A stretch of DNA of 64,000 nucleotides, taken from contig JBDRIV010000002.1 of the NCBI GenBank assembly GCA_043815505.1, positions 116,784-180,783 on the forward strand, given 5' to 3'. Of this stretch, positions 1 to 64,000 are shown one piece after another. The notes below the pieces were generated by a model, which saw only the letters and a program-made list of their open reading frames with translations, was not told where the DNA came from and searched no databases. Both the position numbers and the translations under genes were made by a program. Every line of letters begins with the position of its first letter. The first letter of the stretch is position 1. This DNA comes from a bacterium (GTDB taxonomy: Bacteria; Patescibacteriota; JABMPQ01; JBDRIV01).

Positions 1-33
1 ATTATAATGAAGAGTAGTCCCCAACCAAAATTT

Positions 34-1431
34 TTAAATAGATTTTTCATAACTGTATATAATGTTAGATTGTTTAAATGGTTTAACTTTTAAGGTTAAA
101 TATTTCTTTGTTTGTTTACCTACTAAAAATTTGCGATCAGCTTTTATACCTACGATCCAAACAATATTGTTAGATTGAGTGGTTAAAACTGGAATTTTAT
201 TGCGCAGGAATTTAGGAATTTTTAAATCGGTGAAAATGTCTTGCAGTTTTTTCTTACCCTTCATGCCCCTGGGATGAATCGTGTCGCCCGGTTGCCAAGT
301 TCTGATAAGCAATTTATCTCCCGTTTTATCTTTATCAAAAACTTGGACAAATTTTGAAATTACCGCTTTTTGCTGAGAGGGCAAAACCTCTAAATTGAAT
401 TCTGAAAAAGTGCTTTTCTTTTCTAAATCAACAAATTCTGGATTAGATAAAACTTCTTTTTTTGGTTTATAACTGATAGCGATTTTATCATATCCCCACT
501 CACAATGCAATCCTGCTGGAAGCTCAATTTTACCACTAACTTTGTTGGAAGCAAAACATTTTTGAATGGCTAAAACATGCTTAGCTGTAATATTGGAAAG
601 ATTGGGTAAAAGTCTTTTTAGTAAATTGTGCAAAACAGCATTTTGTAGTCCTCTTTTTAAATTCTTAAATTCAATACGATCAACGATAATCTCATCAATA
701 TAGAAGTGTAGAGAGTTATTGTTTTGTAGAAAAATAATCTCTTTATCGGCAATTTCTGAAATAGTATCAACTGCCAAGCGATGGGCTTTTGAGGCTTGAT
801 TAAGGGTAAAAATTAGATTGGGATTGTAGGTTTTTAATAGTGGAATTAATTCGTGACGAATACGATTACGGGAAATTTTCACATTTTGATTAGAAGCGTC
901 TAAACGGTAGGAGGTATTGCTAGATTTTAGAAATTGTAAAATTTCTTTTCTACTAATTTCTCTTAAAGGGCGAATATAGAAATCTCTGGTAATGGGAATT
1001 CCAGCCAGTCCAAGTGGCCCAGAGCCTCGTAAGAAAAATTGAATAATAGTTTCTACATTATCATTTAAATTGTGTCCCAGAGCAACTTTATCAGCTTGAA
1101 AATGTTTCTTGGCTTGCCGGTAAAACTTATAACGAGATTTTCTAGCTGTTGTTTCTCCCTTTAATTTATTGTGAGAAGATTGAGAGAAAAAAGGTAGTTT
1201 ATTTTGTTTGGCAAATTGCGCAACAAATTCTTCATCTTTATCAGAAGCTAATTTTCTCATTTTATGATTAAAATGAGCAACGCAAAGCTTTAAATTAAAT
1301 TCTTTAGCAATCGCTTGCAACATTTTTAGCAGGCACATCGAATCGGGGCCGCCTGAAACCGCCACCACAATTTTATCTCCCGGAGAGATTAAATTATTTT
1401 CTTTAATTGTCCGTTTAAATTTGTTCAGCAT
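34..1431 (-). CDS. tilS: tRNA(Ile)-lysidine synthetase
   Basis: PP-loop motif SGGPDSMCLL near the N-terminus; length of 465 aa and overall architecture typical of TilS. Confidence 0.85.
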   Translation of the reverse strand: MLNKFKRTIKENNLISPGDKIVVAVSGGPDSMCLLKMLQAIAKEFNLKLCVAHFNHKMRKLASDKDEEFVAQFAKQNKLPFFSQSSHNKLKGETTARKSRYKFYRQAKKHFQADKVALGHNLNDNVETIIQFFLRGSGPLGLAGIPITRDFYIRPLREISRKEILQFLKSSNTSYRLDASNQNVKISRNRIRHELIPLLKTYNPNLIFTLNQASKAHRLAVDTISEIADKEIIFLQNNNSLHFYIDEIIVDRIEFKNLKRGLQNAVLHNLLKRLLPNLSNITAKHVLAIQKCFASNKVSGKIELPAGLHCEWGYDKIAISYKPKKEVLSNPEFVDLEKKSTFSEFNLEVLPSQQKAVISKFVQVFDKDKTGDKLLIRTWQPGDTIHPRGMKGKKKLQDIFTDLKIPKFLRNKIPVLTTQSNNIVWIVGIKADRKFLVGKQTKKYLTLKVKPFKQSNIIYSYEKSI

Positions 1432-1442
1432 ATTTGAATAAA

Positions 1443-1464
1443 CCAGCCCCTTTGGCGGGGCTGG
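1443..1464 (-). terminator. Rho-independent terminator downstream of rpsA
   Basis: Hairpin CCAGCCCC-TTTGGC-GGGGCTGG followed by a T-rich run on the minus strand. Confidence 0.5.
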
Positions 1465-1467
1465 TGT

Positions 1468-2664
1468 TTATTCCTTCTTAGCTTTTTTAACTTCTAGTTT
1501 TGACTCAGTTGATTTTGAATCTTTCAAAGTTAGCCCCAAGCGATGGTTGTCTGGGTCGATGGATATTATACGGAATTTCTTTTTCTCACCGATGGAGAAA
1601 ATGTCTTTAGGATTAACATCTTTTTTACCAGCCAGCTCAGAAATGTGGGCTAAGCCATGAATTTCGTTATCCAATTGAACAAAGGCGCCAAAGGGTGTGA
1701 TTTTAATAATCTCACCTTCAACATCTTGACCAACTTTATAATGTTTCATAGCTTCTTGCCACGGATCTTTTACCAATTTTTTCATTGATAAAGAAATCTT
1801 TTCGTTATCAATAGAAATAATTTCAGCATCAACTTTTTGACCGACTTTTACAATATCGCCGGGATCATCAATGCGTTGCCAAGCTAATTCCGAGATGTGA
1901 ACCAGGCCTTCAAGATCATCATCAAATTTTATAAAAACTCCAAAATCAACAATACCGGAAACTCTTCCTTTGACAACTTGGCCAACTTTAAAGTCTTTAA
2001 GTCTTTCTTTGTGTTCTTCAGCGTGAGCAGCTTTTTCCGAAATGATAAGCTTTTCTTCTCCTGGATCGACGCCAATAATACGAACCTTAAATTTGGTTCC
2101 CATGTAAGATTTTAGACGAGTTAAAATTTCATCTTGGTTTCCTCCTTCAACGCGCGGATAATGCTCAGGTGTTAATTGAGAAACCGGCAGGAAGGCAGGA
2201 AGGCCAGAGATAATGGTTAATAAACCACCCTTGTTGGCTTCATTAATTTTAACGGATAAAACTTCTTTGTCGTCCATTTTCTTGGCTAAATCTTCCCAAG
2301 CTTGTTGCTTGGAGATTTGTTTGAATGAGAGCTCAATGTTGCCATTTTCATTTTCGTAATCAACAACATTAGCAGACAATTTGTCGCCGACTTTTAAATC
2401 GTCATACATGTCAATTGATTCAAAAAGTTCTTGGCCGCGTACAACACCAACGCCGTAGGGACCGAGGTCCACGTAAATAGCGTTTTTGCTTATATCTAAA
2501 ATAATACCCTCAACAGTGTCTCCCAACTGGGGTATAGATATGGTGGAAGATTCTAGTAAATCTCCCATGGTGCCGTCGCCACTAACTTCAATGTCAGTGT
2601 CGGGCTCTTCAGATTTTTTATCGATAAGCTCGGAGAAGCTCATTTTCGAACTTTCCTTAGTCAT
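1468..2664 (-). CDS. rpsA: 30S ribosomal protein S1
   Basis: Four repeated S1 RNA-binding domains (GxV.G.V, F.G.F, GL.H.SE motifs); 398 aa. Confidence 0.8.
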   Translation of the reverse strand: MTKESSKMSFSELIDKKSEEPDTDIEVSGDGTMGDLLESSTISIPQLGDTVEGIILDISKNAIYVDLGPYGVGVVRGQELFESIDMYDDLKVGDKLSANVVDYENENGNIELSFKQISKQQAWEDLAKKMDDKEVLSVKINEANKGGLLTIISGLPAFLPVSQLTPEHYPRVEGGNQDEILTRLKSYMGTKFKVRIIGVDPGEEKLIISEKAAHAEEHKERLKDFKVGQVVKGRVSGIVDFGVFIKFDDDLEGLVHISELAWQRIDDPGDIVKVGQKVDAEIISIDNEKISLSMKKLVKDPWQEAMKHYKVGQDVEGEIIKITPFGAFVQLDNEIHGLAHISELAGKKDVNPKDIFSIGEKKKFRIISIDPDNHRLGLTLKDSKSTESKLEVKKAKKE

Positions 2665-2813
2665 TTAAGACCAGCTCCTTTCTTGTTTGGTGTCTACTAA
2701 AATTTAGTAGCTTATCTATAATAGTTTATATTTTAAATTTTGGCAAGCTAAAGCTTCAGTTTTACTAAAATAAGGGAATTAGAACACAAACTAGGACTGG
2801 GCAAGCATAAGAG

Positions 2814-3176
2814 TTATAGATTATTAGGTGAGACGTTTTTAAGGTGTTTGATTTCGCACTTTTGACCTTGTTTAAGCATAATGGACACAACGTCTAACCG
2901 AAATCTTCTGGGCTTGATAGTTTGTAAATAGATATAAGCACTATTTAAAATACGTTGCATTTTTTGTTTGGTAACAGCTGCCTCAGGTGATCCAAAGCGA
3001 TGAGAAGTTCTGGTTTTAACTTCAACCAAAACCAGCTCATTTTTATCGTGAGCAATGATATCAATTTCACCGTAACGGCAATTCCAACCTACAGTAATTA
3101 TTTTGTAGCCTAAATCTTGTAAAAAATTACAGGCAATTTCTTCACCTCTTTTCCCTAGTGGTGATGAATTTTTCAT
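2814..3176 (-). CDS. YraN/UPF0102 family endonuclease-like protein
   Basis: GEEIA..FL...GY.I....W.C..GEIDIIA......LV.VEVKTR motif typical of UPF0102. Start moved to the internal Met (MKNSS) to avoid a 80-nt overlap with the upstream methyltransferase. Confidence 0.65.
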   Translation of the reverse strand: MKNSSPLGKRGEEIACNFLQDLGYKIITVGWNCRYGEIDIIAHDKNELVLVEVKTRTSHRFGSPEAAVTKQKMQRILNSAYIYLQTIKPRRFRLDVVSIMLKQGQKCEIKHLKNVSPNNL

Positions 3177-3234
3177 AATTCCATATAATAAAAATCGTTT
3201 CCCCAGTTCAAAGAAAACGATTTTTTGTAGAGAT

Positions 3235-3771
3235 CTAGTTCTTTGCGAGAATGAAGGCAAAATGATGTGAGCCGGCGTTAAGTTCTTCTTTAATATCGAA
3301 ACCATATTTTCCAAATTCAGTTTTTATTTTGTCGGGGTCAAGTCTTTGCTCATCATTTGGTCCTGGAGATCCAGTTCCAGGTTTCCATTCCACAATTAGA
3401 ATTTGCCCACCATCTTTTAAAACCCTGTCCGCTTCTTCGTAAATTGGTTTATGATTATTTGATTGGTATAAAACATTAACAAGCAAAACGGCGTCTAAAC
3501 TATCATCTTTAATTTTTGTACTATTTGTTTGTTCTAAATCGGTCCAAATAGTTTTAATACTGGCCACATTATTTAATCTGATTTTACTTTGCAGGGCAGA
3601 AAGAACACTTTTTTGGACATCAACGGCGTAAACTTTGCCATCAACACCAACTTTTCTGGCTGCCGCAAAAGAAAAATATCCAGAACCACAACCAAAATCT
3701 GCAACTTGGCTACCATTTTTTATTGTAAGTTTAGATATTATGTTATCGGGATTGAGAAAATTATTTGTCAT
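3235..3771 (-). CDS. class I SAM-dependent methyltransferase
   Basis: Motif I VADFGCGSGYFS and the acidic residue after beta-2 (AVDV). Confidence 0.7.
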   Translation of the reverse strand: MTNNFLNPDNIISKLTIKNGSQVADFGCGSGYFSFAAARKVGVDGKVYAVDVQKSVLSALQSKIRLNNVASIKTIWTDLEQTNSTKIKDDSLDAVLLVNVLYQSNNHKPIYEEADRVLKDGGQILIVEWKPGTGSPGPNDEQRLDPDKIKTEFGKYGFDIKEELNAGSHHFAFILAKN

Positions 3772-3777
3772 ATATTT

Positions 3778-6700
3778 TTAATTTAAAGGCGGATTTCCTT
3801 TTTTAAGACCGATGTCTCTATTTACTACGCCCTCTTTGCCACCTTCTATTTCAACTTGTTTGGGAGGGAAATAATAGCCATCTTTTTCAATAGTTAAAAT
3901 GTAACGATCAGGACCGACTAAGAATTGATATCGTCCGTCGCGACCAGTTACTTTCGTTAATAATAGTTTACCATATTGGGCGTCAAAAAGCCTTACGATA
4001 GCTCCTGACATCGCTTCGGTGGTATCAACATTAAAGACAATTCCCCAAGGTTTAACTTTGGCTCCGGTAGTTAGGCGTTTGAAAAGGAAGAATAACATAA
4101 TGTGAGCAATAAGGAAGGAGCCAGTATAATAGGATGGAGATATGGCGAAACTGAGGATACCAATTGTTGGCCCAAGGTAGGCTATAATTTTGTTGAAACC
4201 AAAGCGGACATTGCGTTTTAGTATTTTACGGTTTTCTGCAGCAATTTTAGTTTTGTCTAGCTGGGCAATTTTGGCTAAAGTGTTATTTGTAGTTTTAATA
4301 ATTTGACCTTGGTTAGCATAAAAGACAACATCTTCAGCTGGATCAAGAGGAATATTGTAATGAATATATGTTTGGGGAATGTCATTGCCATTGCTCTTTT
4401 CTTCTGCAGTAGCTGTAAAAGGATTGCCATAATATAATCTTTCAAAGACGCTATCCTTCTCAATATTGTTTAATAGTTTTGATGGAAAGACATAATTGTC
4501 TTTTTTAACGGTAATATAGTATTCCTTGTTGGGTTCAACAATGAAAGCATAACGACCCTCTTTGCCGGTAACTTGAGTTTCGATCAAGCGATTAGTGGCT
4601 TTTTCAAACAAACGTACAATGGCTAAATCGACAGGAGTTTTAGTAAGAGAATTATAAATTGTTCCCCATTTTTTACGTCTTTTAGCAGTACCGCCGAAAA
4701 GCAATTTAGGATCAGTAATAAAGCGTAGTAAGTAGGTGAAATATGGAGCAATTGATGAGGCAAAAGCCATCAAGCTATTCAATAAAGCCGAAGCGGCTAC
4801 CAAAGGAACAGCAATTTGATTATTGACTCTTTGCAGGGCTTCATTATTGACGATGTTCTTATTATAAGCATCAGAAATGGCGTTTGTTAAAGTATTAAAA
4901 ATATCTCTGGCGCCATCAATAATTCTATCAAAACCTTTCTTGTTATCTGCATCAACTTCAATTTCCACTGCTTCTTCTTCGGGAATCACGACTTCTTCCT
5001 CTTCTTGATCAGGATTTTTTGTGCCTACATTTAAACCGTATCCGAAATTAATAGCGTAGTTTTCACCGGCATATAAGGAAACGTAAATTGGTTCATTGTG
5101 TGTGGTATTACCGTAATCGTTTGGTAAACTATTTGAAGCGACATCAATTATATAAGACTGGCCACCAATATTGTTTAGGCTGAAATTTCCAGAGGTGTTG
5201 GAAGAGCTGGAGAGAATAAGATCATCAAGTGCTCTGTTTAATACACGATCACCATTGTCTTCGTACAGATTAATGGTTACATTTTGCAAACCATTTTCAG
5301 TTGAATTTTGACGACCGTCATTGTTTTTGTCGTCAAAGACAACCCCACTTATAGAGCCATTAACCACTGGATTACTGGTAGTGTTACTGCTAACTGTTCT
5401 GGCGCCGGGATCGAATGTTCCCGTGGCATTGTTGGAAATTGAAGTTAAAGCATTAGGATTAGGAACTTTGGCTCTAAACAAAACGTAGCCAGAGCTGCTG
5501 GGCGCAACACTTGATATAGAAAAGGTTGTGTCTGCTGATGATGGGCTGTAATGAGCACTGTCAGAATCTTGAATATCTGTTTGGGGAATGCTGTTTATAG
5601 AAATAGATGAGGAAATGAAGCTAAGTCCTGATGGAACTGGGTCTTGAATTCTAATATTATTTATTTCTTCTTGGCCAACATTGGTATAATCTATGCGGTA
5701 TGTTAATTCGTCACCACCAGACACTATTTTTCCGTTATCATCATAAGGTGAAGCGAGAAGAACTCCGGGGAAGTTTAAGAGAATTAAAGGCAAAATTACT
5801 CCCACAGCTAGTTTAACAAGAGTTAGGGAAAGGGCTGAAGAAATTGTCCAAACCGTGGTTTGTCTTTCTTTTTTGAAGGTTGTAAAAGAATATTGATAGG
5901 TTCCTTGTTGATCTTTATCTTTTTGTGAAGCGATAACAAAAGTTACAGCTGGTCGTTTTGCTATATTATATATTATAGAAGTAATAACACTGAAGCGATG
6001 TTTTAAAACAGCAAGAGTTGGTTGTTTATGAGCAATGGCTTTAATTACTTCTCTGGTTAGGAATACTAATATGATAGCAAGTAGTACCCACAAAAGAATA
6101 TTTATGGAAACATTTAAAATATATAAGAAGGTGGCGGCGCTGGTTTCTTGTTTGGCTAAAACATTTTCGTTATTTGATACTGCACCTAAAACACTACCGG
6201 TATTAATGCCCACGCTTTTGGAGAGTTGTAAACTTTCTTTGTAAAAGGTTATATCAATTGTGCCTTGTATTTCGTCTGCAACTTCAGCCGTAATGGTTTC
6301 GGTGCCATAAGCTTCATCGGCAACTGTATAAATTGTTTCCACAACACCATCAACAGTGGTAGCTGTTTCAACGTCAAGTGTGCCATTTCCAGAGGTGAAT
6401 AAATTCACTTCAATACCATCTTCCACCTTGTTACCATATTGATCTGTTATTTCAGCATAAACTTTGGTGGATTCGTTTTGATCAACAACAAGAGAAATTA
6501 AATCAGCGGTCATGGTTACTATAGCTGGTGGGTCAGCAACAACGGGATTGGAAACACTATTAGAACTACTAGTAGAACTACTAGAGGTATTATAACCTGT
6601 AGATCCTTGTCCAGTGTCTAAAATTTCGTCGGCAGTAAATGATGATTGATTATCAATGGTTTCTGTTTCAATTACATTATTAACAGTTGCCTGGAAGGTA

Positions 6701-9700
6701 ATAGCTTCTTCTGAGGTGTAATCAAAGGCAATGTCTCTAAGGATTGGAGTTGTGTCAGGGTTTAAAGTGGCAAGAGTAGTTTTGTACTGAATATAGCGCG
6801 TATTATCTAAATCTTCATTAATTGGTTGACCATCACTAAGATTTATCCACGAGGTTGTCCAATTATATTGCCCTTCACTAATTCTAGAGTCGGCAACTCG
6901 AGCAGCAACTTGCAAAGACGTGCCAGCTGGTACATTAGCGCTCCAATTAGAGGTGTTAAAGTTTACATATCCTCCTAAATCAATAACTGATGATTCCAAG
7001 GAAGCGGTATTATAGTATTCGTAATATCTACCACCATAATAAATCTTTTTATAATCTTCAGAGACTGGTTTTTCTTCCCAAACAGAATAAAAACCATTAT
7101 TGGGCAATATGACGACCGAAGGATTGGTTTCGTTTACTTTTTCAATCTGCAATTCGATATTATTCTCATCAATTTTGTTTTCATTGTAATCAAAAGTTTG
7201 AGCATAGGTGCTGTTGGATGAGCCATTAACTCTCTGGTCATTCCAGATAACTACAAAAAATGGATTGGTCAAGTCTTCATCATTGATAGTGACTGATGAA
7301 TAATCTTGAACGAAAGAAGTTTCATCATCATTAGCTCGTGTGGCGTATGTACTATCAACTGGACTTCCTTGTTTGGAAAATCTTCTGATCAAAATGTCTT
7401 TATCTTTGTCATTTAAACTTTTTTCAGCAGTCCAACTAAAAACCATGGATCCTACTCTATCCAAGGCAATATTAGGTTTTGACGGATTTATATAAGTAGT
7501 TCCAGGAATGTCGGCATTAACTTGGAAGCGAGAGCCGTTAAATGAACCATCGGTATTTATCTTGCGAGCATAAATGATTTGCAGTGAACCATCATTCTCT
7601 ACCCAGGTGACAACAAAATTGGTTGTACGATCAATGGCGACTGCTGGATCAGATTGATTAGCACTAATAGTTTCCTCTGTACTGTCATTTAAAACCTGGA
7701 CATTAGATCCTTTTTTATTTAAATCATAATCATATTGTTGAAAATAAATATCAGTATCATCATCGGTATATTCTTCTCTCATATCTTCCCAGACCACCAC
7801 AAAATTACCCATTGGATCCATAGCAACATTAGGATTGTATTGACTTACGTTTGCATTATCATCATTGACTCGCACAGGAGCGCTGGCTTTATTATCATTT
7901 GCCAAAACAACTTGATAATAGATGTCTTGAGAAGAATTTCTGTTATCTTCCCAAACAACCACATATTTACCATTTTCTGAAACGGCCACTTGCGGATTGG
8001 AGGCGGAAACGGCGGTATGATTAATTCTTGATATTGAACAAGCATTTTGATTAACATCTTTACGAGAAGAATAAATATTGCCACCTTCTTCATAAACTAT
8101 AATAATATTTCCTTGACTGTCAGCCGCAATATCGGGAGTAATCTGATCTACATCAACTGAATCGCAATACACAACTTCGTCATCATAAGTTTGAATTGTA
8201 TCCTCGGAGTCGTGGTCAATTTTAATTACGGTTTGAGAAGCGTCTTCAATATTTGTTCCATTACTGTATTTGGCGGGGTTAGAAAAATCAGCTTGACCAG
8301 AACTTTCCCATTCGGTTTGTTCAAACTCACCAGCCGGTAAATCTCTAATTGCATAACCACTAGCTAGTGGTAAATTATCAGAATTTACTTGGGTTGATCC
8401 AATATACAAAGAATTGGGTACGTAAGTTGTTCCGGTCGGAACTAGGTTAGTTACATTAATATTTGTTAAATCTCGAGCTTGTCCCAATTCGTTATTAGCC
8501 AAGCTTATTTTATAGGTTAATAAATCCCCTGGTCCAACTTCCATGCCATTGTCTGTATATATTCCATCTTGGTTAGCGTCAACTGACAAAGTTATGGGAT
8601 TACTGGTTCCTGGTAGGACAGTAAAGTTCTCTTCACTTTCAATTTCATATGATTCAACTTTTAATCTAATTGGACTAGCTCCTGCGTGTACGCCCGCTGG
8701 CATTTCTACTAACACTTTTGTGTTTGACCACTCCAATATTTCTAAGGCTTCTTCGAAAGCGGTGCCACGATATCTATAAGCATATCCAGTCGTGTTACCA
8801 AAATTTTCTCCACGAATCAAAACTTTATCACCGGCTGAACCTTCTGTTGGTTCAATGGAATTAAGTTTAAAAATATTATTATAATTAAATACCAAATTAT
8901 CAACTGTAGGAGTTGTGGCGGGATCAGTGCTTGATAAATAAACTCGGTATTGTAGATATTTTCTACGATCATGAATTGATAACATATCTTGTCCGGAGGT
9001 TACATCTTTCCAATTAGTCCAATTTCCTGGTCCATTGCTTTTATCATATGGAACGGCGGAGTTACCTGTTCGTACGCTCACAACAGCTTCTGTGTTGGCA
9101 GGTTGAGTTGCTTCAAAACTAACTGTTCCGAAGTTGCTAGTTCCACCAGTATAATAAACTGAGGATAATAAAACTCCACTTGGTTCGTACCCAGGTTTAA
9201 CTTTTACTCTATAAATTTCTTTATCCAGTGATATGACAGCTGGTTTTCTACTGAAAACTACTTGAGTATTATTGTTCTGATCAATGCCCACATCAGCATA
9301 TTCTTCATTACTAATTCCAGTGTTGCCAGAAATTTTAAAATCATACGGATACAATATATTGCCACCCCAAGCTACCTTGTTGCCATAAGTATAGTTGTTT
9401 CTACCCCCATCTTTCCAAATTACTAAAGCATTACCACTGGTGTCATAGGCGATGTTTGGTGATGTTTGGTCATCTCTCCCAGCGTCTATTTGATTTATTT
9501 TGAAATCTTCTCCAACATTTTCAATGGCTACATTGTCATTATCATCAGAATAAGCAAATCTAAATCGATGACCATAAATATCGACGTTTCCATTACGAGA
9601 GTCTTCCCATACAATCATTAGGTTTCTATTGTCTTTAGCGAGAGCTACTTTTGGATTCTGTTTTAAACTCGTGTTGTTGTCACTTACTCTTGAGCTGGTA

Positions 9701-10737
9701 GTTGTTCCGTTACTATTCCCAAACTGCATCACCGCACCATCAGGTTTAACAAATCGATAATAAATATCACTATTTAAACCATTGCTATAATTACGATAAT
9801 CTTCCCAAGCTGCTAAAAGATAATTATTTGAGCCAATAACTGTAACGTTTTTCTGGTCATTATCAACGGCACCTATACCGTCATTATCACTAACTAGTAC
9901 GTCAGTATCGTACAGTTTAGTTACATCATTTTTCGTAATATTATAATAAATATCCTTGTTGCCATTTCTGTCATCTTCCCAAAACATTGCAAACCAACCA
10001 TAGCCTACACCATTCATTATGTGTCCGTCAGGATTCATCTGATTATTATCATCTTGAGCGCTGGCTTGAACCGGAATATAATATTTAACTAATTCACATT
10101 CATCACCAACAAATCCTTCTCGAAAAGCATGAAAATTTACATCGTAGTTTCCGTCTTGATTATCATGCCAAGCTACAGCGGCTAGAAAATCATTTGCAAC
10201 TGGTGTGCTACCTGTTTTTGTAATTACTTCAGTTCCTCCATAGGTAACAGAGTTTGTTTTTAAGGTATCTGATGAGGCGTCTTGAGCATTTGATTCAGCA
10301 TCATAAACACGATAACCAATATTCTTTGTTGCCCCCGTTGATGACCAGGCAGTCAGATGATAATTTTGATTGGGTCCCTTTATAGCAGCGGTTGAAGGGG
10401 CGGTTTGAATTCCGGCAGAGGTTGAATTAGAGACCGCAACAGCTTTGTCAACTATTAACGAAGAAGCGCCGGTATCAAGTTGAATATTTCCCCCAGCTGT
10501 TATATTTTTGTCCCATAAGTATTTGGTCGAAGAAGAACTGGTGTAAGCAAATTGTCCTGTTCCTCCGCTCCAATTATTATTACTCCAACTAGAAGTGCTT
10601 TTTAGTTGTGTATTATCAGGATTTATTGGTATGAAAGCATTGGCAGGGCCTTGAGTTGCTAGAATAATAAAAAAGGAAACTAAAATTGTTCCTAAAAACA
10701 TCTTCTTTAAATATGAAGAAATATTATTCTTTTTCAT
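3778..10737 (-). CDS. giant (2319 aa) multi-domain surface/membrane protein
   Basis: N-terminal signal peptide. About seven tandem WxD.RNG..DIYY beta-propeller-like repeats. IPT/TIG-like, DUF11-like, SdrD-B-like (VFDDKNNDGRQN) and two carboxypeptidase-regulatory-like (VTG.DGRY.F....Y) modules. Hydrophobic TM segments both mid-protein and at the C-terminus. Confidence 0.8.
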   Translation of the reverse strand: MKKNNISSYLKKMFLGTILVSFFIILATQGPANAFIPINPDNTQLKSTSSWSNNNWSGGTGQFAYTSSSSTKYLWDKNITAGGNIQLDTGASSLIVDKAVAVSNSTSAGIQTAPSTAAIKGPNQNYHLTAWSSTGATKNIGYRVYDAESNAQDASSDTLKTNSVTYGGTEVITKTGSTPVANDFLAAVAWHDNQDGNYDVNFHAFREGFVGDECELVKYYIPVQASAQDDNNQMNPDGHIMNGVGYGWFAMFWEDDRNGNKDIYYNITKNDVTKLYDTDVLVSDNDGIGAVDNDQKNVTVIGSNNYLLAAWEDYRNYSNGLNSDIYYRFVKPDGAVMQFGNSNGTTTSSRVSDNNTSLKQNPKVALAKDNRNLMIVWEDSRNGNVDIYGHRFRFAYSDDNDNVAIENVGEDFKINQIDAGRDDQTSPNIAYDTSGNALVIWKDGGRNNYTYGNKVAWGGNILYPYDFKISGNTGISNEEYADVGIDQNNNTQVVFSRKPAVISLDKEIYRVKVKPGYEPSGVLLSSVYYTGGTSNFGTVSFEATQPANTEAVVSVRTGNSAVPYDKSNGPGNWTNWKDVTSGQDMLSIHDRRKYLQYRVYLSSTDPATTPTVDNLVFNYNNIFKLNSIEPTEGSAGDKVLIRGENFGNTTGYAYRYRGTAFEEALEILEWSNTKVLVEMPAGVHAGASPIRLKVESYEIESEENFTVLPGTSNPITLSVDANQDGIYTDNGMEVGPGDLLTYKISLANNELGQARDLTNINVTNLVPTGTTYVPNSLYIGSTQVNSDNLPLASGYAIRDLPAGEFEQTEWESSGQADFSNPAKYSNGTNIEDASQTVIKIDHDSEDTIQTYDDEVVYCDSVDVDQITPDIAADSQGNIIIVYEEGGNIYSSRKDVNQNACSISRINHTAVSASNPQVAVSENGKYVVVWEDNRNSSQDIYYQVVLANDNKASAPVRVNDDNANVSQYNPNVAMDPMGNFVVVWEDMREEYTDDDTDIYFQQYDYDLNKKGSNVQVLNDSTEETISANQSDPAVAIDRTTNFVVTWVENDGSLQIIYARKINTDGSFNGSRFQVNADIPGTTYINPSKPNIALDRVGSMVFSWTAEKSLNDKDKDILIRRFSKQGSPVDSTYATRANDDETSFVQDYSSVTINDEDLTNPFFVVIWNDQRVNGSSNSTYAQTFDYNENKIDENNIELQIEKVNETNPSVVILPNNGFYSVWEEKPVSEDYKKIYYGGRYYEYYNTASLESSVIDLGGYVNFNTSNWSANVPAGTSLQVAARVADSRISEGQYNWTTSWINLSDGQPINEDLDNTRYIQYKTTLATLNPDTTPILRDIAFDYTSEEAITFQATVNNVIETETIDNQSSFTADEILDTGQGSTGYNTSSSSTSSSNSVSNPVVADPPAIVTMTADLISLVVDQNESTKVYAEITDQYGNKVEDGIEVNLFTSGNGTLDVETATTVDGVVETIYTVADEAYGTETITAEVADEIQGTIDITFYKESLQLSKSVGINTGSVLGAVSNNENVLAKQETSAATFLYILNVSINILLWVLLAIILVFLTREVIKAIAHKQPTLAVLKHRFSVITSIIYNIAKRPAVTFVIASQKDKDQQGTYQYSFTTFKKERQTTVWTISSALSLTLVKLAVGVILPLILLNFPGVLLASPYDDNGKIVSGGDELTYRIDYTNVGQEEINNIRIQDPVPSGLSFISSSISINSIPQTDIQDSDSAHYSPSSADTTFSISSVAPSSSGYVLFRAKVPNPNALTSISNNATGTFDPGARTVSSNTTSNPVVNGSISGVVFDDKNNDGRQNSTENGLQNVTINLYEDNGDRVLNRALDDLILSSSSNTSGNFSLNNIGGQSYIIDVASNSLPNDYGNTTHNEPIYVSLYAGENYAINFGYGLNVGTKNPDQEEEEVVIPEEEAVEIEVDADNKKGFDRIIDGARDIFNTLTNAISDAYNKNIVNNEALQRVNNQIAVPLVAASALLNSLMAFASSIAPYFTYLLRFITDPKLLFGGTAKRRKKWGTIYNSLTKTPVDLAIVRLFEKATNRLIETQVTGKEGRYAFIVEPNKEYYITVKKDNYVFPSKLLNNIEKDSVFERLYYGNPFTATAEEKSNGNDIPQTYIHYNIPLDPAEDVVFYANQGQIIKTTNNTLAKIAQLDKTKIAAENRKILKRNVRFGFNKIIAYLGPTIGILSFAISPSYYTGSFLIAHIMLFFLFKRLTTGAKVKPWGIVFNVDTTEAMSGAIVRLFDAQYGKLLLTKVTGRDGRYQFLVGPDRYILTIEKDGYYFPPKQVEIEGGKEGVVNRDIGLKKGNPPLN

Positions 10738-10806
10738 GTTTATTTAGCTATAAAATACGTAATCCTTATTATATTTATTATACGATATTACAACTCTTTG
10801 TACAAA

Positions 10807-11403
10807 CTAATTGTTAACAGATTTTTGGTATTTATTAAGGGGTTTATAGCTAAATCGATGAAAGGCCAGAGCGCCGTGTTTTTCTAGGGCTAATTGGTGT
10901 TCTTTTGTACCATAACCTTTATGATTTTTAAATCCGTAATGAGAATATTTATCCTCATAATTCAATATATAGTAATCCCGGAAAACCTTGGCAATTATTG
11001 AGGCGGCTGAAATTTCCTTTATTTTAGAATCACCACCAATAATGAATTCAAAATTTATTTTTGGATAGGTAATTTCCTTTATTTGTCTGCCATCAAAAAG
11101 CACACTATTTGGCTTAATAGAAAGCCTTTCAAGTGTTCTTCTAACTGCCAAGAAATAAGCTGTGTTTAAACCATATTTATCAATTTCGTATGCTTCTGCT
11201 ATTCCAATTGACCAATCATGAGCTGAAGCGACTATTCTGTCAAAAAGTTGTTCTCGCTTTCTGATTGAAAGAACTTTTGAATCAGTAATTCCAGAAATAT
11301 TTTTGTCTTTTAAAATAACACAACCAATAACCAGTGGCCCCGCCCAGGATCCTCTGCCAGCCTCATCCATACCGGCTATAAGTTTTGAATTTGAATTTTT
11401 CAT
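10807..11403 (-). CDS. rnhB: ribonuclease HII
   Basis: GMDEAGRGSWAGPLVIGCVIL catalytic motif at the N-terminus. Confidence 0.85.
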   Translation of the reverse strand: MKNSNSKLIAGMDEAGRGSWAGPLVIGCVILKDKNISGITDSKVLSIRKREQLFDRIVASAHDWSIGIAEAYEIDKYGLNTAYFLAVRRTLERLSIKPNSVLFDGRQIKEITYPKINFEFIIGGDSKIKEISAASIIAKVFRDYYILNYEDKYSHYGFKNHKGYGTKEHQLALEKHGALAFHRFSYKPLNKYQKSVNN

Positions 11404-11445
11404 AGTTTAATTTTATCATAAAAAACACAAATAAATGTGTTTTTT

Positions 11446-11521
11446 TGGTGGACCCAAGCGGGATCGAACCGCTGACCTCTCCCATGCCATGGGAGCGCTC
11501 TACCAGCTGAGCTATGGGCCC
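11446..11521 (-). tRNA. tRNA-Ala (anticodon GGC), CCA encoded
   Basis: Reverse complement folds as a cloverleaf: GGGCCCA acceptor with G3:U70, anticodon loop AUGGCAU, T-loop TTCGATC. Confidence 0.8.
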
Positions 11522-11769
11522 ACGTCGGAGTAATGCTCCTGCATTTGTAAATCCACTGTTGCGAATTTACTTCAACATACGCATTTCTTCTCTTTTCAGT
11601 CGAAATTCGTGATCGTCCCGCTTAGCGGGACTCTAATCCTAATTTCGAGTGTGTCTTTTTTATCTCTAATTATCTACGTGTTCGTACCACAAAGCGGTAA
11701 AACGTTTTTGAACTAATTAGCATTATCGACTGAAATTATTTATATACTAAAATATTGTGCAAGTCAATA

Positions 11770-11843
11770 TGCCCCCGGCAGGAGTCGAACCTGCGATATC
11801 CACGTTAGGAGTGTGGTGCTCTATCCAGCTGAGCTACGGGGGC
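11770..11843 (-). tRNA. tRNA-Arg (anticodon CCT)
   Basis: Reverse complement: GCCCCCG acceptor, D-arm GCTC/GAGC, anticodon loop CTCCTAA, T-arm GCAGG-TTCGACT-CCTGC. Confidence 0.75.
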
Positions 11844-11894
11844 TAGCTATAACTCATTGTATGAGAGAATGCTATTGTTGTAAATGAAATTATA

Positions 11895-13331
11895 GTGATA
11901 GAATTAAATTATATGGAACAAGCAGTAAACAATCTCTTGAAATTGAGTCTTTTTGTACTAGGAACAACAGCCTGGTTTTCACGCAGGCATATTTTTAATC
12001 TTGAAGATAATTTAGTAAATGGAAGATTTGTTGAATGGCTTAATGTCGCTTTATATTATGCTGATATACTAATAATAGTCATCGTCATATTGTATTTATT
12101 TAAGACACTATTCGAGCACAATAAGGTAGTTTGGCAAAATGCTATAATCTGGTCAGCTATAATTCTAATCTTATATATATGCTACCAGAATTATAATAGC
12201 GACCATAATAACATATATAGTAGTACAAAGATAATATTCTATATAATCTTCCTTTTTACTTTAATAAATGTTTCACGTGAAACAAAAAATAGGAAGGCAA
12301 TTATTTGGGGCATAATTTTTGGTGCTTTATTACAATCAATAATTGGAATTTTACAATTTGCTAACCAGTCTTCAATGAATCTTTGGATAATTGGTGAGCA
12401 AGCATTATCAACTGAAATACAAAATGTTGCAGAGATAGGAATTGATGGAATATACTATTTACGATCTTATGGGACACTTCTACATCCAAATGTATTAGGT
12501 GGATTATTGGTAGTATCAATCATATACTTGCTAACATGTTTTATGAAAGATAATGTTTCACGTGAAACAAATTTGAAAGATAATGTTTCACGTGAAACAA
12601 TGTGGAATAAAATAATGTTTCACGTGAAACAAAATAAATCAATTTTGATACTAATTTACGGAATTCTTTTTAGTTCACTTATATTTACCTTTTCGAGATC
12701 AGCGTGGTTAGCATTGCTATTAACAACAGCTATTTATACCTTTACTGTTGCAATAAATAGAAAAATGTTTCACGTGAAACATTTGATATATGTTGCGGTA
12801 ATATCTTTTATATTATTAATATTACTAAACAATTTTGTTTTCACTCGACTGGAACAAAATATTAACATTACAGAAAATGAAAGCGTAAGAGTAAATGATA
12901 TTCAAAAATTTAGTGATGGATTTAAGAATAATGTTTGGTTCGGTACCGGATTTGGAAATTACATAGAAAAACTAAGCTCTAATAATCCAGAGATGGAATG
13001 GTGGAAGCTTCAACCAATTCACAACTCATATTTGCTTATTATAGTTGAAATGGGAATAATTGGTTCTATAATAGTATTCGGACTTCTAATATCAATATTT
13101 CTTATAACGTTAATTGTTTCACGTGAAACAATTAGTAATAAAAATGTTTCACGTGAAACATATACAAGAAATATTCTAAATTTATTACCCTTACTAGCAT
13201 TATTAGTAATAATGATTTTTGATCATTATCCGTGGTCATTAGATCAGGGTAATATCTTATTATTTATTGTGATAGCCTTATCAATTACCAGAAATTACAA
13301 GGAACTTGACAATAAGCTTAATAATATGTAA
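11895..13331 (+). CDS. O-antigen ligase/polymerase (Wzy_C-like) family membrane protein interrupted in-frame by seven palindromic repeats
   Basis: Multi-TM protein with an FSRSAWLALLLT motif and a WFGTGFGNY motif. Contains seven copies of TGTTTCACGTGAAACA, encoding NVSRET or MFHVK(H/Q). Confidence 0.7.
   Translation: MIELNYMEQAVNNLLKLSLFVLGTTAWFSRRHIFNLEDNLVNGRFVEWLNVALYYADILIIVIVILYLFKTLFEHNKVVWQNAIIWSAIILILYICYQNYNSDHNNIYSSTKIIFYIIFLFTLINVSRETKNRKAIIWGIIFGALLQSIIGILQFANQSSMNLWIIGEQALSTEIQNVAEIGIDGIYYLRSYGTLLHPNVLGGLLVVSIIYLLTCFMKDNVSRETNLKDNVSRETMWNKIMFHVKQNKSILILIYGILFSSLIFTFSRSAWLALLLTTAIYTFTVAINRKMFHVKHLIYVAVISFILLILLNNFVFTRLEQNINITENESVRVNDIQKFSDGFKNNVWFGTGFGNYIEKLSSNNPEMEWWKLQPIHNSYLLIIVEMGIIGSIIVFGLLISIFLITLIVSRETISNKNVSRETYTRNILNLLPLLALLVIMIFDHYPWSLDQGNILLFIVIALSITRNYKELDNKLNNM
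12269..13160. repeat. Seven dispersed copies of the perfect 16-bp palindrome TGTTTCACGTGAAACA (12269, 12554, 12584, 12616, 12766, 13115, 13145), including a 30-bp tandem duplication at 12545-12604
   Basis: Read directly in the sequence. A degenerate eighth copy, TTTTCACGTGAAACA, lies at 19340-19354. Confidence 0.9.
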
Positions 13332-13375
13332 AGTCCATTAATGACATACCACGTCATTTTTGTTATTATGTCAAT

Positions 13376-16069
13376 ATGATTATAGAAATCCCCTACAATT
13401 TAAAGAAGGAAGATGTCCTTAAAAAGTTAGGATCAAGTTTTAATAGTGGTTTAAAAAATAATCAGGTCGTTGAAAGAAGAAAAAAATATAGTTCTAATAT
13501 GTTGCCTGAAGAAAAAAAGAAATCAAAACTGATTCTATTTTTGGGCCAGTTCAATAATATTTTTACGTACTTTCTTTTTGGAGCGGCCCTAGTTTCATTT
13601 TGGTTGGGTGAAAAACTGGACGTAGCTGTTATATTGGCAGTAGTATTTATAAATGTAATAATAGGATATTTTCAGGAAAACAAAGCACGAGAAACAATTA
13701 AGGAATTAAAAAAGATAATTAGAATAAAAGCCAAAGTTGTAAGAGAAGCAATTGTATCGGAAATTGATGCCGAAGATTTAGTACCAGGAGATTTAATTTT
13801 ATTAGATGCGGGAGACAAGGTGCCGGCTGACATAAGATTGATAAAAACAAATAACTTTCAGACCAAGGAACACGTGTTAACAGGAGAATCAAATCCAATT
13901 AACAAAAATGAAGAAGAGGTTTTAGAAAAGCAAACTCCTCTCGGTGACAGAATTAACATGGCTTATACAGGAACGGTAGTTACAAGTGGATCGGCTAAAG
14001 CAGTCGTTGTTGCAACCGGAAAATATACCGAGTTTGGAAAAATAGCTACGCTTGTAAAAGAGGCTGAGGAAGAACAAACGCCACTTAAAAGAAGAATTTC
14101 TAAAATGTCATATTGGTTAGGAGGAATTGCCCTTATTGCTTGTCTAATAATATTTCTAATTGGAGTTGTAATGGGTAGATCGGTGGGAGAGATGTTTATT
14201 TTTGCTGTTACCATTGCGGTGTCGGCAATACCTGAGGGCATGGTGGTAATGGTTACAATTATATTAACCATTGGCATGAGAAGAATTTTGAAAAGGCAGG
14301 CAGTGGTTAGAGAATTAATTGCCGCCGAAACTTTGGGAAGTACCACTGTAATTTGTACAGACAAAACAGGCACCATTACAACCGGAGAAATGGAAGCTGA
14401 AATTATTGACACGATAACTGAAGAATATAAGGTCACAGACCTATCCCCTTTAGTTAGCCAAGATGTAGCTCTGACCAATGTGATGTTAAGTTCTGTTTTA
14501 TGCAATGACGCAAAAATAGAAAATCCTAAAGAGGAACCTACGAGCTGGAATTTAATTGGTGAAGCCACAGACGTAGCGTTAATAGAAATGGCCAGTCGCG
14601 CCGGCGTTTATAAAAACGAATTGGAAAATAAATATTTGCGTCGTGACATTGTGCCCTTTGATTCGGATGTGAAATACATGGCCACTCTAAATTGCTCAGA
14701 AGAAAATAAGGAGTGTAAAATATTTGTAAAAGGAAGTGTTGAGGTTTTGCTAAAATATTCTCACTATGTTTATCAGGATGATCGCCGCCAGATTTTAGAT
14801 GGAAAAACAGCTGATAAAATTATAAAAGAAGTTAACGAGCTGAGTGGAAAAGGATATCGCGTTATTGGGACGGCTTATAAAACAGTGTCCACTGACGATA
14901 ATATTAACTTAGAAAAAGAATCTAGACGTAATTTAATTTTCACAGGTTTTATTGGAATCAGAGATCCGATTCGTCCGCAAATTAAAAATGTTATAAAGAA
15001 AACCCTAAGTGCTGGTATTAAAATTAAAATGATAACAGGTGATCACAAACTAACCGCTCTCTCTATTGCTGAAGATATTGGTTTAGATGTAAAGTCAGAC
15101 GAAGTGATTACCGGTGAAGAATTTGAAACTTTGTCTACAACTGATTTGGAAAGTTTGGTACCGCGAGCAAAAATATTTGCTCGCGTTACTCCCAAACATA
15201 AATTACAAATTGTAGATATTTTACAGCGCGCAGGAGAAATTGTGGCCATGACAGGTGATGGAGTTAATGACACGCCGGCTTTAAAAGCGGCTGACATTGG
15301 TGTGGCGATGGGTTCTGGTTCCGAGGTGGCCAAAGAAACTTCCGATATAATTTTGCTTGATAATAATTTTAAAACCATTTCCGCCGCCGTCGAGGAAGGT
15401 AGATTAATTTTTGATAATTTAAAAAAGAATATTTTATATTTGTTGTCCGATTCATTAAGTGAAATTATTTTAGTTTTGAGTACTTTGCTTTTAGCATTGC
15501 CGGTACCAATTCTACCGGCTCAAATTCTGTGGATAAATTTAGTTGCTGATGGAGCACCTGGAGTGGCCTTGGCCTTTGAGCCAGCCGATAAAGATATTAT
15601 GAATAGAAAACCACAAGAGAAGGATTCTCCAATAGTTACCTTTGAAATGAAGCTTTTAATTATAGTTATTGGCTTAATTACGGGATTTGGTGTATTGGGA
15701 ATATTTTGGTGGTTGCTCAAAGATGGCTATAGCATTGAACATGCGCGAACAGTGGCATTTACGGCTCTTAGTATAGACTCACTTATATATGTATTTAGTT
15801 GTCGAACTTTAAGATATTCCATATTTCAGAAGAATATGTTCTCTAATAAGTATTTAATTTGGACAGTTCTTGGTGGTATTGGCTTACAATTTTTGGCCGT
15901 TTATCTTCCTCAGTTTCAGGCTGTTTTTCATACCGTGCCATTAAATTTATTGGATTGGGGCATAATAGCTGCTGTAGCGGTTGTAGTAATTCTCTCGATT
16001 GAAATCATCAAACACTATTTTATTATAAAAAAAACAGAGTCTTTACCAGCGACTTCTGATGCGGTATAA
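13376..16069 (+). CDS. P-type cation-transporting ATPase (type II, Ca2+/Mg2+-like)
   Basis: Phosphorylation motif CTDKTGTITT, TGES motif, hinge motif MTGDGVNDTPALKAADIGVAMG, about 10 TM segments. Confidence 0.9.
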   Translation: MIIEIPYNLKKEDVLKKLGSSFNSGLKNNQVVERRKKYSSNMLPEEKKKSKLILFLGQFNNIFTYFLFGAALVSFWLGEKLDVAVILAVVFINVIIGYFQENKARETIKELKKIIRIKAKVVREAIVSEIDAEDLVPGDLILLDAGDKVPADIRLIKTNNFQTKEHVLTGESNPINKNEEEVLEKQTPLGDRINMAYTGTVVTSGSAKAVVVATGKYTEFGKIATLVKEAEEEQTPLKRRISKMSYWLGGIALIACLIIFLIGVVMGRSVGEMFIFAVTIAVSAIPEGMVVMVTIILTIGMRRILKRQAVVRELIAAETLGSTTVICTDKTGTITTGEMEAEIIDTITEEYKVTDLSPLVSQDVALTNVMLSSVLCNDAKIENPKEEPTSWNLIGEATDVALIEMASRAGVYKNELENKYLRRDIVPFDSDVKYMATLNCSEENKECKIFVKGSVEVLLKYSHYVYQDDRRQILDGKTADKIIKEVNELSGKGYRVIGTAYKTVSTDDNINLEKESRRNLIFTGFIGIRDPIRPQIKNVIKKTLSAGIKIKMITGDHKLTALSIAEDIGLDVKSDEVITGEEFETLSTTDLESLVPRAKIFARVTPKHKLQIVDILQRAGEIVAMTGDGVNDTPALKAADIGVAMGSGSEVAKETSDIILLDNNFKTISAAVEEGRLIFDNLKKNILYLLSDSLSEIILVLSTLLLALPVPILPAQILWINLVADGAPGVALAFEPADKDIMNRKPQEKDSPIVTFEMKLLIIVIGLITGFGVLGIFWWLLKDGYSIEHARTVAFTALSIDSLIYVFSCRTLRYSIFQKNMFSNKYLIWTVLGGIGLQFLAVYLPQFQAVFHTVPLNLLDWGIIAAVAVVVILSIEIIKHYFIIKKTESLPATSDAV

Positions 16070-16091
16070 TTCAGACAGATGAATTAACATT

Positions 16092-16589
16092 ATGAATCAA
16101 ACGATTTTAATTTATATCGCTTTAGGTGTAGGAGTAATAGTTTTACTATGGCAAGTTTATTTGACCATAGTTTTATTTAGGTACCAAGGGCAAAGAAAAA
16201 ATTTAATAGCTGGAGTTAAGGGTGAAGGAGTTGAAAAATATTTGGAAAAACAAGCGAAAGATATTAGAAAAGCTCAAGCCGGAGTGGGAGATTTACAGGA
16301 TGTGGGTAAGCGACTTAGTCGTGTGGTTAGTCGTAGTGTTACCAAGGTGGGAGTAATTAGATTCAATCCTTTTGGTGATACTGGCGGTAATCAAAGTTTT
16401 GCTGTGGCTTTTTTGGATTCTAAGAATAATGGTGTGGTGTTGTCCAGTTTATATGGACGTGATGGCACTAGAATTTATTGTAAAGAAATTCGCGGTGGAA
16501 TTTCTGAACATCCTTTATCTGAAGAAGAACAAAATTGCATTATGCAAGCTCAACAAAATTCAACTAACAAAGAAGAATCTAATTCTTAA
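16092..16589 (+). CDS. DUF4446 family protein
   Basis: N-terminal TM segment; IRFNPFGDTGGNQSFAVAFLD...GVVLSSLYGRDGTRIY resembles DUF4446. Confidence 0.5.
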   Translation: MNQTILIYIALGVGVIVLLWQVYLTIVLFRYQGQRKNLIAGVKGEGVEKYLEKQAKDIRKAQAGVGDLQDVGKRLSRVVSRSVTKVGVIRFNPFGDTGGNQSFAVAFLDSKNNGVVLSSLYGRDGTRIYCKEIRGGISEHPLSEEEQNCIMQAQQNSTNKEESNS

Positions 16590-16600
16590 ATAACATTATT

Positions 16601-17047
16601 ATGGCTATGTTCAATAATCAAAACGAAGAAGATCAAAACACAACCAAAACAGAAGAAAGCAACGAAACAGTTGTTGGTAATTCTGTAAAATTAGAAGGAG
16701 AATTTGCTAGCCAAGGCAATATAACTATTCATGGTGAAGTAGTAGGAAAAGTCGTTACCGAACGAGAAGTTCATATTGGTGACACAGCAGTTGTTAAGGC
16801 TGATGTTGAAGCGGAAAATATTTTTGTGTCAGGAAAAGTAAATGGTAATTTGCATGCTCGCGATCGTTTAGAAATAAAAAACACCGGTAAGGTAAAAGGT
16901 GATATTCAAGCCAAAAACTTAACCATTTCTTCAGGTGCAGTCTTTTCTGGTAACTGTTCAATGGAAAAAGAAGTTGAGAAAAAAGAAGTAAAAGAAGCAA
17001 AAGTTACAGACAAAGTTAAGGCTAAAGAAAATCAGCCGGTTGCTTAA
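16601..17047 (+). CDS. bactofilin family cytoskeletal protein
   Basis: Repetitive beta-helical bactofilin core (G.V.G.V....V.I...A.V.G.I.A). Confidence 0.65.
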   Translation: MAMFNNQNEEDQNTTKTEESNETVVGNSVKLEGEFASQGNITIHGEVVGKVVTEREVHIGDTAVVKADVEAENIFVSGKVNGNLHARDRLEIKNTGKVKGDIQAKNLTISSGAVFSGNCSMEKEVEKKEVKEAKVTDKVKAKENQPVA

Positions 17048-17083
17048 TAAACCGTTTTAAAATATTAAATATTTAAAACGGCA

Positions 17084-17944
17084 ATGTATTTTTTCATCTA
17101 CGAAAATATTGGCAACAAAAGAAAGTTTCGTAAAGAAGCTGATAGAATCCAATTACAGCTGGCTAATTTTGGAATTGCTGATGAACATACCGAAAGCACT
17201 CCCTTACGTCCTATTAACGAAATCGTTAAAGATGCGCTGAAACGCAATATGAGTAATATTATTATGGTTGGGAGTGATAAGGCGGCGCATATAACAATAA
17301 ATGAGATGGCAAAAAGTAAAACGCCGTCTTGTTTTGGTTTTATCCCCATGGATACCGATAGTAACATTGCCAAAGTACTTGGTATGTCCCATGGTCATAA
17401 AGCTTGTCAGGATATTGCTAAAAGAAAAATTAAAGATGTGGATCTAGGAAAAGTGGGACAAGAGTATTTTTTAACTACCCTAAGGCTGAATGCGGGTGAA
17501 GAAGAAACAGAAATTAGGGGAATGTTTAACAGAAAAGCAATGCCGTTGCCAAAATCTTGTACTATTAAAGTCCCTTTCAAAAAACAAGCGATTATGACCA
17601 TTCCACTGCGCGAAGCCATGGTGGTCAATATTTCGCCTTATCACAAAGCAGGAGAATTAAAAATTGCTTCCGAGCAATCAGCAAAAATAAATCCTACTGA
17701 CGGTCGTCTAGATTTCTTTTTCTTGCCTTCTGGGGAAAATGATCCCGATGTTTTTAAAGAATTTCGTCAAGGAAGTTTTACGAGTACAAATATTTCCTAT
17801 TTTAATCGGGAAACTTTAAATATAAATACCAACGACAAAGTTCAGCTAGTAGCAGACGGTACAAAAATAAAACAGTTTCCAATTAATATAGAAACTGTTA
17901 CAGGTGCCTTACGTGTAATCGTTGGCTCTAATCGGATGTTTTAA
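17084..17944 (+). CDS. diacylglycerol-kinase catalytic-domain (YegS/BmrU-like) lipid kinase, degenerate motifs
   Basis: IIMVGSDKAAH (a degenerate GGDGT motif) and GFIPMDTDSNIAKVLG (PlGTgN-like). Confidence 0.45.
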   Translation: MYFFIYENIGNKRKFRKEADRIQLQLANFGIADEHTESTPLRPINEIVKDALKRNMSNIIMVGSDKAAHITINEMAKSKTPSCFGFIPMDTDSNIAKVLGMSHGHKACQDIAKRKIKDVDLGKVGQEYFLTTLRLNAGEEETEIRGMFNRKAMPLPKSCTIKVPFKKQAIMTIPLREAMVVNISPYHKAGELKIASEQSAKINPTDGRLDFFFLPSGENDPDVFKEFRQGSFTSTNISYFNRETLNINTNDKVQLVADGTKIKQFPINIETVTGALRVIVGSNRMF

Positions 17945-18307
17945 ACTCGTTCTTTTTATTTTTTGGAGGAGAAAAATGACTTCTTTATCATCCTTTTTCA
18001 TGTTAAAAAGACCTAAATGTGCAGCTTTTTTAAGCAGAAAACCACGAAAATGTGAAATACTACCTGGGTCAAAACGATCATCACTAGATAACCCACAGTT
18101 CACAGGGATGTTTACAGATGAGCCCCCCCTTAATTTTCTTTGTCGAGATATTATGTGGATACACAGTGAATTGATCTCGGATCCAAGAAAATATTTTGAG
18201 GATATAGGTAAGGGTATGAAAGAAAGTGACTTTTGTTTAGATTCATGTAGATCTTTAAGGCACAGTACTGGTGAAGATGGTTATTAGTTCTATTCAAAAA
18301 TTATCAT

Positions 18308-19156
18308 TTAGGCCTGCAAACGCGGGTCTTTTTTTATCCTAATATATTTCCTGGTCAAAGATTCCCATTCTGGCCAAGTGAGAGTTTCTGCTCGGCGCGT
18401 TTTATCAATTGCGCTAATTTTTAATAGTTGGATAATTTTATCTTTTTCCCATTTTAATCCCGACTCCAAATTGTTGTGAATCTGTTTACGTTTAGCAGCA
18501 AAAGCAATTTTAGCTAGATGGAAAAAATCTGCAATTAAAGTTTCTGCAATTAGTGGTGTTTGACGCAGTTTTAGTAAAATTACAGCTGAATCAACTTTAG
18601 GGGCGGGATAAAATGCTTCACTTGGCACAACAGAAATTATTTTTGTCTCAGCGTAAAGTTGAACTGAGAGTGTTAGCAAACTAACATTAGGAGCTTCAGC
18701 AGTAAGTCGGTCGGCAATTTCCTTTTGGACTAAAAACGCCATTAATTCCGGTCGGGTTTTATTTTCTAAAAAGAATTTGAAAAGATGCGAAGTTAAATAG
18801 TAAGGAATATTGGCGACAACTTTATATTTATTATTTTCAAAATATTTGGCTAAATCAAGCCGTAAAATATCTGCTTTAAGAATCTCAATATTTTCTTGTT
18901 GATATTTATTTTGCAAATAGGAAATTAATTTATCATCAACTTCACAAGCTAAAACTTTTCTTGCTTGCTCAACTAGTTTTTCGGTTAAAGCGCCCAGCCC
19001 AGGGCCAATTTCTAAAACCTTATCTTTTTTGGAAAGGGAAGCTGCTCCAACTAAATCGCTAACAACTTTATCGGAAATTAAAAAATGCTGACCTCGTTTT
19101 TTTAGAGGCGCAGTATCAAGTGATTTTATAATTTGTTTCAATTTCTCTTTATTCAT
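18308..19156 (-). CDS. rsmA: 16S rRNA (adenine1518/1519-N6)-dimethyltransferase
   Basis: GQHFL..., the EIGPGLGALT SAM motif, and NIPY. Confidence 0.85.
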   Translation of the reverse strand: MNKEKLKQIIKSLDTAPLKKRGQHFLISDKVVSDLVGAASLSKKDKVLEIGPGLGALTEKLVEQARKVLACEVDDKLISYLQNKYQQENIEILKADILRLDLAKYFENNKYKVVANIPYYLTSHLFKFFLENKTRPELMAFLVQKEIADRLTAEAPNVSLLTLSVQLYAETKIISVVPSEAFYPAPKVDSAVILLKLRQTPLIAETLIADFFHLAKIAFAAKRKQIHNNLESGLKWEKDKIIQLLKISAIDKTRRAETLTWPEWESLTRKYIRIKKDPRLQA

Positions 19157-19164
19157 AAAATATT

Positions 19165-20211
19165 TTATAAAACTCTTTGGTACATATAGTCTGCCAACTC
19201 AACATAGAAGTCTTGGCTGTTTTTGGTAAAGTTTGATTTCTTAATAATCTCTCTGGCTTCACCTGTAATTTGGGCAATACTTGAAGTCATCTGTTTATCA
19301 ATATTTTTTGCCTTAGCCAAAGTTGTTACTTTGACCATTTTTTCACGTGAAACATTAGCTTGGCCAAAATCACTCATATCCTTTTTATCCAGTTCTGAAA
19401 ATAAAACTTTAACCAAGGGCGTTAATTTGCCTTCTTTAAAATCAGAGCCTACTGGTTTACCAAGAGTTTTTTCGTCACCAAAAAATCCTAACAGATCATC
19501 TTGCATTTGAAATGCTTCACCAATGAGAGTGGCATAACTGGCCAGGATTTCTAGGTTTGTTTTTTCGGTACGTGCCAAAATTGCTCCCGAAATTATGGGG
19601 CTAAGAGTTGTATAGCCAGTAGTTTTAAGTTTCACAATTGTTTCAGTGGGAACATTAGTTAAATTCTTTTCGTTTGAATAATGAATATCAATAAATTGAC
19701 CGATGCCGGTATCAAACAAACGATTTTGAATATAAGTTAAAGCCGGAACTTTTATTTCGTCTTCAAAATCACAATTTAAAATTACTGACATGGCCAGATG
19801 AGAAAGAAGGTCACCGGCCAGTAAGGCTACTTTGTAACCGTATTGCTTAGCTCTTTTTTCCTCGTAAACCACGTGAACTGTTTTTTCGCCGCGCCTTATT
19901 TCATCTAAATCAATTATATCGTCGTGAATTAAAAGGGCGGCGTGAGCCAGTTCTAAACCGGCGGCAAAATCTAAAATAGCTTTTTTATTTTCACCACCAA
20001 AAAATTCATAAGTGGCAATTAAAAGAGAGGCCCGAAAGCGTTTGCCGCCTCTGCTTACCAAATTGCAAGCTTCAGCAAACAAATCTTTCACATTTTCGTC
20101 ATAAGAATCATAGGTTTTTGAAGCTTCATTTATAATGCTGTTCAAATGGGAATTAACCAAATTCTGGTGTTTGGTTAAGGTTGTTTGAAAAATGTTTTTG
20201 CTACTCATCAT
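19165..20211 (-). CDS. polyprenyl (isoprenyl) diphosphate synthase
   Basis: First aspartate-rich motif LIHDDIIDLDEIRRG and second motif FQMQDDLLGFFGD. Start set at MMSSKN to remove the overlap with the divergent gene. Confidence 0.8.
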   Translation of the reverse strand: MMSSKNIFQTTLTKHQNLVNSHLNSIINEASKTYDSYDENVKDLFAEACNLVSRGGKRFRASLLIATYEFFGGENKKAILDFAAGLELAHAALLIHDDIIDLDEIRRGEKTVHVVYEEKRAKQYGYKVALLAGDLLSHLAMSVILNCDFEDEIKVPALTYIQNRLFDTGIGQFIDIHYSNEKNLTNVPTETIVKLKTTGYTTLSPIISGAILARTEKTNLEILASYATLIGEAFQMQDDLLGFFGDEKTLGKPVGSDFKEGKLTPLVKVLFSELDKKDMSDFGQANVSREKMVKVTTLAKAKNIDKQMTSSIAQITGEAREIIKKSNFTKNSQDFYVELADYMYQRVL

Positions 20212-20232
20212 AAATTCTAGTAGAATAAGATT

Positions 20233-21810
20233 ATGGTTAAGGAATTCATACAAAAACTGGAAAACAAAAATTACAATTTTGCCTCGTGGTTAGCACTAAT
20301 TGCTAGTGTTATTATTGTACGCGTGATTCTGGAAAGTGTTTCGTCCAACGGCTATAATCCCTACAATCTAGTAAACATACTTCATCTTACCATTTTCTTT
20401 CTCACGTTGCTATTGTCTTTAATTTTAGTAGCGGCGTTTTTTACAAAAGAGAGAATAGAACAGATTTCGAAGTTTTTTGCCTTTGGTTTCTTTTTGTTGT
20501 GGTCGGCGCCAATTGTTGATTTGTTGCTTTCTTGGGGCAAGGGTTACCAAATGGCCTATATGTTTGTAGGCATAAATGATTTAATTTCCAACTTATTTTC
20601 CTTTTTTGGACCAATTTTAAGTCCCGGAATTACTTTTGGTATGCGCGTGCAAATTCTGCTCGCTATGCTTGCTCTTACTTGGTATGTCTGGCACAAAACT
20701 AGATCTTTATGGAAAGCGGTTTCCACTTTTATAGTTTCCTATTTAGTGGCCTTTTTTTACGGAGCTTTGCCTTCGCTATTTGTTTATGTTGCTCATCCGG
20801 CGCATTTAGATTCTGGGCGGGAAGAAATAATTGATACCTTGTTTACTCCTAAATCAATTTTTGCCATTGAATTTTTTGATACCGAAAAACTTTTTGATGT
20901 GCACATGGCTTTAGTTCTTTTGCCGATTTTAATTATCCAATTACTGATTTGGTACGGTTTAATAAGTAAAGAAAAATTGTGGGCCTTCTTGAAGAACTTG
21001 CGTTTGTTAAGATTATTGTTTCAGATTGTGGCTCTGGGCTCAGGAATTTATTTAGGTTCCATTGTTTTAAATCAGCCTCTAGATCTTTCGGCCGCCGGAA
21101 TTTTGATGGTGCTGGCCTTGGCATTAGCAGTAATTTCTGCTTGGTCATTTTCTGTAATTGTAAATGACTATTATGATACTGCTATTGATGCCGTTACAAA
21201 TAAAAACCGACCCCTAATTAAAAAAACTATCAGCCAAGAAGAATTTATTTATTTAGGAGTCGTTTCTTTTATAATTTCAGTCCTAGCCGCTGGCATTGTT
21301 GGTTATGTATTCTTCTTGCTGATAATGGGCATAAACGCGCTTTCCTATGTTTATTCAGCTCTACCATTGCGTTTAAGGCGCTTTCCTTTTCTCACTTCCT
21401 TTGTGATAGCCTTGGCCACTCTTTTTATTGCCATGTCCGGCTTTGCTCTATTTACTGGTGACAATAATCTGTCCTCGTTTCCTAAAAGCATAATTGGTCT
21501 TATTCTAATTATTTTCACTCTGGTTTTAAATGCCAAAGATATAAAAGATCGTGAAGGTGATAAGGCTAATAACGTTATTACTATACCGACACTTTTAGGA
21601 GAGCGCGCTGGCAAATTGGTAATAGGAACTTTAATTTTTGCCTCCTTTACTCTCTTTGCTATAATCTTGCAGAATTTTATGCTGTTTGTTGGTTCGCTGG
21701 GATTTGGAATAGTTGGTTTCTTTCTGGTCTATGATAAAAGGGCTAAAGAAAAATATGTTTTTATTCTTTATGCCCTCTATATGATTTTAGTTTTGCTGAC
21801 TACTTTTTAA
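20233..21810 (+). CDS. membrane protein with a C-terminal UbiA-family prenyltransferase domain
   Basis: NDYYDTAIDAVTNKNRP (NDxxDxxxD) and KDIKDREGDKANNVITIP motifs in the C-terminal half. The N-terminal about 290 aa form an extra multi-TM domain. Confidence 0.65.
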   Translation: MVKEFIQKLENKNYNFASWLALIASVIIVRVILESVSSNGYNPYNLVNILHLTIFFLTLLLSLILVAAFFTKERIEQISKFFAFGFFLLWSAPIVDLLLSWGKGYQMAYMFVGINDLISNLFSFFGPILSPGITFGMRVQILLAMLALTWYVWHKTRSLWKAVSTFIVSYLVAFFYGALPSLFVYVAHPAHLDSGREEIIDTLFTPKSIFAIEFFDTEKLFDVHMALVLLPILIIQLLIWYGLISKEKLWAFLKNLRLLRLLFQIVALGSGIYLGSIVLNQPLDLSAAGILMVLALALAVISAWSFSVIVNDYYDTAIDAVTNKNRPLIKKTISQEEFIYLGVVSFIISVLAAGIVGYVFFLLIMGINALSYVYSALPLRLRRFPFLTSFVIALATLFIAMSGFALFTGDNNLSSFPKSIIGLILIIFTLVLNAKDIKDREGDKANNVITIPTLLGERAGKLVIGTLIFASFTLFAIILQNFMLFVGSLGFGIVGFFLVYDKRAKEKYVFILYALYMILVLLTTF

Positions 21811-23963
21811 TCAAGTTCAATTTCGTCGCCTTTGTTTTTTACGGTTAATGGTGCCACCGCTGCGGCGATTTTTTTATTGCCACTTCTTTGAAAGGTAATT
21901 TCTAAAATACCATTTTGATAGTTTTTAACAACGCCTTCACCAAAATATGGATGATCTATCACATCGCCTTTGTTGTAGTGAGGTAATTCTTCTAAGATTT
22001 CATCGGAGAAAGGGACAACGTCATTAAAATCTTCTGTACTGGCAAATTGATCACTTTTTATGGCGTCTAAAAAGCGTGACGGCATGCTGTAATTAGTTTG
22101 ACCAAAAATTGTACGTTTATGAGTGAGTAGTAAAAAGAGGTTTTTCATGGCACGCGTAATTCCCACATAAAATAATCTTCTTTCTTCTTCAATTTGGCTT
22201 GCATCCATCATGCTATTGGTGTGCGGAAATAAACCTTCTTCTACTCCAATCACAAAAATAACCGGAAATTCCAAACCTTTAGCAGCGTGGCAGGTCATTA
22301 AAGTAACAGAATTCTTTTCGTCTCGCATTTGATCAATGTCACTCATTAAGGCAATTTCTTCCAAGAAAGTTGTTAAAGCTTCTTCTAATGGTAAGCCATC
22401 ATATTTGGCGGCCAAACTTTTCAATTCCATAACATTTTCCCAGCGCGTTTCTCCTTCATCAGTTCCGTCCTGTAAATATTTTTTATAACCACTGGAAACG
22501 GTGATCTGATCAAAAACTTCAGTCAAAGAAGGTTTAGTTAAAGCCCGAACATTATTAAAAATGTTAACAAAATCTTTAAGTGAGTTTTTTGCTGTGGGGG
22601 TTATAGCGAGTGGTAGTTTGCCGTCAACAATATATGTAATTAAGGTTAAAAAGTCTTCGTGGTGCTCAAATCTGGCTTGTAGAAGACGATTGAGTGTAAC
22701 GTGGCCGATGTAGCGAGCAGGCTCATTTATAATTCTGGCTAAACTTATTTCGTCGTTAGGATTTTGTAGAAGCCGAAGATAAGCAATAATATCTTTAATT
22801 TCTTTACGTTCATAGAAACGCACGCCGCCCACAATTTGATAAGGTGTTTGTGTTTGTAAAAACATTTCTTCAATCGCTCTCGACTGAGCGTTAGTGCGAT
22901 ACAAAATGGCCACTTCTGATAAGCTTTTTATAACGCCGCGCCTTTTTAAAGCTTCTACTGTTTCAATAATAGTTTTGCCTTCATCATATTCTGTGCGGAC
23001 TTGGGAAAGTTTAACTTCTTCGCCAGGAGGATTTTTGGTCCACAATTTCTTTTCCATTTGTTTAGTGTTGGCGGCAATAACTTCATTGGCAACATCTAAA
23101 ATATTTTTTGTCGAGCGATAATTTTGTTCCAACTTTACTACTACGGCTTCGGGAAAGTCTTTTTCAAAATTTAAAATATTCCTGATGTCAGCGCCGCGAA
23201 AACCATAAATACTTTGAGCGTCATCACCTACCACGCAAATATTGCGATGTTTGTCCGCTAGGAGCATAACTAATTTGTATTGAGCATGATTAGTGTCTTG
23301 ATACTCGTCAACTAAAATATACTGATATTGTTTTTGATATTTCTTTAAGATTTCCGGATTAGCTTCAAATATTTTTACAGTTTTCATTAACAAATCATCG
23401 AAGTCGAGAGCATTATTAGTTTTTAAAATTCTTTGATACACTGGATAAATTTTAGCCACGATTTTTTCGATGTATTCTAAGTTCTTATCAGCCAAGTTCT
23501 CTGGTTCAATCAGCTCATTTTTATTTTTAGAAATTAGGGAGAGAATCATTTGAGGGGCAAACTGTTTGGTGGAAATGTTTACTTCTTTCATAGCCGCTTT
23601 AACAGTACGCAGTTGATCATCAGTATCATAAATTGCAAAACTCTTTTTAAAATCAAGAACAGTAATTTCTTGTCTTAAAATGCGTACACAAAAAGAATGA
23701 AAGGTTCCGACAAATGGTTGCGCTGAATTTGTTTTGCCAGACAATAAGGAGGCGACGCGTGTTTTCATTTCCCCGGCCGCTTTGTTGGTAAATGTGACCG
23801 CCAAAATTTGCTCTGGGCGTATACCTTGTTCAATTAAATAGGCTAAACGATAGGTTAGAGTTCTAGTTTTGCCTGACCCAGCACCAGCAATAATCAAAAC
23901 AGGCCCTTCAAGTGTCTGGCAGGCTCGTAGTTGTTCGGGATTTAAGTCTTTCTCTAAATTCAT
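21807..23963 (-). CDS. pcrA: ATP-dependent DNA helicase PcrA/UvrD
   Basis: Walker A AGAGSGKTRTLTYR, helicase motifs II-VI; 718 aa. Confidence 0.9.
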   Translation of the reverse strand: MNLEKDLNPEQLRACQTLEGPVLIIAGAGSGKTRTLTYRLAYLIEQGIRPEQILAVTFTNKAAGEMKTRVASLLSGKTNSAQPFVGTFHSFCVRILRQEITVLDFKKSFAIYDTDDQLRTVKAAMKEVNISTKQFAPQMILSLISKNKNELIEPENLADKNLEYIEKIVAKIYPVYQRILKTNNALDFDDLLMKTVKIFEANPEILKKYQKQYQYILVDEYQDTNHAQYKLVMLLADKHRNICVVGDDAQSIYGFRGADIRNILNFEKDFPEAVVVKLEQNYRSTKNILDVANEVIAANTKQMEKKLWTKNPPGEEVKLSQVRTEYDEGKTIIETVEALKRRGVIKSLSEVAILYRTNAQSRAIEEMFLQTQTPYQIVGGVRFYERKEIKDIIAYLRLLQNPNDEISLARIINEPARYIGHVTLNRLLQARFEHHEDFLTLITYIVDGKLPLAITPTAKNSLKDFVNIFNNVRALTKPSLTEVFDQITVSSGYKKYLQDGTDEGETRWENVMELKSLAAKYDGLPLEEALTTFLEEIALMSDIDQMRDEKNSVTLMTCHAAKGLEFPVIFVIGVEEGLFPHTNSMMDASQIEEERRLFYVGITRAMKNLFLLLTHKRTIFGQTNYSMPSRFLDAIKSDQFASTEDFNDVVPFSDEILEELPHYNKGDVIDHPYFGEGVVKNYQNGILEITFQRSGNKKIAAAVAPLTVKNKGDEIELD

Positions 23964-24065
23964 GTTTTCCTATTATAACATATTAAAAATTTGGCTTCAG
24001 GTGGCTTTTTTGTGTACAAACGCCTTGACGGAAAAACCCAGTGTTGTACCATAATTATACCAATT

Positions 24066-25331
24066 ATGTTTAAAAAAATAACTCTAAGCGAAGAACAAAA
24101 AAACGAGCTTTGGAAGAAAGTACGAAAGTATATGGCCCAAGGTGTTTTTATTATCCTAACATTACTTGTTACCAGTTTTAATGTCCAGGCCTATTTTGCC
24201 GAAGATGCCAATGAGGTGCGTGACGGAGGTTTTGGCGCCATTGACGAAGAAAAAAATGTCTTAGCGTTTTTAACTCAAGAAGAAGCGGTGGAGGTTATTC
24301 CCAATAATAATTTAACTTACGAAGAAAAAAGTGTAGAAGAAAGTTTTTCCGAAGAATCTTTAGCATCGGCTCAAGGTTTTGTGGCGGGTTCAAAAACAAC
24401 AGCTACGGAAGATGAAATTGGTAGTGCGGTGGAAGAATTGGCAACTGTTCAAGGTGAGGCGCTACAAAAAACTAGCTCACCCGACGGTGACTTACCAGAC
24501 ACTCCCGGACAAGGCGATAGAGTAATTCAATATACAATTCAACCTGGTGATACTCTTTCAACCATTGCTGCTAAGTTTGGTGTTTCTACTGAAGTAGTTT
24601 ATTGGGAAAATAAATCTCGAGGTTTATATATTGACAGCGCTCTAAAGCCAGGAGATGAATTGGGAATTCCTATATTTGAAGGCGTTACTCATCAAGTGGG
24701 TTCGGGTGATACAATAGAAAAAATTGCTGCCATATTTGAAGCTGATGCGGATGAAATAGTTCTATATAATGATTTAAATAATGCAGAAGATATTAGCATT
24801 GGCCAAATTCTCTACATTCCTGGTGGCGAGAAAGCTGATCCGGAGAAAAAACCAGTTCCCCAAGCACCAACCAGTATCGCTTCCAATTATGGTTACGGAT
24901 CAAATACCAGTGTAGCAGCAACTAATTATGGAACACCGCAAGCTGCCACCGGATCATTGTTGTGGCCAACATCTTCACGTTCTTACACCACAACTTTTAG
25001 TTATCGTCATCCCGCTCTTGATATTACCACTGGTGGTAATTGTTCTAATTTACCTTTGTATGCCGCCGACAACGGCCGCGTAACCGTTTCCAGTTATGGT
25101 TATAATGGTGGTTATGGTAATCGTTTGTGTATTGATCATGGTAATGGTATTACCACTTGTCATAATCATAATTCATCAAATGTAGCTGGTGTTGGTCAAT
25201 ATGTGAGCAGGGGTGAAGTGGTGGCTTATATGGGACGCACTGGACGAGCTTACGGCAGTTGTGCTATTCACACTCATTTTGAAGTTATCGTCAATGGTAG
25301 AAAGGTTAATCCTCTGAATTATATTAGATAA
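24066..25331 (+). CDS. LysM-domain M23 family metallopeptidase
   Basis: N-terminal TM segment, two LysM repeats (GDTLSTIAAKFGV; GDTIEKIAAIFEA), C-terminal M23 motif HxH (CAIHTHFEV). Start set at MFKKI. Confidence 0.75.
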   Translation: MFKKITLSEEQKNELWKKVRKYMAQGVFIILTLLVTSFNVQAYFAEDANEVRDGGFGAIDEEKNVLAFLTQEEAVEVIPNNNLTYEEKSVEESFSEESLASAQGFVAGSKTTATEDEIGSAVEELATVQGEALQKTSSPDGDLPDTPGQGDRVIQYTIQPGDTLSTIAAKFGVSTEVVYWENKSRGLYIDSALKPGDELGIPIFEGVTHQVGSGDTIEKIAAIFEADADEIVLYNDLNNAEDISIGQILYIPGGEKADPEKKPVPQAPTSIASNYGYGSNTSVAATNYGTPQAATGSLLWPTSSRSYTTTFSYRHPALDITTGGNCSNLPLYAADNGRVTVSSYGYNGGYGNRLCIDHGNGITTCHNHNSSNVAGVGQYVSRGEVVAYMGRTGRAYGSCAIHTHFEVIVNGRKVNPLNYIR

Positions 25332-25385
25332 GTTTGTAATTTCTATACGTTCTTTTAGAAGCGGTCCCTTAAACAGGAGGAGAAA

Positions 25386-25700
25386 ATGAATATCAGGCAA
25401 AGGTTTGAAAGAGTCTTTAGAATTCTCGTAGATGTTCCGAATAGTGTCGAACAGTGGCTAGGGTGGATGGTTTTTTTGGAAATATTTCCCTTTTATTGTG
25501 TTTGCATGATCATTCCTTTGCTATTGTTAAAAAGTGTGTCTGGTGATGTTTTGTCCACAGTATGGTTAGTTTCAATGATCGTAATGATAACGGTGTTTTG
25601 GATAGTAGTAGGAACAGGCCAATATAATAAGCGTCTCGCTACTTACTACAAGCAGAAGAAGGAAGACACTGGGAAAAGCATGAACAATGAAACAGGGTGA
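25386..25700 (+). CDS. small 2-TM membrane protein, hypothetical
   Basis: ORF with two hydrophobic helices; GGAGG SD-like sequence upstream. Confidence 0.4.
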   Translation: MNIRQRFERVFRILVDVPNSVEQWLGWMVFLEIFPFYCVCMIIPLLLLKSVSGDVLSTVWLVSMIVMITVFWIVVGTGQYNKRLATYYKQKKEDTGKSMNNETG

Positions 25701-25773
25701 AGCTGCTTACAATTCAAACACCCCTACTATTTTTGTAATAGAAGGGGTATTTTCAATTATATTTTATTCATTT

Positions 25774-26367
25774 TTAGTAACCAAGAGATTTGGCGATTGA
25801 TAGAACGCGATTAACGTAGGAGTAACTATGGTTATAACTAAGTAAGGCTCTGTTAATGTTGTCTTTACCTCCGCTATGGGATAATAAATTAGCAGCCGAG
25901 TATATAGCATCATTAACATTATTGATTTGAGCGATGTTATCACCATTACCGTCAGTTCCGTAAGCGCGAAATGTTGAGGGGATGAACTGCATTGGTCCTT
26001 GCGCTCCGGCATAACTTCTTATAAAAGAATCACCAGAACGTTTTGTTTCTACGTAATGGACAGCTGACAGAACTTCCCAGGGCACATCATATTTTTTAGC
26101 AGCTTGGCGATAGATACGATCATAACCAGTGGTATCAACAAAAGCTTCCGCATAAACTGCTGGTTGCAAATAACTCTTGGCAGCAAGATTTTTGTTGTAT
26201 TCAATTATTAAGGAATCTGAAGATTGGTTTAGAGGTGAAGTTAAATGGGTGAAAGAGTTGTTGTCCAATTTATTTAAATTCACACTTTGCCCGTTAGCAG
26301 CTTGAGGAAATAATAGTGTAACTATTATAGCCGACAAGGTGAGGGCGATTATTATGTTTTTAGACAT
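25774..26367 (-). CDS. secreted lytic transglycosylase (SLT domain)
   Basis: Signal peptide; E..S....A.S..GA.GPMQFIPSTF motif. Confidence 0.65.
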   Translation of the reverse strand: MSKNIIIALTLSAIIVTLLFPQAANGQSVNLNKLDNNSFTHLTSPLNQSSDSLIIEYNKNLAAKSYLQPAVYAEAFVDTTGYDRIYRQAAKKYDVPWEVLSAVHYVETKRSGDSFIRSYAGAQGPMQFIPSTFRAYGTDGNGDNIAQINNVNDAIYSAANLLSHSGGKDNINRALLSYNHSYSYVNRVLSIAKSLGY

Positions 26368-26595
26368 AATTATATTTGGTAAGCTAGGGAAGATTTTGCG
26401 CTACTATAGTCGGGTTTTGATATAGTTATCATTAAGGTAAGCCTAAACATAGGCTTAACCGACGAGTGAGCGGTACTATTAAATAAGTACTTCTTTTAGC
26501 TTGTTTTAAACAAAAACAGGCTTTTACACCTGTACCAAATACTCACCAGATATTAGCAAATTATATGCTATTTGTCAATACTTTGTGGATCTTAA

Positions 26596-27180
26596 TTATT
26601 TTCTCTTTTTTACCGCCTCTTTCCACAACATGCTTTCATGGGCTTTTGATTTAGAATGATATTTACTTCCAAGACGTTTAGTATATGGGGTTTCTACAGC
26701 TGATGACATCATTTCAAAAACAATCTGACAAATTCTCATTCCCGGACGTAAGATTACTGGCATGACACCAATGTTAGTAATCTCTAAAGTTAAATTTCCT
26801 TTGAAGCCAGCATCAACATGACCAGCAGTAGAGTGTACAATAATTCCAATTCTTCCCAGTGATGAACGACCATCAATTCGGACTGATAGGTCATTTGGCA
26901 ATTCAATTGCTTCTTTTGTAACGCCTAAAACAAAATCATGAGGATGAACTATAAAACCCTTATTTTTTTCAATAACAATTTCTGAGGTTAAATCCTTAAA
27001 GCTGGCTGGATCAGAAACATCAATGCTTGATTTTTGAGTATGATTATAAACTCTGAAGACATTGCCTAACTTCATATCAAGTGAACCGGTAGAAAGCGCA
27101 GATTTTAGATCTGGTGCCGGAGTCATTTTTATTCTACCACTTTTTAAGGCTTTTTTAATGTCTTTATCAGATAAAATCAT
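26596..27180 (-). CDS. dcd: dCTP deaminase
   Basis: MILSDKDIKKAL N-terminus, VHSTAGHVDAGFKGNLTLEI motif. Confidence 0.85.
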   Translation of the reverse strand: MILSDKDIKKALKSGRIKMTPAPDLKSALSTGSLDMKLGNVFRVYNHTQKSSIDVSDPASFKDLTSEIVIEKNKGFIVHPHDFVLGVTKEAIELPNDLSVRIDGRSSLGRIGIIVHSTAGHVDAGFKGNLTLEITNIGVMPVILRPGMRICQIVFEMMSSAVETPYTKRLGSKYHSKSKAHESMLWKEAVKKRK

Positions 27181-27755
27181 AGATTTTTGTTAAGTTTTTT
27201 AACTTTGACTGATTTTAAATTTAGAGCCTTAAGTTTATTGTAAGAAATCAAAGAAATAAATGAAAGCACAGGAACAAATAATAAATTGCCAATTAAATTA
27301 AATCTCAAAAAAGGTAAACCAGCCATAAAAGAAGCTAGTAGCCCAGACAAATCTTTGGTGTACATGGGGGTGGTTGCCCAAACACCAAAGTTAGTGAAAA
27401 GATAAAAGAAAATTCCCACCAGCAAACTAGCACCAGTTAAAGCTAAAGTTTTTTTACCAACTTTGTTATTAGAAATTCTTTTTAGGAAAATGCCTGAAAG
27501 GCCAATTATTATCCAAGCTGACCAAGTGAATATAAAAATATTAGAATTGCCAATAATGAAATCGGAAATACCAATGGTCAACAATGGTACAAAAATTGCA
27601 TAAACGCCACCAAGAATTGATCCACCAAGCATGGAAATAGCAGTAATGGGTTCTACGTTAGGAAATGAAGCAAAGTATTCAATGCGCACAAAACGCAAAA
27701 CAACACCTAGTACAACTAGGCTTAAGGCAAATATAAATTTCAGATACTTATTCAT
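27177..27755 (-). CDS. 6-TM membrane protein, possible ECF-type substrate-binding (S) component (cobalamin-related by context only)
   Basis: About 190 aa, six predicted TM helices. Translationally coupled between dcd and the corrinoid adenosyltransferase. Confidence 0.35.
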   Translation of the reverse strand: MNKYLKFIFALSLVVLGVVLRFVRIEYFASFPNVEPITAISMLGGSILGGVYAIFVPLLTIGISDFIIGNSNIFIFTWSAWIIIGLSGIFLKRISNNKVGKKTLALTGASLLVGIFFYLFTNFGVWATTPMYTKDLSGLLASFMAGLPFLRFNLIGNLLFVPVLSFISLISYNKLKALNLKSVKVKKLNKNL

Positions 27756-27765
27756 TTTTATTCTT

Positions 27766-28299
27766 TTAAAATTCTAGTCCTTGCTTTCCCATCTCCTTAT
27801 CGTCAAAATAATGTTTAACACTTTTTACATCAGAAACGAGATCAGCCTTTTTTATAAAACTTTTAGGAGCATCGCGTCCAGTTAAAACAATTGTAACAAA
27901 AGAAGGTTTTTTAGCAATCACTTTTAGAACTTCTCTCGGCTCTAACAATTTTAAGGAACAAGCCACGTTTATTTCATCTAAAACAACAATATCATGCTTG
28001 CCGGCTGTTATAATTTTAGCAGTTTCAGCCAAAGCTTTTTTAGCTGCTGTTTTATGGTCTGAAAGTGGTAATTTGTCTCCCATTATACCCACAAAACCCA
28101 AGCCAAACTTTTTTAAAGTAATTCTGGGAATTGTTTTTACGGCCTTATCTTCACCAGATGGCCAGGGGCCCTTTATAAACTGAGCAAAGTATACTTTCTT
28201 TCCGTTACCAACCGCTCTAACGCTTAAACCTAGGGCGGCGGTTGTTTTTCCTTTGCCGTCACCGGTATAAATGAGAATTTTCCCTGGTGACTTATTCAT
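27766..28299 (-). CDS. cob(I)alamin/cob(I)yrinic acid a,c-diamide adenosyltransferase (CobA/CobO/BtuR family)
   Basis: P-loop GDGKGKTTAALG. Confidence 0.8.
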   Translation of the reverse strand: MNKSPGKILIYTGDGKGKTTAALGLSVRAVGNGKKVYFAQFIKGPWPSGEDKAVKTIPRITLKKFGLGFVGIMGDKLPLSDHKTAAKKALAETAKIITAGKHDIVVLDEINVACSLKLLEPREVLKVIAKKPSFVTIVLTGRDAPKSFIKKADLVSDVKSVKHYFDDKEMGKQGLEF

Positions 28300-28300
28300 T

Positions 28301-30802
28301 TTAGTGATCAGAACAAGATTTAGTTAACTGTCCATCCTTAAATTCAATTTTGCAAGCACCTTTGCCGTTAGCAGATTCGTCATTTTTCTTTTCCATATTG
28401 GCATCAGTAGAAAGAACTTGTTCAGAACGACTATGATCGCGATAAACTGTTACACCTTTACAACCGAGGTCATAAGCCATTTCGTAAACTTCTTTAGTTT
28501 GATCAACTGTGAAATCAGCGGGAGCGTTAGCGGTTTTGCTAATGGAAGAGTCTGTCCATTTTTGCACAGCGGCTTGAACTTTAATATGATCCAGTGGATC
28601 AAGATCCATGGCGGAAACAAAATAATCAGGCAAAGTTCCATCCTCTTTTTGGTATTGTTTAGCTAAAGGAATAGAAACTTTGTGGAAACCTAGTCGTGAT
28701 TGACGATAGAATTCAAATTCATAAAATGGTTCAATACCAGTTGAAGTACCAAGCATAGTACCTACCGATCCGGTTGGAGCTTGAGTGGTTAAGGTAACAT
28801 TTCTGATGCCATTTTCTTTAATGACTTTTTTAACTTTTTCTGGCAAAGTTTTAATAAAACCGGTCTCAAGGAATTTATCACGTTCATATTTAGGGAAGGT
28901 TCCTTTTTCTGCTGCCAATTCTGATGAAGTTAAATACATATTAGTGGTAATGCATTCATAAATTTTATCAATCATTTTAATTGATTCAGCACTACCATAT
29001 TTTAAGCGCAGTTTAATTAACATTTCACCAAGTCCAATGGTGCCACCGCCAACTCTTCTTTCTCGCTTTTGGTTTTCTTCGTTTTCGGCGAAATGATAAG
29101 CTGATAAATCAATAACATTATCAAGGAAACGAGTTAAAACGCGAGCTGAGTGGGCTAATTTATCCCAATCAACATCGTAGAGCGGACCTTCTTTGTCTTT
29201 GCCAGAAACTTTTAGAAAAGTGGGTAAATTCAAATGTCCTAAATTACAAACTCCCCACCCAGGTAGTCCTTGTTCGCCACAAGGGTTGGTGGCAGTTAAG
29301 GTGTTGTAATAGGAAGAATTGCTTAATTTGTTGTAGCGTTCCATAAAGACAACTCCTGGTTCAGCGCTGGCATGGGCAGAGGTAATAATTTTGTCCCACA
29401 ATTCTCTAGCCTTTACAATTTTATAAACTTTGGTTGGATAACCCTTGGCTTTCCAGGCCCAGATATCACCTTCCCATTCAGTGTCATAAATATCATTATA
29501 AGCTGGGTCTTCATAATCAGGATATTCCAGTGGCCAGTCAGCATCATTTTTCAAAGCTTCCATAAAATGGTCAGAAACCATTACTGAGATGTTGGCATTT
29601 TCCAAAGTTCCTTTATCCATTTTAGCTTCAATAAAATCTACCACATCTGGATGCCAATCAGCTTGCATTAACATTAAAGCGCCTCTTCTCGCTCCACCTT
29701 GTTCTACTAATCCGGTGGCAAAAGAGAAAATTCCACCCCAAGAAACACTGCCCGAAGAACGACCGTGTACACCTCGAACATAAGCCAAACGTGGTCGCAA
29801 AGAAGATAAAGACAAACCAACACCGCCGCCCCGAGCCATAATTTCAATTAATTGAAACAATGCTTCTTTAATTATTGATCCTCGTGAGTCAGCTGGATTT
29901 GGTATTACAAAGCAGTTATAAAGAGTTAAATTTTCTGTATATTTTCCATCTTCGCCAACATTGGCTCCGGTCATAATGCGGCCACCAGGTTGCAGATGTT
30001 TTTGACGCAATTGATCTAAAAATTCTTTTTCCCAATGTTCTTGTTGTTCTTCGGGTTCAATACTGGCAATAGCTTTAGCAATACGTTGATAAGAATCATC
30101 AATGGCTTCTCGAGGTTTTTCACATTTTAGTAAATCTTGAGTAAATTCAAAATTACTTTCTTTGTCGGCATAAACTCCTGTTACCATGTGTAATTTCACT
30201 TCTTGATTTCTAGCATCAATTTCTTTAACAATACCTAAATCTTTTTTAGGATATTTAATTTCGTCTTTAGTTATTACAATTACCAAATCACCTTCAGCAA
30301 TATCATCACGTTTAGTTTTAATGGAATAACGATCTAAAAATATAAGTCTTCCAATTTCATCAAAATTAGCAGACTTGTTTAAAACATGGACGGCTTGGCG
30401 AGACATTTTTACGCCCAGTTTTTTTAGTTCCAAAACTTCTTTTACATCTTCACCAAGCTCGGCTTCTCTTTCTTCAGTTCTTTTAGCGCGATAAAGAATA
30501 TAAGCTTTAGCAGTTTTAGCGTGGCCCTCTTCAATAAGAATCTTTTCTACCTTATCTTGAATTTCTTCTACTGTTGGTTGTTCAATATCCTGAACAGATT
30601 TAACTACTTTAGCAGCAATCTTCTCTGCTAATTTTCTATCTGAACCACCTACAGCTTTGGCCGCTTTAAAAATGGCTTCAGTGATTTTGTTATTATCAAA
30701 ATCAACTACATCACCATTTCGTTTTCTTATTTTTAGTGGACCCTTCACAAATTTTGCTTGGGTTTGAATTTTGGTTGTTGTTTTTGTTTGATTGTCTCGC
30801 AC
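28301..30802 (-). CDS. nrdJ: adenosylcobalamin-dependent (class II) ribonucleotide reductase with N-terminal ATP-cone
   Basis: ATP-cone (VVDFDNNKITEAIFKA); catalytic core NPCGEQGLPGWGVCNLG with the thiyl Cys; 833 aa. Confidence 0.9.
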   Translation of the reverse strand: MRDNQTKTTTKIQTQAKFVKGPLKIRKRNGDVVDFDNNKITEAIFKAAKAVGGSDRKLAEKIAAKVVKSVQDIEQPTVEEIQDKVEKILIEEGHAKTAKAYILYRAKRTEEREAELGEDVKEVLELKKLGVKMSRQAVHVLNKSANFDEIGRLIFLDRYSIKTKRDDIAEGDLVIVITKDEIKYPKKDLGIVKEIDARNQEVKLHMVTGVYADKESNFEFTQDLLKCEKPREAIDDSYQRIAKAIASIEPEEQQEHWEKEFLDQLRQKHLQPGGRIMTGANVGEDGKYTENLTLYNCFVIPNPADSRGSIIKEALFQLIEIMARGGGVGLSLSSLRPRLAYVRGVHGRSSGSVSWGGIFSFATGLVEQGGARRGALMLMQADWHPDVVDFIEAKMDKGTLENANISVMVSDHFMEALKNDADWPLEYPDYEDPAYNDIYDTEWEGDIWAWKAKGYPTKVYKIVKARELWDKIITSAHASAEPGVVFMERYNKLSNSSYYNTLTATNPCGEQGLPGWGVCNLGHLNLPTFLKVSGKDKEGPLYDVDWDKLAHSARVLTRFLDNVIDLSAYHFAENEENQKRERRVGGGTIGLGEMLIKLRLKYGSAESIKMIDKIYECITTNMYLTSSELAAEKGTFPKYERDKFLETGFIKTLPEKVKKVIKENGIRNVTLTTQAPTGSVGTMLGTSTGIEPFYEFEFYRQSRLGFHKVSIPLAKQYQKEDGTLPDYFVSAMDLDPLDHIKVQAAVQKWTDSSISKTANAPADFTVDQTKEVYEMAYDLGCKGVTVYRDHSRSEQVLSTDANMEKKNDESANGKGACKIEFKDGQLTKSCSDH

Positions 30803-30833
30803 ATTTTTTGATTAATTATGTGAATAGAATTAT

Positions 30834-31283
30834 TTAGTCTTTAGATAAAACTTTAATTTCTTTTTCAAAACTTTCTACATCCTTAAAATCTTTATAAACA
30901 GAAGCAAAGCGAATATAAGCAACCTGATCTTTTTCTCGGAGTCTGTTCATTACAATTTCTCCAATTCTTTTACTTTTAATTTCATTGCTATCCTCGTTTT
31001 GAATATCATGCTCAATGGTATTTATTAAATTTTGAACCTCATCTTCAGAAAAGGGTCTTTTTTCACAAGCGCGACGAATACCAATTTCTAGCTTTTGTCT
31101 AAGGTATGGTTCGCGATCACCATTTCTTTTTACAACGGCCAGATTCAAAATCTCGATATCTTCAACGGTTGAAAAGCGGGCACCACAATCAAGGCATTCG
31201 CGTCGGCGACGTATAGAAAAATTATTAATTGCTCTGGAATCAATAACCTTGGTTTCACCTTGTTGGCAGGTAGGGCATTTCAT
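30834..31283 (-). CDS. nrdR: transcriptional repressor NrdR
   Basis: MKCPTCQ...C..C Zn-ribbon followed by an ATP-cone. Confidence 0.9.
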   Translation of the reverse strand: MKCPTCQQGETKVIDSRAINNFSIRRRRECLDCGARFSTVEDIEILNLAVVKRNGDREPYLRQKLEIGIRRACEKRPFSEDEVQNLINTIEHDIQNEDSNEIKSKRIGEIVMNRLREKDQVAYIRFASVYKDFKDVESFEKEIKVLSKD

Positions 31284-31358
31284 AAAAGTTATTAAAAATG
31301 CGACTTATTAGCTTAAATATAGTAACAAAGAGGAAGTATTAGTGAACAAAATTATTAT

Positions 31359-31407
31359 ACAACATATAGTAGTCGCAAGTATTATATTATCACAATATAT
31401 AGTGGTG
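31359..31407 (-). promoter_or_regulatory. two putative NrdR boxes about 32 bp apart upstream of nrdR-nrdJ
   Basis: acaacATATAgtagt and cacaATATATagtggtg are imperfect palindromes with an ATATA core, at one-turn-multiple spacing in the nrdR 5' region. Confidence 0.45.
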
Positions 31408-31504
31408 TCAAAAAAGTGTGATGAAGTAATATTTGGCTTATAAAAGCCTAATTGTAAATGGGCAACAAAAAATATGGAAAGTTATCCACATTTTTAATCA
31501 ATTT

Positions 31505-32065
31505 CTACTTACTATTTTCGGATTTTGGCCAATCTTGCAAAACTTTTACCACGGTAATTTCTTTATTTGGAATATGATAAATATTTCCTTCTTGGTCTTC
31601 AATAATGGTTCTTCTTAAATTTAATTCTTTCACAATGCCAGTTTCTTTGGTTACGGTTATAATATCACCTTGACCATATTGATCTTCAATGATTATAAAT
31701 AAACCCGAAATTACATCTTTTACAAGTCCTTGAGCACCAAAGCCTAAAGCTAAACCAGCAATACCGACACCGGCCACTAAAGCACTAATATTAATTGCCA
31801 TTTCTGATAAAACGGTAATTACTACAAAAACTGAAAGTAGAACTTGAGAGCTCTTAACAATCACAGTTGATAAAGTACTGGAACGTTTATCAATTTCTTC
31901 TTCTGGCCTTGTTCCCTTAGCTTTTTTATAAAAGATTTTAAGAAGTCTTTTAGATGACAATCTCACAAAAGCTTGAAGAACTAAAGCGGCAATAATAATT
32001 AGAGCGATTTTTACACCGTGTTCTAAAAACCAGCTGGTTGTATCTGAAAAAATATTATCAAACAT
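31505..32065 (-). CDS. small-conductance mechanosensitive channel (MscS family), short form
   Basis: TM3-like LVAGVGIAGLALGFGAQ...IIEDQYGQGD..V pore-lining and beta-domain motifs. Confidence 0.6.
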   Translation of the reverse strand: MFDNIFSDTTSWFLEHGVKIALIIIAALVLQAFVRLSSKRLLKIFYKKAKGTRPEEEIDKRSSTLSTVIVKSSQVLLSVFVVITVLSEMAINISALVAGVGIAGLALGFGAQGLVKDVISGLFIIIEDQYGQGDIITVTKETGIVKELNLRRTIIEDQEGNIYHIPNKEITVVKVLQDWPKSENSK

Positions 32066-32085
32066 AATTTGATTTTAGCAGATTT

Positions 32086-33612
32086 TTAAATACTGTAAAC
32101 TGCCTCGGCTTTAAAACGATATTGCAAACCTTCAGCCACATGACGTGAATATATTTTCTTACTGTTATCTAAATCAGCAATAGTACGACTAATTTTTATT
32201 AACCGATAATAGGAACGCGCCGATAAAAATAATTTGGCGGCTGCGGTAGTTAGAAGTTGATTAGCTTTTTTGGATAATATACAATGATGGTTAATATCAA
32301 TGGTTTTCATTTCACTATTGGTTGTTAATTTAGATTTGGTGAATCTTTTATTTTGTAAAAGTCTAGTCGTGGCAACTAATTTTTGGATTTCAGCTGATTT
32401 TGTTTCTTTATTCACTTTATTGGCAAGTTGAGTAATTGGAACTTTAGGAACTTCAATAACCATATCAATCCTATCAATTAAAGGACCAGATATTTTCTTG
32501 GAATAAGAAATCATTTGGTGGGGACTACAAACACAATCTTTATCAGGATCGGTAGCATAACCACATGGACAAGGATTTTGCGAAGCAACCAACATAAAAC
32601 TAGCAGGATAGGTGAGTGACATTTGCGCTCGCGAAATATGAACAATGTTATCTTCCAAAGGTTGACGCAGTGCTTCTAAAACGCGTCTTTCAAATTCTGG
32701 AAATTCATCCAGAAATAAAATTCCCCGGTGCGCCAAGGAGATTTCTCCCGGGCGTGGCCAAGAACCACCACCAATAATTGAAACTGAGCTGGCGGAATGA
32801 TGAGGACTGCGAAAAGGAGGTTTGGTAATTAGAGCGTGGTTGTTGGTTAGTAGTCCTGCTACACTGTAAATTTGGGTAACTTCTAACATTTCTTCTTCCG
32901 ATAAGCTTGGTAGAATACTGGGAACGCTTCTGGCCAACATTGTTTTGCCCGAACCTGGTGGTCCAATCATTAAAATGTTGTGACCACCACCAGCAGCGAT
33001 GGTCAAAGCTCGTTTAGCTTGATTTTGCCCTTTAATATGGGCAAAATCTGTTAAGTCATCTTTTGTGTCAATTTCAATTTCCGATTTTTCATAGGGCTCT
33101 ACACTAGAAGATTTCTTCAAATGATCACAAATTTCTTTTAAGGTTTTTGCAGCTATAATATTATGTCCAGAAACCAGACTGGCTTCTCTGGCATTACTTC
33201 GGCAAATAAACAGATTTTTTATTCCCTTATCCTTGCCCATAATAGACATGGATAAAACACCATTTACTGGACGTAAATTACCGTTTAAAGAAAGTTCCGC
33301 CGCAAACAAATTGTCAGATTTGGGCCAGGGAATTTGTTTGGAAGCAGCTAAAATCGATAAAGCAATTGGCAAATCAAAAGCTGGTCCTTGCTTTTTTATG
33401 TCGGCGGGAGCCAAATTTATTGTGATGTGAGTATCAGGAAAACGAAATTTAGAATTTTTGATAGCTGAACGCACTCGCTCTTTAGCTTCTTGCACGGCCG
33501 TATCTCCCAAGCCAACGATTTGAAAAGAGGGAAGTCCTTGTGAGATGTCAGCTTCTACTTTTATAGGATAACTTTCTAAACCAACAGTGGCGGCTGATAA
33601 AATGGTGGGCAT
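32086..33612 (-). CDS. YifB/ComM family Mg-chelatase-like AAA+ ATPase
   Basis: Lon-like N-domain, Walker A MIGPPGSGKTMLA, C-terminal ChlI-like domain. Confidence 0.8.
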   Translation of the reverse strand: MPTILSAATVGLESYPIKVEADISQGLPSFQIVGLGDTAVQEAKERVRSAIKNSKFRFPDTHITINLAPADIKKQGPAFDLPIALSILAASKQIPWPKSDNLFAAELSLNGNLRPVNGVLSMSIMGKDKGIKNLFICRSNAREASLVSGHNIIAAKTLKEICDHLKKSSSVEPYEKSEIEIDTKDDLTDFAHIKGQNQAKRALTIAAGGGHNILMIGPPGSGKTMLARSVPSILPSLSEEEMLEVTQIYSVAGLLTNNHALITKPPFRSPHHSASSVSIIGGGSWPRPGEISLAHRGILFLDEFPEFERRVLEALRQPLEDNIVHISRAQMSLTYPASFMLVASQNPCPCGYATDPDKDCVCSPHQMISYSKKISGPLIDRIDMVIEVPKVPITQLANKVNKETKSAEIQKLVATTRLLQNKRFTKSKLTTNSEMKTIDINHHCILSKKANQLLTTAAAKLFLSARSYYRLIKISRTIADLDNSKKIYSRHVAEGLQYRFKAEAVYSI

Positions 33613-33667
33613 ATGTTTGCAATTAAAAAACTGGGGATGTCCCCCAGCGCACAAGGTTGTTATAAAT

Positions 33668-34135
33668 CTATTTTATTGTCTTTAGTTCGTGAATCAATAA
33701 TAGCACAGCACCATATAAAATTGCAAGATCAGCCAAATTAAAAATAGTAAACCCAGAAATAGTTATGTAATCAATAACTTGTCCATAAACAAAACGATCA
33801 AGTAAATTTGATAAACCACCCGCAAACAATAGCAGAAAAGCGAGTTGAATAGTTTCTGCGACAATTTTCTTTTGCTGTAAAAAATGCCAAAACAAAAGAA
33901 TAAAACCTAAGGGTAGCAAAATTATCATCAAATAAGATGGCAGGGGTAATCCAAAAGCAATACCATCATTCATAAAATATTCTAAATACAAATATTTACC
34001 AAATTGGACAGGGTAAGGAGCAAAATAATTAATGGCCAGTTTCTTGAAAAGCTGATCCAAGATAATTATGAGACTGCCCAAAAATAAAAACACCACTAGA
34101 TATTTAGGCGGTATTTTTAAATTCTTAATTGGCAT
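33668..34135 (-). CDS. lspA: lipoprotein signal peptidase (signal peptidase II)
   Basis: N.G.AFG and FNLADL.I..G motifs, 4 TM. Confidence 0.75.
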   Translation of the reverse strand: MPIKNLKIPPKYLVVFLFLGSLIIILDQLFKKLAINYFAPYPVQFGKYLYLEYFMNDGIAFGLPLPSYLMIILLPLGFILLFWHFLQQKKIVAETIQLAFLLLFAGGLSNLLDRFVYGQVIDYITISGFTIFNLADLAILYGAVLLLIHELKTIK

Positions 34136-34492
34136 TTATTTTTCCAAAGCAAATTTGGCACTAGGAAGAGCGCGCAAGCGATTTTCAGAAATTGGTTTAC
34201 CAGTTTTTAAGCAGATACCATAAGTGTCGTCCTCTATTCTCTTTAAGGCTCCATTAACATCAGCCAAATGAGATTCCAAATTATGTTCAACAGAAAGAGA
34301 AGAATCATAAGAAGCAACCTCAGCGGCGTTGTCTTCTTCTGTGGATCCGTACTCAGGAAAGGAAGTATCATAATCCGATTCTTCATGCTTATCTTTTTTG
34401 GCAAAAGATTCAAGTTGACCTTCCAGTTTTAATTTTTCTTCTTCCAGTTTTTGCTTCATTTCAGAAATGAAGTCGGCGGATAAATGTGACAT
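34136..34492 (-). CDS. DksA/TraR-like coiled-coil protein (zinc finger degenerate)
   Basis: N-terminal coiled coil, C-terminal G.C..TG..I...RL.A.P motif without the Cys4 set. Confidence 0.4.
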   Translation of the reverse strand: MSHLSADFISEMKQKLEEEKLKLEGQLESFAKKDKHEESDYDTSFPEYGSTEEDNAAEVASYDSSLSVEHNLESHLADVNGALKRIEDDTYGICLKTGKPISENRLRALPSAKFALEK

Positions 34493-34559
34493 AGAATTTA
34501 ATTAGTGTATTTATTATAGTCAGAAAGCGAAAATTATACAACATTTAGTAACAAAAAAT

Positions 34560-34760
34560 CCCTGCAACGGGAATGTGTTACAGGGCGCTGATGCGCCCAC
34601 ATAGAAGAAATGGCGTCAGCGCCCTGTGATGGGCTTAAGCTGACTTATTAACCGCTAAAGAATTAGCAGTTCGTAAGATCATCTGTTTAAACCCCAAATA
34701 GGCGCTAAATGGTTTACGACTTAACCTTAGCTTTCCCTGGCCGCCTCAATGGCAGTCACA
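34560..34760. other. GC-rich structured noncoding segment (unassigned RNA or attenuator) in a 670-bp intergenic region
   Basis: Strong hairpin CAGGGCGCTGATGCGCC / GGCGTCAGCGCCCTG (34581-34626). No ORF on either strand; GC well above local average. Confidence 0.3.
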
Positions 34761-35164
34761 TTATTTTGATGTTATGCCTTTTGTTTTTGTTTTTGATGAA
34801 AGTGTCGTTTTCTTTCTAGAAGAGCAGCTTAGGGGATCTAAGCTCAAATGAAGCGCAGATCGCCTAAGCCGGTTTCTTCCAGTGATGAAAGAGTGGCGAG
34901 GGTTTAATATTTTGATATTTGTTTATCAATGAAATGAGCGGTATTTTTCCACTTCTTTATAAACCTTATCATAAAAAAGAGAAAAAGTCAATCATTATAC
35001 CCTTATTCAAGGTAAAAGGTAGACATGGAGAAGATTTTGGCTTAAACACTAGTAAAATGAAAAAACCCATCATAAGGTTTTTGAACAATAGAATTGTTTA
35101 TCCACATGGCAAATTTTATCTTTTGCAACGGATGTCTAACTTATCCACAGAAATAAGTGAAAAG

Positions 35165-36910
35165 TTAGAAGTTTATAGTAATGTCAGACCTTAAAAAATT
35201 ACGAGGTTTTTTAAAAATGGCAGTAATACTATCAAACAAAGAATTATAGTCCGTTAGATCCGTATATTGGAAAACATCACTATTTATATAATTGAAACTC
35301 ACAGGTTTATCGAAAAAGGAAAAACTGTTGGCAATTTCGTTATTGGGTTCATGATTAATAATTGTGTTAACAATGCTTTCGGTGGTGCCAATAATAATAG
35401 TGGTTTCAGACCGAGCAATTGTTATAGCTGATACTCCTGGCTCCGAAATTTTATAAATTGTGAAGCCATTTTCGTTGGCGGTAGTGTATTTTTTATTTTC
35501 ATCTGGCATCAACTCAATTACGCTTGAACCATCCGATAAAGTTGTGCTTATTTCAGTTGGATGCAAGGTGCCATAATACTCGGCAAAATAATTTGTCATC
35601 ACGGTTATATCACTATCTGAAAAATTGTCAGATTTATTAGAAATAGTGGCAATGTCAAAACTATTTTTAGCATTTGGTAAACCAATAACAGCGGTATCAC
35701 TGGTAAATAGTTTTGTAAAAGAGCCTGTAATCTCATTGCTGGCCGAGAAAGAACTTACTAATTCACTAAGTGCTTCATTGTCAGATACGATATTTAAAAC
35801 TTCTGAATTTTGTAACAAATTATTTCCACTAAAAATAAATAAGGAATCAGAGGGGATTAAAGTAAACAGATCTTCATTAATGGCAGATAGTTTTTCATTT
35901 GTTAAAGTTGAAAAAGTAATAGCTAGATTATTATTTGTAGGTGTTATTGTGAAGGCTAATTCTGAAAGTGGTTTTATAAAAGTATCAGATAATAAACTTA
36001 GATTATTGATGTTAAGATCTTTGGTGAGATTAAGATAATGTTCCTCGGCAAATAAATCTTGTGGTTGTAGATAGGAAAATATAAAAGGTTGAGCAGACAA
36101 AGAGCGACGAAGTTTTTTGTAGTTAGAATTATATTTTAAGGAAGTAGCTCGTTCATATTTACTGTCTAACATTTCCTCAATAATTGTACGATCAGTTGAA
36201 AAGAGTAAATAATTTTTATCCAAAGCATAGCTTAAGGAATTGTCTCCCAATTTGGTAATTATAGAAACATTAAGATGAGCATCCGATCTAATACCAGTTT
36301 GTTTAGATTTGGCAGAAATAAAATCTTTACCAGTTTTAGTGTTACTTAGCTTCATTATTATATAAGGATGAATTAATTCATCGGTGCCGTTTTTAGCTTT
36401 CATTAATCCCAAAGCCATTTCATTATCAAGAGAATTTAATATTTCATCATCAACTAATTCAAATTCGCTCAAGGTTTTATCAAGGAGAGCACTGGCAGTG
36501 CCGATGGTATTACTGGCTTTTTCATTCTCAGCTAAATTAGAAACAGTTTGCAGAAAACTCTTATTATCATTTAAATCTGCCCACAGATATAACAAGGAAC
36601 TAGCGGGAGCATAATTTACAGCCTTGTCTTTAATACCAAAAAAATAACTGTATTCCTGCCAAGCTAAAAATAAGGCAAAAATTACGGCGATAACTATAGC
36701 TAAAACACCAATAAGCAAATGTTTTCTTTTAGTCTTGTTTTTATCATTTTCTTCCTTAATATGAAAAACATTAGCTAAAACATTTTGCTTATACTCTTTT
36801 TTGTTCTTAATATCAGCAACTTTTTTACCAATTACAGAATCAGTTTTTTTATTTACAGAGGGAGATTTTGATACTCTTACAGGGACTGAACTTTTATTTT
36901 TGGATGTCAT
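35165..36910 (-). CDS. N-terminally membrane-anchored Ser/Asn/Thr-rich protein, hypothetical (paralogous architecture to the next gene)
   Basis: Basic N-tail, a single TM segment (LLIGVLAIVIAVIFALFLAW), and a large low-complexity ectodomain. Confidence 0.5.
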   Translation of the reverse strand: MTSKNKSSVPVRVSKSPSVNKKTDSVIGKKVADIKNKKEYKQNVLANVFHIKEENDKNKTKRKHLLIGVLAIVIAVIFALFLAWQEYSYFFGIKDKAVNYAPASSLLYLWADLNDNKSFLQTVSNLAENEKASNTIGTASALLDKTLSEFELVDDEILNSLDNEMALGLMKAKNGTDELIHPYIIMKLSNTKTGKDFISAKSKQTGIRSDAHLNVSIITKLGDNSLSYALDKNYLLFSTDRTIIEEMLDSKYERATSLKYNSNYKKLRRSLSAQPFIFSYLQPQDLFAEEHYLNLTKDLNINNLSLLSDTFIKPLSELAFTITPTNNNLAITFSTLTNEKLSAINEDLFTLIPSDSLFIFSGNNLLQNSEVLNIVSDNEALSELVSSFSASNEITGSFTKLFTSDTAVIGLPNAKNSFDIATISNKSDNFSDSDITVMTNYFAEYYGTLHPTEISTTLSDGSSVIELMPDENKKYTTANENGFTIYKISEPGVSAITIARSETTIIIGTTESIVNTIINHEPNNEIANSFSFFDKPVSFNYINSDVFQYTDLTDYNSLFDSITAIFKKPRNFLRSDITINF

Positions 36911-38502
36911 TATTTTGTATTGATTAAGCCTTTAAAGAATGATTTGCTTTTTTTAGGACCAGTAACGCCGGTAACATTTTTAATTTGTTTGTTGTCGACG
37001 TTGACATAGTAAAAAGTATGGATTTCTAAATCAGAAGCACTTTCGAAAGTGGCGTCGGTGTTCTTTTTAAAATCTGTTACTTTTGATAAAGATTCGACTT
37101 TGCCAGTTGTCACATCAATAATGTTTTTAATTCCTTCAATATTGGTGGCTAAAACAATAGTTTCTTGCAAAGGTGTTACATATAAATCCAACAAACCTGC
37201 TTCATAATGAGTTATGGTTGAATCGCCATATTTTATTTCTTCGTTTACAAGTTCAGTTGTTTCTCCTTCAGTAGTTGCAGATTCAGTAATTGCAGAATTG
37301 TTAGATTCAATTATTAAATTAATAATTGCATCCAGAGCATTCATAACTTTGTTTTCATCCTTGCTTTTTACCAGCAATGATACGTCCCAATAATTACTTA
37401 CAGTGGTTAAGAAATAATTGCTAGGAATTGAGACATCCATATTAGGTTTTTCGGTGGCAACAATAGCAAAAGAATCACTAATGTTGTCTATAAAGTCAGC
37501 CTGCAAATCAACTTTCTTAGTTAAAGACAAAATAGTTTGTAAATTTCCAATAGTTTGAGTGGGATCTTCATTGCCAACAAACAAAGGAATAAGAATATTT
37601 ATAATATTTGAACCCTCAAGATATAATTTAGAATTGGCGGGAGCAAATTCTGCTAAATTTATTTTGCTAAGTTTTGGTAAGCCGTTGCCTTCGGGATTAC
37701 TGGCAGGTAAGAAAGCACTGAGTGATAAACCATTGGAATTTTGTGAAAGCATAGCTCCAAACTGCAAAGAAGCATTTACTGTTCCAGTTTCTGGAATTAA
37801 GCTTTCTAAATCAAGAGGTAAACCGAGTGATACGATTGATAGAAAATTTTTGCCGTCGGTTAGCAATGTGGCTAAAGTATCAGCGTTAATTTCTTTTTTG
37901 GTGGATTTGTAAAAATCTGTTTTAGCCAAACTATTTTTTGTAGAAGATGATTGGTCAACAATTTGGCGCACACCATCTATAGATTCTGAAAACACAACGT
38001 AATCCTGCAAATAAGTATAAGCCACATAAAGAGGATTACCGGATTGATAAATGGTGTGGTTATTAAATTCCTCTGTCGAAATATTTTTTAAGCTGGTTTC
38101 GAGGAAATTTTTAGCTCCTTCTTTGTCTTTCATATACATGATAATCGAAAAGACGTCTTTATCAGCACTAATTGGTTGTTTTACAATTGTTAAATTGTCA
38201 CCCAACCAATCATAATTGCTCTCTATTCCACTCAAGGCAAAAGTTGAACCTAAAACCAATTGACCAATATTTCTTTCTAAAATTTCAACGCCTCCATAAT
38301 TAGTTATCAGATTGGTTAAATCCTGATTGTTGCGAGCTTTAGTAAGATCAACTGATAAATAAAGAGTGGTGGTATCTTTTACCAATTCAGCCACATCTTT
38401 GGTACGAAAAAACTGCCAGTAAGCCAAATAAACAACAACCAAAATTACTACCACCATAAAAATGGCAATAATTATGTTTTTAGGAGAACGGTTAGACGTC
38501 AT
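36910..38502 (-). CDS. N-terminally membrane-anchored protein, hypothetical (tandem paralog-like)
   Basis: The MTS start, a single TM segment and a large ectodomain match the downstream neighbour. The stop and start codons overlap. Confidence 0.5.
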   Translation of the reverse strand: MTSNRSPKNIIIAIFMVVVILVVVYLAYWQFFRTKDVAELVKDTTTLYLSVDLTKARNNQDLTNLITNYGGVEILERNIGQLVLGSTFALSGIESNYDWLGDNLTIVKQPISADKDVFSIIMYMKDKEGAKNFLETSLKNISTEEFNNHTIYQSGNPLYVAYTYLQDYVVFSESIDGVRQIVDQSSSTKNSLAKTDFYKSTKKEINADTLATLLTDGKNFLSIVSLGLPLDLESLIPETGTVNASLQFGAMLSQNSNGLSLSAFLPASNPEGNGLPKLSKINLAEFAPANSKLYLEGSNIINILIPLFVGNEDPTQTIGNLQTILSLTKKVDLQADFIDNISDSFAIVATEKPNMDVSIPSNYFLTTVSNYWDVSLLVKSKDENKVMNALDAIINLIIESNNSAITESATTEGETTELVNEEIKYGDSTITHYEAGLLDLYVTPLQETIVLATNIEGIKNIIDVTTGKVESLSKVTDFKKNTDATFESASDLEIHTFYYVNVDNKQIKNVTGVTGPKKSKSFFKGLINTK

Positions 38503-38511
38503 CTTTTTTAA

Positions 38512-40737
38512 TTACTTTTTATTTCGAGGGGAAAAGAATTTTTTCTTGTCTCTTTTAGGAAAATCGCGCTTGTTGTTATCACGCTTGTCCTGATTTTTAT
38601 TGAAGGAATCATTTCTCTCGCGCGGAGCACTATTACGCTCTGGTCGAGGCAGCATGGCGCGACGAGAAAGATTAATACGTTTTTGACTATCAATTTCAAT
38701 TACTTTTACAGTTATTTCGTCGCCAACTTGAACTTCATCCTCAACCTTATTAATGCGCTTATGAGCCATTTCCGAAATGTGAACTAAACCTTCAACTTCA
38801 GGCAGAATTTCTACCATAGCACCGAAATCGAAAATGCGAGTAACTTTACCGGTGAAAATTTCACCCGCCTCAATTTCACGAGTTAAGTTTTTAACAATTT
38901 CTACAGCTTTTGGCACATCAGCTTCGTGCGTTCCGGTAATCATCACTAAACCACTGTCTTCAATGTCTATATCAACACCAGTTTCAGCAATAATCTCGTT
39001 GATTTTCTTACCACCTGGTCCAATTACATCACGGATTTTATCGGGATTGATGGTGAGGGAAACAATTCTCGGAGCAAATTCAGATAAATCTTTGCGAGGT
39101 TTAGCAATGGCTTTTTCCATAACTGCTAGAATTTTCATTCGTCCAGCTTTGGCATCAGCAAATGTTTGCTTAACAATTTCGTCAGTTAGTCCTGAAGTTT
39201 TGGTGTCTAATTGAATGGCGGTAATACCATCTTTAGTACCGGCAATTTTGAAATCCATTCCACCTTCGTTGTCTTCTAAATCTTGCAGGTCAGTTAGAAT
39301 TTGGTATTTTCCTTCGGCGTTGGAAACGAGTCCCATCGCAACTCCAGCCACGTGTTTAGGAATATTAACGCCGGCATCCATTAAGGAAAGTGATGATCCA
39401 CAAACTGCAGCCATGGAAGATGAGCCATTTGATCCCATCACTTCTGTTACCAGTCTTATAGTATAAGGGAATTTTTCTTTTGGTGGAATTAAAGATTCCA
39501 AAGCTTTTTCTGCTAGCGAGCCATGACCAATGTCACGCCTGCTAGGTCCACGCATCGGTTTAACATCAGCCACAGAATAAGGAGGAAAATTGTAATGATG
39601 CATGTAGCGTTTTTTGTATTCTTCTTCCATCTCATCAATTATTTGTTCGTCTCCAGGAGAACCGAGTGTAGTGACGGTTAGAACTTGAGTTTCACCGCGC
39701 ATAAAATAACCAGTACCATGTGTGCGAGGTAAAATTCCCACCTCGGCAGTTAAAGGGCGAATCTCATCCATGGCACGACCACCAATTCTTTTTCCTTCAT
39801 TAAGAATCTTGTCACTTATCATTTGTTCAACCATTTCCAGCAAATATTGTTTAGCTAATACTGCTTTACTTTCGTCTTCAGGAAATTTTTCTTTGACAGT
39901 TTTTGCTACCTCATTGTTTAAGTCATAAACAAGATCCTTACGCTTAAGCTTAGTTTCTCCAAACAAAACTTCTTCAATCTTTTTGCCAGCCAGTTCAGAA
40001 ACTATGTTACAAACTTTTTCATCTTTAGCTGGTGCCGGAACATCCATTTTTTCTTTGCCAATTTCTTTTGTAACTTTGTCAAAGAAATCACACATTTCGC
40101 CTAAATATTTTTTAGAGTAATCGAAAGCTTCAAACATTCCTTCTTCCGAAACTTCCTTAGCTGCGGCTTCAACCATAATGACTTTATCCTTTGTTCCAGC
40201 TAAAACTAGGTCCAAATCACCTTCTGTTCTGTCTGAAAAATTGGGACAGAAAATCATAGTTCCGTCTTTTCTTCCTAGTCGCACAGCACCAAGGGGACCA
40301 TTAAATGGGACATCAGAAATCTGACAAGCTAGGGCGGCAGCTAAAAATCCGGGAACATCTGAATCGTTTTCACCATCAAAAGACAGAACAGTAACAATCA
40401 CTTGGAGATCGCGAGTTATATGTTGAGCAAATAAAGGTCTGAGAGCGCGGTCGATCATGCGTGCAGTTAATACTGCTTCGTCTGATGGGCGACCTTCACG
40501 TTTAATGAAACGTGAACCCTTAATTTTTCCGGCGGCGTACAATTTTTCTTCGTAATCAACCATAAGTGGAAAGTAGTTGGCACTTGTTTCATCACGACTC
40601 ATAACAACTGTAGCTAAAACTACTGTGTCACCAAGTCGGCACACAACTGATCCATTTGTTTGATTGGCAATTTTGCCAATTTCAAAAAAGAAGTTTTTAT
40701 CACCAACTTCCAAAGTGTAATTTTTTATTTCGTTCAT
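38512..40737 (-). CDS. pnp: polyribonucleotide nucleotidyltransferase (PNPase) with an Arg/Lys-rich C-terminal tail
   Basis: Two RNase PH domains, KH and S1 domains. After S1, a roughly 55-aa basic tail (RRAMLPRPERNSAPRERND...RDKKKFFSPRNKK). Confidence 0.9.
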   Translation of the reverse strand: MNEIKNYTLEVGDKNFFFEIGKIANQTNGSVVCRLGDTVVLATVVMSRDETSANYFPLMVDYEEKLYAAGKIKGSRFIKREGRPSDEAVLTARMIDRALRPLFAQHITRDLQVIVTVLSFDGENDSDVPGFLAAALACQISDVPFNGPLGAVRLGRKDGTMIFCPNFSDRTEGDLDLVLAGTKDKVIMVEAAAKEVSEEGMFEAFDYSKKYLGEMCDFFDKVTKEIGKEKMDVPAPAKDEKVCNIVSELAGKKIEEVLFGETKLKRKDLVYDLNNEVAKTVKEKFPEDESKAVLAKQYLLEMVEQMISDKILNEGKRIGGRAMDEIRPLTAEVGILPRTHGTGYFMRGETQVLTVTTLGSPGDEQIIDEMEEEYKKRYMHHYNFPPYSVADVKPMRGPSRRDIGHGSLAEKALESLIPPKEKFPYTIRLVTEVMGSNGSSSMAAVCGSSLSLMDAGVNIPKHVAGVAMGLVSNAEGKYQILTDLQDLEDNEGGMDFKIAGTKDGITAIQLDTKTSGLTDEIVKQTFADAKAGRMKILAVMEKAIAKPRKDLSEFAPRIVSLTINPDKIRDVIGPGGKKINEIIAETGVDIDIEDSGLVMITGTHEADVPKAVEIVKNLTREIEAGEIFTGKVTRIFDFGAMVEILPEVEGLVHISEMAHKRINKVEDEVQVGDEITVKVIEIDSQKRINLSRRAMLPRPERNSAPRERNDSFNKNQDKRDNNKRDFPKRDKKKFFSPRNKK

Positions 40738-40912
40738 AAATATGCTCCTTTACATAGGTGCATAGAACGTGAATTTCAGATATGAAGACTCAAACGAAGC
40801 GCGCTTGCTTAGATAAGTCTTTTATTATCTAACTTCCACATTTATATACACCAGCATTTAATAATTATAATGAACTTTTGTGTTTAGAAGTATAAATCAT
40901 TTATGTTAAGTT

Positions 40913-41025
40913 GGCAAGCCCCGCTCCAGTTTTTTAGAACTTAGATACTTATAGTTAAGTAATGCTATTTAGTATCAATATAGTTGTTGAAATTTTTAAG
41001 TTCAATAAAACTGGGGCGGGGCAAG
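40913..41025. repeat. about 113-bp inverted-repeat element, copy A
   Basis: GGCAAGCCCCGCTCCAGTTTT ... 73 nt AT-rich ... AAAACTGGGGCGGGGCAAG. Confidence 0.8.
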
Positions 41026-41107
41026 TCATTAGGGTTCATGTTTAGCCACACAATAATTTTGTTCAAAAAATAATCCCCAATCGATTATTTCCGATTGGGG
41101 ACACTGA

Positions 41108-41884
41108 CTAGAATCCTTCAAATATTGATGGAGCGAAAATTATCGTTACACCAATTACTTCTAGACTTGCGGGCTCATCAAGATACTCAAGATCGTATTC
41201 CTCTCTATAAAATGAGAGTCCGAATCCATATATTGGCTTGATTTGTATTTCTATGCGTTTACCAAATCCCGACCAGTTCTCCTTTTTTACTTCTTCCCAG
41301 CTAAGATATCGATCATGACCGGATCTGGCCGTGAAGCCGGTATATGGCCATCCATATTCGACTGATATCGATGATTTCCAGCACTTAAAAACAACAACAT
41401 CAAGTCCAATGTGTGGAATGGCATCAAAGAAGACTGGAGAGTCAAAGTAAAATTGAGTGAAGACGAAAGCTGCGTCAAATGCAGGTCGTGGATCATTATC
41501 CTGTTGTTGATAAGTGTATATTCCACTTCTAAAGTCATCATCGCGCATGGGGATTCTTAAATCTAGCCCGAGAGTTAAGCGAAGCCGCTCTGATCCATAC
41601 GATATGTCACCACCAGCCGTAGTTGCGCCAATGCGATAACTGTTACCGGCAGCTATATCAGTTGTTGTTTCTCCGTCAAAAAGCCAGTAATCGTCAGGGT
41701 GAGCGGGTGTTGTTTGGATTGTATCTCCAAGTTCGACATCGCAGATCATAAGATCAATAGAATATCTTAAGCTACCAGCAAAGAAAAGAAGCTTTTCCTC
41801 TTCTTTCGTTTCTTGACAAAAAGAAATTGCAGATGAGATAGTAAGAAAAATCAAAACTATAAAAAGAACACATTTTTGCCACAT
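41108..41884 (-). CDS. secreted beta-rich protein of unknown function
   Basis: Signal peptide MWQKCVLFIVLIFLTISSAISFC; Tyr/Gly/Asp-rich sequence with alternating hydrophobics; C-terminal ...SIFEGF. Confidence 0.5.
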   Translation of the reverse strand: MWQKCVLFIVLIFLTISSAISFCQETKEEEKLLFFAGSLRYSIDLMICDVELGDTIQTTPAHPDDYWLFDGETTTDIAAGNSYRIGATTAGGDISYGSERLRLTLGLDLRIPMRDDDFRSGIYTYQQQDNDPRPAFDAAFVFTQFYFDSPVFFDAIPHIGLDVVVFKCWKSSISVEYGWPYTGFTARSGHDRYLSWEEVKKENWSGFGKRIEIQIKPIYGFGLSFYREEYDLEYLDEPASLEVIGVTIIFAPSIFEGF

Positions 41885-41967
41885 CTTATTTCCTCCTTAA
41901 ATAAAAGTTGTTAGAGCAAAAAGACATATCAAATTACCAATAATGTTTGTTTTTGTCAAATAAAAAT

Positions 41968-42002
41968 CCCCAACTGCGTACTGCTTGCAGTTGGGGTTTT
42001 CG
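41968..42002. terminator. bidirectional-looking Rho-independent terminator
   Basis: CCCCAACTGC-GTACTGCTT-GCAGTTGGGG followed by TTTT, preceded by an A-run. Confidence 0.55.
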
Positions 42003-42875
42003 TTACGCAGCCGGTTGGCTGTGAACGAGAATTTTGCGGCCGAGTGAGCGCAGCCACTGAGGAATGAATTCACTCAAGCTTTTTCTGGTCAGAGGTTGAT
42101 TTAGTTCTTCCGGCGGTTTCGGCGGATTCACTAAATCCAGCATCTGCAAAAGTTCCCGTTTGATTTCCGGACCTTTCTCCAGATAATCAGCATAAGTTTG
42201 GCAACGGCTGATGATCAGAACCAGTTCGGCTAGAGAGTGCGAAGCAATCTCATTGCCGAAAAAGAGATCATTTTTGTCCACGCCGTCCGGTTCCCAGCGA
42301 ATTACATAGAGAGCTGTCCTCGCCATATCGGCAAAAACCACATCGCTCTCATTGCGAATTCCCTTGGGAAGAACGAAGCGAACAAATTTCCAGTTGGTAG
42401 CTGGTGGTCCGTAGATCTTACCTTCACCCTTGGAATCAACTGCCACACCGCCGAGAATATCTCGCATCATGGGATCATAACCGGGCAAATTAGGGGTTAC
42501 CTTCTCATCGCCGAGATGATAGTGAGGAGGTTGACCATCTTCGTAAAAAGCATGGAATTTTAATCTTTTACCCAGGCGTTGTAAAAGGCAAGCACTAAGC
42601 CAAGTTCCAGAACATACCAAAATCATAATACCTGTTAACAGTAGTCCGAACAGCACGTCCTGGTCAATGATTTTTTGCAAGTAACGGGCATAGTGATTAC
42701 CGCTTGTGATCAAAAAATACCCACTTCCCAAAGGTATTATTACCAACAGGGAAATGAGAAACAGGATAAGTGATCTTATAAGCCCGCTGTGATGCAGGGC
42801 TGGTAGGATCAGTTTGTGAACTTGCGCAACGATCGTGTCGTTGCAGTAAACACAGTTAGTTTTCTGTTGAGTCAT
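42003..42875 (-). CDS. membrane protein of unknown function with an N-terminal CxYC motif
   Basis: Start MTQQKTNCVYCND with a GGAGGA SD. 2-3 TM helices, then a roughly 180-aa soluble domain. GC clearly higher than neighbours. Confidence 0.5.
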   Translation of the reverse strand: MTQQKTNCVYCNDTIVAQVHKLILPALHHSGLIRSLILFLISLLVIIPLGSGYFLITSGNHYARYLQKIIDQDVLFGLLLTGIMILVCSGTWLSACLLQRLGKRLKFHAFYEDGQPPHYHLGDEKVTPNLPGYDPMMRDILGGVAVDSKGEGKIYGPPATNWKFVRFVLPKGIRNESDVVFADMARTALYVIRWEPDGVDKNDLFFGNEIASHSLAELVLIISRCQTYADYLEKGPEIKRELLQMLDLVNPPKPPEELNQPLTRKSLSEFIPQWLRSLGRKILVHSQPAA

Positions 42876-43188
42876 CGTTTTTCCTCCTTCATAAACGTGG
42901 GGGTTTATGATATAGGAAGATTTGTTCAGTAGTACAATATTATTGTACAACTGGGTATATAATCAACTCTGCCCTTATTTATGGGAAGTAGTTGTTATTT
43001 CAGATCATGGATTTTCAAGTGAGCAACTTAGAATATTATACTATATAAGCTGAAATGTCAAGTATTTGGAGCAAGAAAAAGAGCGGAAATCACGAGATTT
43101 CCGCCCCTGCTTAGTCAGTTGTTACTTTCTTGGTTTTTTGAAATTGGTGAATCGAACTTTGCCAGAAACACCTTTTCCTCCAGAATCT

Positions 43189-44499
43189 CTAGCTTTTTTT
43201 TGCGCCCTCCCCACCTTTTTTCAGTGCTTGATTAATGTCTTTAGGGGCCAGAATTTCTTCTTCTTTTTTATCGCAAAGATGAGAACCTCGGTTACCTGAC
43301 CTGATTTGATCCATGAGGTTGCCGGGCCTGGGAGGGCGACCGAGACAATGTTTTGAATCGCGCACGCCATCGATTTCGGACACAATAACAGGCCTTTGGG
43401 TTGGAACCTGCTTAGGTGGATCCAAAACGATATCAGATACAAGGTCTAGATCCTTACTTTCTTTCGGTCCAATCGAAAAGAGATCATCGCCCTCATCTTC
43501 TAATGATTCCAAAGCTGCATCAGCGAATTCCTCGTCCGCATCATTACCTGCTAAAACAACTTTAGCACCACTGAAATCAGGAACATCAGCGTTCACTGGC
43601 GATTCATCATCCACAGTAGCCAAATCGGCTTCGGCGAATTCATCTTCTGCGTCACTCGGAACATCCAGTTCAGCTACCGTCAAGGAATAGGAATTAATGT
43701 ATCTGAGTATTTCACTCATTATTTCCAGCATAGACTCATTGGGACTATTCTCAACTAGTCCATACAGATATTCATGACGAGGCCAATTTATCACCTGAGA
43801 AAAGTTTTCAAACAGTTTCATGATAATTAAAACCAGGGGAGAGAAGAAAGGGTAAATTAAACCAGCTTTTTTGTTATCCAATAAATGGATCGGGATAAGC
43901 CTAACATAGGATTCGAAAGTAGAATTTTCATTGGTTTTAATCTCAATGAATTCAGAATTAATAACCCAAGGGTTATTTAGAATGCCGGCGGTCCCAAACG
44001 ATTTGATGTGTATTGTTTTGTCACGAAGATCGAAAATAAATACTACACCAGCAGTCGCGTTTCGTGGTTTTCCTATTAGCTTTTTGGAAATACCTAGATC
44101 ATTATTTTTGAGAAGATGAAGCCTAGCTTGCAAATAGTCATTCTTATCTAAATAAACCATGAGTGATACATGATCGTTGTTTCTTACTTTCCGCATATAT
44201 TTTCTGTGTAACATTTTTGTGCAGTAAGCCAGGATTAGTGTAATGAAAACTGCGAGAAAAAGAAAGAGATTAAACCTTTCCAGGCTGACCACTTTCGACA
44301 GCAGACTCTGCACAAAGGCCACATTCACTGTGTTCATGAAAATAGCAATCGTAAGAGTACTTGTAAGCAGAAAGAAAACAATCAGAAGAGAAGAAATTAA
44401 AAACCAAAATTCTTTAAGAAAAGACCATCTCCTTACTTTTCCGAAAATAGGGAGAACCTTAGTGGACAAAACTTTCTTTGTGATTTGCTGATCAGTCAT
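43189..44499 (-). CDS. membrane protein of unknown function with a long acidic low-complexity C-terminal region
   Basis: Start MTDQQ with an AAGGAG SD; three TM helices; central globular region; D/E-rich tail (DVPSDAEDEFAEADLATVDDE...). Confidence 0.45.
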   Translation of the reverse strand: MTDQQITKKVLSTKVLPIFGKVRRWSFLKEFWFLISSLLIVFFLLTSTLTIAIFMNTVNVAFVQSLLSKVVSLERFNLFLFLAVFITLILAYCTKMLHRKYMRKVRNNDHVSLMVYLDKNDYLQARLHLLKNNDLGISKKLIGKPRNATAGVVFIFDLRDKTIHIKSFGTAGILNNPWVINSEFIEIKTNENSTFESYVRLIPIHLLDNKKAGLIYPFFSPLVLIIMKLFENFSQVINWPRHEYLYGLVENSPNESMLEIMSEILRYINSYSLTVAELDVPSDAEDEFAEADLATVDDESPVNADVPDFSGAKVVLAGNDADEEFADAALESLEDEGDDLFSIGPKESKDLDLVSDIVLDPPKQVPTQRPVIVSEIDGVRDSKHCLGRPPRPGNLMDQIRSGNRGSHLCDKKEEEILAPKDINQALKKGGEGAKKS

Positions 44500-44672
44500 A
44501 ACAATTCTCCTTATAGTGGTATTTACAAAATTGAATATGTGAAAGGGCAAATTGCCAGAATTAGCAACGGTTTATAATATCATTAATTATAGAATTGGCA
44601 AGTAGCAGTCTTTTTAAAAAAAAGAGAGTCAAAATAATCTAGACTCTCGTATATGTTTTGAAATAAGTGTCA

Positions 44673-45392
44673 TTAAATCCAAGCTCGATCTGAGTGAAAT
44701 CTTTGTCCGATAAAATCTGTCACTTCCTTCGAAGATCTACAGTTTGCGATAATATGTGGAATTTTTTCAGCTGAGAAAATGAATTTCTTACCTGTTCCTT
44801 TCAATTTTATCACAGCTAAAAGATTACTCACAAGACCTGATTCACAAAAACAGATATTGAGATATTCTGGAGGAATATTATTATTGACAAAACCACCAAG
44901 AACCTCCCAAATAGATGAAAAATATATGTAAGAAGAATTATCTGTGTCTATTTTGTGTCCAAGAATACAGCTATTTTTTTTTCTGTTATTGGCGGTACCG
45001 TCAAAAGCAATTATGACAGTCAACTGTTGGTCTGTAAATACAGTGTTGGGGTACTTCACGTCATTATTTTTTGCAGAACAGGGTGGCGTGCTATGAATAT
45101 GTGTGATTCCTCCATTATCGTTTTGTATATGCCCAATTGAATGAGTGAAGTTTCTCAAATAGTATTCACAAGTTAAGCAAAGAATTAAAATCCCGAAAAT
45201 GATAATTCCAGATGTTGTGGATGTGTAGGGTATGTTAGCAGTTTTAGCTAAGTAGAAAAAGAACCCAAGTACAATCACCCAAAGTATTCGCCGAATCAGA
45301 TTGGTACCAGATAAAGGTTTGAATTTTGTGATTCTTGAAATGAAGTTTGTACAACTGGAACAAATCGGATAGTCTTTTCCCGCTTTACGCAT
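44673..45392 (-). CDS. membrane protein of unknown function with an N-terminal CSSC motif
   Basis: MRKAGKDYPICSSCTNF with an AGGAGG SD, two TM helices, C-terminal soluble domain. Architecture parallels 42003..42875. Confidence 0.45.
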   Translation of the reverse strand: MRKAGKDYPICSSCTNFISRITKFKPLSGTNLIRRILWVIVLGFFFYLAKTANIPYTSTTSGIIIFGILILCLTCEYYLRNFTHSIGHIQNDNGGITHIHSTPPCSAKNNDVKYPNTVFTDQQLTVIIAFDGTANNRKKNSCILGHKIDTDNSSYIYFSSIWEVLGGFVNNNIPPEYLNICFCESGLVSNLLAVIKLKGTGKKFIFSAEKIPHIIANCRSSKEVTDFIGQRFHSDRAWI

Positions 45393-45510
45393 TTTGCTTC
45401 CTCCTTAATAAATTTTATAGAGTACGGTTTAATACTGGCAGAGTATCATAGATAAATAATTTGGCAAATAAAAATCCGCTACAAGTTCAGATAGCAGATT
45501 TTCTATTTTT

Positions 45511-46005
45511 TTATTTAAGTAAGAATTTTTTATTCTTTCCTAAATCCAGAAATTCGTCAGCTACATCCATCAATTTGGAAGAAGTTGATTTTTGGAAAGA
45601 GGCAACTTCAACTCGACAACCTTTGGCGTGACGCAAATGATGAACCAAATCAACGTAGTCGCCGTCACCAGAAGCGATTACAACGACATCACATTTTTCT
45701 GCAATCTCGATTGTGTCCATGGCCAGTCCAATATCCCAATCACCTTTTTTATTGCCACCATAAAAGATTTGAATGTCTTTCATTTTAACTTCGTAACCTT
45801 GATTAGAAAGTGCGCCGAAAAATGTTTGTTCTTCTGGTGCTTCGGCTTTGATAACGTAAGCAATTGCTCGAACCAATTTTCTTGGTCCCACAACTTCTTT
45901 TAATATTTCTTTAAAGTTAACTTTGGTTCCAAATAAATGTTTGGCGGAGTAGTACAAGTTTTGCACATCCACAAAAACACCAACGCGTTGGTCTTTAAAT
46001 TTCAT
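45511..46005 (-). CDS. NYN-domain (LabA-like) predicted ribonuclease
   Basis: VGVFVDVQNLYY...VVVIASGDGDYVDLV, typical of the NYN/LabA fold. Confidence 0.6.
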   Translation of the reverse strand: MKFKDQRVGVFVDVQNLYYSAKHLFGTKVNFKEILKEVVGPRKLVRAIAYVIKAEAPEEQTFFGALSNQGYEVKMKDIQIFYGGNKKGDWDIGLAMDTIEIAEKCDVVVIASGDGDYVDLVHHLRHAKGCRVEVASFQKSTSSKLMDVADEFLDLGKNKKFLLK

Positions 46006-46075
46006 ATCAGTAAATTAATAGTTAATTCAATCGGCCATAAGCCATAAGCCATTGGCCATTTGCAGGGCACGAGCC

Positions 46076-46381
46076 CTACACTTGTTTTATTTTTAGTTTT
46101 TTGGTGATGCTCAAATAGCGCTTTTCATCTTCTTTTTTTAGATGATTTAGTAACTTCACACGTTGTGCTACCATGCCGAGTAAACCTCGGCGAGAAGAGT
46201 GATCTTTTTTATGATCTTGCAAATGTTTTGTAAGCTCCTTAATTTCCTCAGTCAAAATTGCGACCTGTACCTCGGGGGATCCAGTGTCTTTGGCGTGAGT
46301 TTTATATTTCTTTATAAGATTTTCTTTCTTCTTTTGGCTAATCATTTTTATGGTTATTAAACATGTACGAGTATGATACAA
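46076..46381 (-). CDS. rpsO: 30S ribosomal protein S15
   Basis: [13 protein letters not shown]...L..H..D..SRRGLL.MV..R..LL.YL. Confidence 0.85.
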
Positions 46382-46462
46382 GAAATTTATACTTTTGGCA
46401 ATAGTTTGTTTATTTGGCAGAAATACGGTATTATTATAATGTCGTACAATAATTAATTACGC

Positions 46463-47404
46463 ATGGCTACGCAAAATTCATTAAAAGGGCTTATCCAAGA
46501 CTTCTTGGATTATTTAGAAGGGGAGAAAAACTGCTCTCCTTTAACAACCAGAAATTATCATTCTTATTTGACCGATTTTGCTAACTCTATGAAAGTTTCT
46601 CAGCCAGCCGAGATAACAGATAGTAAGTTGCGAGATTATCGAGTTGTTTTAAATAGAAGAAAAAATTCTAAGGGAGATTATTTAAAACATTCTACCAAGA
46701 ATTATTATTTAATTGCTCTTCGTTCCTTTCTGAAGTATTTAGCCAAGCGCGATATAAAAAGTCTAATGCCTGAAAAAATTGAGTTGGCCAAAGTGGCTGG
46801 ACGTGAGATAGATTTTTTGGAGCCAGAAGAACTCGCTCGTTTGCTTGATGCACCAGATGCAGGAACAATGCGTGGATTGCGTGACAAAGCAATTTTAGAA
46901 CTGCTGTTTTCCTCTGGTTTGCGTGTCAGTGAATTATGTTCACTTGATACTAAGAAAATAAATTTGAAAAAAGATGAATTTTCTATTCGCGGAAAAGGAG
47001 ATAAGTTGCGGGTCGTTTTTCTTTCTAACACCGCTAAGTACTGGTTGAAAAAATATAATGATGCCAGACAAGATGGTTTATCTCCACTATTCATAAGCTA
47101 TCCAAAAGGGAAAGCTAGTCTCGATGTTTCCGATCCAGAAAAAAGAAGATTAACCCCAAGGAGTATTCAAAGGTTAGTTCATAAATATGCTCTTATTGCT
47201 GGAATTACAACCAAGGTTACACCCCATGTTTTGCGTCATAGTTATGCCACAGATTTACTAATGGGTGGTGCTGATATTCGTTCGGTGCAGGCCATGCTTG
47301 GGCACGCTTCTATTACCACTACGCAAATGTATACGCACATTACTGACAAAAGATTACGCGAAGTTTATAAGAAGTTTCACGGGAAAACTAGAAGAGGCGA
47401 GTAG
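46463..47404 (+). CDS. tyrosine site-specific recombinase, XerC/XerD family
   Basis: N-terminal core-binding domain. Catalytic R (LRDKAILELLFSSGLRVSEL), the HVLRHSYATDLL box and LGHASITTTQMYTH with the Tyr nucleophile. Confidence 0.8.
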   Translation: MATQNSLKGLIQDFLDYLEGEKNCSPLTTRNYHSYLTDFANSMKVSQPAEITDSKLRDYRVVLNRRKNSKGDYLKHSTKNYYLIALRSFLKYLAKRDIKSLMPEKIELAKVAGREIDFLEPEELARLLDAPDAGTMRGLRDKAILELLFSSGLRVSELCSLDTKKINLKKDEFSIRGKGDKLRVVFLSNTAKYWLKKYNDARQDGLSPLFISYPKGKASLDVSDPEKRRLTPRSIQRLVHKYALIAGITTKVTPHVLRHSYATDLLMGGADIRSVQAMLGHASITTTQMYTHITDKRLREVYKKFHGKTRRGE

Positions 47405-47539
47405 TCTTTGTTCAGAGTTTGTCGAGGGGTTGTTAATTAGATGCTATAATGTTATAGTAACGCGGAAATTATTTGGCATATGGCATATAGCAAATGGCAA
47501 ATAGTACATAATCGTTTACAATTCAAACGAGGAGAGCAT

Positions 47540-47568
47540 CCAGCCCCAGTTTGAAAAACTGGAGCTGG
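47540..47568. repeat. hairpin-only mini copy of the inverted-repeat element
   Basis: CCAGCCCCAGTTT-GAAAA-ACTGGAGCTGG. Confidence 0.6.
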
Positions 47569-47570
47569 AG

Positions 47571-47760
47571 AGCACGGATTCAAATTGAGAAGAGGAATAA
47601 ATACAGTCGAAATTAGGAGCGCAGGTGAACGTAGTGAACCGAGCACGCGTTTAAATTGAGAGTAGGAATAGTACAGTCGAAATTAGGAACGGAAGGCGAA
47701 GCCTGAGTACGGATTTCGACTGAGAGGAGGAGCAATACGGAGGTCGGTGAAGTTCAATTA
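47571..47760. repeat. about 70-bp imperfect tandem repeat, 2.6 units
   Basis: Units AAATTGAGAAGAGGAATAAATACAGTCGAAATTAGGAGCG... and AAATTGAGAGTAGGAATAGTACAGTCGAAATTAGGAACGG..., each bounded by GAGYACGGATT. Confidence 0.8.
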
Positions 47761-47770
47761 ATTGAACTTC
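47749..47770. promoter_or_regulatory. perfect 22-bp palindrome GAAGTTCAATTAATTGAACTTC, 25 nt upstream of tRNA-Arg
   Basis: Read directly; fully self-complementary. Confidence 0.8.
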
Positions 47771-47795
47771 GTAGACCGCAGTATTGGTCCGACGA

Positions 47796-47867
47796 GTCCC
47801 CATAGTTCAACGGATAGAACGAGAGCCTTCTAAGCTCTAGATGTAGGTTCGATTCCTACTGGGGATA
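47796..47867 (+). tRNA. tRNA-Arg (anticodon TCT)
   Basis: GTCCCCA acceptor, D-arm GTTC/GAAC, anticodon loop CTTCTAA, T-arm GTAGG-TTCGATT-CCTAC. Confidence 0.8.
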
Positions 47868-47946
47868 GGGATAATTATATGTAAGCAAAACTGTTTAGCT
47901 AAACCCTGTTGTAGACATTGATATAGTATTCTGATATGCTTTAAAC

Positions 47947-48411
47947 ATGAATGTAAAATGCAAGATTTGCTCAAAAGAGTTTTATGTAAAACCATCCCAT
48001 AAAAAAATGGGTTGGGGAAAGTTCTGTTCATTAAAATGTGCATATATTGCAAGAAGAAAAGGTAAGGAATTAGATTGCGCAGAATGTGGAAAGAGAATAT
48101 ACCGATCCCCGAAGCAACTTAAGAAGTCTAAGTCACAATTATATTTTTGTACAAAATCATGTCATCAGAAGTATAAAAATAAGTTTATGTCTGGCGAGAA
48201 TCATCCGCAGTGGAAGTACGGGAAATATTACTATCTTCCGCTAATGAAGAGAAAGAAGAAAATGATATGCATGAAATGTAATGAAAAAAATAAAAAAGTT
48301 TTGGTTGTTCATCATATAGATAGAAATAGAAAAAATAATGAATTGGAAAATCTGATTTGGTTATGTAGGAATTGTCATTATCTAGTTCATCAGTATAAAG
48401 AAAAGTTTTGA
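47947..48411 (+). CDS. HNH endonuclease with N-terminal Cys-rich zinc ribbons
   Basis: Four CxxC pairs in the N-terminal 100 aa; C-terminal HHIDRNRKNN...LCRNCH HNH motif. Confidence 0.65.
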   Translation: MNVKCKICSKEFYVKPSHKKMGWGKFCSLKCAYIARRKGKELDCAECGKRIYRSPKQLKKSKSQLYFCTKSCHQKYKNKFMSGENHPQWKYGKYYYLPLMKRKKKMICMKCNEKNKKVLVVHHIDRNRKNNELENLIWLCRNCHYLVHQYKEKF

Positions 48412-48418
48412 ACGATAT

Positions 48419-48490
48419 GGTGGCCATAGTTCAATGGTAGAACACTAGCTTGTGGCGCTAGCTACGAGAGTTCGATTCTCTCTGGTCACC
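48419..48490 (+). tRNA. tRNA-His (anticodon GTG) with encoded G-1
   Basis: G-1 plus GTGGCCA acceptor, anticodon loop TTGTGGC, discriminator C73. Confidence 0.8.
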
Positions 48491-48602
48491 CGGCAAAGAC
48501 ATCTTCGTAACAGAAGGTGTTTTTGTTTTGGATAAAAAAGGACCTGCGGACCGAGTTGGTCGCGCAGGCCTTGCCAAATTCATGTTGCATGTTGAGAAAG
48601 TA

Positions 48603-49133
48603 TCAATAATCAGAAGTGATAAAGAAACTAACCCATCCAATTGCAGCAATGATAAAGGATATCCACCACCAGAGCAGAATTCCAACCTCACTTGGAAACC
48701 AGACGATGTGAGCTGGTAGAGTAACCTCAGTACCAGACTTTCCTTCGTCAAGGACAACTTCCCTGATCTTCATCAGAGCATTGTCTCTTACGAGTTGGGA
48801 GACCGATTCTGGGTCCTCTACGATCCTTGCAAGAAGATCACTGACGGTTTCGTTGGCCTCATTGATCTTGCGATACCAGATGCCAACATCCGTGACCTTA
48901 AGTTTGTTGAAAAAGAAGGCCGAGTTGCCGCTGGTGAGTCCTTGTTCTTCCATTTTCTCGATAGCGGCTGAAAGAAATTCGTTGGCCATCTCGAGGTTTG
49001 GAGCATCGCCAGCGTTTTTGAGGTGGTCACCGATCTCACTGTGAAAATCGTACCACCAGCTGATGCTGCATACCCCGACGATAATCAGGGACACTGCACC
49101 GACGATTCCTAATGCAAGAAATAATCCTCTCAT
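48603..49133 (-). CDS. membrane protein, hypothetical (N- and C-terminal TM helices)
   Basis: ORF of 176 aa with TM helices at both ends; higher GC than the genome average. Confidence 0.45.
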   Translation of the reverse strand: MRGLFLALGIVGAVSLIIVGVCSISWWYDFHSEIGDHLKNAGDAPNLEMANEFLSAAIEKMEEQGLTSGNSAFFFNKLKVTDVGIWYRKINEANETVSDLLARIVEDPESVSQLVRDNALMKIREVVLDEGKSGTEVTLPAHIVWFPSEVGILLWWWISFIIAAIGWVSFFITSDY

Positions 49134-49519
49134 CGTACTTCTCCTTTTGAAGGAGTGGATTGTCTATTGAAGACAAGCCACTCGGGTTTGAAAACATTGC
49201 TTGCCTACATTCGCATTTGAATCCGAACACAATGAACAAGACTTTGTAGACTACAAAACTTCCCCATATTTGTCAATAATTCTCTCTTGACAGAGTTATT
49301 AATTCCTGCTACATTACTTAGTCCAGTTTTGCTATACTAAAAGTGTAAATGTTTAAAGGTTAGAACTTTTACAAATTCAAAGTAAACACTTTGACATAAA
49401 CATGAACAAACAATATTTGTTTCAATTAAGGAGGTGAAGATTGTTGACATCTTGGTTTTATGAAGTTCTCATTCTTTGAAATCTGGCCCGCCTAGGGCTT
49501 TACAAAAAGGAGACGAAAA

Positions 49520-52009
49520 ATGAAAAGCTGTAATGCCATTCTGTGTCTCGTGGTGGTTTTTCTGCTGTCTGTTATGACAGCGGATGCCGCAGTTTTGCGG
49601 GTCCCTCAAAGCTATCCGACCATCCAGGTTGCTGTTGATGCCTCCGTGGATGGCGACACGGTGCTGGTGGACGAAGGCACCTACACTGGTGTTGGTAATC
49701 GTGATATCTATATCGAAAGGAAAAAGATAACTGTAAAGTCGGTGTCTGGACCCACTAAATGTATTATCAACTGCGAGAATAAAGGTCGTGCCTTCATGAT
49801 CTATCTCGAAGGTGATGACTCTCCAACTATCAATGGGTTTACCATTGTAAATGCATCCAAGTTTGTTGGTGGTTTCTATGATGATGGCGGTGGAATCTAT
49901 TGCCACTATGTCAATCCAACCATCAAAAACTGCATTATTATGAATTGCAACGGTGGTAATGGCGGTGGAATTTATCTCGATAATTCCAGTCCAGTCATTC
50001 AAGATTGTGTGATCGCGAACTGTGAAGCTACAAGATTTGGCGCTGGAATCTCTGGTCACAGCGAATGCTCTCCAAAAATTTTGGATTGTATCATTGACAA
50101 TAACAAAACGAACGATGGTGGCGCTGGAATTGCTATTGGTTATAATGGAAAGCCAGAAATAACCAATTGTATTATTACCAACAATCGTTCTAAAGATTCA
50201 TATGGTGGTGGTATCTCAATTTATCAAGATGCTGTTGGAAAAATTCAAAAATGTACAATCATTGGGAATTACTCTTACTCTGGAGGTGGAGGAGTTTACG
50301 TTGGTGGTTGTGGTATTGGTGAAAACCAATTAATCGAGAATTCCATTGTATGGGGAAATAGTGCAGTATCTCAAGGTGACAACATCTTTACCTATAATGA
50401 AGAAGACCTCATCGTCAAATTCTCTTGCATCGAAGGTGGTTGGGCTGGTCAGGGTAATATTAGTCAGAATCCGCAGTTTCGAGATGGTCCTCCCGACAAT
50501 GCATGGAAAAACACTCACTGGCCGTCAGGTTTGAATTCTGACGCCTACTATCTGAAACAAATCGCTGCTGGTGATGCAGTAGATAGTCCCTGTGTAGATG
50601 CCGGTAATCCCGGCACAACTGTTACAGGAACTACGCGCAACGATCAGGTTATCGATTCTGGCACGCCCGATATGGGTGCTCATTACAGAGAATTTTTCAT
50701 CGGATACAATCCGACTAACATGATTTTCACAGCTTCAGAAGGGGAAATCCCCGCGCCACAGTATGTGGAAATTTGGCCGGACGGTGATGGTTCAACTGGT
50801 ATGAACTGGACAGTTAGCAAATATGTTCCATGGATTTCTCTTGATCCGCTTTCTGGAACTTCAACAGGAGAAGTTGATCAGGTGGCAGTGAATATCGACA
50901 CTAGCAACATGAGTAGAGGAACCTACTCAGGCAAGATTTATGTTAATGCCAATGATGCTTTTTGGCCTACAGAAAGTATCCTGATTACAGTTAGCATCGG
51001 TGAAACGGTCACGGGCCCAAAGCTCGTTGTGGGGCCTGGCCCCGCTTACGGTAATGATTCTGTTGTTCGAGTTTTTCCTCCGCAGCAGAATGCAACCTAT
51101 GAATTGGAGTTTGCCGCTTACGGCGTGCCCCATTATGGGGTCAACGTTACGGTAGGGAATTTCGGTGGTGGCGACATGATCGTTACCGGCGCTGGCCCTG
51201 GGGCTGTATTTGGTCCTCATGTTAGAGGATTCTTGCCCAACGGTATTCAACTACCTGAGTTTTCCTTTCTCGCTTACGGAACCAACAAATGGGGTGTAAA
51301 CGTCGCTTGTGGTAATCTGGATGATGACGAAGCAGATGAGATTATTACTGGCGCTGGCCCAGGAGAAATTTTTGGCCCGCACGTGCGGGCGTGGAACTAT
51401 AATGGTTCTACTATTTCTTCCATAGCGAAGGTAAGCTATTTCGCCTATAAAACCCCTAAATGGGGAGTCAACGTAGCGGCTGGTGATGTGGATGGTGATG
51501 GTTACGACGAAATCATTACCGGCGCAGGACCAGGTGCGGTATACGGCCCTCACGTCCGGGGTTGGGATGTGGACTCTGATTCCGCGGTAGCCATACCAGG
51601 AATCAACTTCCTTGCTTATGGAACCAATAAGTTTGGTGTTAATGTGACAGTCGGAGATGTCGACGGCGACGGCTACGACGAAATCATTACCGGCGCTGGT
51701 CCAGGATCTGTGTTTGGAGCTCATGTGCGTGGTTGGAACTACGACGGCGCGCAAATCACAGAACTTCCTAACTTTTCCTTCTTTGCTTGGTCGCCTAACG
51801 ATATACGTTATGGCGCCAAGGTTTATGCCGGTGCTGATTTGGACGGTGACGGCAAAAATGAACTGATCGTTGGCGGTGGTCCTGATCCGAATATGAATAC
51901 CGAGATCAAAGCCTACCGCTATAATGGAAGTATCGTTGAATGGTTCTCCATCTACGAAACTTTCGTCGGATATACGAAGGGAACCAGCATCGCTGCTGGT
52001 AACTTCTAA
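49520..52009 (+). CDS. secreted right-handed beta-helix (pectate-lyase-like) protein with C-terminal FG-GAP/VCBS-like beta-propeller repeats
   Basis: Signal peptide. PbH1-like repeats (NCIIMNCNGGNGGGIY, CVIANCEATRFGAGIS). At least five repeats of GVNV..GD.DGDGYDEIITGAGPG..FGPHVRGW with DxDxDG Ca-binding-like loops. Strong AAGGAG SD. GC about 10 points above surroundings. Confidence 0.75.
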   Translation: MKSCNAILCLVVVFLLSVMTADAAVLRVPQSYPTIQVAVDASVDGDTVLVDEGTYTGVGNRDIYIERKKITVKSVSGPTKCIINCENKGRAFMIYLEGDDSPTINGFTIVNASKFVGGFYDDGGGIYCHYVNPTIKNCIIMNCNGGNGGGIYLDNSSPVIQDCVIANCEATRFGAGISGHSECSPKILDCIIDNNKTNDGGAGIAIGYNGKPEITNCIITNNRSKDSYGGGISIYQDAVGKIQKCTIIGNYSYSGGGGVYVGGCGIGENQLIENSIVWGNSAVSQGDNIFTYNEEDLIVKFSCIEGGWAGQGNISQNPQFRDGPPDNAWKNTHWPSGLNSDAYYLKQIAAGDAVDSPCVDAGNPGTTVTGTTRNDQVIDSGTPDMGAHYREFFIGYNPTNMIFTASEGEIPAPQYVEIWPDGDGSTGMNWTVSKYVPWISLDPLSGTSTGEVDQVAVNIDTSNMSRGTYSGKIYVNANDAFWPTESILITVSIGETVTGPKLVVGPGPAYGNDSVVRVFPPQQNATYELEFAAYGVPHYGVNVTVGNFGGGDMIVTGAGPGAVFGPHVRGFLPNGIQLPEFSFLAYGTNKWGVNVACGNLDDDEADEIITGAGPGEIFGPHVRAWNYNGSTISSIAKVSYFAYKTPKWGVNVAAGDVDGDGYDEIITGAGPGAVYGPHVRGWDVDSDSAVAIPGINFLAYGTNKFGVNVTVGDVDGDGYDEIITGAGPGSVFGAHVRGWNYDGAQITELPNFSFFAWSPNDIRYGAKVYAGADLDGDGKNELIVGGGPDPNMNTEIKAYRYNGSIVEWFSIYETFVGYTKGTSIAAGNF

Positions 52010-52027
52010 ATCCAAAAAGTAAATCTC

Positions 52028-52070
52028 AGGGTGAGTTGCATAGCAATATGTAACTCACCCTTTTTCTTTA
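52028..52070 (+). terminator. Rho-independent terminator
   Basis: AGGGTGAGTT-(14 nt)-AACTCACCCT followed by TTTTTCTTT. Confidence 0.6.
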
Positions 52071-52217
52071 TTTAAAATGCGCGCATCGATGGAGTGAGTG
52101 CGCGCAAAGCAAAGCTGGCTAGCAGAAAACATGGAGAGTTTCTCTGCGATTGGAGTTAAGCTATATTTGGGTTGGTATTCATTGATGTGGTAGATCAGGT
52201 AGATTTCTCCACATTTT

Positions 52218-52472
52218 TTATTTTGGTAGATCAAAGAGCATGCCGAGTTTGGGTCGGTGTTTGACGATGTGCTGAGTGAGCAGGATGCTTTTGATGAGAT
52301 GTTCCCGGTTTTCACCGCTTTCTTCTCCATAAATGATGTCAGGATCATTCATGAAGTCACATGAGATATCGTGATTTTTACCTAAATCGACACCACATTT
52401 CGGGCAGTTTTCTGGAAGTTGAAAGTCTTCCGGAATCTCAATCTCTAACTGACCATGAACAAAGCTTGTCAT
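52218..52472 (-). CDS. small hypothetical protein with a CPKCG motif
   Basis: 84-aa ORF with a strong GAGGGGG SD 8 nt upstream; higher-GC patch. Confidence 0.4.
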   Translation of the reverse strand: MTSFVHGQLEIEIPEDFQLPENCPKCGVDLGKNHDISCDFMNDPDIIYGEESGENREHLIKSILLTQHIVKHRPKLGMLFDLPK

Positions 52473-52594
52473 TTTTCTACCCCCTCTATATAAAAGTTAA
52501 AAGAACAAAGTTTCACATCAATATACTAATTATATTATATAATGTCAAAAATTACACGTCTACTATTATTTCTGAAATTTGCTAAGATAAATTT

Positions 52595-53134
52595 ATGTCA
52601 AAACAATGGAAAAAATTAAGTTCTAAAAAGGTTTATGAAAATCCTTGGATGAAAGTATTTGAGGATGATGTTGTTGGTCCCGACGGAAAGAAAAGTATTT
52701 ATGGTTACATAGATAAACCTCATTACGTTTTAGCTATTCCAATTTATAAGAAAAAATTCTATTTAGTTGAACAATATAGATATCCAGTTCAGGAAAGAGG
52801 AATTGAGTTTCCACAAGGTGGGAATGAAAATGGGCGTGAACCTCAAGAGCAAGTTAAAATAGAATTGCAAGAAGAAACTGGTTTAATCACAAAAAAGATA
52901 AAAAAACTTGGATTTTTATGGTTATCAAATGGACATTCAACTCAAGGATTTTACATTTATTTAATCCATTGTAAAAAGAAGGGAAAAACCAATTTTGAAG
53001 GAACAGAAGCAGATATGAAAATTAAAAAATATTCTAAAAAGAAATTAGAAAAAATGTTAGCAGATGGAACTATAAAAGATTCTCCTACCGTTGCTGCTTA
53101 CGGATTATATTTGCTCAAAAAGAAAAGGACTTAA
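52595..53134 (+). CDS. NUDIX hydrolase
   Basis: Nudix box GGNENGREPQEQVKIELQEETGL. Confidence 0.6.
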   Translation: MSKQWKKLSSKKVYENPWMKVFEDDVVGPDGKKSIYGYIDKPHYVLAIPIYKKKFYLVEQYRYPVQERGIEFPQGGNENGREPQEQVKIELQEETGLITKKIKKLGFLWLSNGHSTQGFYIYLIHCKKKGKTNFEGTEADMKIKKYSKKKLEKMLADGTIKDSPTVAAYGLYLLKKKRT

Positions 53135-53158
53135 GATAAGTCCTTTAAAATGTGCGGT

Positions 53159-53560
53159 TTAAGCTGGTTGATCCAGTTTATTTTTTTCGATTTCGTGATG
53201 CAGGTTTTCAGCCAGGGCGTTAACAACACTGCGAACATTGCTAGTGGTGATGTCACCTTTGTAGTGAACGCTCATAGGTCTTTTATACTCACCTTCTCTG
53301 AAAAAAGGAAAAGCAACACTCAACCTATTCTTTTCTCCAAATCTGAAAATGAGTTGGGTGCAGAAATGACTACGAACGTCAATTTTGGAGCTAACATTAC
53401 ATTCATAAGATTCTATCGGTCTGGCAATTCTTTTAAACAAAACAGGGTCATGTTTGTAGAGTCTATTAAACTCAGCTTCTAGAATTCTCAGTTCATGGGG
53501 ATGCTTTGGTGCGCTCCAAAATTGGAATTTGTCCATAAGATTATACGGAGTTCTACCCAT
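53159..53560 (-). CDS. hypothetical protein (133 aa)
   Basis: AGGAGGAACGATA SD directly upstream; globular composition; higher-GC patch. Confidence 0.45.
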   Translation of the reverse strand: MGRTPYNLMDKFQFWSAPKHPHELRILEAEFNRLYKHDPVLFKRIARPIESYECNVSSKIDVRSHFCTQLIFRFGEKNRLSVAFPFFREGEYKRPMSVHYKGDITTSNVRSVVNALAENLHHEIEKNKLDQPA

Positions 53561-53714
53561 TATCGTTCCTCCTATGTGAAAGATTTCAATTACGATCTAT
53601 ATTTCGAACTTTAAAGATTGCCACAAGAATTTCAAATAGTCAAACAAAAAAAGCCCTCGCAGAAAGAGCTTATAATAATATAATTCTGCGAAGGCCGTGT
53701 GGCGATGCCTTGAG

Positions 53715-53906
53715 TCAGCTAAATTCGAAGAATCTTGACATGACGATATCGTCGACTCTGATGCTGAAGCGAGAAATTGTTGGCGATTGGTTTTCCAAAC
53801 CACCATTTTCACTGAGATGCTTCAATGCACCCGTGACCTCCTCGTCAGAAAACCTTTCCGGATTTTCCAAAATATTTCTTGCTGCTCTTGTCCTTTCTTC
53901 CTGCAT
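53715..53906 (-). CDS. small hypothetical protein (63 aa)
   Basis: GGGGGTAAGC SD-like sequence upstream; charged helical composition. Confidence 0.3.
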   Translation of the reverse strand: MQEERTRAARNILENPERFSDEEVTGALKHLSENGGLENQSPTISRFSIRVDDIVMSRFFEFS

Positions 53907-54055
53907 CGCTTACCCCCATCATGTTGTTTGAAAGATCAAACTATTACCCTAAAAACACTGATATATTTTTATCATACACAAACCAAAAAGTCAATCCCGC
54001 TTTCAAAAAATATAAATATTTAGTAAAATAACAAACAGATTACTAAAAACAAACA

Positions 54056-54820
54056 ATGAATATTATAACTGCTGAAGCTTCAATTGTTAGAATAATTCAA
54101 GACACACATTGTGTAAAAAGATATCAACTGGAATTTCCCGAATTAAAAGATCTAAATTTTCAAGCGGGACAATTTATAATTCTGTCTTTGCCCGAAATAA
54201 AAGACGAAGAAGACAAGCCAATAAAAAGAGCATATTCAATTGCATCTTCACCTGACATGAAAGATTATTTAGAGCTTTGTATAAAAAACATGGCTACCGG
54301 CGGACTTTCCACTCAACTAAATGATTTACAAGTTGGTGACAAAGTAAATGTGCAAGGACCATTCGGTGCTTTCACTTTACAACACAAACAACCAAAATAT
54401 ATTTTCTTAGCTGGTGGTAGTGGAATTTCTCCTTTAATGAGCATGGTACGTCACATGGCTCACGAAAAAAGGGGTGAAGAAATTCTTTTTTTCTTTTCCG
54501 CTCTAACTCGCTGTGATTTAGTTTATGAAGAAGAACTTCCCGCTTTGGTGAAAGAGTTTCCCAACATCAAACTGATTTTTGGAATTAGTGAAGAAGAATG
54601 GCCAGCCATGTTTAAAGATGCGCCATGGGAAAAAGTGCAAGGTTTATTTAATAAAGACACTTTAGCAAAATATATGAATGGTATAGATTATGAAGCCTAC
54701 ATTTGCGGACCAGAGCCTTTCATAAATGCTATGAAAGATGGATTAGATGCACTTGGTGTGCCAAAAGAAAACGTTCATTATGAAGATTGGGGCACAGCCA
54801 ACAAACAATTAGCCAAGTAA
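54056..54820 (+). CDS. FAD/NAD(P)-binding oxidoreductase (ferredoxin-NADP reductase / PyrK-like fold)
   Basis: Flavin-binding RAYSIAS motif and GGSGISP NAD(P)-binding motif. Confidence 0.6.
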   Translation: MNIITAEASIVRIIQDTHCVKRYQLEFPELKDLNFQAGQFIILSLPEIKDEEDKPIKRAYSIASSPDMKDYLELCIKNMATGGLSTQLNDLQVGDKVNVQGPFGAFTLQHKQPKYIFLAGGSGISPLMSMVRHMAHEKRGEEILFFFSALTRCDLVYEEELPALVKEFPNIKLIFGISEEEWPAMFKDAPWEKVQGLFNKDTLAKYMNGIDYEAYICGPEPFINAMKDGLDALGVPKENVHYEDWGTANKQLAK

Positions 54821-54860
54821 TATAAATTGTGGTATAGTAATAAAAAAGTAAGCAAAACAA

Positions 54861-55367
54861 ATGTCAGAACAAGAAGAAAAAACAATTGATCTAAACAAAA
54901 TTGGCAATGAGCTTTTGTCTTGGGAAGCGAACGAGTTTGTGCAATATGATAGAGATCAAAGTTGGTATTTGGGTGGTGGAATTTTAGCTGTGCTTCTAGT
55001 CATATATTCCATTTTTACCAGCAATTATCTTTTTACTTTGATAATTGCCATGATTGTAGCCGTTGTTTATTTGTACACGCAAAAAAAGCCAGAAAAATTA
55101 AAGGTTGTAATCACAGAAAAGGGAATAGTTTTGAATAAAGAATTTCTTGATTACGAAGATTTAGAAGATTTTTGGATTTTATATAAACCACCCGAGCTTA
55201 AAACTCTAAATATTGGCAGACAAGGTTTTTGGCGACCACATTATGAAATTCAGTTAGAAGATATTAATCCGCTAAAAGTTCGCGAGATTTTGCTGGAATA
55301 TTTGGAAGAAAATGTGGAACGAGAAGAAGGCGGAGTTGATAGAATGTCCAGGAACTTGAAGTTTTAG
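54861..55367 (+). CDS. 2-TM membrane protein, hypothetical
   Basis: ORF with a central hydrophobic hairpin. Confidence 0.4.
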   Translation: MSEQEEKTIDLNKIGNELLSWEANEFVQYDRDQSWYLGGGILAVLLVIYSIFTSNYLFTLIIAMIVAVVYLYTQKKPEKLKVVITEKGIVLNKEFLDYEDLEDFWILYKPPELKTLNIGRQGFWRPHYEIQLEDINPLKVREILLEYLEENVEREEGGVDRMSRNLKF

Positions 55368-55460
55368 TTTGTTTCTTGTAAAGTAGTTTTAGTATCAGGA
55401 ACCATTTTTGGTTCCTTTTACGATAGAAGTGGCAAATGGCACTTTGCATTTATTTTAAGA

Positions 55461-55566
55461 GGAGCCCCGCCCCAGTTTTATAGAACTCAAATGCTTTAAG
55501 TTAAAAATTACTTTTTAGCATTATTGAATTAGATTATATTGAGTTTTGAAAAACTGGGGCGGGGCG
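55461..55566. repeat. inverted-repeat element, copy B, abutting tRNA-Arg
   Basis: GGAGCCCCGCCCCAGTTTT ... 69 nt AT-rich ... AAAACTGGGGCGGGGCG. Confidence 0.8.
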
Positions 55567-55570
55567 ACGA

Positions 55571-55643
55571 GCGCTCGTAGCTCAGCGGATAGAGCATCAG
55601 ATTGCGGATCTGAAGGTCGCAGGTTCGAATCCCGCCGAGCGCA
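55571..55643 (+). tRNA. tRNA-Arg (anticodon read as GCG; ACG is more usual in bacteria)
   Basis: GCGCTCG/CGAGCGC acceptor, D-arm GCTC-AGCGGATA-GAGC, anticodon arm TCAGA-TTGCGGA-TCTGA, T-loop TTCGAAT. Confidence 0.7.
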
Positions 55644-55647
55644 GAAA

Positions 55648-55678
55648 ATATCCACCATGATGGTGGATATTTGTTTTG
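55648..55678 (+). terminator. Rho-independent terminator after tRNA-Arg
   Basis: Perfect palindrome ATATCCACCATGATGGTGGATAT followed by TTGTTTTGT. Confidence 0.7.
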
Positions 55679-55756
55679 TCCAAATTGAAAGAAATTATAT
55701 AGTGGTTATAATTAAAGGAATTTTATTTTGGGTAGTTCTTTAAAAAGGGGGAATAG

Positions 55757-55954
55757 ATGATGATCAAGAATAAGAGAATAAAGAAGGATTCTAATTGCCA
55801 ACCCTGTCCTGAGTGTGGAAGTGAAAATGTAAGCGCTTCCAATATTAAGGACGTTGCTTTTTCCATCCATTATATTGATGATGTGGCAGATTTTCTCTGT
55901 CATGATTGTAAACACGTCTGGCACGGTCAGTATGGATATATGGGGTTAACGTGA
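55757..55954 (+). CDS. small zinc-ribbon protein (CPECG...CHDC)
   Basis: 65-aa ORF with two CxxC pairs and a GGGG SD-like sequence upstream. Confidence 0.4.
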   Translation: MMIKNKRIKKDSNCQPCPECGSENVSASNIKDVAFSIHYIDDVADFLCHDCKHVWHGQYGYMGLT

Positions 55955-55978
55955 TTATGTGAGAGAAGGAGGGAAAAG

Positions 55979-56479
55979 ATGCTTTGCATTATTTCTGACC
56001 AGGGATATCCTAAAGATGGTAATGTGATGGCTAGGGTTGAACTTTATCTTGATAATCCTTTTGAAGGTGGAATTATGATTTTAGGCAAGGACAGTCAAGA
56101 AAAAGAATTCAAACCAAAACATGAGCCTGGAGGATCATATGCTCTTCCATCGGGAAAGCAATTTCGTGTACCCGTAGGAAATCATTCGGTTTTGTATTTT
56201 CCTTTCGAGTTGAATTGTAGTATCGGAACCCAGGAAATTAAAAAGTATGAACATATTGATGACGAATTTTTTCGTCATTTTGACCTGGTTCTGATGGACG
56301 AATTCATGGAACGAATCGAACTCAACGATTCGGAAATCGAAAGGTTTTTCAAGAAGATGGTTATTTGGGGGAGGCTTGAATTGATTGGGGTACTGGCAAC
56401 TCATTTTTGGGGTGAGGTTTATCAGGAGAGAACTCCCGTAGTTGAAGAGTTCTTGAACCGTTTTAGAAAACAAGAATAA
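55979..56479 (+). CDS. hypothetical protein (166 aa)
   Basis: ORF with an AGGAGGGAAAAG SD region; no recognisable motifs. Confidence 0.45.
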   Translation: MLCIISDQGYPKDGNVMARVELYLDNPFEGGIMILGKDSQEKEFKPKHEPGGSYALPSGKQFRVPVGNHSVLYFPFELNCSIGTQEIKKYEHIDDEFFRHFDLVLMDEFMERIELNDSEIERFFKKMVIWGRLELIGVLATHFWGEVYQERTPVVEEFLNRFRKQE

Positions 56480-56488
56480 ATGTACTTT

Positions 56489-56523
56489 GACCCGCAACCA
56501 TGTTGGTTTGCGGGTTTTCGTTT
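56489..56523 (+). terminator. Rho-independent terminator
   Basis: ACCCGCAACCA-TG-TTGGTTTGCGGGT followed by TTTTCGTTT. Confidence 0.65.
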
Positions 56524-56593
56524 GCTGGAAGGTGTAAAAATTGATAAAATCTTATTATGTATATGAAATTATAAGAGAGGATATAATCTTAAT

Positions 56594-56690
56594 GGAGGAG
56601 TGTCAGAGTGGGTTGCAAGCGAACTTGTGGAGCTTGTGACGGGTTGCAAAAGCAACCCTGGCATTTGCGAGATTCAGTTTTTTGCTTAAG
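56594..56690 (+). other. tRNA-Ser-like 5' fragment / small structured RNA candidate downstream of a TATAAT box
   Basis: Begins GGAGGAGTGTCAGAGTGG, matching the tRNA-Ser 5' end GGAGGGGTGACGGAGTGG, but does not fold as a cloverleaf. Contains the GGGTTGC-AAAA-GCAACCC hairpin and ends in a T6 run. Confidence 0.3.
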
Positions 56691-56731
56691 ACGAAGTCGA
56701 GATATAATGTAATCGAGCAAATGAACGGACC

Positions 56732-56932
56732 GGTCTTGTTACCCAAAGCGTGATCCGCCTTTGACAGAAAAACAATTATTTTATTAAAACGTCTTTTCTA
56801 CTGAGTGGAGGGGTGACGGAGTGGACGATCGTGACAGTCTTGAAAACTGTTGTCTCTTCACGGGGACCGTGAGTTCGAATCTCACCCCCTCCGCTCAGTA
56901 GAAAAGTCTTGTCACCCAAAGGGTGATCGCCC
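56732..56932. repeat. cassette: 28-bp direct repeats (GTCTTGTyACCCAAAGsGTGATCsCC at 56732-56759 and 56905-56932) flanking a 15-bp inverted repeat that directly abuts tRNA-Ser
   Basis: IR-L GTCTTTTCTACTGAG (56791-56805) and IR-R CTCAGTAGAAAAGTC (56894-56908) extend the tRNA acceptor helix. Confidence 0.7.
56807..56893 (+). tRNA. tRNA-Ser (anticodon TGA)
   Basis: GGAGGGG/CCCCTCC acceptor, anticodon arm ACAGT-CTTGAAA-ACTGT, long variable arm GTCTCTTCACGGGGAC, T-arm GTGAG-TTCGAAT-CTCAC, discriminator G. Confidence 0.8.
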
Positions 56933-56933
56933 T

Positions 56934-57048
56934 CTGGGCGAAAAACCGGAGTCCCCTCACGGGGACCGTGAGCCTGCCTGTCGTTAGGCGGGTTCGAATC
57001 TCCCTAGCCGCGCCTGTGGCTTGCCGCGGGCAGGCACCCCCTCCGCCA
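56934..57048 (+). pseudogene. chimeric tRNA-derived remnant carrying duplicated tRNA-Ser 3' segments and a CCA end
   Basis: Contains TCCCCTCACGGGGACCGTGAG (the Ser variable arm plus T-stem), an embedded GGGTTCGAATCTCCC T-arm-like unit, and ends CACCCCCTCCGCCA, identical to the Ser acceptor 3' strand plus CCA. No matching 5' half. Confidence 0.4.
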
Positions 57049-57070
57049 TTAAAATATTAATAGCAAAAAT

Positions 57071-57292
57071 ATGTACAAAACAGCAACAAGATGGGTAGCG
57101 ATTATTTTAACCGCTTCCGTAATATTATTTACTTTGATGGCGATATTGGCCATTTGGGACGTACTTGATGGCGACATAGCTTGGAAATCTCTAAGTACAT
57201 TAAGTGTTATTCTTTTTGCTTCACTCATCTCTTTGGTAATCATAAAAATAATTAAAAACAAAGGCGGATCTGATAAAAATTTAGATCTATAG
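57071..57292 (+). CDS. small 2-TM membrane protein, hypothetical
   Basis: 73-aa ORF with two hydrophobic helices. Confidence 0.35.
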   Translation: MYKTATRWVAIILTASVILFTLMAILAIWDVLDGDIAWKSLSTLSVILFASLISLVIIKIIKNKGGSDKNLDL

Positions 57293-57306
57293 ATATAAAC
57301 AACTAA

Positions 57307-58539
57307 ATGCTCATAACAAATTTTCTAATATTTCTAGTTTTAATTTTAGTGTCAGCAGTCTTTTCTGGTACCGAAACGGCTCTCATGACGATTGGTCCTG
57401 CCAAAGTTGAAGCTTTGATTGAACAAAATAAAAAAGGTGCTAAAGCCTTAAAAAGAATAAAGAAAAATACTCATCGTTTAATAATAACAATTTTAATTGG
57501 TAACAATTTAGTAAACATTGCCGCTGCCTCGCTGGCGACAGTGTTTTTTACTGATTTATTTGGATCAAAGGGAGTGGGTATTGCTACAGGAATTATGACA
57601 TTTCTAATTTTGGTATTTGGTGAAATAACTCCTAAAACTTATGCTGCCAATAATGCTGTGAGCTTGTCTCTTATGTTGGCTAAACCAATGGAAGTTCTAA
57701 TAATAACAATTTTACCTTTGGTTATGCTCTTTGAATATATTGCCAAAGGCATGTCATGGTTATTGCGTTCCAAAAAAGAAGATAAACTTTCTGAAGAAGA
57801 AATTAAATCTGTGGTAACCTTGGGACATAAAGAAGGAGTTTTAACTGAAGATGAAGCCGAAATGATTGAAAATGTTTTAGACTTTGAAGACAAAACTGTT
57901 AAGGAGGTAATGACACCAGTTTCTAATGTAAAAATGGTGGATGGCGCCAAACAGCTTTCTGAAGTTGTCGATTATGTGGCAAAAACTCCTCATTCTGAAT
58001 ATCCAGTTTATTTGAATAATAAAAACAATATTATAGGTGCCTTAGATGTTGATGATGTTTTAGAATATGTCAAAGACGATAAAGAAGATGTTTTGGTAAA
58101 AGATATTACGCGGGGTGTATTGCAAGTTACGGAAAAAAAGGAAATTGACGATTTGTTACAAGAACATGAACACGAAGACATGCCGTTAGTTATTGTGACA
58201 GATGATAATGAAAAAGTAATTGGGCTGGTAACTACTGAAGACATTTTAGAGGAAATCGTCGGTGAAATATTTGATAAAAGCGATAGAGAAGATGTGTTGG
58301 TGGAAAAAATTGATGCTAAAACAGCTCGCGTTAGCGCCATGATTCCGCTTGAAGAAGTAAATAAAAAATTAAAATTAAATCTGAAAGGGAGAAAATTTTT
58401 CACTCTAGCAGGCTTCATTCTTCACAGATTAAAACGTATGCCCAAGGAAGGTGAAATTATTAAGTTAAAAAATGCTATAATTGAAGTGGATGAGGTGACG
58501 GGCAATGCTATTGAAAGTGTAAAAATAATTAAGAAATAA
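57307..58539 (+). CDS. CNNM/HlyC/CorC family transporter (DUF21 + CBS pair + CorC_HlyC)
   Basis: 4-TM DUF21 N-domain, tandem CBS domains, C-terminal transporter-associated domain. Confidence 0.8.
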   Translation: MLITNFLIFLVLILVSAVFSGTETALMTIGPAKVEALIEQNKKGAKALKRIKKNTHRLIITILIGNNLVNIAAASLATVFFTDLFGSKGVGIATGIMTFLILVFGEITPKTYAANNAVSLSLMLAKPMEVLIITILPLVMLFEYIAKGMSWLLRSKKEDKLSEEEIKSVVTLGHKEGVLTEDEAEMIENVLDFEDKTVKEVMTPVSNVKMVDGAKQLSEVVDYVAKTPHSEYPVYLNNKNNIIGALDVDDVLEYVKDDKEDVLVKDITRGVLQVTEKKEIDDLLQEHEHEDMPLVIVTDDNEKVIGLVTTEDILEEIVGEIFDKSDREDVLVEKIDAKTARVSAMIPLEEVNKKLKLNLKGRKFFTLAGFILHRLKRMPKEGEIIKLKNAIIEVDEVTGNAIESVKIIKK

Positions 58540-58541
58540 TT

Positions 58542-58934
58542 ATGCCGAGAGAACTTAGAATCAAATGGTTATACTGGACACCGCGAATTTTAGGAATAGC
58601 CTTAACTATATTTGTTACCTTATTTGCTTTTGATGTTTTTGAAGAAGGTTCAGTTTTGGAGAAGTTTGTTGGTTTTCTAATTCATCTTTTGCCCACCTTT
58701 TTAATTTTATTGTTTTTATTTATTTCTTGGAAATGGGATAGTGTGGGTGGCACAATGTTTGTTTGTCTCGGAGTTTATTATATGGTTCTAGTTTGGGAGA
58801 GTTCACCTTACTCTTGGTTGTGGAGTTTAATTTTAGCTGGACCAGTAATGGCTATGGGAGTTCTTTTCATGCTCTCAGCAGTTTACAATAAATCTAAATT
58901 TGAACTTGATTTTCTGCGCCGTTTGAAAAGATAA
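58542..58934 (+). CDS. 4-TM membrane protein, hypothetical
   Basis: 130-aa ORF starting 3 nt after the upstream stop. Confidence 0.4.
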   Translation: MPRELRIKWLYWTPRILGIALTIFVTLFAFDVFEEGSVLEKFVGFLIHLLPTFLILLFLFISWKWDSVGGTMFVCLGVYYMVLVWESSPYSWLWSLILAGPVMAMGVLFMLSAVYNKSKFELDFLRRLKR

Positions 58935-58951
58935 TTAGTAATAAATTTAAA

Positions 58952-59770
58952 ATGAAAATAGAAAACAAAACATTTCTTATTACGGGTGGTGGCAGTGGAA
59001 TTGGCAGAGCTTTGGTTTTAGCTTTACTAAAAAAAGGAGCACAAGTTGCCGTGGTCGATATCAATGACGCCACTTTGTTGGAGACTAAAAAATTAGCTGG
59101 CGTTGACGACGAGAAAATTTCAACTCATGTTGTGGATATTACCGATAAAGAAGCGGTAACAGCCTTACCTCAAGAGGTTGTTAAGTTTCATGGCCAAATT
59201 GATGGTTTAATAAACAACGCTGGGATTATCCAGCCGTTTGTAAAAGTTAATGATCTTGAATACGAAGCGATTGACAAGGTGATGAATGTTAATTTTTACG
59301 GTACGCTTTTTATGGTCAAAGCATTTTTACCATATCTTATTAAAAGAGCGGAAGCATATATTGTTAATGTTTCCAGTATGGGTGGATTTCTGCCAGTGCC
59401 TGGACAAAGTGTTTATGGCGCTTCCAAAGCGGCGGTGAAACTTTTAACAGAAGGTTTGTATGCTGAGCTGAAAGATACTGGTGTTCATGTTAGCGTGGTT
59501 TTTCCAGGTGCTACCAACACAAATATAACTAAAAATTCTGGTGTACAAGGACCAAGTGATGCAGAAGAAAGTTCTCAAAATAATTTTTCTATGACTTCTC
59601 CGGAAAACGCGGCCGCGACGATTATTACTGGTATAGAAAAAAATAAAACACGCATTCTAATTGGTAAAGATTCTAAAATGATGAATAAATTGTATCGATT
59701 GGCACCAAATTTTGCGACTAATTTGATTGCTAAACAGATGAGTTCTTTGCTAAAAGTAGACAAAAAATAA
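58952..59770 (+). CDS. short-chain dehydrogenase/reductase (SDR)
   Basis: TGGGSGIGRA cofactor motif, NNAG, catalytic YGASK. Confidence 0.8.
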   Translation: MKIENKTFLITGGGSGIGRALVLALLKKGAQVAVVDINDATLLETKKLAGVDDEKISTHVVDITDKEAVTALPQEVVKFHGQIDGLINNAGIIQPFVKVNDLEYEAIDKVMNVNFYGTLFMVKAFLPYLIKRAEAYIVNVSSMGGFLPVPGQSVYGASKAAVKLLTEGLYAELKDTGVHVSVVFPGATNTNITKNSGVQGPSDAEESSQNNFSMTSPENAAATIITGIEKNKTRILIGKDSKMMNKLYRLAPNFATNLIAKQMSSLLKVDKK

Positions 59771-59841
59771 ATTCTTGACAAAATATTAGAAGACAGTACA
59801 ATGTTATATTGTGCTGTTTTAAATTAAAAAAGAAATCCCCC

Positions 59842-60045
59842 GTGACTTAGGTGGTTCAAAAAGGCAAGGCAGCTTTTGTAGACCAAATCAACTTAAGTTG
59901 CGGGGGAACAGGATAATGTGTCAGAGATTTGGGAAAGAAACGTCGCACGATTTCACGGTTGGAAAATTATACCTACTTGTGAGAAAGTGAGGCAATTGAT
60001 GTGAGCCACGAAGTGGTTCTGCAATAAGCGCCCAAATCTCTGGCA
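59842..60045. other. structured noncoding region with nested long-range inverted repeats (unassigned small RNA candidate)
   Basis: TCCCCCG(59842)...CGGGGGA(59905); CAGAGATTTGGG(59918) ... CCCAAATCTCTG(60031). Confidence 0.3.
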
Positions 60046-60066
60046 ACCAATTCCGAGTATTTTAGA

Positions 60067-60143
60067 GCTTGTATAGCTCAGTTTGGAAGAGCGCCTGTTT
60101 CTTATGCAGGAAGTCGTGGGTTCGAGTCCCACCTTCGGCACCA
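60067..60143 (+). tRNA. tRNA-Lys(CTT)-like gene with a non-complementary acceptor stem (possible pseudogene or att-site chimera)
   Basis: Canonical D, anticodon (CCTGT-TTCTTAT-GCAGG) and T arms (GTGGG-TTCGAGT-CCCAC) plus ACCA. But the 5' strand GCTTGTA does not pair with the 3' strand CTTCGGC: only 2 Watson-Crick pairs. Confidence 0.45.
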
Positions 60144-60339
60144 ATCTTGTCCTGAGCTTGTCGAGGGAGCACTAATCGTACATTATAAAAAAATAATCTA
60201 TTTCATAGTTTCTGTTATCGGAGTCTCATATTATCAAGGTTCTACACCTTGGCAGAGACTTGAAATAGAGTGAATCCAAAGCACGGTCAAGTATCGTGTA
60301 TAGGTTAAAATCTATTGGACTCACTAATAAGTTAAGGCT

Positions 60340-60416
60340 GGCGTGTTAGCTCAATTTGGTAGAGCAACCGACTCTTAATCGAGAGGTCGCTGGTTCGACT
60401 CCGGCACGGGGAACCA
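60340..60416 (+). tRNA. second tRNA-Lys(CTT)-like gene with mismatched acceptor and anticodon stems (possible pseudogene)
   Basis: GGCGTGT-TA-GCTC-AATTTGGTA-GAGC; anticodon loop CTCTTAA; T-arm GCTGG-TTCGACT-CCGGC; 3' ACGGGGA-A-CCA not complementary to the 5' strand. Confidence 0.4.
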
Positions 60417-60426
60417 AATCTTAGGG

Positions 60427-60499
60427 AGAACTATCGTCTAGATGGTCTAGGACTCCCGGCTTTGATCGGGGAACCCTGGTTCAAATCCAGGTAGTTCTC
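60427..60499 (+). tRNA. tRNA-Gln (anticodon TTG)
   Basis: AGAACTA/TAGTTCT acceptor, flanked by a further GGG/CCC extension; anticodon loop CTTTGAT; T-arm CCTGG-TTCAAAT-CCAGG. Confidence 0.7.
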
Positions 60500-60620
60500 C
60501 CTTCTCCCAGCGGTTTTCCGATTACCCCCCTCGGACCAACCGCTTTTTTTTATCTCAAATTTCTATATAATAAATAAACCATGTGCCATAAGCCACATGC
60601 TATAAGCCCTAAGCAAACTA

Positions 60621-61484
60621 GTGCCCGAACTTCCAGAAGTAGAAACAATTAGACGTGATCTTAACAAAAAGATTGTTGGCAAAAATATTTCTGACATAAA
60701 AGTTAGAAAGAACAAAATGGTTATTGGATCAACTAAGTCTTTTATTGCGTCATTAAAGGGAAGGAAATTTACTAAAATAGACCGTCGAGGCAAATTAATG
60801 ATTTTCAATTTAGATAAAAAGGATTTATTTTTACTGGCCCATTTAAAAATGACTGGTCAATTAATTTTTAAAAAGAAAAATCAAATAACAGCTGGTGGAC
60901 ACAGTGGTTCGGAAACAAATTTAGAATTACCCAATAAGTTTTCTCATATAATTATTACCTTTTCAGACAAGTCACAACTCTTTTTCAATGACATGAGGCA
61001 ATTTGGTTACATGAAACTGGTTAATGAAAAAGACAAGGATTTGGCTCTAACAAAATTTGGTTTAGAGCCTCTAACAAAGAATTTCCAATTCAAAGATTTC
61101 GGCAAAGTATTTAAAAACAAAAAATCTTCCTTAAAGGCCGTACTACTTAACCAAAAATTAATTGCGGGATTGGGAAACATATATGTTGATGAAATCTGTT
61201 TTCGAGCTAAAGTTTTGCCAACCAAAAAAGTCTATAGAATATCACAAAAAAAAATTACAGAACTTTTTAAAGCTACCAACTATATTATAAAAAAAGCCAT
61301 TCAAAAACGCGGAACAACTTTTAATGATTATGTTGATGCTGATGGAAAAACTGGAAATTTCATTAAGTATTTAAAGGTTTATCAACGCGCTGGTGAAACT
61401 TGCCTACGCTGCAAAAAAGTAAAAATAAAAAAAGTAAAATCTGCCGGCAGGGGAACTCACCTCTGTCCTTATTGCCAGAAATAA
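60621..61484 (+). CDS. mutM: formamidopyrimidine-DNA glycosylase
   Basis: N-terminal MPELPEVE (catalytic Pro2, Glu3), H2TH domain, C-terminal C4 zinc finger (CLRC...CPYC). Confidence 0.85.
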   Translation: MPELPEVETIRRDLNKKIVGKNISDIKVRKNKMVIGSTKSFIASLKGRKFTKIDRRGKLMIFNLDKKDLFLLAHLKMTGQLIFKKKNQITAGGHSGSETNLELPNKFSHIIITFSDKSQLFFNDMRQFGYMKLVNEKDKDLALTKFGLEPLTKNFQFKDFGKVFKNKKSSLKAVLLNQKLIAGLGNIYVDEICFRAKVLPTKKVYRISQKKITELFKATNYIIKKAIQKRGTTFNDYVDADGKTGNFIKYLKVYQRAGETCLRCKKVKIKKVKSAGRGTHLCPYCQK

Positions 61485-61607
61485 CATTCTGATATTCTCA
61501 AGAATGTTGGAATAAAAAAGAGCGGACAGAAAACTTTATTGTGCACTAGCACAGAACGCTTTATGCAAACGTTAAAAGAATTTTCTATCCGCTTATTTTA
61601 CTAAAGA

Positions 61608-61802
61608 TCAAGGTGGGGCACTGACAGGTGTGCCGTCTTGGTTGCGCCCCGTATCTATAAACAATTCTGATAGTTTACGAGATTTTCCTAAGTGAGTTAT
61701 TGTTGTTTCTCCTTCTTTAGAAACTTCAATAACTAAAGGTCCTCTTTTTCCAACATCAAGAAATGTTACAATTCCATGTTGTAAACAATAAGTTTCTACC
61801 AT
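61608..61802 (-). CDS. small hypothetical protein (64 aa)
   Basis: ORF only; no clear RBS. Confidence 0.25.
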   Translation of the reverse strand: MVETYCLQHGIVTFLDVGKRGPLVIEVSKEGETTITHLGKSRKLSELFIDTGRNQDGTPVSAPP

Positions 61803-62207
61803 TTTTTCTTCCTTGGGTTTGTAGATCAGAACTTGGATAATGAAACGGGGAGTATCTATAGCCCATGTTTACATGAGCTATTTAATTTCTGTAGCTTTTC
61901 TTACATTGGCTACCCTCCTTGTTAAAAGATCAATTTAAATCAATAAAAAACTGCCAACAGCGGCAGCTTCCAGGTTATTTATACAAATATTAACCTAGCC
62001 ACCGGTAGGTGAGACCAATTAGGATAATAATTTGTATAAGTTGATTTAGCATTATGATAATTATAGAGCATCAAAATATTTTCGTCAATAAAATTGTGGA
62101 TAAAAATATTTTGAGTTATTTGTTGGCTTAAAATAGGCAATTTGACAGCCTTGAAAAATAAGAGTAATATTAATAGTAATCATTACTAATCTTTAATCAT
62201 ACAAAAA

Positions 62208-62591
62208 ATGGCCATTGTCCACAGAAACACATCTCAAAGAACAATAATTTTAGATTATTTGAAAAGTATAAAAGAAACCGACAAACATCCAACCGCTGAC
62301 GATGTTTACAAAAAGGTAAGAACTAAGCTTCCTCGCATTTCGTTGGGTACAGTTTATAGAAATCTGAATTTTATGAAAGAGCGCGGGGAAATTCAAGAAA
62401 TTTCCGGACCCATGGCCAGATATGAAGTTATTCATGGTCCCCATGCTCACTTTGTTTGTGAAAATTGTAATAAAATTGTTGATTTAGAAAATGAATACGT
62501 TAACAAACTTTCTTGTCTTAAAACTAAAGTTGGAAAAGTAAAATCCTGCAGTATTTATTTATATGGAATCTGCAATAATTGTAAAAAGTAA
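62208..62591 (+). CDS. Fur-family transcriptional regulator (PerR/Fur-like)
   Basis: Winged helix (HPTADDVY...ISLGTVYRNL) followed by HAHFVCENC and CNNC metal sites. Confidence 0.75.
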   Translation: MAIVHRNTSQRTIILDYLKSIKETDKHPTADDVYKKVRTKLPRISLGTVYRNLNFMKERGEIQEISGPMARYEVIHGPHAHFVCENCNKIVDLENEYVNKLSCLKTKVGKVKSCSIYLYGICNNCKK

Positions 62592-62599
62592 TTAAAATT

Positions 62600-63178
62600 A
62601 TGCACAAATTACCAGAATTAAATTATGCGTATGATGCGCTAGAACCTTACATTGATGAGGCGACGATGAAAATACATCATACCAAACATCATCAAGCTTA
62701 TCTTGATAAATTCAACATCTTGTTAGAAAAATATCCAAATCTTCAAGATTTAGAAGCAAAAGAGTTTTATGCCAAACTCAAAGATGCTGAAATGGATGAG
62801 AAAGATAAGCAAGGCTTAATAAATCAAGGTGGCGGTTTCTATAATCACTCATTATTTTGGGAGATTATGGGACCAGAAAAAGCGGTAGATGAAAAGCTAA
62901 CAGAAGAAATCAAACGTGATTTCGGCTCTGTAGAAAAATTTCAAGAGGAATTTACGAATGCTACCGCAACTCACTTTGGTTCCGGTTGGGCTTGGCTTGT
63001 TCGTGACGAGGAAGGAAAACTTCATATCTATTCTTTATCCAATCAGGATTCACCATGGAAAAAAGGTCACGAGCCTATAATTGCTCTTGATGTTTGGGAG
63101 CACGCTTACTACTTGAAATACAAGAATGTTCGACCAGATTACATTGCCAATTGGTGGAAAGTCTTAAAACTAATCTAG
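62600..63178 (+). CDS. sodA: Fe/Mn superoxide dismutase
   Basis: HHTKHHQAY and DVWEHAYYL metal-ligand motifs. Confidence 0.85.
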   Translation: MHKLPELNYAYDALEPYIDEATMKIHHTKHHQAYLDKFNILLEKYPNLQDLEAKEFYAKLKDAEMDEKDKQGLINQGGGFYNHSLFWEIMGPEKAVDEKLTEEIKRDFGSVEKFQEEFTNATATHFGSGWAWLVRDEEGKLHIYSLSNQDSPWKKGHEPIIALDVWEHAYYLKYKNVRPDYIANWWKVLKLI

Positions 63179-63197
63179 AGTAAAACCCATAATTTTG

Positions 63198-63230
63198 AAA
63201 AGTTGCCTCATATTAGGGGCAACTTTTTTA
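63198..63230 (+). terminator. Rho-independent terminator after sodA
   Basis: AAAGTTGCC-(10 nt)-GGCAACTTT followed by a T-run. Confidence 0.7.
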
Positions 63231-63277
63231 CAAAAAAGCAGCGTGCTAGAAGCAGCTGCTGATGATAAAAAGAATTC

Positions 63278-63541
63278 CTAGATTCTGCTCCATGAAGGCT
63301 TGTATGCAGAAAATGGACCCAACAAACATTCTTCGTTACATGGACCATAGCTTGATTGTTCGGTCTCAGTTATAAGAAGTAGAATAGCCGTGTTTGCATT
63401 ATTTGGATCTTTTACCTCTATAACTTCGTGACCAATAGCTTGTGGATGGCGAGATAGTTCCTTATCTTTATCAAATGGAGAATAAAGCAATATTTTACCA
63501 TGTTCAATTGTTATACTACCTACTTTGTCAGGAATTCCCAA
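63278..63541 (-). CDS. small hypothetical protein, possible cupin/metal-binding fold
   Basis: 87-aa ORF with His-rich motifs (H..AIGHEVIEV). Sits next to the sod/fur pair. Confidence 0.3.
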   Translation of the reverse strand: MGIPDKVGSITIEHGKILLYSPFDKDKELSRHPQAIGHEVIEVKDPNNANTAILLLITETEQSSYGPCNEECLLGPFSAYKPSWSRI

Positions 63542-63715
63542 TTGAGTTTTCTAAGTGTATAATAAACAACAGTTTTTCCAGGCAGTCTTTCAGTACTTGT
63601 AATAGGCATAACTAACCTCCTTATGCTAAAAAGTACATATTCTTCTAAGTATAGATTCATACTATAGTTTTTTATCGTTAATGTAAAGAGTTGTCCACAC
63701 ATATAACTAGTAAAA

Positions 63716-63824
63716 CCCTTGCCCCGCCCAAGTTACTTTAATTGATATAATCGCTTGTTTAAGCATAAATAGTTCTTCTATGGTTTTAATCTATCAATAA
63801 AATTAAACTGGAGCGGGGCTTGCC
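63716..63824. repeat. inverted-repeat element, copy C (opposite orientation to copy A)
   Basis: CTTGCCCCGCCCAAGTT ... 70 nt AT-rich ... AAACTGGAGCGGGGCTTGCC. Confidence 0.8.
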
Positions 63825-64000
63825 ATAGTTGTTTTTTATTGTTAGACTTAAAAAAATTTATTATAAATTTTTTTGCCTGCCTGTTGGCAGACAGGCCTAA
63901 TTTCGGGGGTTACAACCGAAAACGGCTCTTTTAAAAAAGAAATTATGCGCATGAGAGGATGCGCTTTAATTTTGCCTAAATATCAAGCGGAAAAGGAGAA

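Follow-up and report, generated by a model that had tools for sequence, protein, structure and literature searches.

What does it mean that a single protein-coding gene carries the same perfect 16-bp palindrome seven times, in two reading frames, with its coding sequence left intact? Within the 64-kb window (the whole stretch of DNA that was analysed), an exact scan recovered seven copies of TGTTTCACGTGAAACA, spanning 892 bp and every one of them inside the 478-aa open reading frame (ORF) at 11895-13331 (+), against an expectation of 0.00 from dinucleotide-preserving shuffles; the first-pass annotation of the locus had reported seven identical palindromes in one intact ORF, and was right to do so. 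When up to three mismatches were allowed, one further site appeared in the 64 kb, TTTTTCACGTGAAACA at 19339-19354, confirming a degenerate eighth copy that had been placed in a polyprenyl synthase gene, where it encodes ANVSREK on the minus strand. All eight sites fall within 7.1 kb (12269-19354), with zero in the other ~57 kb of the window at the same threshold. The features are listed below, where the palindromes are already called parS sites for reasons given in the next section; being palindromic, they carry no strand.

11895-13331, plus strand: host gene, predicted intact WaaL/Wzy_C-family polytopic membrane protein, 478 aa (Pfam Wzy_C E = 7e-16; AlphaFold model)
12269-12284, no strand: parS site 1, exact; read NVSRET; between model helices 106-126 and 130-157
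12544-12633, plus strand: 30-bp tandem repeat, source of parS sites 2-4 (Tandem Repeats Finder: 2.9 copies, 88% matches)
12554-12569, no strand: parS site 2, exact; read NVSRET; tandem repeat unit 1; lowest-confidence loop of the model, residues 220-232
12584-12599, no strand: parS site 3, exact; read NVSRET; tandem repeat unit 2
12616-12631, no strand: parS site 4, exact; read MFHVKQ; tandem repeat unit 3, 32 bp from site 3
12766-12781, no strand: parS site 5, exact; read MFHVKH; alignment slot shared with a parS-like site of homologous locus L177
13115-13130, no strand: parS site 6, exact; read IVSRET; alignment slot (column 976) shared with homologous loci L146, L149 and L171
13145-13160, no strand: parS site 7, exact; read NVSRET
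19165-20253, minus strand: polyprenyl synthase gene (Pfam annotation), host of the degenerate eighth site
19339-19354, no strand: parS-like site, 15/16, outermost base differing; minus-strand reading NVSREK

As had been claimed, the ORF stays open with identical DNA read in two frames, but the proposed split of four NVSRET to three MFHVK copies was miscounted: five copies read (N/I)VSRET (four NVSRET and one IVSRET) and two read MFHVK(Q/H). The three frames of the palindrome are x-V-S-R-E-T, x-F-H-V-K-(H/Q) and C-F-T-stop (TGT TTC ACG TGA). Because the third contains TGA, an intragenic copy can read only VSRET or FHVK, a convenient rule of thumb that holds identically on the opposite strand since the site is palindromic. 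A tandem duplication of a 30-bp unit, originally placed at 12545-12604, is likewise real but slightly larger, extending over 12544-12633. Its third unit lies 32 bp, not 30 bp, from the second, which accounts for the change of frame at site 4. Across the repeat the 16-bp cores are unchanged and the flanks have diverged. The seven-site array arose at least partly by tandem duplication of this 30-bp unit.

Identity of the palindrome and its genomic setting

A suggestion that the palindrome binds a protein proved correct in a specific sense. Judged by its sequence, TGTTTCACGTGAAACA is the canonical chromosomal parS, the centromere-like site bound by ParB: it fits the chromosomal consensus TGTTNCACGTGAAACA at all 16 positions, the string itself is given for Hyphomonas (the Hyphomonas neptunium site is identical), and the Streptomyces, Caulobacter and Burkholderia sites are near-identical to it (PMC7022226). 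The 27 papers found in a literature search to contain the exact string TGTTTCACGTGAAACA were all on ParB, parS or Noc, a ParB paralogue. When one genome was scanned for each species, the same 16-mer was recovered in Streptomyces, Microbacterium, Clostridia, Alphaproteobacteria, Saccharibacteria, Prevotella and others, often as clusters with a spacing of some tens to hundreds of bases. By our estimate, chance alone would yield roughly 140 copies of a 16-mer in 596 Gb, a level at which a single copy is unremarkable but which cannot explain the clusters. Among 120 parS-bearing blocks from many phyla (≤8 kb each), 44 encode the ParB GERRxRA motif and 47 the ParA Walker A motif, and genomes with parS next to parAB range from 28% to 72% GC. 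At one Actinomyces locus (L093), two exact parS sites lie inside the parB gene itself and a third about 100 bp outside it. Two hallmarks of parS are also found within the 64-kb window, namely few, clustered copies and a DNA sequence conserved irrespective of frame (two frames, invariant codons and a flanking T). The idea of a sequence-specific insertion or hypervariation mechanism found no support, the 16-mer being a chromosomal parS that clusters near parA and parB in many phyla and is not dispersed in the window.

We therefore consider it very probable that the seven palindromes are ParB loading sites which jointly form the centromere of this chromosome, or its main part. ParB-CTP clamp loading, sliding, ParA-driven segregation and SMC recruitment are established in other bacteria, and by analogy with the ParABS systems studied there we infer ParB binding and the downstream segregation steps in this organism. 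One ParB dimer would recognise each 16-bp palindrome; after binding CTP, ParB would form a closed clamp that slides along to adjacent DNA, such that seven sites in 892 bp, together with the weaker site 6 kb away, could nucleate one large partition complex. This complex would be segregated by ParA and would load SMC. For this uncultivated organism, whose genome is very small, the array probably marks the position of the centromere, and would help to place both the origin and the segregation machinery.

Pfam annotation of 41 ORFs in the window identified ordinary chromosomal genes: RNase HII and two tRNAs lie upstream of the host gene; a P-type ATPase, DUF4446, a diacylglycerol-kinase-like gene, KsgA, polyprenyl synthase and UbiA lie downstream; and PcrA/UvrD, ribonucleotide reductase, PNPase and others follow further along. 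Neither Pfam nor motif scans nor a ParB HMM, trained on 40 ParB ORFs taken from other phyla, detected parA, parB, smc or dnaA in the 64-kb window. A ParB-like gene was likewise absent within 10 kb at all 83 related loci (L121-L203), whereas about a third of the parS-bearing blocks in other phyla have one. Such absences would also be expected if the palindrome served some purpose besides segregation and its binding protein were not canonical ParB but a transcription factor or a diverged relative of ParB/Noc, and ParB relatives with changed roles, such as Noc, do exist. We regard this reading as improbable, however, as the match of 16/16 is to parS and not to the different Noc site, and conservation of this kind across phyla is known only for ParB-parS.

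A chromosomal parS would be expected in the origin-proximal ~20% of the chromosome. The cumulative GC-skew minimum and a minus-to-plus switch in gene strand both fall at 11-12 kb, adjoining the array. As the skew largely follows gene orientation and DnaA boxes are not enriched in the window (26 versus 20 expected), closeness of the array to an origin is suggestive only. Two related loci that are parS-negative, L190 (4735-11158) and L139 (4020-11143), have the gene order dnaN, dnaA, rnpA, yidC, jag and Wzy_C homologue, which is that of a classic origin region, with no parS-like sites within 10 kb at either locus. In many bacteria, the dnaN-to-jag stretch leads on to parA and parB.

Several other features of the window were recorded in passing. 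Two perfect DnaA boxes (TTATCCACA) at 35098 and 35141 lie 43 bp apart in one intergenic gap (35098-35149) with no dnaA gene nearby, and the pair was rejected as too little to call an origin. The DUF4446 gene (16092-16589), of a family often found beside parB in Firmicutes, lies 3 kb downstream of the array. About 350 nt of non-coding sequence with raised GC content (34545-34900, minus strand), flanked by a small minus-strand ORF and DUF3352 genes, folds far better than shuffles (z = -7.9) and ends in a terminal hairpin followed by a U-run; an Rfam search of it returned no match even at E = 1. It is a candidate structured RNA, either not yet described or strongly diverged. The region 46463-53134 holds a XerC/D-like tyrosine recombinase gene (46463-47404) and an HNH endonuclease ORF between tRNA-Arg and tRNA-His, followed by a higher-GC stretch (0.41-0.44) encoding a beta-helix/FG-GAP protein, and may be an integrated element. 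A 2319-aa ORF without annotation occupies 3778-10737 on the minus strand.

The host gene and its distant homologues

By its domain, its predicted polytopic fold and its conserved Arg/His motifs, the host gene is a member of the WaaL/Wzy_C family. In an alignment with 18 homologues, the protein keeps the family-invariant residues R190, Y192, G193, P198, N199, S267, R268, H376, D443 and H444. Its AlphaFold model (mean pLDDT 79.6, pTM 0.85) has the O-antigen ligase WaaL (7tpg_B) as closest solved structure, with a probability of 1.00 and a TM-score of 0.48-0.55. [quoted passage not shown] The parS-encoded peptides form helix ends or loops of the model, with residues 220-232, contributed by the tandem pair, as its least confident segment. 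Homologues without parS have shorter loops at the matching positions, making 'insertions' a fair description. Should the N-terminus be cytoplasmic, helix counting would place all seven peptides across the membrane from the conserved catalytic motifs. The parS sites would thus sit at helix ends and loops of an intact WaaL/Wzy_C-like protein where VSRET or FHVK is tolerated.

A specific link between the palindrome and a polysaccharide-ligase-like gene family had been suspected from this one gene, and it holds across distant relatives. To avoid word-search bias, we collected 80 metagenomic loci through a peptide pattern (R[AS]YG[TSA][FL]xHPN) that has no relation to parS; their homologues are only 23-34% identical. 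With up to two mismatches allowed, 54 sites lie inside 81 Wzy_C ORFs (113 kb), seven of them the window's own and 47 in the 80 retrieved loci, compared with only four in 694 kb of flanking DNA from the related loci, two of which lie 30-50 bp past a Wzy_C stop codon. At least one parS-like site was present in 20 of the 81 genes; six exact sites lie in a single Wzy_C gene at L201, and at L203 three lie within the gene with another two directly downstream. Protein alignment likewise revealed VSRET-type peptides in many homologues, several per protein. A separate search of 100 homologous proteins found parS-type peptides in 47 (window protein included), and was kept out of the statistics as a word-based search whose query shares words with its hits.

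The sites occupy recurrent alignment columns (304, 378-380, 558-599, 654, 709-744, 838 and 968-986), and the window gene has sites in five of these regions. At columns 709-716, L146, L149 and L171 read IVSRET or NVSRET and L179 and L188 read FHV or LHV, whereas at column 744 the FHVK frame is used by both the window gene and L177. Homologous positions are occupied in proteins only 25-30% identical. Orthologues with the same residues and no DNA palindrome had been named in advance as the observation that would speak against insertions; the residues do recur at homologous positions, but in distant homologues the DNA palindrome recurs as well. At column 838, some genes keep VSRET with the synonymous codons CGA, CGC or CGG, and five (L121, L128, L135, L137 and L147) carry TGTTTCATATGAAACA, in which the central CG is replaced by TA, leaving a perfect palindrome that reads VSYET. 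These synonymous and VSYET forms look like decayed sites with a lasting peptide, although TGTTTCATATGAAACA could be either a decayed site or a functional variant. As VSRET is kept at this column without the perfect palindrome, the peptide can outlast the site.

Clustering at 40% identity splits the parS-positive Wzy_C genes into at least five groups, and a UPGMA tree does not unite them in a single clade, leading us to reject a single origin of the trait. Synteny was rejected as a cause too: next after the window gene comes a P-type ATPase, and the largest parS-positive cluster lies near genes for a CCA-adding enzyme, D-Ala-D-Ala ligase and TPR-repeat proteins. Among parS-negative homologues, no alternative recurring palindromes were found.

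A CCA-adding enzyme gene lies beside, or a few kb from, parS-bearing Wzy_C genes in other loci (L202 7603-9045; L131 2288-3946), and in a Saccharibacteria locus (L027, 4146-5654, minus strand) such a gene itself has four parS-like sites in two frames.

The gene-embedded arrangement of parS is possibly conserved. A broader proposition, which we put forward tentatively and consider less likely than not, is that several deep lineages of candidate phyla radiation bacteria with small genomes house their chromosomal centromere in a WaaL/Wzy_C-like gene, kept there through divergence to 25-30% identity and changed neighbourhoods, with parAB elsewhere. If true, it would mean that a centromere and its host gene have been partners over a long time, with sites at recurrent loops, mixed frames and peptide 'fossils' upon decay, and might even point to a function, such as tethering of the origin region to the membrane by co-translational insertion of the Wzy_C-like protein. 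More generally, parS in Wzy_C genes could show how compact genomes fit essential cis-acting sites into coding sequence, and how such sites shape protein loops.

Insertion, switching and selection on the DNA

Loops that resemble insertions relative to homologues without them, and a unit duplicated in tandem, might have been left by a very small palindromic mobile element inserting in-frame, akin to Rickettsia palindromic elements or MITEs. An element of this kind, tolerated within the reading frame, had indeed been proposed for this locus, and the part concerning tolerance stands: the palindrome is accommodated in loop expansions, one set of which arose by tandem duplication. The mobile element itself we judge highly improbable. 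Its core would be just 16 bp, with no conserved flanks and no target-site duplication; the identical sequence lies beside parAB in many phyla with GC contents from 28% to 72%; the window copies are limited to one gene and one nearby site and are not dispersed; and homologous positions are occupied in proteins only 25-30% identical. Members of the Rickettsia-type or MITE class measure roughly 100 bp or more, have conserved ends and are scattered over many unrelated genes; assignment to that class was rejected, only the 16-bp core being common to the copies, with differing flanks and confinement to one gene and one neighbour.

Direct repeats at 30-32 bp spacing, whose copy number has changed in the past, could also serve phase or antigenic variation, whereby recombination between repeats or slippage would alter loop length or switch a surface-polysaccharide gene. 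This too had been suggested, and it fares poorly. The repeat units are multiples of 3 or are compensated, and the ORF stays open; from the alignment and the model, the peptides appear to lie opposite the conserved catalytic motifs; within the repeat it is the 16-bp core that is conserved and the flanks that have diverged; and the core is also conserved at single-copy positions in distant homologues. We thus attach very little probability to switching as the purpose of the array.

Conservation of a parS site should be visible in the DNA irrespective of the peptide. Based on codon usage in other window genes, the probability of VSRET being encoded as GTT TCA CGT GAA ACA is 5.9e-3 per site; it was observed at five of five. 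Neither VSRET nor FHVK occurs in the 16,240 aa of other genes in the window. The 84 homologous genes contain 35 non-identical VSRET peptides, of which 30 are encoded exactly by GTTTCACGTGAAACA, against 0.4% expected. In 34 of these 35, VSRET is preceded by T, a base that the peptide does not set. Two frames in one gene, near-invariant codons and the preceding T together show that selection acts on the palindrome as DNA and not on the encoded peptide.

The converse reading, that VSRET is a repeated functional peptide motif of the protein family and the palindrome incidental, could draw on the homologues that keep VSRET at column 838 with a palindrome-breaking synonymous Arg codon, or VS(H/Y)ET, but as a main cause it is refuted by the frame and codon data and retains next to no probability, given that one gene reads the same DNA in two frames, that homologous loops of different genes read it in different frames, and that codon choice is essentially invariant and the preceding base almost always T. 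A DNA-uptake signal or highly iterated word, another early suggestion, would be spread evenly over the genome in hundreds to thousands of copies. It was dismissed because the 16-mer is undispersed: the remaining ~57 kb of the window contain none, and 694 kb of related flanks only 4 parS-like sites.

Comparison with known systems

The array in the window resembles the chromosomal parS clusters of ParABS systems in its 16-bp palindrome, its clustered multiple copies and its presumed role in ParB loading. Reported numbers of parS sites are 21 in Streptomyces coelicolor, 22 in Myxococcus xanthus, 5 in Caulobacter and 2 in Hyphomonas (PMC7022226). In contrast to such clusters, the window array packs seven perfect copies into 892 bp of one ORF, and has no parAB within 64 kb. 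Similar in number and density of exact sites are the arrays of three Firmicutes-like loci (L018, with six copies in about 800 bp; L029; and L055, next to parA/parB); these are intergenic, with only very short ORFs across them, whereas the window array is entirely coding.

Individual parS sites in coding sequence have precedents. In Bacillus subtilis, a parS site lies inside spo0J. There, as in Pseudomonas aeruginosa and in the Actinomyces locus L093, parS is carried in coding sequence with the protein undisrupted, as it is in the window, but at one or two sites per gene, compared with seven in two frames in the window gene. For Pseudomonas aeruginosa, intragenic parS is documented (PMC4368675). 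The window differs from these examples also in that its host gene family carries sites recurrently in distant lineages.

Rickettsia palindromic elements offer the nearest parallel outside chromosome segregation, as in-frame selfish repeats in protein-coding genes where, as in the window, palindromic DNA is tolerated in-frame and adds loop peptides. They are about 100-150 bp long and dispersed over many unrelated genes, and no protein is known to bind them. The window element, unlike these, is 16 bp long, belongs to one locus and is identical to a universal protein-binding site.

Our literature searches found no report linking parS to the Wzy_C/O-antigen ligase family or to candidate phyla radiation/Patescibacteria, and none on ParB-parS function in candidate phyla radiation bacteria; parS arrays lodged time and again in one membrane-protein gene family of distant lineages appear to be undescribed. 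Set against the known systems, the type of element and its tolerance in coding DNA are familiar, and what is unusual is the presence of seven perfect sites in one ORF and their recurrent link with a single gene family.

Follow-up and report, generated by a model that had tools for sequence, protein, structure and literature searches.

The question raised by this locus is why rpsO and pnp, which are normally adjacent, lie apart in the 64,000-nt stretch of Patescibacteria DNA analysed here (the window), and whether the genes between them belong together. The gap amounts to 5338 nt (40738-46075) and contains five genes, all on the minus strand with rpsO and pnp, as the first-pass annotation had described (Table 1). 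S15 was located ~150-700 nt upstream of pnp in at least 70 of the 80 pnp-bearing genomes fetched, and the separation in the window is therefore exceptional. The annotation had treated the five genes as one block or module. From the comparisons below we consider it fairly probable that the locus instead combines a resident NYN gene with an acquired four-gene envelope islet (P1-P4) placed in the NYN-pnp spacer.

Table 1. Positions of genes and predicted signals at the rpsO-pnp locus and of the second inverted-repeat copy.
Feature	Position	Strand	Basis
pnp, polynucleotide phosphorylase; flank downstream of insert	38512..40737	-	Pfam RNase_PH, RNase_PH_C, PNPase, KH_1, S1
Promoter-like site for pnp, TTGCCA-17-TATACT	40889..40917	-	consensus scan, 10/12 matches
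Inverted-repeat element copy A, GC-rich 20-33 nt arms, AT-rich loop	40911..41030	-	adjoins pnp
Intrinsic terminator after P1	41073..41102	-	terminator scan; fold -18.6 kcal/mol, z = -4.1
P1, exported (possibly lipid-anchored) beta-barrel-like protein, 258 aa, MFH1508689.1	41108..41884	-	
Intrinsic terminator after P2, bidirectional hairpin	41968..41996	-	terminator scan; -18.9 kcal/mol, z = -5.6
P2, CVYC motif + 2-TM hairpin + cytoplasmic C-domain, 290 aa, MFH1508690.1	42003..42875	-	
Near-perfect palindrome CAGTAGTACAATA/TATTGTACAACTG, P2 5' leader	42927..42953	.	inverted repeat I11, 92% complementary
Promoter-like site for P2, TTGACA-17-TAATAT	43033..43061	-	consensus scan, 10/12 matches
Intrinsic terminator after P3	43079..43108	-	terminator scan; -19.8 kcal/mol, z = -5.5
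P3, 2-TM hairpin + cytoplasmic domain + acidic disordered tail, 436 aa, MFH1508691.1	43189..44499	-	
Promoter-like site for P3, TTGCCA-16-TATTAT, extended TG	44574..44601	-	consensus scan, 10/12 matches
Hairpin + U8 terminator after P4	44612..44643	-	sequence reading; -10.8 kcal/mol, z = -2.6
P4, CSSC motif + 2-TM hairpin + cytoplasmic C-domain, 239 aa, MFH1508692.1	44673..45392	-	
Hairpin + U-run terminator directly after NYN, upstream edge of insert	45466..45503	-	sequence reading; -14.2 kcal/mol, z = -4.5
NYN (LabA-like) predicted ribonuclease	45511..46005	-	PF01936 1.9e-35; PDB 2QIP 1.1e-25
rpsO, ribosomal protein S15; flank upstream of insert	46076..46345	-	PF00312 1.8e-31; TIGR00952 1.5e-32
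XerC/D-type tyrosine recombinase, divergent from rpsO	46463..47404	+	Pfam Phage_integrase 1.4e-40
Inverted-repeat element copy B	~63718..63825	+	pattern match, 1 mismatch; 0 expected by chance

The flanks retain the canonical rpsO-pnp arrangement of the E. coli and B. subtilis type, with S15 ahead of PNPase and co-oriented with it, a hairpin behind rpsO and a structured region before pnp; in E. coli, the hairpin ahead of pnp has an RNase III autoregulatory role. The window differs from this type in the NYN gene lying between, shared with a Patescibacteria subgroup, and in an additional 4.8 kb, bearing five terminators, between NYN and pnp. Codon usage of pnp is native (z = +0.19) and its product is 50-53% identical to Patescibacteria PNPases. 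The tyrosine recombinase holds the same divergent position by rpsO in more than 20 related loci (identity 53-60%), and on this synteny it reads as a conserved neighbour of rpsO and not as an island integrase.

The NYN product matches LabA-like NYN proteins over the full domain, and the acidic motifs VDvqN, KGDWDvG and SGDGD are identical in its alignment with PDB 2QIP (VPA0982 of Vibrio parahaemolyticus), itself a LabA-like NYN protein with no assigned function. It differs from other such proteins by its conserved site: 38 related Patescibacteria loci (L001-L005 and 33 metagenome contigs) have the gene in the interval from S15 to pnp, and two further loci have the order NYN-S15-pnp. No description of this position in Patescibacteria was found in the literature searched. 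Homologues of P1-P4, sought by tblastn in the 38 S15-NYN-pnp loci and the two NYN-S15-pnp loci, were found in none. The codon usage of NYN is native (z = +0.22), its start region has no Shine-Dalgarno sequence, and it is separated from P4 by a terminator and by a separate promoter-like site. NYN is thus best read as a resident member of a conserved XerC<-|rpsO-NYN-pnp cluster, outside the insert, and its occurrence in 38 loci without P1-P4 makes its proximity to Cys-motif membrane proteins a juxtaposition and no system. Lineage-wide recurrence of all five genes, which the first-pass annotation had named as evidence against an insertion, was seen for NYN alone; P1-P4 were absent from the relatives examined. 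The nearest sequence relatives of the window NYN (66-72% identity) are NYN genes on archaeal contigs, with which it groups in a neighbour-joining tree, apart from the main operon clade, so the history of NYN at this site is not simply vertical.

The spacer downstream of NYN is itself variable. Its median length is 162 nt among the 38 loci against 4773 nt in the window, and 5 of the 38 carry 582-1788 nt of unrelated cargo there: L144 has HicA (5.3e-14) together with a DUF7387 partner, L089 has a receiver domain, and L095, L124 and L127 contain orphan ORFs. The NYN-pnp spacer would accordingly be a recurrently variable insertion hot spot. Like known integration hot spots and variable islets between core genes, this fixed site holds unrelated cargo in separate lineages, includes a toxin-antitoxin-type (HicA/HicB-like) pair in L144 and, in the window, has compositionally atypical cargo. 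Unlike them, it has no recombinase, tRNA or repeat marker, and the window cargo consists of four orphan envelope genes with no recognisable defence or toxin genes.

The insert genes bear a partly foreign signature. AAGGAGG precedes P1, P2 and P4 and AAGGAG precedes P3, so that AAGGAG(G) marks 4/4 insert genes as against 7/37 other window genes (hypergeometric p ~0.003 by hand arithmetic); the strong Shine-Dalgarno sequence earlier assigned to all five genes thus stands for P1-P4 but not for NYN. Many Parcubacteria are without an anti-SD motif (PMC9297842). The codon-usage ranks of the four (2, 5, 6 and 9 of 46) are among the least native. GC3 ranges over 0.30-0.46, P1 and P4 being near-native and P3 reaching 0.37; P2 has GC and GC3 of 0.46 each (codon-usage z = -2.5), compared with 0.365 for the mean window GC and 0.20-0.34 for typical GC3, which bears out its earlier description as richer in GC than its flanks. 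Within the insert, atypical composition was seen in codon usage and in the GC3 of P2 and P3, but not in tetranucleotides, where the whole insert is no outlier (rank 22/119 windows). Given these tetranucleotides and the near-native GC3 of P1 and P4, acquisition was perhaps old, or some of the genes are fast-evolving natives. Most likely, judging from composition and distribution, the P1-P4 genes came in by horizontal transfer, in one event or possibly several, and the donors would have been Shine-Dalgarno users with somewhat higher GC. The closest relatives found share only ~50% PNPase identity, and "lineage-specific" is here a statement from distant comparisons.

P1-P4 had no match in PADLOC, PHROGs, Pfam or NCBIfam, IMG/VR yielded no relatives, and mobility genes, flanking direct repeats and att-like duplications were not found. 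The combination of P1-P4 with NYN did not occur a second time in the collections searched, metagenomic contigs included. The insert thus appears to be an accessory gene islet in which defence, phage and mobility signatures were not found. The annotation was right that foreign or accessory DNA splits the operon, and its description of envelope-type genes of no assigned function holds for the four insert genes.

P1 has the signal peptide and the C-terminal F previously noted for it, and reads as an exported, perhaps lipidated, beta-barrel-like protein; small outer-membrane beta-barrels (NspA, OmpW, the OmpA/OprF N-domain, PagL) are among the closest known systems. It has two distant homologues, on L081 and L082, one of them an archaeal contig. 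P2 and P4 returned self-matches only among 5.8 billion protein clusters, as did P3 when 1.84 billion representatives were searched in full with phmmer; P3 also has no PDB relative by sequence. All three show an N-in 2-TM hairpin topology with positive-inside charge distribution, the TM segments being 31-49 and 74-92 in P2, 37-55 and 76-94 in P3, and 36-54 and 61-79 in P4. P3 had been called a 3-TM protein with a D/E-rich tail: the tail is present (34 D/E within residues 241-360, D/E-rich region ~270-360), but two TM segments are strong and residues 212-230 form a weak third hydrophobic stretch. The matching architecture described for P2 and P4 was found in CxxC motif, two TM helices and topology but does not extend to sequence, no similarity being detectable among P2, P3 and P4. 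P2 has Cys at 8, 11, 88 and 96; in P4, Cys 11 and 14 are followed by a further CxxC (72 and 75). In both proteins the N-terminal CxxC and the Cys pair where TM2 ends on the cytoplasmic side could make up a 4-Cys metal site.

Each insert gene appears to be its own transcription unit, with promoter-like site, strong Shine-Dalgarno sequence, ORF and intrinsic terminator; the terminator predicted between P2 and P1 was among those recovered. The palindrome in the P2 leader is a possible operator. Five terminators across the 4.8 kb stretch make co-transcription of rpsO and pnp unlikely. They would cut pnp off from rpsO/NYN read-through, leaving it behind its own promoter-like site, the -35 of which sits within an arm of the 110-nt hairpin element; we infer a promoter function for this arm-plus-promoter geometry.

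Taken together, the favoured reading has two layers. A LabA-like NYN gene would be long-standing in XerC<-|rpsO->NYN->pnp, an arrangement common to a broad Patescibacteria group, and a 4.8 kb lineage-specific islet (~40738-45510) would have been placed in the normally ~160 nt NYN-pnp spacer as four independent monocistronic cassettes for envelope proteins. P2-P4 would be inner-membrane proteins with cytoplasmic N-terminus, 2-TM hairpin and cytoplasmic C-domain. P1-P4 are presumably strain-specific accessory proteins of an episymbiont's envelope or surface, probably not acting together with NYN; their roles, read from topology alone, may include for instance contacting the host or keeping out phages or competitors. 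Orphan membrane and exported-protein genes would have landed in a variable spot of an RNA-metabolism operon in this tiny-genome bacterium (Patescibacteria/CPR).

Rather unlikely is that P1-P4, without NYN, work together as one envelope system and arrived in a single block, e.g. an exported barrel with three membrane partners conceivably serving transport, attack on a host or exclusion. The genes are contiguous, on the same strand, all for envelope proteins and all non-native in codon usage; the ribosome-binding contexts of P1, P2 and P4 are near-identical (family D4), and P2, P3 and P4 share their hairpin topology. However, a promoter-like site and terminator attend each gene, the spread of GC3 suggests mixed origins, mutual homology of P2, P3 and P4 is not detectable, and nothing resembling P2-P4 neighbours the P1 homologues of L081 and L082.

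That P2-P4 are non-functional, whether as de novo ORFs of recent origin, pseudogenes in decay or annotation artefacts within a spacer that has expanded, is improbable. Their lengths of 239-436 codons are far above chance at 35-46% GC (~1e-7 for P2, our own estimate), and each has a canonical Shine-Dalgarno sequence at correct spacing, a promoter-like site, a terminator and a clean 2-TM hairpin with positive-inside charges. P2 and P3 show the normal coding pattern of GC1 > GC2, whereas P4 is unusual in having GC1 < GC2, which together with complete singleton status in the largest protein sets available and a single-sequence AF2 model of P2 too low in confidence for use (pLDDT 42) speaks for such ORFs.

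Insertion into a conserved operon and atypical codon usage could also suggest the remnant of a prophage, integrative element or transposon with its mobility genes lost, a reading we regard as quite improbable. The tyrosine recombinase 0.5 kb from one edge is the XerC/D gene that relatives also keep beside rpsO, and the inverted-arm hairpin element, which has a second copy in the window, lies at the other edge only, with no target-site duplication seen by sequence reading. Inside the insert there is no integrase or transposase ORF, nor are there PHROG matches below 0.01, flanking direct repeats or IMG/VR relatives.

Very improbable is an acquired defence or envelope module of all five genes, with NYN as effector and the Cys-motif membrane proteins as sensors or anchors. 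In its favour, the five genes adjoin one another on one strand, NYN has weak PADLOC matches (PDLC01154, 6.8e-10; HEC-09, 7.9e-07) and the hot spot holds a toxin-antitoxin pair in L144, yet synteny largely refutes the single module: NYN keeps its position in the 38 loci without P1-P4, differs from them in codon usage and Shine-Dalgarno, and is set off by the terminator and promoter-like site before P4, while P1-P4 lack PADLOC matches and the combination is not found elsewhere in the collections searched. A metagenome mis-assembly joining foreign DNA into the contig, to which the MAG source and heterogeneous composition might point, is extremely improbable, as the flanks continue the same operon in correct order and orientation with NYN ending one edge and pnp starting the other, two independent chimeric joins would be needed to restore that arrangement, and the pnp-edge hairpin element occurs again in native context at a distance of 23 kb.

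The inverted-repeat element next to pnp was recovered as first annotated. It matched no Rfam family and was absent from 162 related loci. The arms of copy A (40918-40950 and 40990-41022) are 82% complementary and fold at -39.5 kcal/mol (z = -6.9). Copies A and B have identical arms and unrelated loops, and copy B is oriented to its downstream gene as copy A is to pnp. By sequence reading, the arm-plus-promoter geometry of copy A recurs at copy B.

Five open reading frames lie between pnp and rpsO, all on the minus strand together with the two flanking genes, and the separation of this normally adjacent pair, to which the first-pass annotation had drawn attention, is genuine and exceptional. 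The five were read there as one possible undescribed envelope or defence module that had been inserted into the operon. Comparison with related loci divides them differently: the split consists of a clade-wide NYN gene, directly downstream of rpsO, and of four orphan envelope genes, designated P1 (nearest pnp) to P4 (nearest NYN), which form a lineage-specific islet at a variable site.

Coordinates of the features discussed, in the window unless a comparison locus (L-number) is named
Feature	Locus	Positions	Strand	Content
Giant surface protein	window	3778-10737		2319 aa; SdrD_B, DUF11, CarboxypepD_reg repeats
AT-rich ORF	window	11895-13331		O-antigen-ligase, Wzy_C domain
16-bp palindrome copies	window	12253-13160; 19323-19654		
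pnp	window	38512-40737	minus	RNase_PH, KH and S1 domains
Hairpin element, copy A	window	40911-41030		beside pnp
P1	window	41108-41884	minus	NCBI MFH1508689-92 set, "hypothetical proteins", MAG, 567 kb contig
Terminator between P2 and P1	window	41968-41996		
P2	window	42003-42875	minus	NCBI MFH1508689-92 set
Palindrome in P2 leader	window	42927-42953		TGTAC half-sites
P3	window	43189-44499	minus	NCBI MFH1508689-92 set
P4	window	44673-45392	minus	NCBI MFH1508689-92 set
NYN	window	45511-46005	minus	full-length NYN domain, PF01936, 1.9e-35
rpsO (S15)	window	46076-46345	minus	PF00312, 1.8e-31; TIGR00952, 1.5e-32
Compositionally odd stretch	window	47796-52009		includes tRNA-Arg and tRNA-His
HNH/TRASH zinc-finger endonuclease	window	47947-48411		within the odd stretch
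Orphan gene	window	48603-49133		GC3 0.51; Shine-Dalgarno
Surface protein	window	49520-52009		829 aa, beta-helix/FG-GAP; Shine-Dalgarno
Gene	window	53159-53560		Shine-Dalgarno
Gene	window	55979-56479		Shine-Dalgarno
Hairpin element, copy B	window	63718-63825		near 63.8 kb
P1 homologue	L081	10001-10762		between two aminoacyl-tRNA synthetase genes, 28.6 kb contig
P1 homologue	L082	28-819		on 1.3 kb fragment
Spacer cargo	L144	10896-11331		HicA toxin (5.3e-14) and DUF7387 (HicB-like) partner
Spacer cargo	L089			receiver domain
Spacer cargo	L124			407-aa coiled-coil orphan
Spacer cargo	L095, L127			small orphan ORFs

The NYN product scores 122.9 bits against PF01936 (cut-off 24.2), covering model positions 1-144 of 145, and its acidic active-site motifs (vDvqN, kGDWDvG and sGDGD) are identical to those of PDB 2QIP in the alignment. 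By these sequence criteria it is a member of the LabA-like nuclease family and a predicted nuclease. Among species-representative genomes, the closest relatives of the PNPase come from Patescibacteria (Buchananbacteria, Magasanikbacteria and others) and reach only 50-53% identity; in all five closest genomes the gene order is rpsO-NYN-pnp and P1-P4 are missing. Metagenomes were scanned with the NYN protein as query and gene order was read by tblastn; 33 of the 80 loci obtained carry S15-NYN-pnp, in most cases preceded by a XerC-type recombinase gene that diverges from rpsO, and two further loci carry NYN-S15-pnp. The XerC-rpsO-NYN-pnp cluster is thereby found on 38 Patescibacteria contigs in total (L001-L005 and loci within L088-L159), and homologues of P1-P4 are absent from the 162 related loci, apart from two P1 homologues that were fetched separately. 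Because NYN keeps its place in the cluster in relatives lacking P1-P4, it is a conserved cluster member and not cargo of the islet. Its codon usage is native (z = +0.22; pnp is comparable at +0.19), a Shine-Dalgarno sequence is missing as at rpsO and most window genes, and a hairpin with a U-run directly follows the gene. Therefore, the proposed system of NYN plus Cys-motif membrane proteins is not supported, and the main use of the present analysis is this correction, namely that the NYN nuclease is not to be counted in a new defence system. The claim of an insertion splitting the operon holds for the four genes absent from relatives but not for NYN.

Conservation of the cluster links a predicted endonuclease to S15 and PNPase, the latter being the main 3' exonuclease, and no description of such a cluster was found in the searchable literature, where none of the papers listed combined the NYN domain with rpsO or pnp. 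The nearest relatives of the window NYN are archaeal. It shares 66-72% identity with NYN genes whose contigs (L083-L087, L090, L094, L111 and others) carry archaeal neighbours, including FEN-1 and Trm5/TYW2, archaeal-type PheRS alpha and family-B DNA polymerase (PolB), and only 51-64% identity with NYN genes in the operon context. A neighbour-joining tree places it within the archaeal group and outside the main CPR operon clade, along with the two NYN-S15-pnp variants (L152 and L153); this tree is counted as a lead, since it was built from 166 columns only with midpoint rooting. The pattern suggests that the NYN family may have been exchanged between archaea and Patescibacteria. The synteny argument, with NYN in the cluster and outside the islet, is left unchanged by this archaeal affinity.

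The spacer between NYN and pnp measures 4773 nt in the window, compared with a median of 162 nt across the 38 loci, and is the largest load among the loci compared. Cargo of 582-1788 nt, differing in content, occupies the same spacer in five other loci, ranging from a toxin gene with its HicB-like partner to small orphan ORFs. Because these cargoes are unrelated, the spacer is regarded as a site where accessory genes have landed repeatedly, and the window insert as an accessory islet at such a hot spot, a phenomenon already known. What is unusual is the place: in this uncultivated bacterium, the strain-specific islet interrupts a conserved operon.

The four insert genes have their own signals for expression. 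Stem-loops with U-runs (-10.8 to -19.8 kcal/mol) follow P4, P3, P2 and P1 as well as NYN, including the terminator dividing P2 from P1 that had been pointed out previously; a sigma-70-like site stands ahead of each of P4, P3 and P2, and P1 is preceded by TTGACA with a weak -10, as read by eye. Owing to these terminators and promoter-like sites, each gene would be transcribed as a unit of its own, outside any operon. The leader of P2 is roughly 150 nt long and contains, downstream of a consensus-like promoter, a near-perfect palindrome that resembles the operator of a dimeric regulator.

An AAGGAG(G) motif, correctly spaced from the start codon, is carried by all four insert genes versus 7 of the 37 other window genes (hypergeometric p about 0.003, own arithmetic), so that the strong Shine-Dalgarno sequence earlier ascribed to each of the five genes is present throughout the islet and lacking at NYN. 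About three quarters of the window genes are without one, and the anti-SD motif is reported to be missing in about half of Parcubacteria (PMC9297842). In a genome whose native genes mostly lack a Shine-Dalgarno sequence, its presence provides a simple indicator for foreign genes. Genes with a Shine-Dalgarno sequence tend to raised GC3, examples being the four insert genes and four others in the window.

In a leave-one-out synonymous-codon score, the four insert genes take ranks 2, 5, 6 and 9 of 46 among the least native genes. Elevated GC3 is seen in P2 (0.46) and P3 (0.37), with no clear rise in P1 (0.32) and P4 (0.30); the overall GC of P2 is likewise 0.46, in agreement with the elevated value first reported for this gene. 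Codon usage and Shine-Dalgarno sequences are thus atypical in all four genes, but by tetranucleotide distance the insert as a whole does not stand out (rank 22 of 119). In its absence from relatives at a conserved site and its atypical composition (GC3, Shine-Dalgarno, codon usage), the insert agrees with a genomic island or integrative mobile element, and the data fit a horizontal acquisition that may have involved more than one event and need not be recent.

No integrase or transposase ORF lies within 40738-45510, and the XerC gene is ruled out as island integrase, being conserved beside rpsO in relatives. Flanking direct repeats of the att or target-site-duplication type are absent; the edges show only short terminator-like strings at chance level (2 found versus 0.8 expected, with at least 2 in 15 of 100 shuffles), and these were rejected as att sites. 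A prophage or phage-derived region is not supported either, given that the best PHROG match has an E-value of 0.011 over 35 residues and that none of the four proteins has a relative in IMG/VR.

The 110-nt inverted-repeat element adjoining pnp, with its second copy near the far end of the window, was confirmed. Between the two copies the GC-rich arms (CTTGCCCCGCCC.AGTT ... AAACTGGAGCGGGGCTTGCCA) are identical, whereas the loops are unrelated. The pnp gene lies behind TTGCCA-17-TATACT, whose -35 falls within an arm of copy A, and in copy B the same arm is followed by TTGCCA-17-TAGACT toward its own downstream gene, so that in both copies TTGCCA within the arm takes the -35 position for a gene downstream. 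In a permissive Rfam scan of the region, the element drew nothing but a plant miRNA hairpin model below threshold, no copies occur in the 162 related loci, and target-site duplications are not visible at the ends of either window copy. Candidate roles are a terminator or insulator combined with a promoter, a protein-binding site, or a small mobile repeat such as a MITE or REP-type element.

P1-P4 have no match in Pfam, NCBIfam, PHROGs or PADLOC. P2 and P4 matched only themselves in 5.8 billion clusters, P3 likewise when 1.84 billion representatives were searched in full with phmmer, and a PDB sequence search with P3 gave no match. P2, P3 and P4 each begin with a short N-terminus of positive charge, followed by two TM helices and by a C-terminal domain predicted to be cytoplasmic by the positive-inside rule. 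The N-terminal CxxC and two TM helices described for P2 and P4 were recovered, as was the acidic tail of P3. In P2 (C8, C11, C88, C96) and P4 (C11, C14, C72, C75) the CxxC is accompanied by a Cys pair at the cytoplasmic end of TM2, which makes a four-Cys site possible. Paralogy among the three was rejected (BLASTP E-values of at least 0.08; shuffle tests z of at most 2.1). The single-sequence AlphaFold model of P2 has a pLDDT of 42, too low for fold search.

For the four orphans, a role in defence or host interaction is possible but hypothetical. Against PADLOC-DB 2.0, P1-P4 gave no match at E of 1 or below and NYN only weak single-gene matches (36.8 and 26.9 bits), so that no two adjacent genes match one known anti-phage system. 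Nor do the genes occur together as a unit in other genomes: NYN is present in 38 loci of the same order without P1-P4, and P2-P4 are without homologues.

P1 has the signal peptide and C-terminal Phe noted in the first-pass annotation, and a predicted closed antiparallel barrel, which together form the OMP-type signature. Its fold class is like that of outer-membrane barrels with 8-10 strands (OmpA/OmpW/NspA-like), but it does not belong to such a family by sequence: Pfam and NCBIfam gave no match, nor did PDB with a P1-family profile. The only two homologues (39% and 32% identity) share with P1 the motifs QTTPxHPDD, GETTT, FVFTQ and PYxGFxxRSGHDR and an invariant terminal Phe. The larger homologue contig is archaeal (DPANN-like, about 30% GC), carrying Alba, S17e, tRNA-intron endonuclease and TFIIE; the signal sequence of the P1 homologue on it is lipobox-like and terminates in Cys, and the gene of this homologue is slightly GC-richer than the flanks. 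CPR bacteria are described as monoderm (PMC8871954), which together with the archaeal contig argues against P1 in the outer-membrane barrel class. P1 was rejected as a bona fide outer-membrane protein, the likeness being one of fold class, with sequence membership failing and no outer membrane expected in the hosts. An exported barrel-like protein family is common to a CPR bacterium and an archaeon.

A combined reading, which we hold to be a long shot, would have P1 found an OMP-like barrel family exported by organisms lacking an outer membrane of their own (the Patescibacterium and a DPANN-like archaeon, probable episymbionts) and inserting into or binding the host-cell envelope, with the three orphan 2-TM/CxxC proteins as lineage-specific partners in a host-contact apparatus; separately, the conserved rpsO-NYN-pnp cluster would point to NYN, exchanged with archaea, as the endoribonuclease partner that PNPase otherwise lacks in these reduced genomes.

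Elsewhere in the window, the stretch just beyond XerC shows the highest tetranucleotide deviation. A perfect 16-bp palindrome, TGTTTCACGTGAAACA, occurs in at least 8 copies, most of them inside a very AT-rich ORF and in two reading frames. A giant surface protein of a kind typical of CPR genomes is encoded near the start of the window.

What the first reader, a model, noticed from the sequence alone, without database searches (positions are those of the whole stretch)
40913..41025. Family of about 110-bp inverted-repeat elements: GC-rich 19-bp termini closing an AT-rich core, three full copies plus one hairpin-only copy
Copies lie at 40913-41025 (between pnp and the inserted block), 55461-55566 (ending 4 nt before tRNA-Arg) and 63716-63824 (inverted orientation). 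They share the termini GGCAAGCCCCGCYCCAGTTTT and AAAACTGGRGCGGGGC, with cores of about 70 nt that are AT-rich and related (a shared TAGAAC segment). A 29-bp hairpin-only version sits at 47540-47568. All copies are intergenic and sit at boundaries of accessory or tRNA loci. They could be miniature inverted-repeat transposable elements (MITEs), a structured small-RNA family, or recombination or landing sites.
Basis: seen in the sequence. Interest (0 to 1): 0.7.

Follow-up and report, generated by a model that had tools for sequence, protein, structure and literature searches.

The report
Mobile GC-stemmed hairpin elements of Patescibacteria
The three ~100-bp inverted-repeat elements are real, gene-less copies of a hairpin-shaped insertion element that is widespread in Patescibacteria (CPR bacteria), sits between genes and at helix tips of RNase P RNA and rRNA genes, and has ~305-bp relatives that encode a small GIY-YIG nuclease.

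Summary
The window holds three ~100-nt hairpin elements (40918-41022, 55464-55565, 63721-63819) and one stem-only copy (47539-47569). They share the arm CCCGCYCCAGTT(T), which gives 8 hits against 0.3 expected by chance.

The window comes from a Patescibacteria (CPR) MAG. Exact-arm scans found 86 further loci, almost all CPR; one of them (L039) is a false positive. There were no hits in viral contigs.

- **Structure:** the closing helix (positions -1 to +16) shows compensatory changes, with a covariation score of 0.228 against 0.108 in shuffles.
- **Mobility:** orthologous ribosomal-protein operon spacers are 1-9 nt in some genomes and hold 217-236-nt elements in others.
- **Location:** about 14% of copies form peripheral hairpins inside stable RNA genes: RNase P RNA (P3, P9, a P19-like site), 16S h44, 23S helix 25, and pseudo-tRNA D-loops.
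- **Coding relatives:** ~305-nt elements with the same type of arm, including the exact arm of the window's stem-only copy, encode an 85-95 aa UPF0213/SLX1-like GIY-YIG nuclease. These occupy the same niches, notably RNase P P12.

Best reading: the window copies are ORF-less, MITE-like members of a GIY-YIG-associated hairpin element family. Mobilisation by the nuclease is inferred, not shown. Copies 1 and 3 also supply an outward -35 box for predicted promoters, including that of pnp. I found no published description of the family.

The parts
40918..41022 (.). Copy 1. ORF-less hairpin element of 105 nt, with arms GCCCCGCTCCAGTTTT / AAAACTGGGGCGGGGC and an AT-rich core. It lies between the terminator of ORF 41108-41884(-) and pnp (38512-40737, -).
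   Evidence: RNA fold: -50 kcal/mol on the + strand (z -9.1) and -38.7 on the - strand. Flanked by the direct repeat CAAG at 40915-40918 and 41022-41025.
55464..55565 (.). Copy 2. ORF-less hairpin element of 102 nt with perfect arms GCCCCGCCCCAGTTTT / AAAACTGGGGCGGGGC. It ends 5 nt before tRNA-Arg(GCG).
   Evidence: Fold -50.8 (+ strand) and -45.4 (- strand) kcal/mol, z about -10. The core is homologous to that of copy 1. No promoter-like site lies between the element and the tRNA, so the element is probably part of the tRNA precursor (inference).
63721..63819 (.). Copy 3. Inverted, more diverged ORF-less element of 99 nt. The left arm is CCCCGCCCAAGTTA (2 mismatches) and the right arm is AAACTGGAGCGGGGC.
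   Evidence: Flanked by the direct repeat CTTG at 63718-63721 and 63819-63822.
47539..47569 (.). Stem-only copy: TCCAGCCCCAGTTT-GAA-AAACTGGAGCTGGA. It lies 135 nt after the tyrosine-recombinase ORF (46463-47404) and 227 nt before tRNA-Arg(TCT).
   Evidence: The arms are identical to those flanking GIY-YIG ORFs in L053, L089, L092 and L097.
40889..40917 (-). Predicted sigma-70-type promoter for pnp: -35 TTGCCA, 17-nt spacer, -10 TATACT. The -35 box abuts the end of copy 1.
   Evidence: 10 of 12 consensus matches. The same arrangement is seen at 8 of 79 element ends against a 1% background.
63820..63848 (+). Predicted promoter abutting copy 3: -35 TTGCCA, 17-nt spacer, TG-extended -10 TAGACT.
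55571..55643 (+). tRNA-Arg(GCG), immediately downstream of copy 2. It is context for the element, not part of it.

Best explanation
The window elements are ORF-less, non-autonomous members of a hairpin-bounded insertion-element family that is spread across Patescibacteria (CPR).

**What an element is.** Each is a self-contained stem-loop. A GC-rich closing stem of about 17 bp (core YCCCGCYCCAGTT) encloses a loop that varies freely between lineages.

**Where they insert.** Elements insert into DNA between genes and at the tips of peripheral helices of stable RNA genes. The strong closing stem lets the insert fold as an independent hairpin, so the host transcript or RNA gene keeps working.

**Longer relatives.** Relatives of ~305 nt have the same type of arm and fill the loop with an 85-95 aa catalytic-domain-only GIY-YIG nuclease of the UPF0213/SLX1 type.

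**Inferred mechanism.** This structure-specific-type nuclease, acting on the cruciform or hairpin formed by the arms, may mobilise both the coding elements and, in trans, the ORF-less ones. If so, the window copies relate to it as MITEs relate to their parent element. The 29-31-nt hairpin at 47539-47569 would be a stem-only remnant.

**Side effects in this window.** Copies 1 and 3 place an outward -35 hexamer 17 nt from a -10 box; for copy 1 this would be the pnp promoter. Copy 2 is probably co-transcribed as the 5' leader of tRNA-Arg.

**Shown:** family membership, selected pairing, insertion polymorphism, occupancy of RNA genes, and shared arms with the GIY-YIG elements.

**Inferred:** mobilisation by the nuclease, any processing of the hairpin in RNA, and promoter activity.
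For: 1. **Repeat family.** The arm motif is far above chance in the window. Exact two-arm scans return 36 genome loci and 50 metagenome loci, almost all CPR. The window's pnp has only Patescibacteria relatives.
2. **Selected helix.** Among 69 distinct elements, positions -1 and 13-16 show compensatory changes. Covariation is 0.228 against 0.108 in shuffles (0 of 500 reach it), and slid controls give 0.13 or less.
3. **Insertion.** In syntenic ribosomal-protein operons, five different spacers are 1-9 nt in some genomes and 217-236 nt with an element in others.
4. **Within-genome amplification.** Copies 1 and 2 share core sequence. At least 12 copies, including a tandem pair, occur in the MAG CAZVCF01.
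5. **RNA-gene niches.** Elements sit in RNase P RNA at P3 (L041; Rfam E 9e-30), at a P19-like site (L002), and at P9 and after P5 (L057, L082). They also sit in 16S h44 (L027, L051), 23S helix 25 (L058) and pseudo-tRNA D-loops.
6. **Coding relatives.** Elements of 305-308 nt with arms CC[CA][GT]C[CT]CCA[GC]TTTT enclose a GIY-YIG ORF (Pfam E 1e-12 to 1e-17). They occupy P12, P3 and P15-17 of RNase P RNA and also 23S. All 8 homologues looked up lie inside or next to stable RNA genes: four inside RNase P RNA genes, two inside 23S, and two (L088, L098) inferred rRNA only from a neighbouring LAGLIDADG gene.
7. **Nuclease type.** The nearest solved structures are UPF0213 proteins and SLX1, a structure-specific endonuclease.
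8. **Flanking repeats.** Direct repeats of 3-5 bp flank 9 of 70 elements, including window copies 1 and 3.
Against: - No GIY-YIG gene lies in the 64-kb window. The rest of the 567-kb genome could not be read.
- ORF-less cores share no detectable sequence with the ORF-bearing elements beyond the arms. The link therefore rests on arm identity, niche and taxon range.
- There is no general target-site duplication.
- Arm position 6 is unconstrained and often mismatched: C.A in 18 of 69 and U.G in 21 of 69. The model does not explain this.
- In RNase P RNA the arms align to the native GC-rich P3 and P12 stems. Some similarity of the outer arm could therefore reflect native stems rather than common descent.
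- No GIY-YIG protein is known to act as a transposase (my own knowledge).
- Several non-CPR MAG labels (Gammaproteobacteria, Methylomirabilis, Acidimicrobiia, Ca. Arcanobacter) are unresolved. At least one is doubtful: its 16S is only 74.6% identical to E. coli.
Confidence: 0.6

Rival explanations
1. Host-serving structured RNA module. The hairpins would be cis-acting RNA elements, such as RNase III processing sites, transcript stabilisers or insulators. In this view they are maintained for the host's benefit and spread by duplication rather than by a dedicated mobility enzyme.
For: - The stem shows compensatory changes.
- All operon-borne copies share one orientation relative to transcription.
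- In RNA genes the sense strand folds better in 9 of 12 cases.
- The 23S helix-25 site is a classical site for RNase III-excised intervening sequences (PMC11270868).
Against: - Copies occur at many unrelated sites, and orthologous spacers of 1-9 nt lack them.
- Loops have no conserved sequence between lineages.
- In co-directional intergenic copies the antisense strand folds better in 14 of 19 cases.
- The same 12-16-nt arm sequence recurs across phylum-level CPR lineages. Structure alone does not require that.
- No U-tract follows the stem, so the elements are not intrinsic terminators.
Confidence: 0.15
2. Classical MITE. The arms would be terminal inverted repeats recognised by a conventional (for example DDE) transposase encoded elsewhere in the genome. 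The GIY-YIG ORFs would be unrelated passengers in similar hairpins.
For: - The elements have TIR-like conserved termini, small size and no ORF.
- They are multicopy, with related cores within a genome.
- Direct repeats of 3-5 bp flank 9 of 70 copies, including window copies 1 and 3.
- An outward -35 box sits at element ends, as in many IS elements and MITEs.
Against: - No long element with these arms encloses a transposase in about 0.6 Mb of flanking sequence. The only long arm pairs enclose GIY-YIG ORFs.
- No shared transposase-like neighbour was found.
- No TSD of fixed length exists.
- Position -1 covaries rather than being conserved. That fits a pairing requirement better than protein recognition of each end.
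Confidence: 0.15
3. Convergence or borrowed stems. The ORF-less hairpins and the GIY-YIG insertions would be unrelated. Both would simply sit in, or copy, native GC-rich stems such as RNase P P3/P12, so the shared arm would not mark one element family.
For: In Rfam alignments the arms align to the native C-rich/G-rich P3 and P12 stems. There is no core homology between ORF-less and ORF-bearing elements.
Against: - The shared part includes the non-GC extension CCAGTTTT/AAAACTGG and the same Y/R polymorphism.
- It recurs in intergenic DNA, 16S, 23S and four different RNase P helices.
- The window stem-only copy matches the GIY-YIG arms exactly over 13 nt.
Confidence: 0.08
4. Chance similarity of three loci.
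For: None.
Against: There are 8 arm hits against 0.3 expected, 86 further loci with exact arms at a constant spacing, and fold z-scores down to -10.7.
Confidence: 0.01

Closest known systems
Insertion sequences of CPR rRNA genes (Brown et al. 2015 as cited in, and Tsurumaki et al. 2024, PMC11270868)
   Same: - Same taxon and the same rRNA niches.
- The 2024 paper reports GIY-YIG ORFs in rRNA insertions that are neither group I nor group II introns.
- It also reports many uncharacterised ORF-less insertions under 200 bp, mostly at the tops or bases of stem-loops.
   Different: - That work covers rRNA genes only.
- It does not report a conserved arm sequence, a link between the short and the GIY-YIG insertions, copies in RNase P RNA, or intergenic copies.
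- It treats the GIY-YIG ORFs as sparse, recent acquisitions.
RNase III-excised intervening sequences (IVS) of bacterial 23S rRNA (helix 25 and helix 45; Salmonella, Leptospira, Coxiella and others)
   Same: - Both are stem-loop insertions of ~100 nt to several hundred nt at helix tips.
- Both have a sporadic distribution and sometimes carry a small ORF.
- The element in L058 sits at helix 25.
   Different: - IVSs are restricted to rRNA and have no family-wide conserved stem sequence.
- Here the same element also populates RNase P RNA, 16S, pseudo-tRNAs and intergenic DNA.
- Excision by RNase III was not tested.
Bacterial MITE-like palindromic repeats (Correia/NEMIS of Neisseria, Rickettsia palindromic elements, ERIC, REPINs)
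   Same: - All are ~100-150-bp inverted-repeat elements that are multicopy and intergenic.
- They can fold as RNA hairpins and can create promoters.
- Rickettsia palindromic elements also invade RNA and protein genes.
   Different: - Those families are limited to a genus or species, whereas this arm is shared across phylum-level CPR lineages.
- There is no fixed TSD, no DDE transposase and no RAYT.
- The coding relatives carry a GIY-YIG nuclease.
- The arms are not themselves REP-like palindromes.
GIY-YIG homing endonuclease genes (I-TevI type, phage Seg proteins) and UPF0213/SLX1-type GIY-YIG nucleases
   Same: The associated ORF has a GIY-YIG catalytic domain. Its closest solved structures are UPF0213 proteins and SLX1.
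   Different: - The protein is the catalytic domain alone (85-95 aa), with no DNA-binding domain.
- It is not in an intron and not confined to one homing site.
- It is enclosed by a conserved inverted repeat.
GC-rich palindromic mobile clusters of AT-rich organelle genomes (yeast mitochondrial GC clusters, double-hairpin elements)
   Same: Both are GC-rich hairpins scattered in an AT-rich reduced genome, including within rRNA genes. This comparison rests on my own knowledge and was not tested here.
   Different: The hosts and sequences are unrelated. This is an analogy only.

Membership tests
MITE (miniature inverted-repeat transposable element) | Short, non-coding and multicopy, with conserved terminal inverted repeats | tested here: met
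   The window holds three copies plus a remnant. There are 69-72 distinct copies elsewhere, 95-109 nt long and with no ORF. The arms are conserved.
MITE (miniature inverted-repeat transposable element) | Target-site duplication of fixed length flanking each copy | tested here: inconclusive
   There is no excess of repeats at most boundaries. However, 9 of 70 copies have 3-5-bp direct repeats of varying length, including window copies 1 (CAAG) and 3 (CTTG).
MITE (miniature inverted-repeat transposable element) | Presence/absence polymorphism at orthologous sites (mobility) | tested here: met
   Five ribosomal-protein operon spacers are 1-9 nt when empty and 217-236 nt when filled. This was shown for the family, not for the window copies themselves.
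MITE (miniature inverted-repeat transposable element) | An autonomous partner with the same termini that encodes a transposase | tested here: not met
   The only longer elements with the same arms encode a GIY-YIG nuclease, not a known transposase.
rRNA intervening sequence (IVS) | Stem-loop inserted at a helix tip of an rRNA gene | tested here: met
   Met for family members L027 and L051 (16S h44) and L058 (23S helix 25). Not met for the three window copies, which are intergenic.
rRNA intervening sequence (IVS) | Excised from the transcript by RNase III, leaving fragmented rRNA | not testable with these tools
   This needs RNA-seq or northern data.
Homing endonuclease element (GIY-YIG) | Encodes the endonuclease | tested here: not met
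   The window copies have no ORF, and the window has no GIY-YIG gene. Relatives of ~305 nt do encode one.
Homing endonuclease element (GIY-YIG) | Confined to one cognate target site in a conserved gene | tested here: not met
   Elements occur at P3, P9, P12, P15-17 and a P19-like site of RNase P RNA. They also occur in 16S h6 and h44, in 23S, and at many intergenic sites.
REPIN / REP with RAYT transposase | Two inverted REP units, each itself an imperfect palindrome, with a RAYT gene in the genome | tested here: not met
   The arm GCCCCGCYCCAGTTT is not self-complementary. The all-vs-all neighbour comparison found no shared neighbour gene except ribosomal-protein operon genes and one glycosyltransferase cluster. 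No direct search for RAYT was made.
Any curated Rfam RNA family | Match at or above the gathering score | tested here: not met
   Only tRNAs reach the gathering score in the window. Sub-threshold hits on copy 1 are generic long-hairpin (miRNA precursor) models.
Intrinsic (rho-independent) terminator | GC-rich stem followed directly by a U-tract | tested here: not met
   No T-run follows either strand of any window copy, and the terminator scan does not call them.
Group I / group II intron | Ribozyme core structure of several hundred nt | tested here: not met
   The elements are ~100-nt simple hairpins with no Rfam intron match.

The most novel reading that the evidence does not exclude
This could be a previously unrecognised kind of prokaryotic mobile element. 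In it, a catalytic-domain-only, SLX1/UPF0213-like GIY-YIG nuclease would be enclosed by a conserved palindrome and would move by structure-specific cleavage of the cruciform or hairpin its own arms form.

Under this reading the nuclease has spawned ORF-less hairpin 'MITEs' across the Patescibacteria. The family has remodelled essential RNA genes: it forms P3, P9, P12 and P15-17 of RNase P RNA, 16S h44 and 23S helix 25. It also seeds promoters in intergenic DNA.
Probability: 0.3. Interest if true: 0.85.

Novelty: new variant of a known kind. Interest (0 to 1): 0.66.

Why it matters
- **Reduced genomes.** Patescibacteria have small, tightly packed genomes and are thought to carry few transposable elements. 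A lineage-wide hairpin element that slips between translationally coupled genes and into essential RNA genes would change that picture.
- **RNase P RNA detection.** The family offers a concrete cause for a reported problem: CPR RNase P RNAs fall below Rfam cut-offs and show "large extensions of helices" (PMC8172020; compare, at 76 and 96 bits against a cut-off of 100).
- **Link between two reported insertion classes.** It connects the sparse GIY-YIG ORFs and the many short uncharacterised insertions reported in CPR rRNA genes (PMC11270868) into one family defined by a shared stem.
- **A testable function.** It proposes a role for the widespread UPF0213-type GIY-YIG proteins, whose function is unknown.
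- **Practical use.** The arm motif is a simple marker for masking these insertions when annotating CPR RNA genes and predicting promoters.

Tried and rejected
- **Rfam.** Neither the gathering nor the E-value threshold gave a family.
- **Viral contigs.** No hits, so a phage origin is not supported.
- **tRNA intron or split-tRNA reading of L008, L020 and L026.** The tRNA-like hosts lack a T-arm and sit upstream of intact tRNAs with the same anticodon, so they are pseudo-tRNAs. No bulge-helix-bulge motif is present.
- **integron attC, Xer/dif site, DNA uptake sequence, Tn3-type IR.** All were rejected on motif order, spacing or copy density, from reading the sequences plus my own knowledge.
- **Strand asymmetry at arm position 6 as a strand marker.** In CCCGC-type arms all 8 informative RNA-gene copies have C.A in the sense RNA. 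However, CCAGC/CCCTC-type arms show U.G in the sense strand (L089, L094), and operon copies show both. No rule emerges.
- **Shared neighbour genes.** Only ribosomal-protein operon synteny and glycosyltransferases were found, and no transposase.
- **Empty site near pnp.** The closest relative (70% PNPase identity, L037) is too diverged in its intergenic DNA to compare.
- **Exact-protein look-up of the ORF next to copy 2.** Not on record.
- **Residual homology between ORF-less cores and GIY-YIG elements.** None was found.
- **L039.** It is a false positive of the pattern: two inverted tRNA 3' ends reading ...CCCGCTCCA.

Full report
**Observation.** The arm CCCCGCYCCAGTTT, allowing up to 2 mismatches, occurs 8 times in the window as four inverted pairs. 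Shuffles give 0.30, and none of 100 reaches 8. A relaxed search for paired arms finds nothing else convincing.

Each full copy folds into a single long hairpin:

| Copy | + strand (kcal/mol) | - strand (kcal/mol) | z-score |
|---|---|---|---|
| 1 | -50.0 | -38.7 | -9.1 (+), -7.7 (-) |
| 2 | -50.8 | -45.4 | -9.7 (+), -10.7 (-) |
| 3 | -29.5 | -31.4 | -3.4 (+), -4.0 (-) |

Copies 1 and 2 have alignable AT-rich cores. Copy 3 is inverted and more diverged. The stem-only copy at 47539-47569 has arms CCAGCYCCAGTTT, one base different from the arms of the full copies.

**Source organism and distribution.** The window's PNPase has a 100% match on a 567-kb MAG contig, and its other relatives are Patescibacteria at up to 70% identity. 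A scan of one genome per species with CCCGCYCCAGTT-N55-85-AACTGGRGCGGG returned 36 loci. A metagenome scan returned 50 more, many from groundwater. Viral contigs returned none.

Nearly all loci come from CPR lineages: Saccharibacteria, Paceibacterota, Moran-, Kaiser-, Uhr-, Portnoy- and Falkowbacteria. A few MAGs carry other labels. For one "Gammaproteobacteria" MAG, the 16S is only 74.6% identical to E. coli, so that label is doubtful.

Between lineages the loops are unrelated in sequence, but the length stays within 94-109 nt for most copies. The search pattern capped length at 109 nt. One hit, L039, is an artefact made of two inverted tRNA 3' ends.

**A helix is selected.** I took 69 distinct elements and trimmed each to its outer 36 nt on both sides so that pair partners stay in register (alignment A4). 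The 12 positions fixed by the search pattern say nothing. The free positions do:

- Position -1 is C-G in 42 elements and U-A in 21.
- Positions 13-16 carry three to six pair types each.
- Overall covariation is 0.228 against 0.108 in shuffles (0 of 500 reach it), and 0.13 or less when partners are slid.
- Pairing stops at -2 on the outside.
- Arm position 6 is not constrained: C-G 26, U.G 21, C.A 18, U-A 4.

**The elements insert.** Five loci share a syntenic ribosomal-protein operon. Five different spacers are 1-9 nt in some genomes and 217-236 nt in others. The long versions carry the element, always in the same orientation relative to transcription.

In that subfamily the unit is a three-hairpin composite that fills the spacer from the stop codon to the start codon. 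Within genomes the cores are related, and tandem copies occur (L030).

There is no general target-site duplication. However, 9 of 70 copies have 3-5-bp flanking direct repeats, which the shuffle control suggests is more than chance. They include window copy 1 (CAAG) and copy 3 (CTTG).

**Stable RNA genes are a major niche.**

| Host gene | Site | Locus |
|---|---|---|
| RNase P RNA | P19-like position | L002 |
| RNase P RNA | P9 | L057 |
| RNase P RNA | after P5 | L082 |
| RNase P RNA | P3; arms abut GAGGAAAGUCC (Rfam E 9e-30) | L041 |
| RNase P RNA | P3, by motif | L053, L055/L072 |
| 16S rRNA | helix 44 apex | L027, L051 |
| 23S rRNA | maps to about E. coli positions 486-599, helix 25, a classical IVS site | L058 |
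| pseudo-tRNA-Arg | D-loop, upstream of an intact tRNA | L008, L020, L026 |

About 14% of the sampled copies lie in RNA genes. Part of this enrichment may be ascertainment bias: the scan required perfect arms, and arms inside functional RNAs are probably better preserved.

**Coding relatives.** Looking for longer arm pairs uncovered 305-308-nt elements whose loop is an 85-95 aa ORF with a GIY-YIG catalytic domain (Pfam E 1e-12 to 1e-17).

- **Family size.** A profile search finds about 1,900 such proteins, named at most "GIY-YIG nuclease family protein" in CPR MAGs.
- **Location.** All eight homologues looked up lie inside or next to stable RNA genes: four inside RNase P RNA genes, two inside 23S, and two (L088, L098) inferred rRNA only from a neighbouring LAGLIDADG gene.
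- **Arms.** Seven of nine elements have arms of the type CC[CA][GT]C[CT]CCA[GC]TTTT, with the same Y/R polymorphism.
- **Match to the window.** The arms TCCAGCCCCAGTTTT (L053, L092, L097) and CCCAGCTCCAGTTTT (L089) are exactly those of the window's stem-only copy.
- **Mixed genes.** One RNase P RNA gene (L089) holds three elements: GIY-YIG elements at P3 and P12, and an ORF-less ~100-nt element at the P19-like site. L041 has an ORF-less element as P3 and a GIY-YIG element as P12.
- **Protein type.** The protein's nearest solved relatives are UPF0213 proteins and SLX1, a structure-specific nuclease. It has no DNA-binding domain.

**Limits of the link.** The window has no GIY-YIG gene, and I could not read the rest of the genome. 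ORF-less cores show no residual similarity to the coding elements beyond the arms. In RNase P RNA the arms align to the native GC-rich P3 and P12 stems, so the outer arm may owe something to those stems. The CCAGTTTT extension and its recurrence in unrelated contexts argue against pure convergence.

**Local effects in the window.** At 8 of 79 element ends, an outward -35-like hexamer starts 1-3 nt from the arm with a -10 box 16-18 nt further on. The background rate is 1%.

- Copy 1 provides TTGCCA-17-TATACT in front of pnp.
- Copy 3 provides TTGCCA-17-TG-extended TAGACT.
- In five of the nine TSD-like cases the repeat overlaps the TTG of such a hexamer.
- Copy 2 has no promoter between it and tRNA-Arg(GCG), so it is probably part of the tRNA precursor. 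That last point is an inference.

**Comparison with the literature.**

- Tsurumaki et al. 2024 (PMC11270868) report GIY-YIG ORFs in CPR rRNA insertions that are not introns, and many short uncharacterised ORF-less insertions. They report no shared stem, no RNase P occupancy and no intergenic copies.
- Lui et al. 2021 (PMC8172020) report CPR RNase P RNAs that fall below model cut-offs and show large helix extensions, without giving a cause.
- Searches for MITEs in Patescibacteria, or for GIY-YIG together with RNase P RNA, found nothing relevant. The library is limited to open-access papers.

**Verdict.** The three copies are ORF-less members of a CPR-wide, GC-stemmed hairpin insertion-element family. 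The family is MITE-like in behaviour, IVS-like when inside rRNA, and associated through its arms and niches with a small GIY-YIG nuclease.

Family membership, selected pairing, insertion polymorphism and RNA-gene occupancy are shown. Mobilisation by the nuclease, RNA-level processing and promoter activity are inferred.

Noticed in passing
window 55571-55643; also L020 1770-1846: The tRNA-Arg has anticodon GCG rather than the usual bacterial ACG. The same anticodon appears in a Saccharibacteria MAG.
   Followed up: no
window 60067-60140 and 60345-60407: Rfam calls two tRNA-like genes (47.8 and 36.8 bits) that ARAGORN does not report. They lie next to tRNA-Gln at 60427-60501 and could be unusual or degenerate tRNAs.
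   Followed up: no
window 47405-47795: A 390-nt gene-less stretch lies between the tyrosine recombinase and tRNA-Arg(TCT). It contains a TATAAT-like box near 47445, short TGGCA(A/T)A repeats at 47474-47504, the stem-only hairpin, and two ~52-nt direct repeats (about 47570-47621 and 47641-47692). It may be an unannotated RNA.
   Followed up: partly
window 47947-48411: A 154-aa ORF with TRASH zinc-ribbon and HNH endonuclease motifs is wedged between tRNA-Arg(TCT) and tRNA-His. It may be a free-standing homing-type nuclease.
   Followed up: no
window 41108-47404: This is the block between copy 1 and the stem-only copy. It holds four ORFs with no Pfam match, an NYN-domain protein and a tyrosine recombinase. 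GC rises to 0.39-0.45 at 41-44 kb, against ~0.35 for the window. It may be an integrated element bounded by two hairpin copies.
   Followed up: no
window 63875-63896; L034 about 100-130: The GC-rich hairpin GCCTGCCTGTTGGCAGACAGGC lies just downstream of copy 3. A similar hairpin, GCCTGCCTGCCGGCAGGCAGGC, sits in the flanking module of the composite element in L034. The exact pattern occurs once in the window and not in the other loci.
   Followed up: partly
L008 2227-2440; L020 1846-2060; L026 5628-5800: Pseudo-tRNA fragments (acceptor, D and anticodon arms, but no T-arm) carry the element in the D-loop. In L008 and L020 a pseudo-tRNA-Arg sits directly upstream of an intact tRNA-Arg with the same anticodon; L026 is a shorter tRNA-like 5' fragment upstream of tRNA-Ala. 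This suggests gene duplication linked to the insertion.
   Followed up: partly
L089 2018-3075: A single RNase P RNA gene carries three hairpin elements: GIY-YIG at P3, GIY-YIG at P12, and an ORF-less element before the P4 3' strand. Together they roughly triple the gene's length and push it below the Rfam cut-off (76.5 bits against 100).
   Followed up: yes
L005 5650-5654: The empty spacer between two ribosomal-protein genes reads TTGGC before the ATG. Those are the same five bases that end the composite element in filled spacers (...ATTGGC ATG). This could be a footprint, the target sequence, or coincidence.
   Followed up: no
L027 3668-5242: The 16S rRNA of a MAG labelled 'uncultured Gammaproteobacteria' is only 74.6% identical to E. 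coli 16S over 80% of its length. The label is doubtful, and the same may hold for the copy-rich MAG CAZVCF01.
   Followed up: partly
window 51001-52000: GC reaches 0.51 within the 829-aa beta-helix / FG-GAP protein gene (49520-52009), well above the window mean.
   Followed up: no
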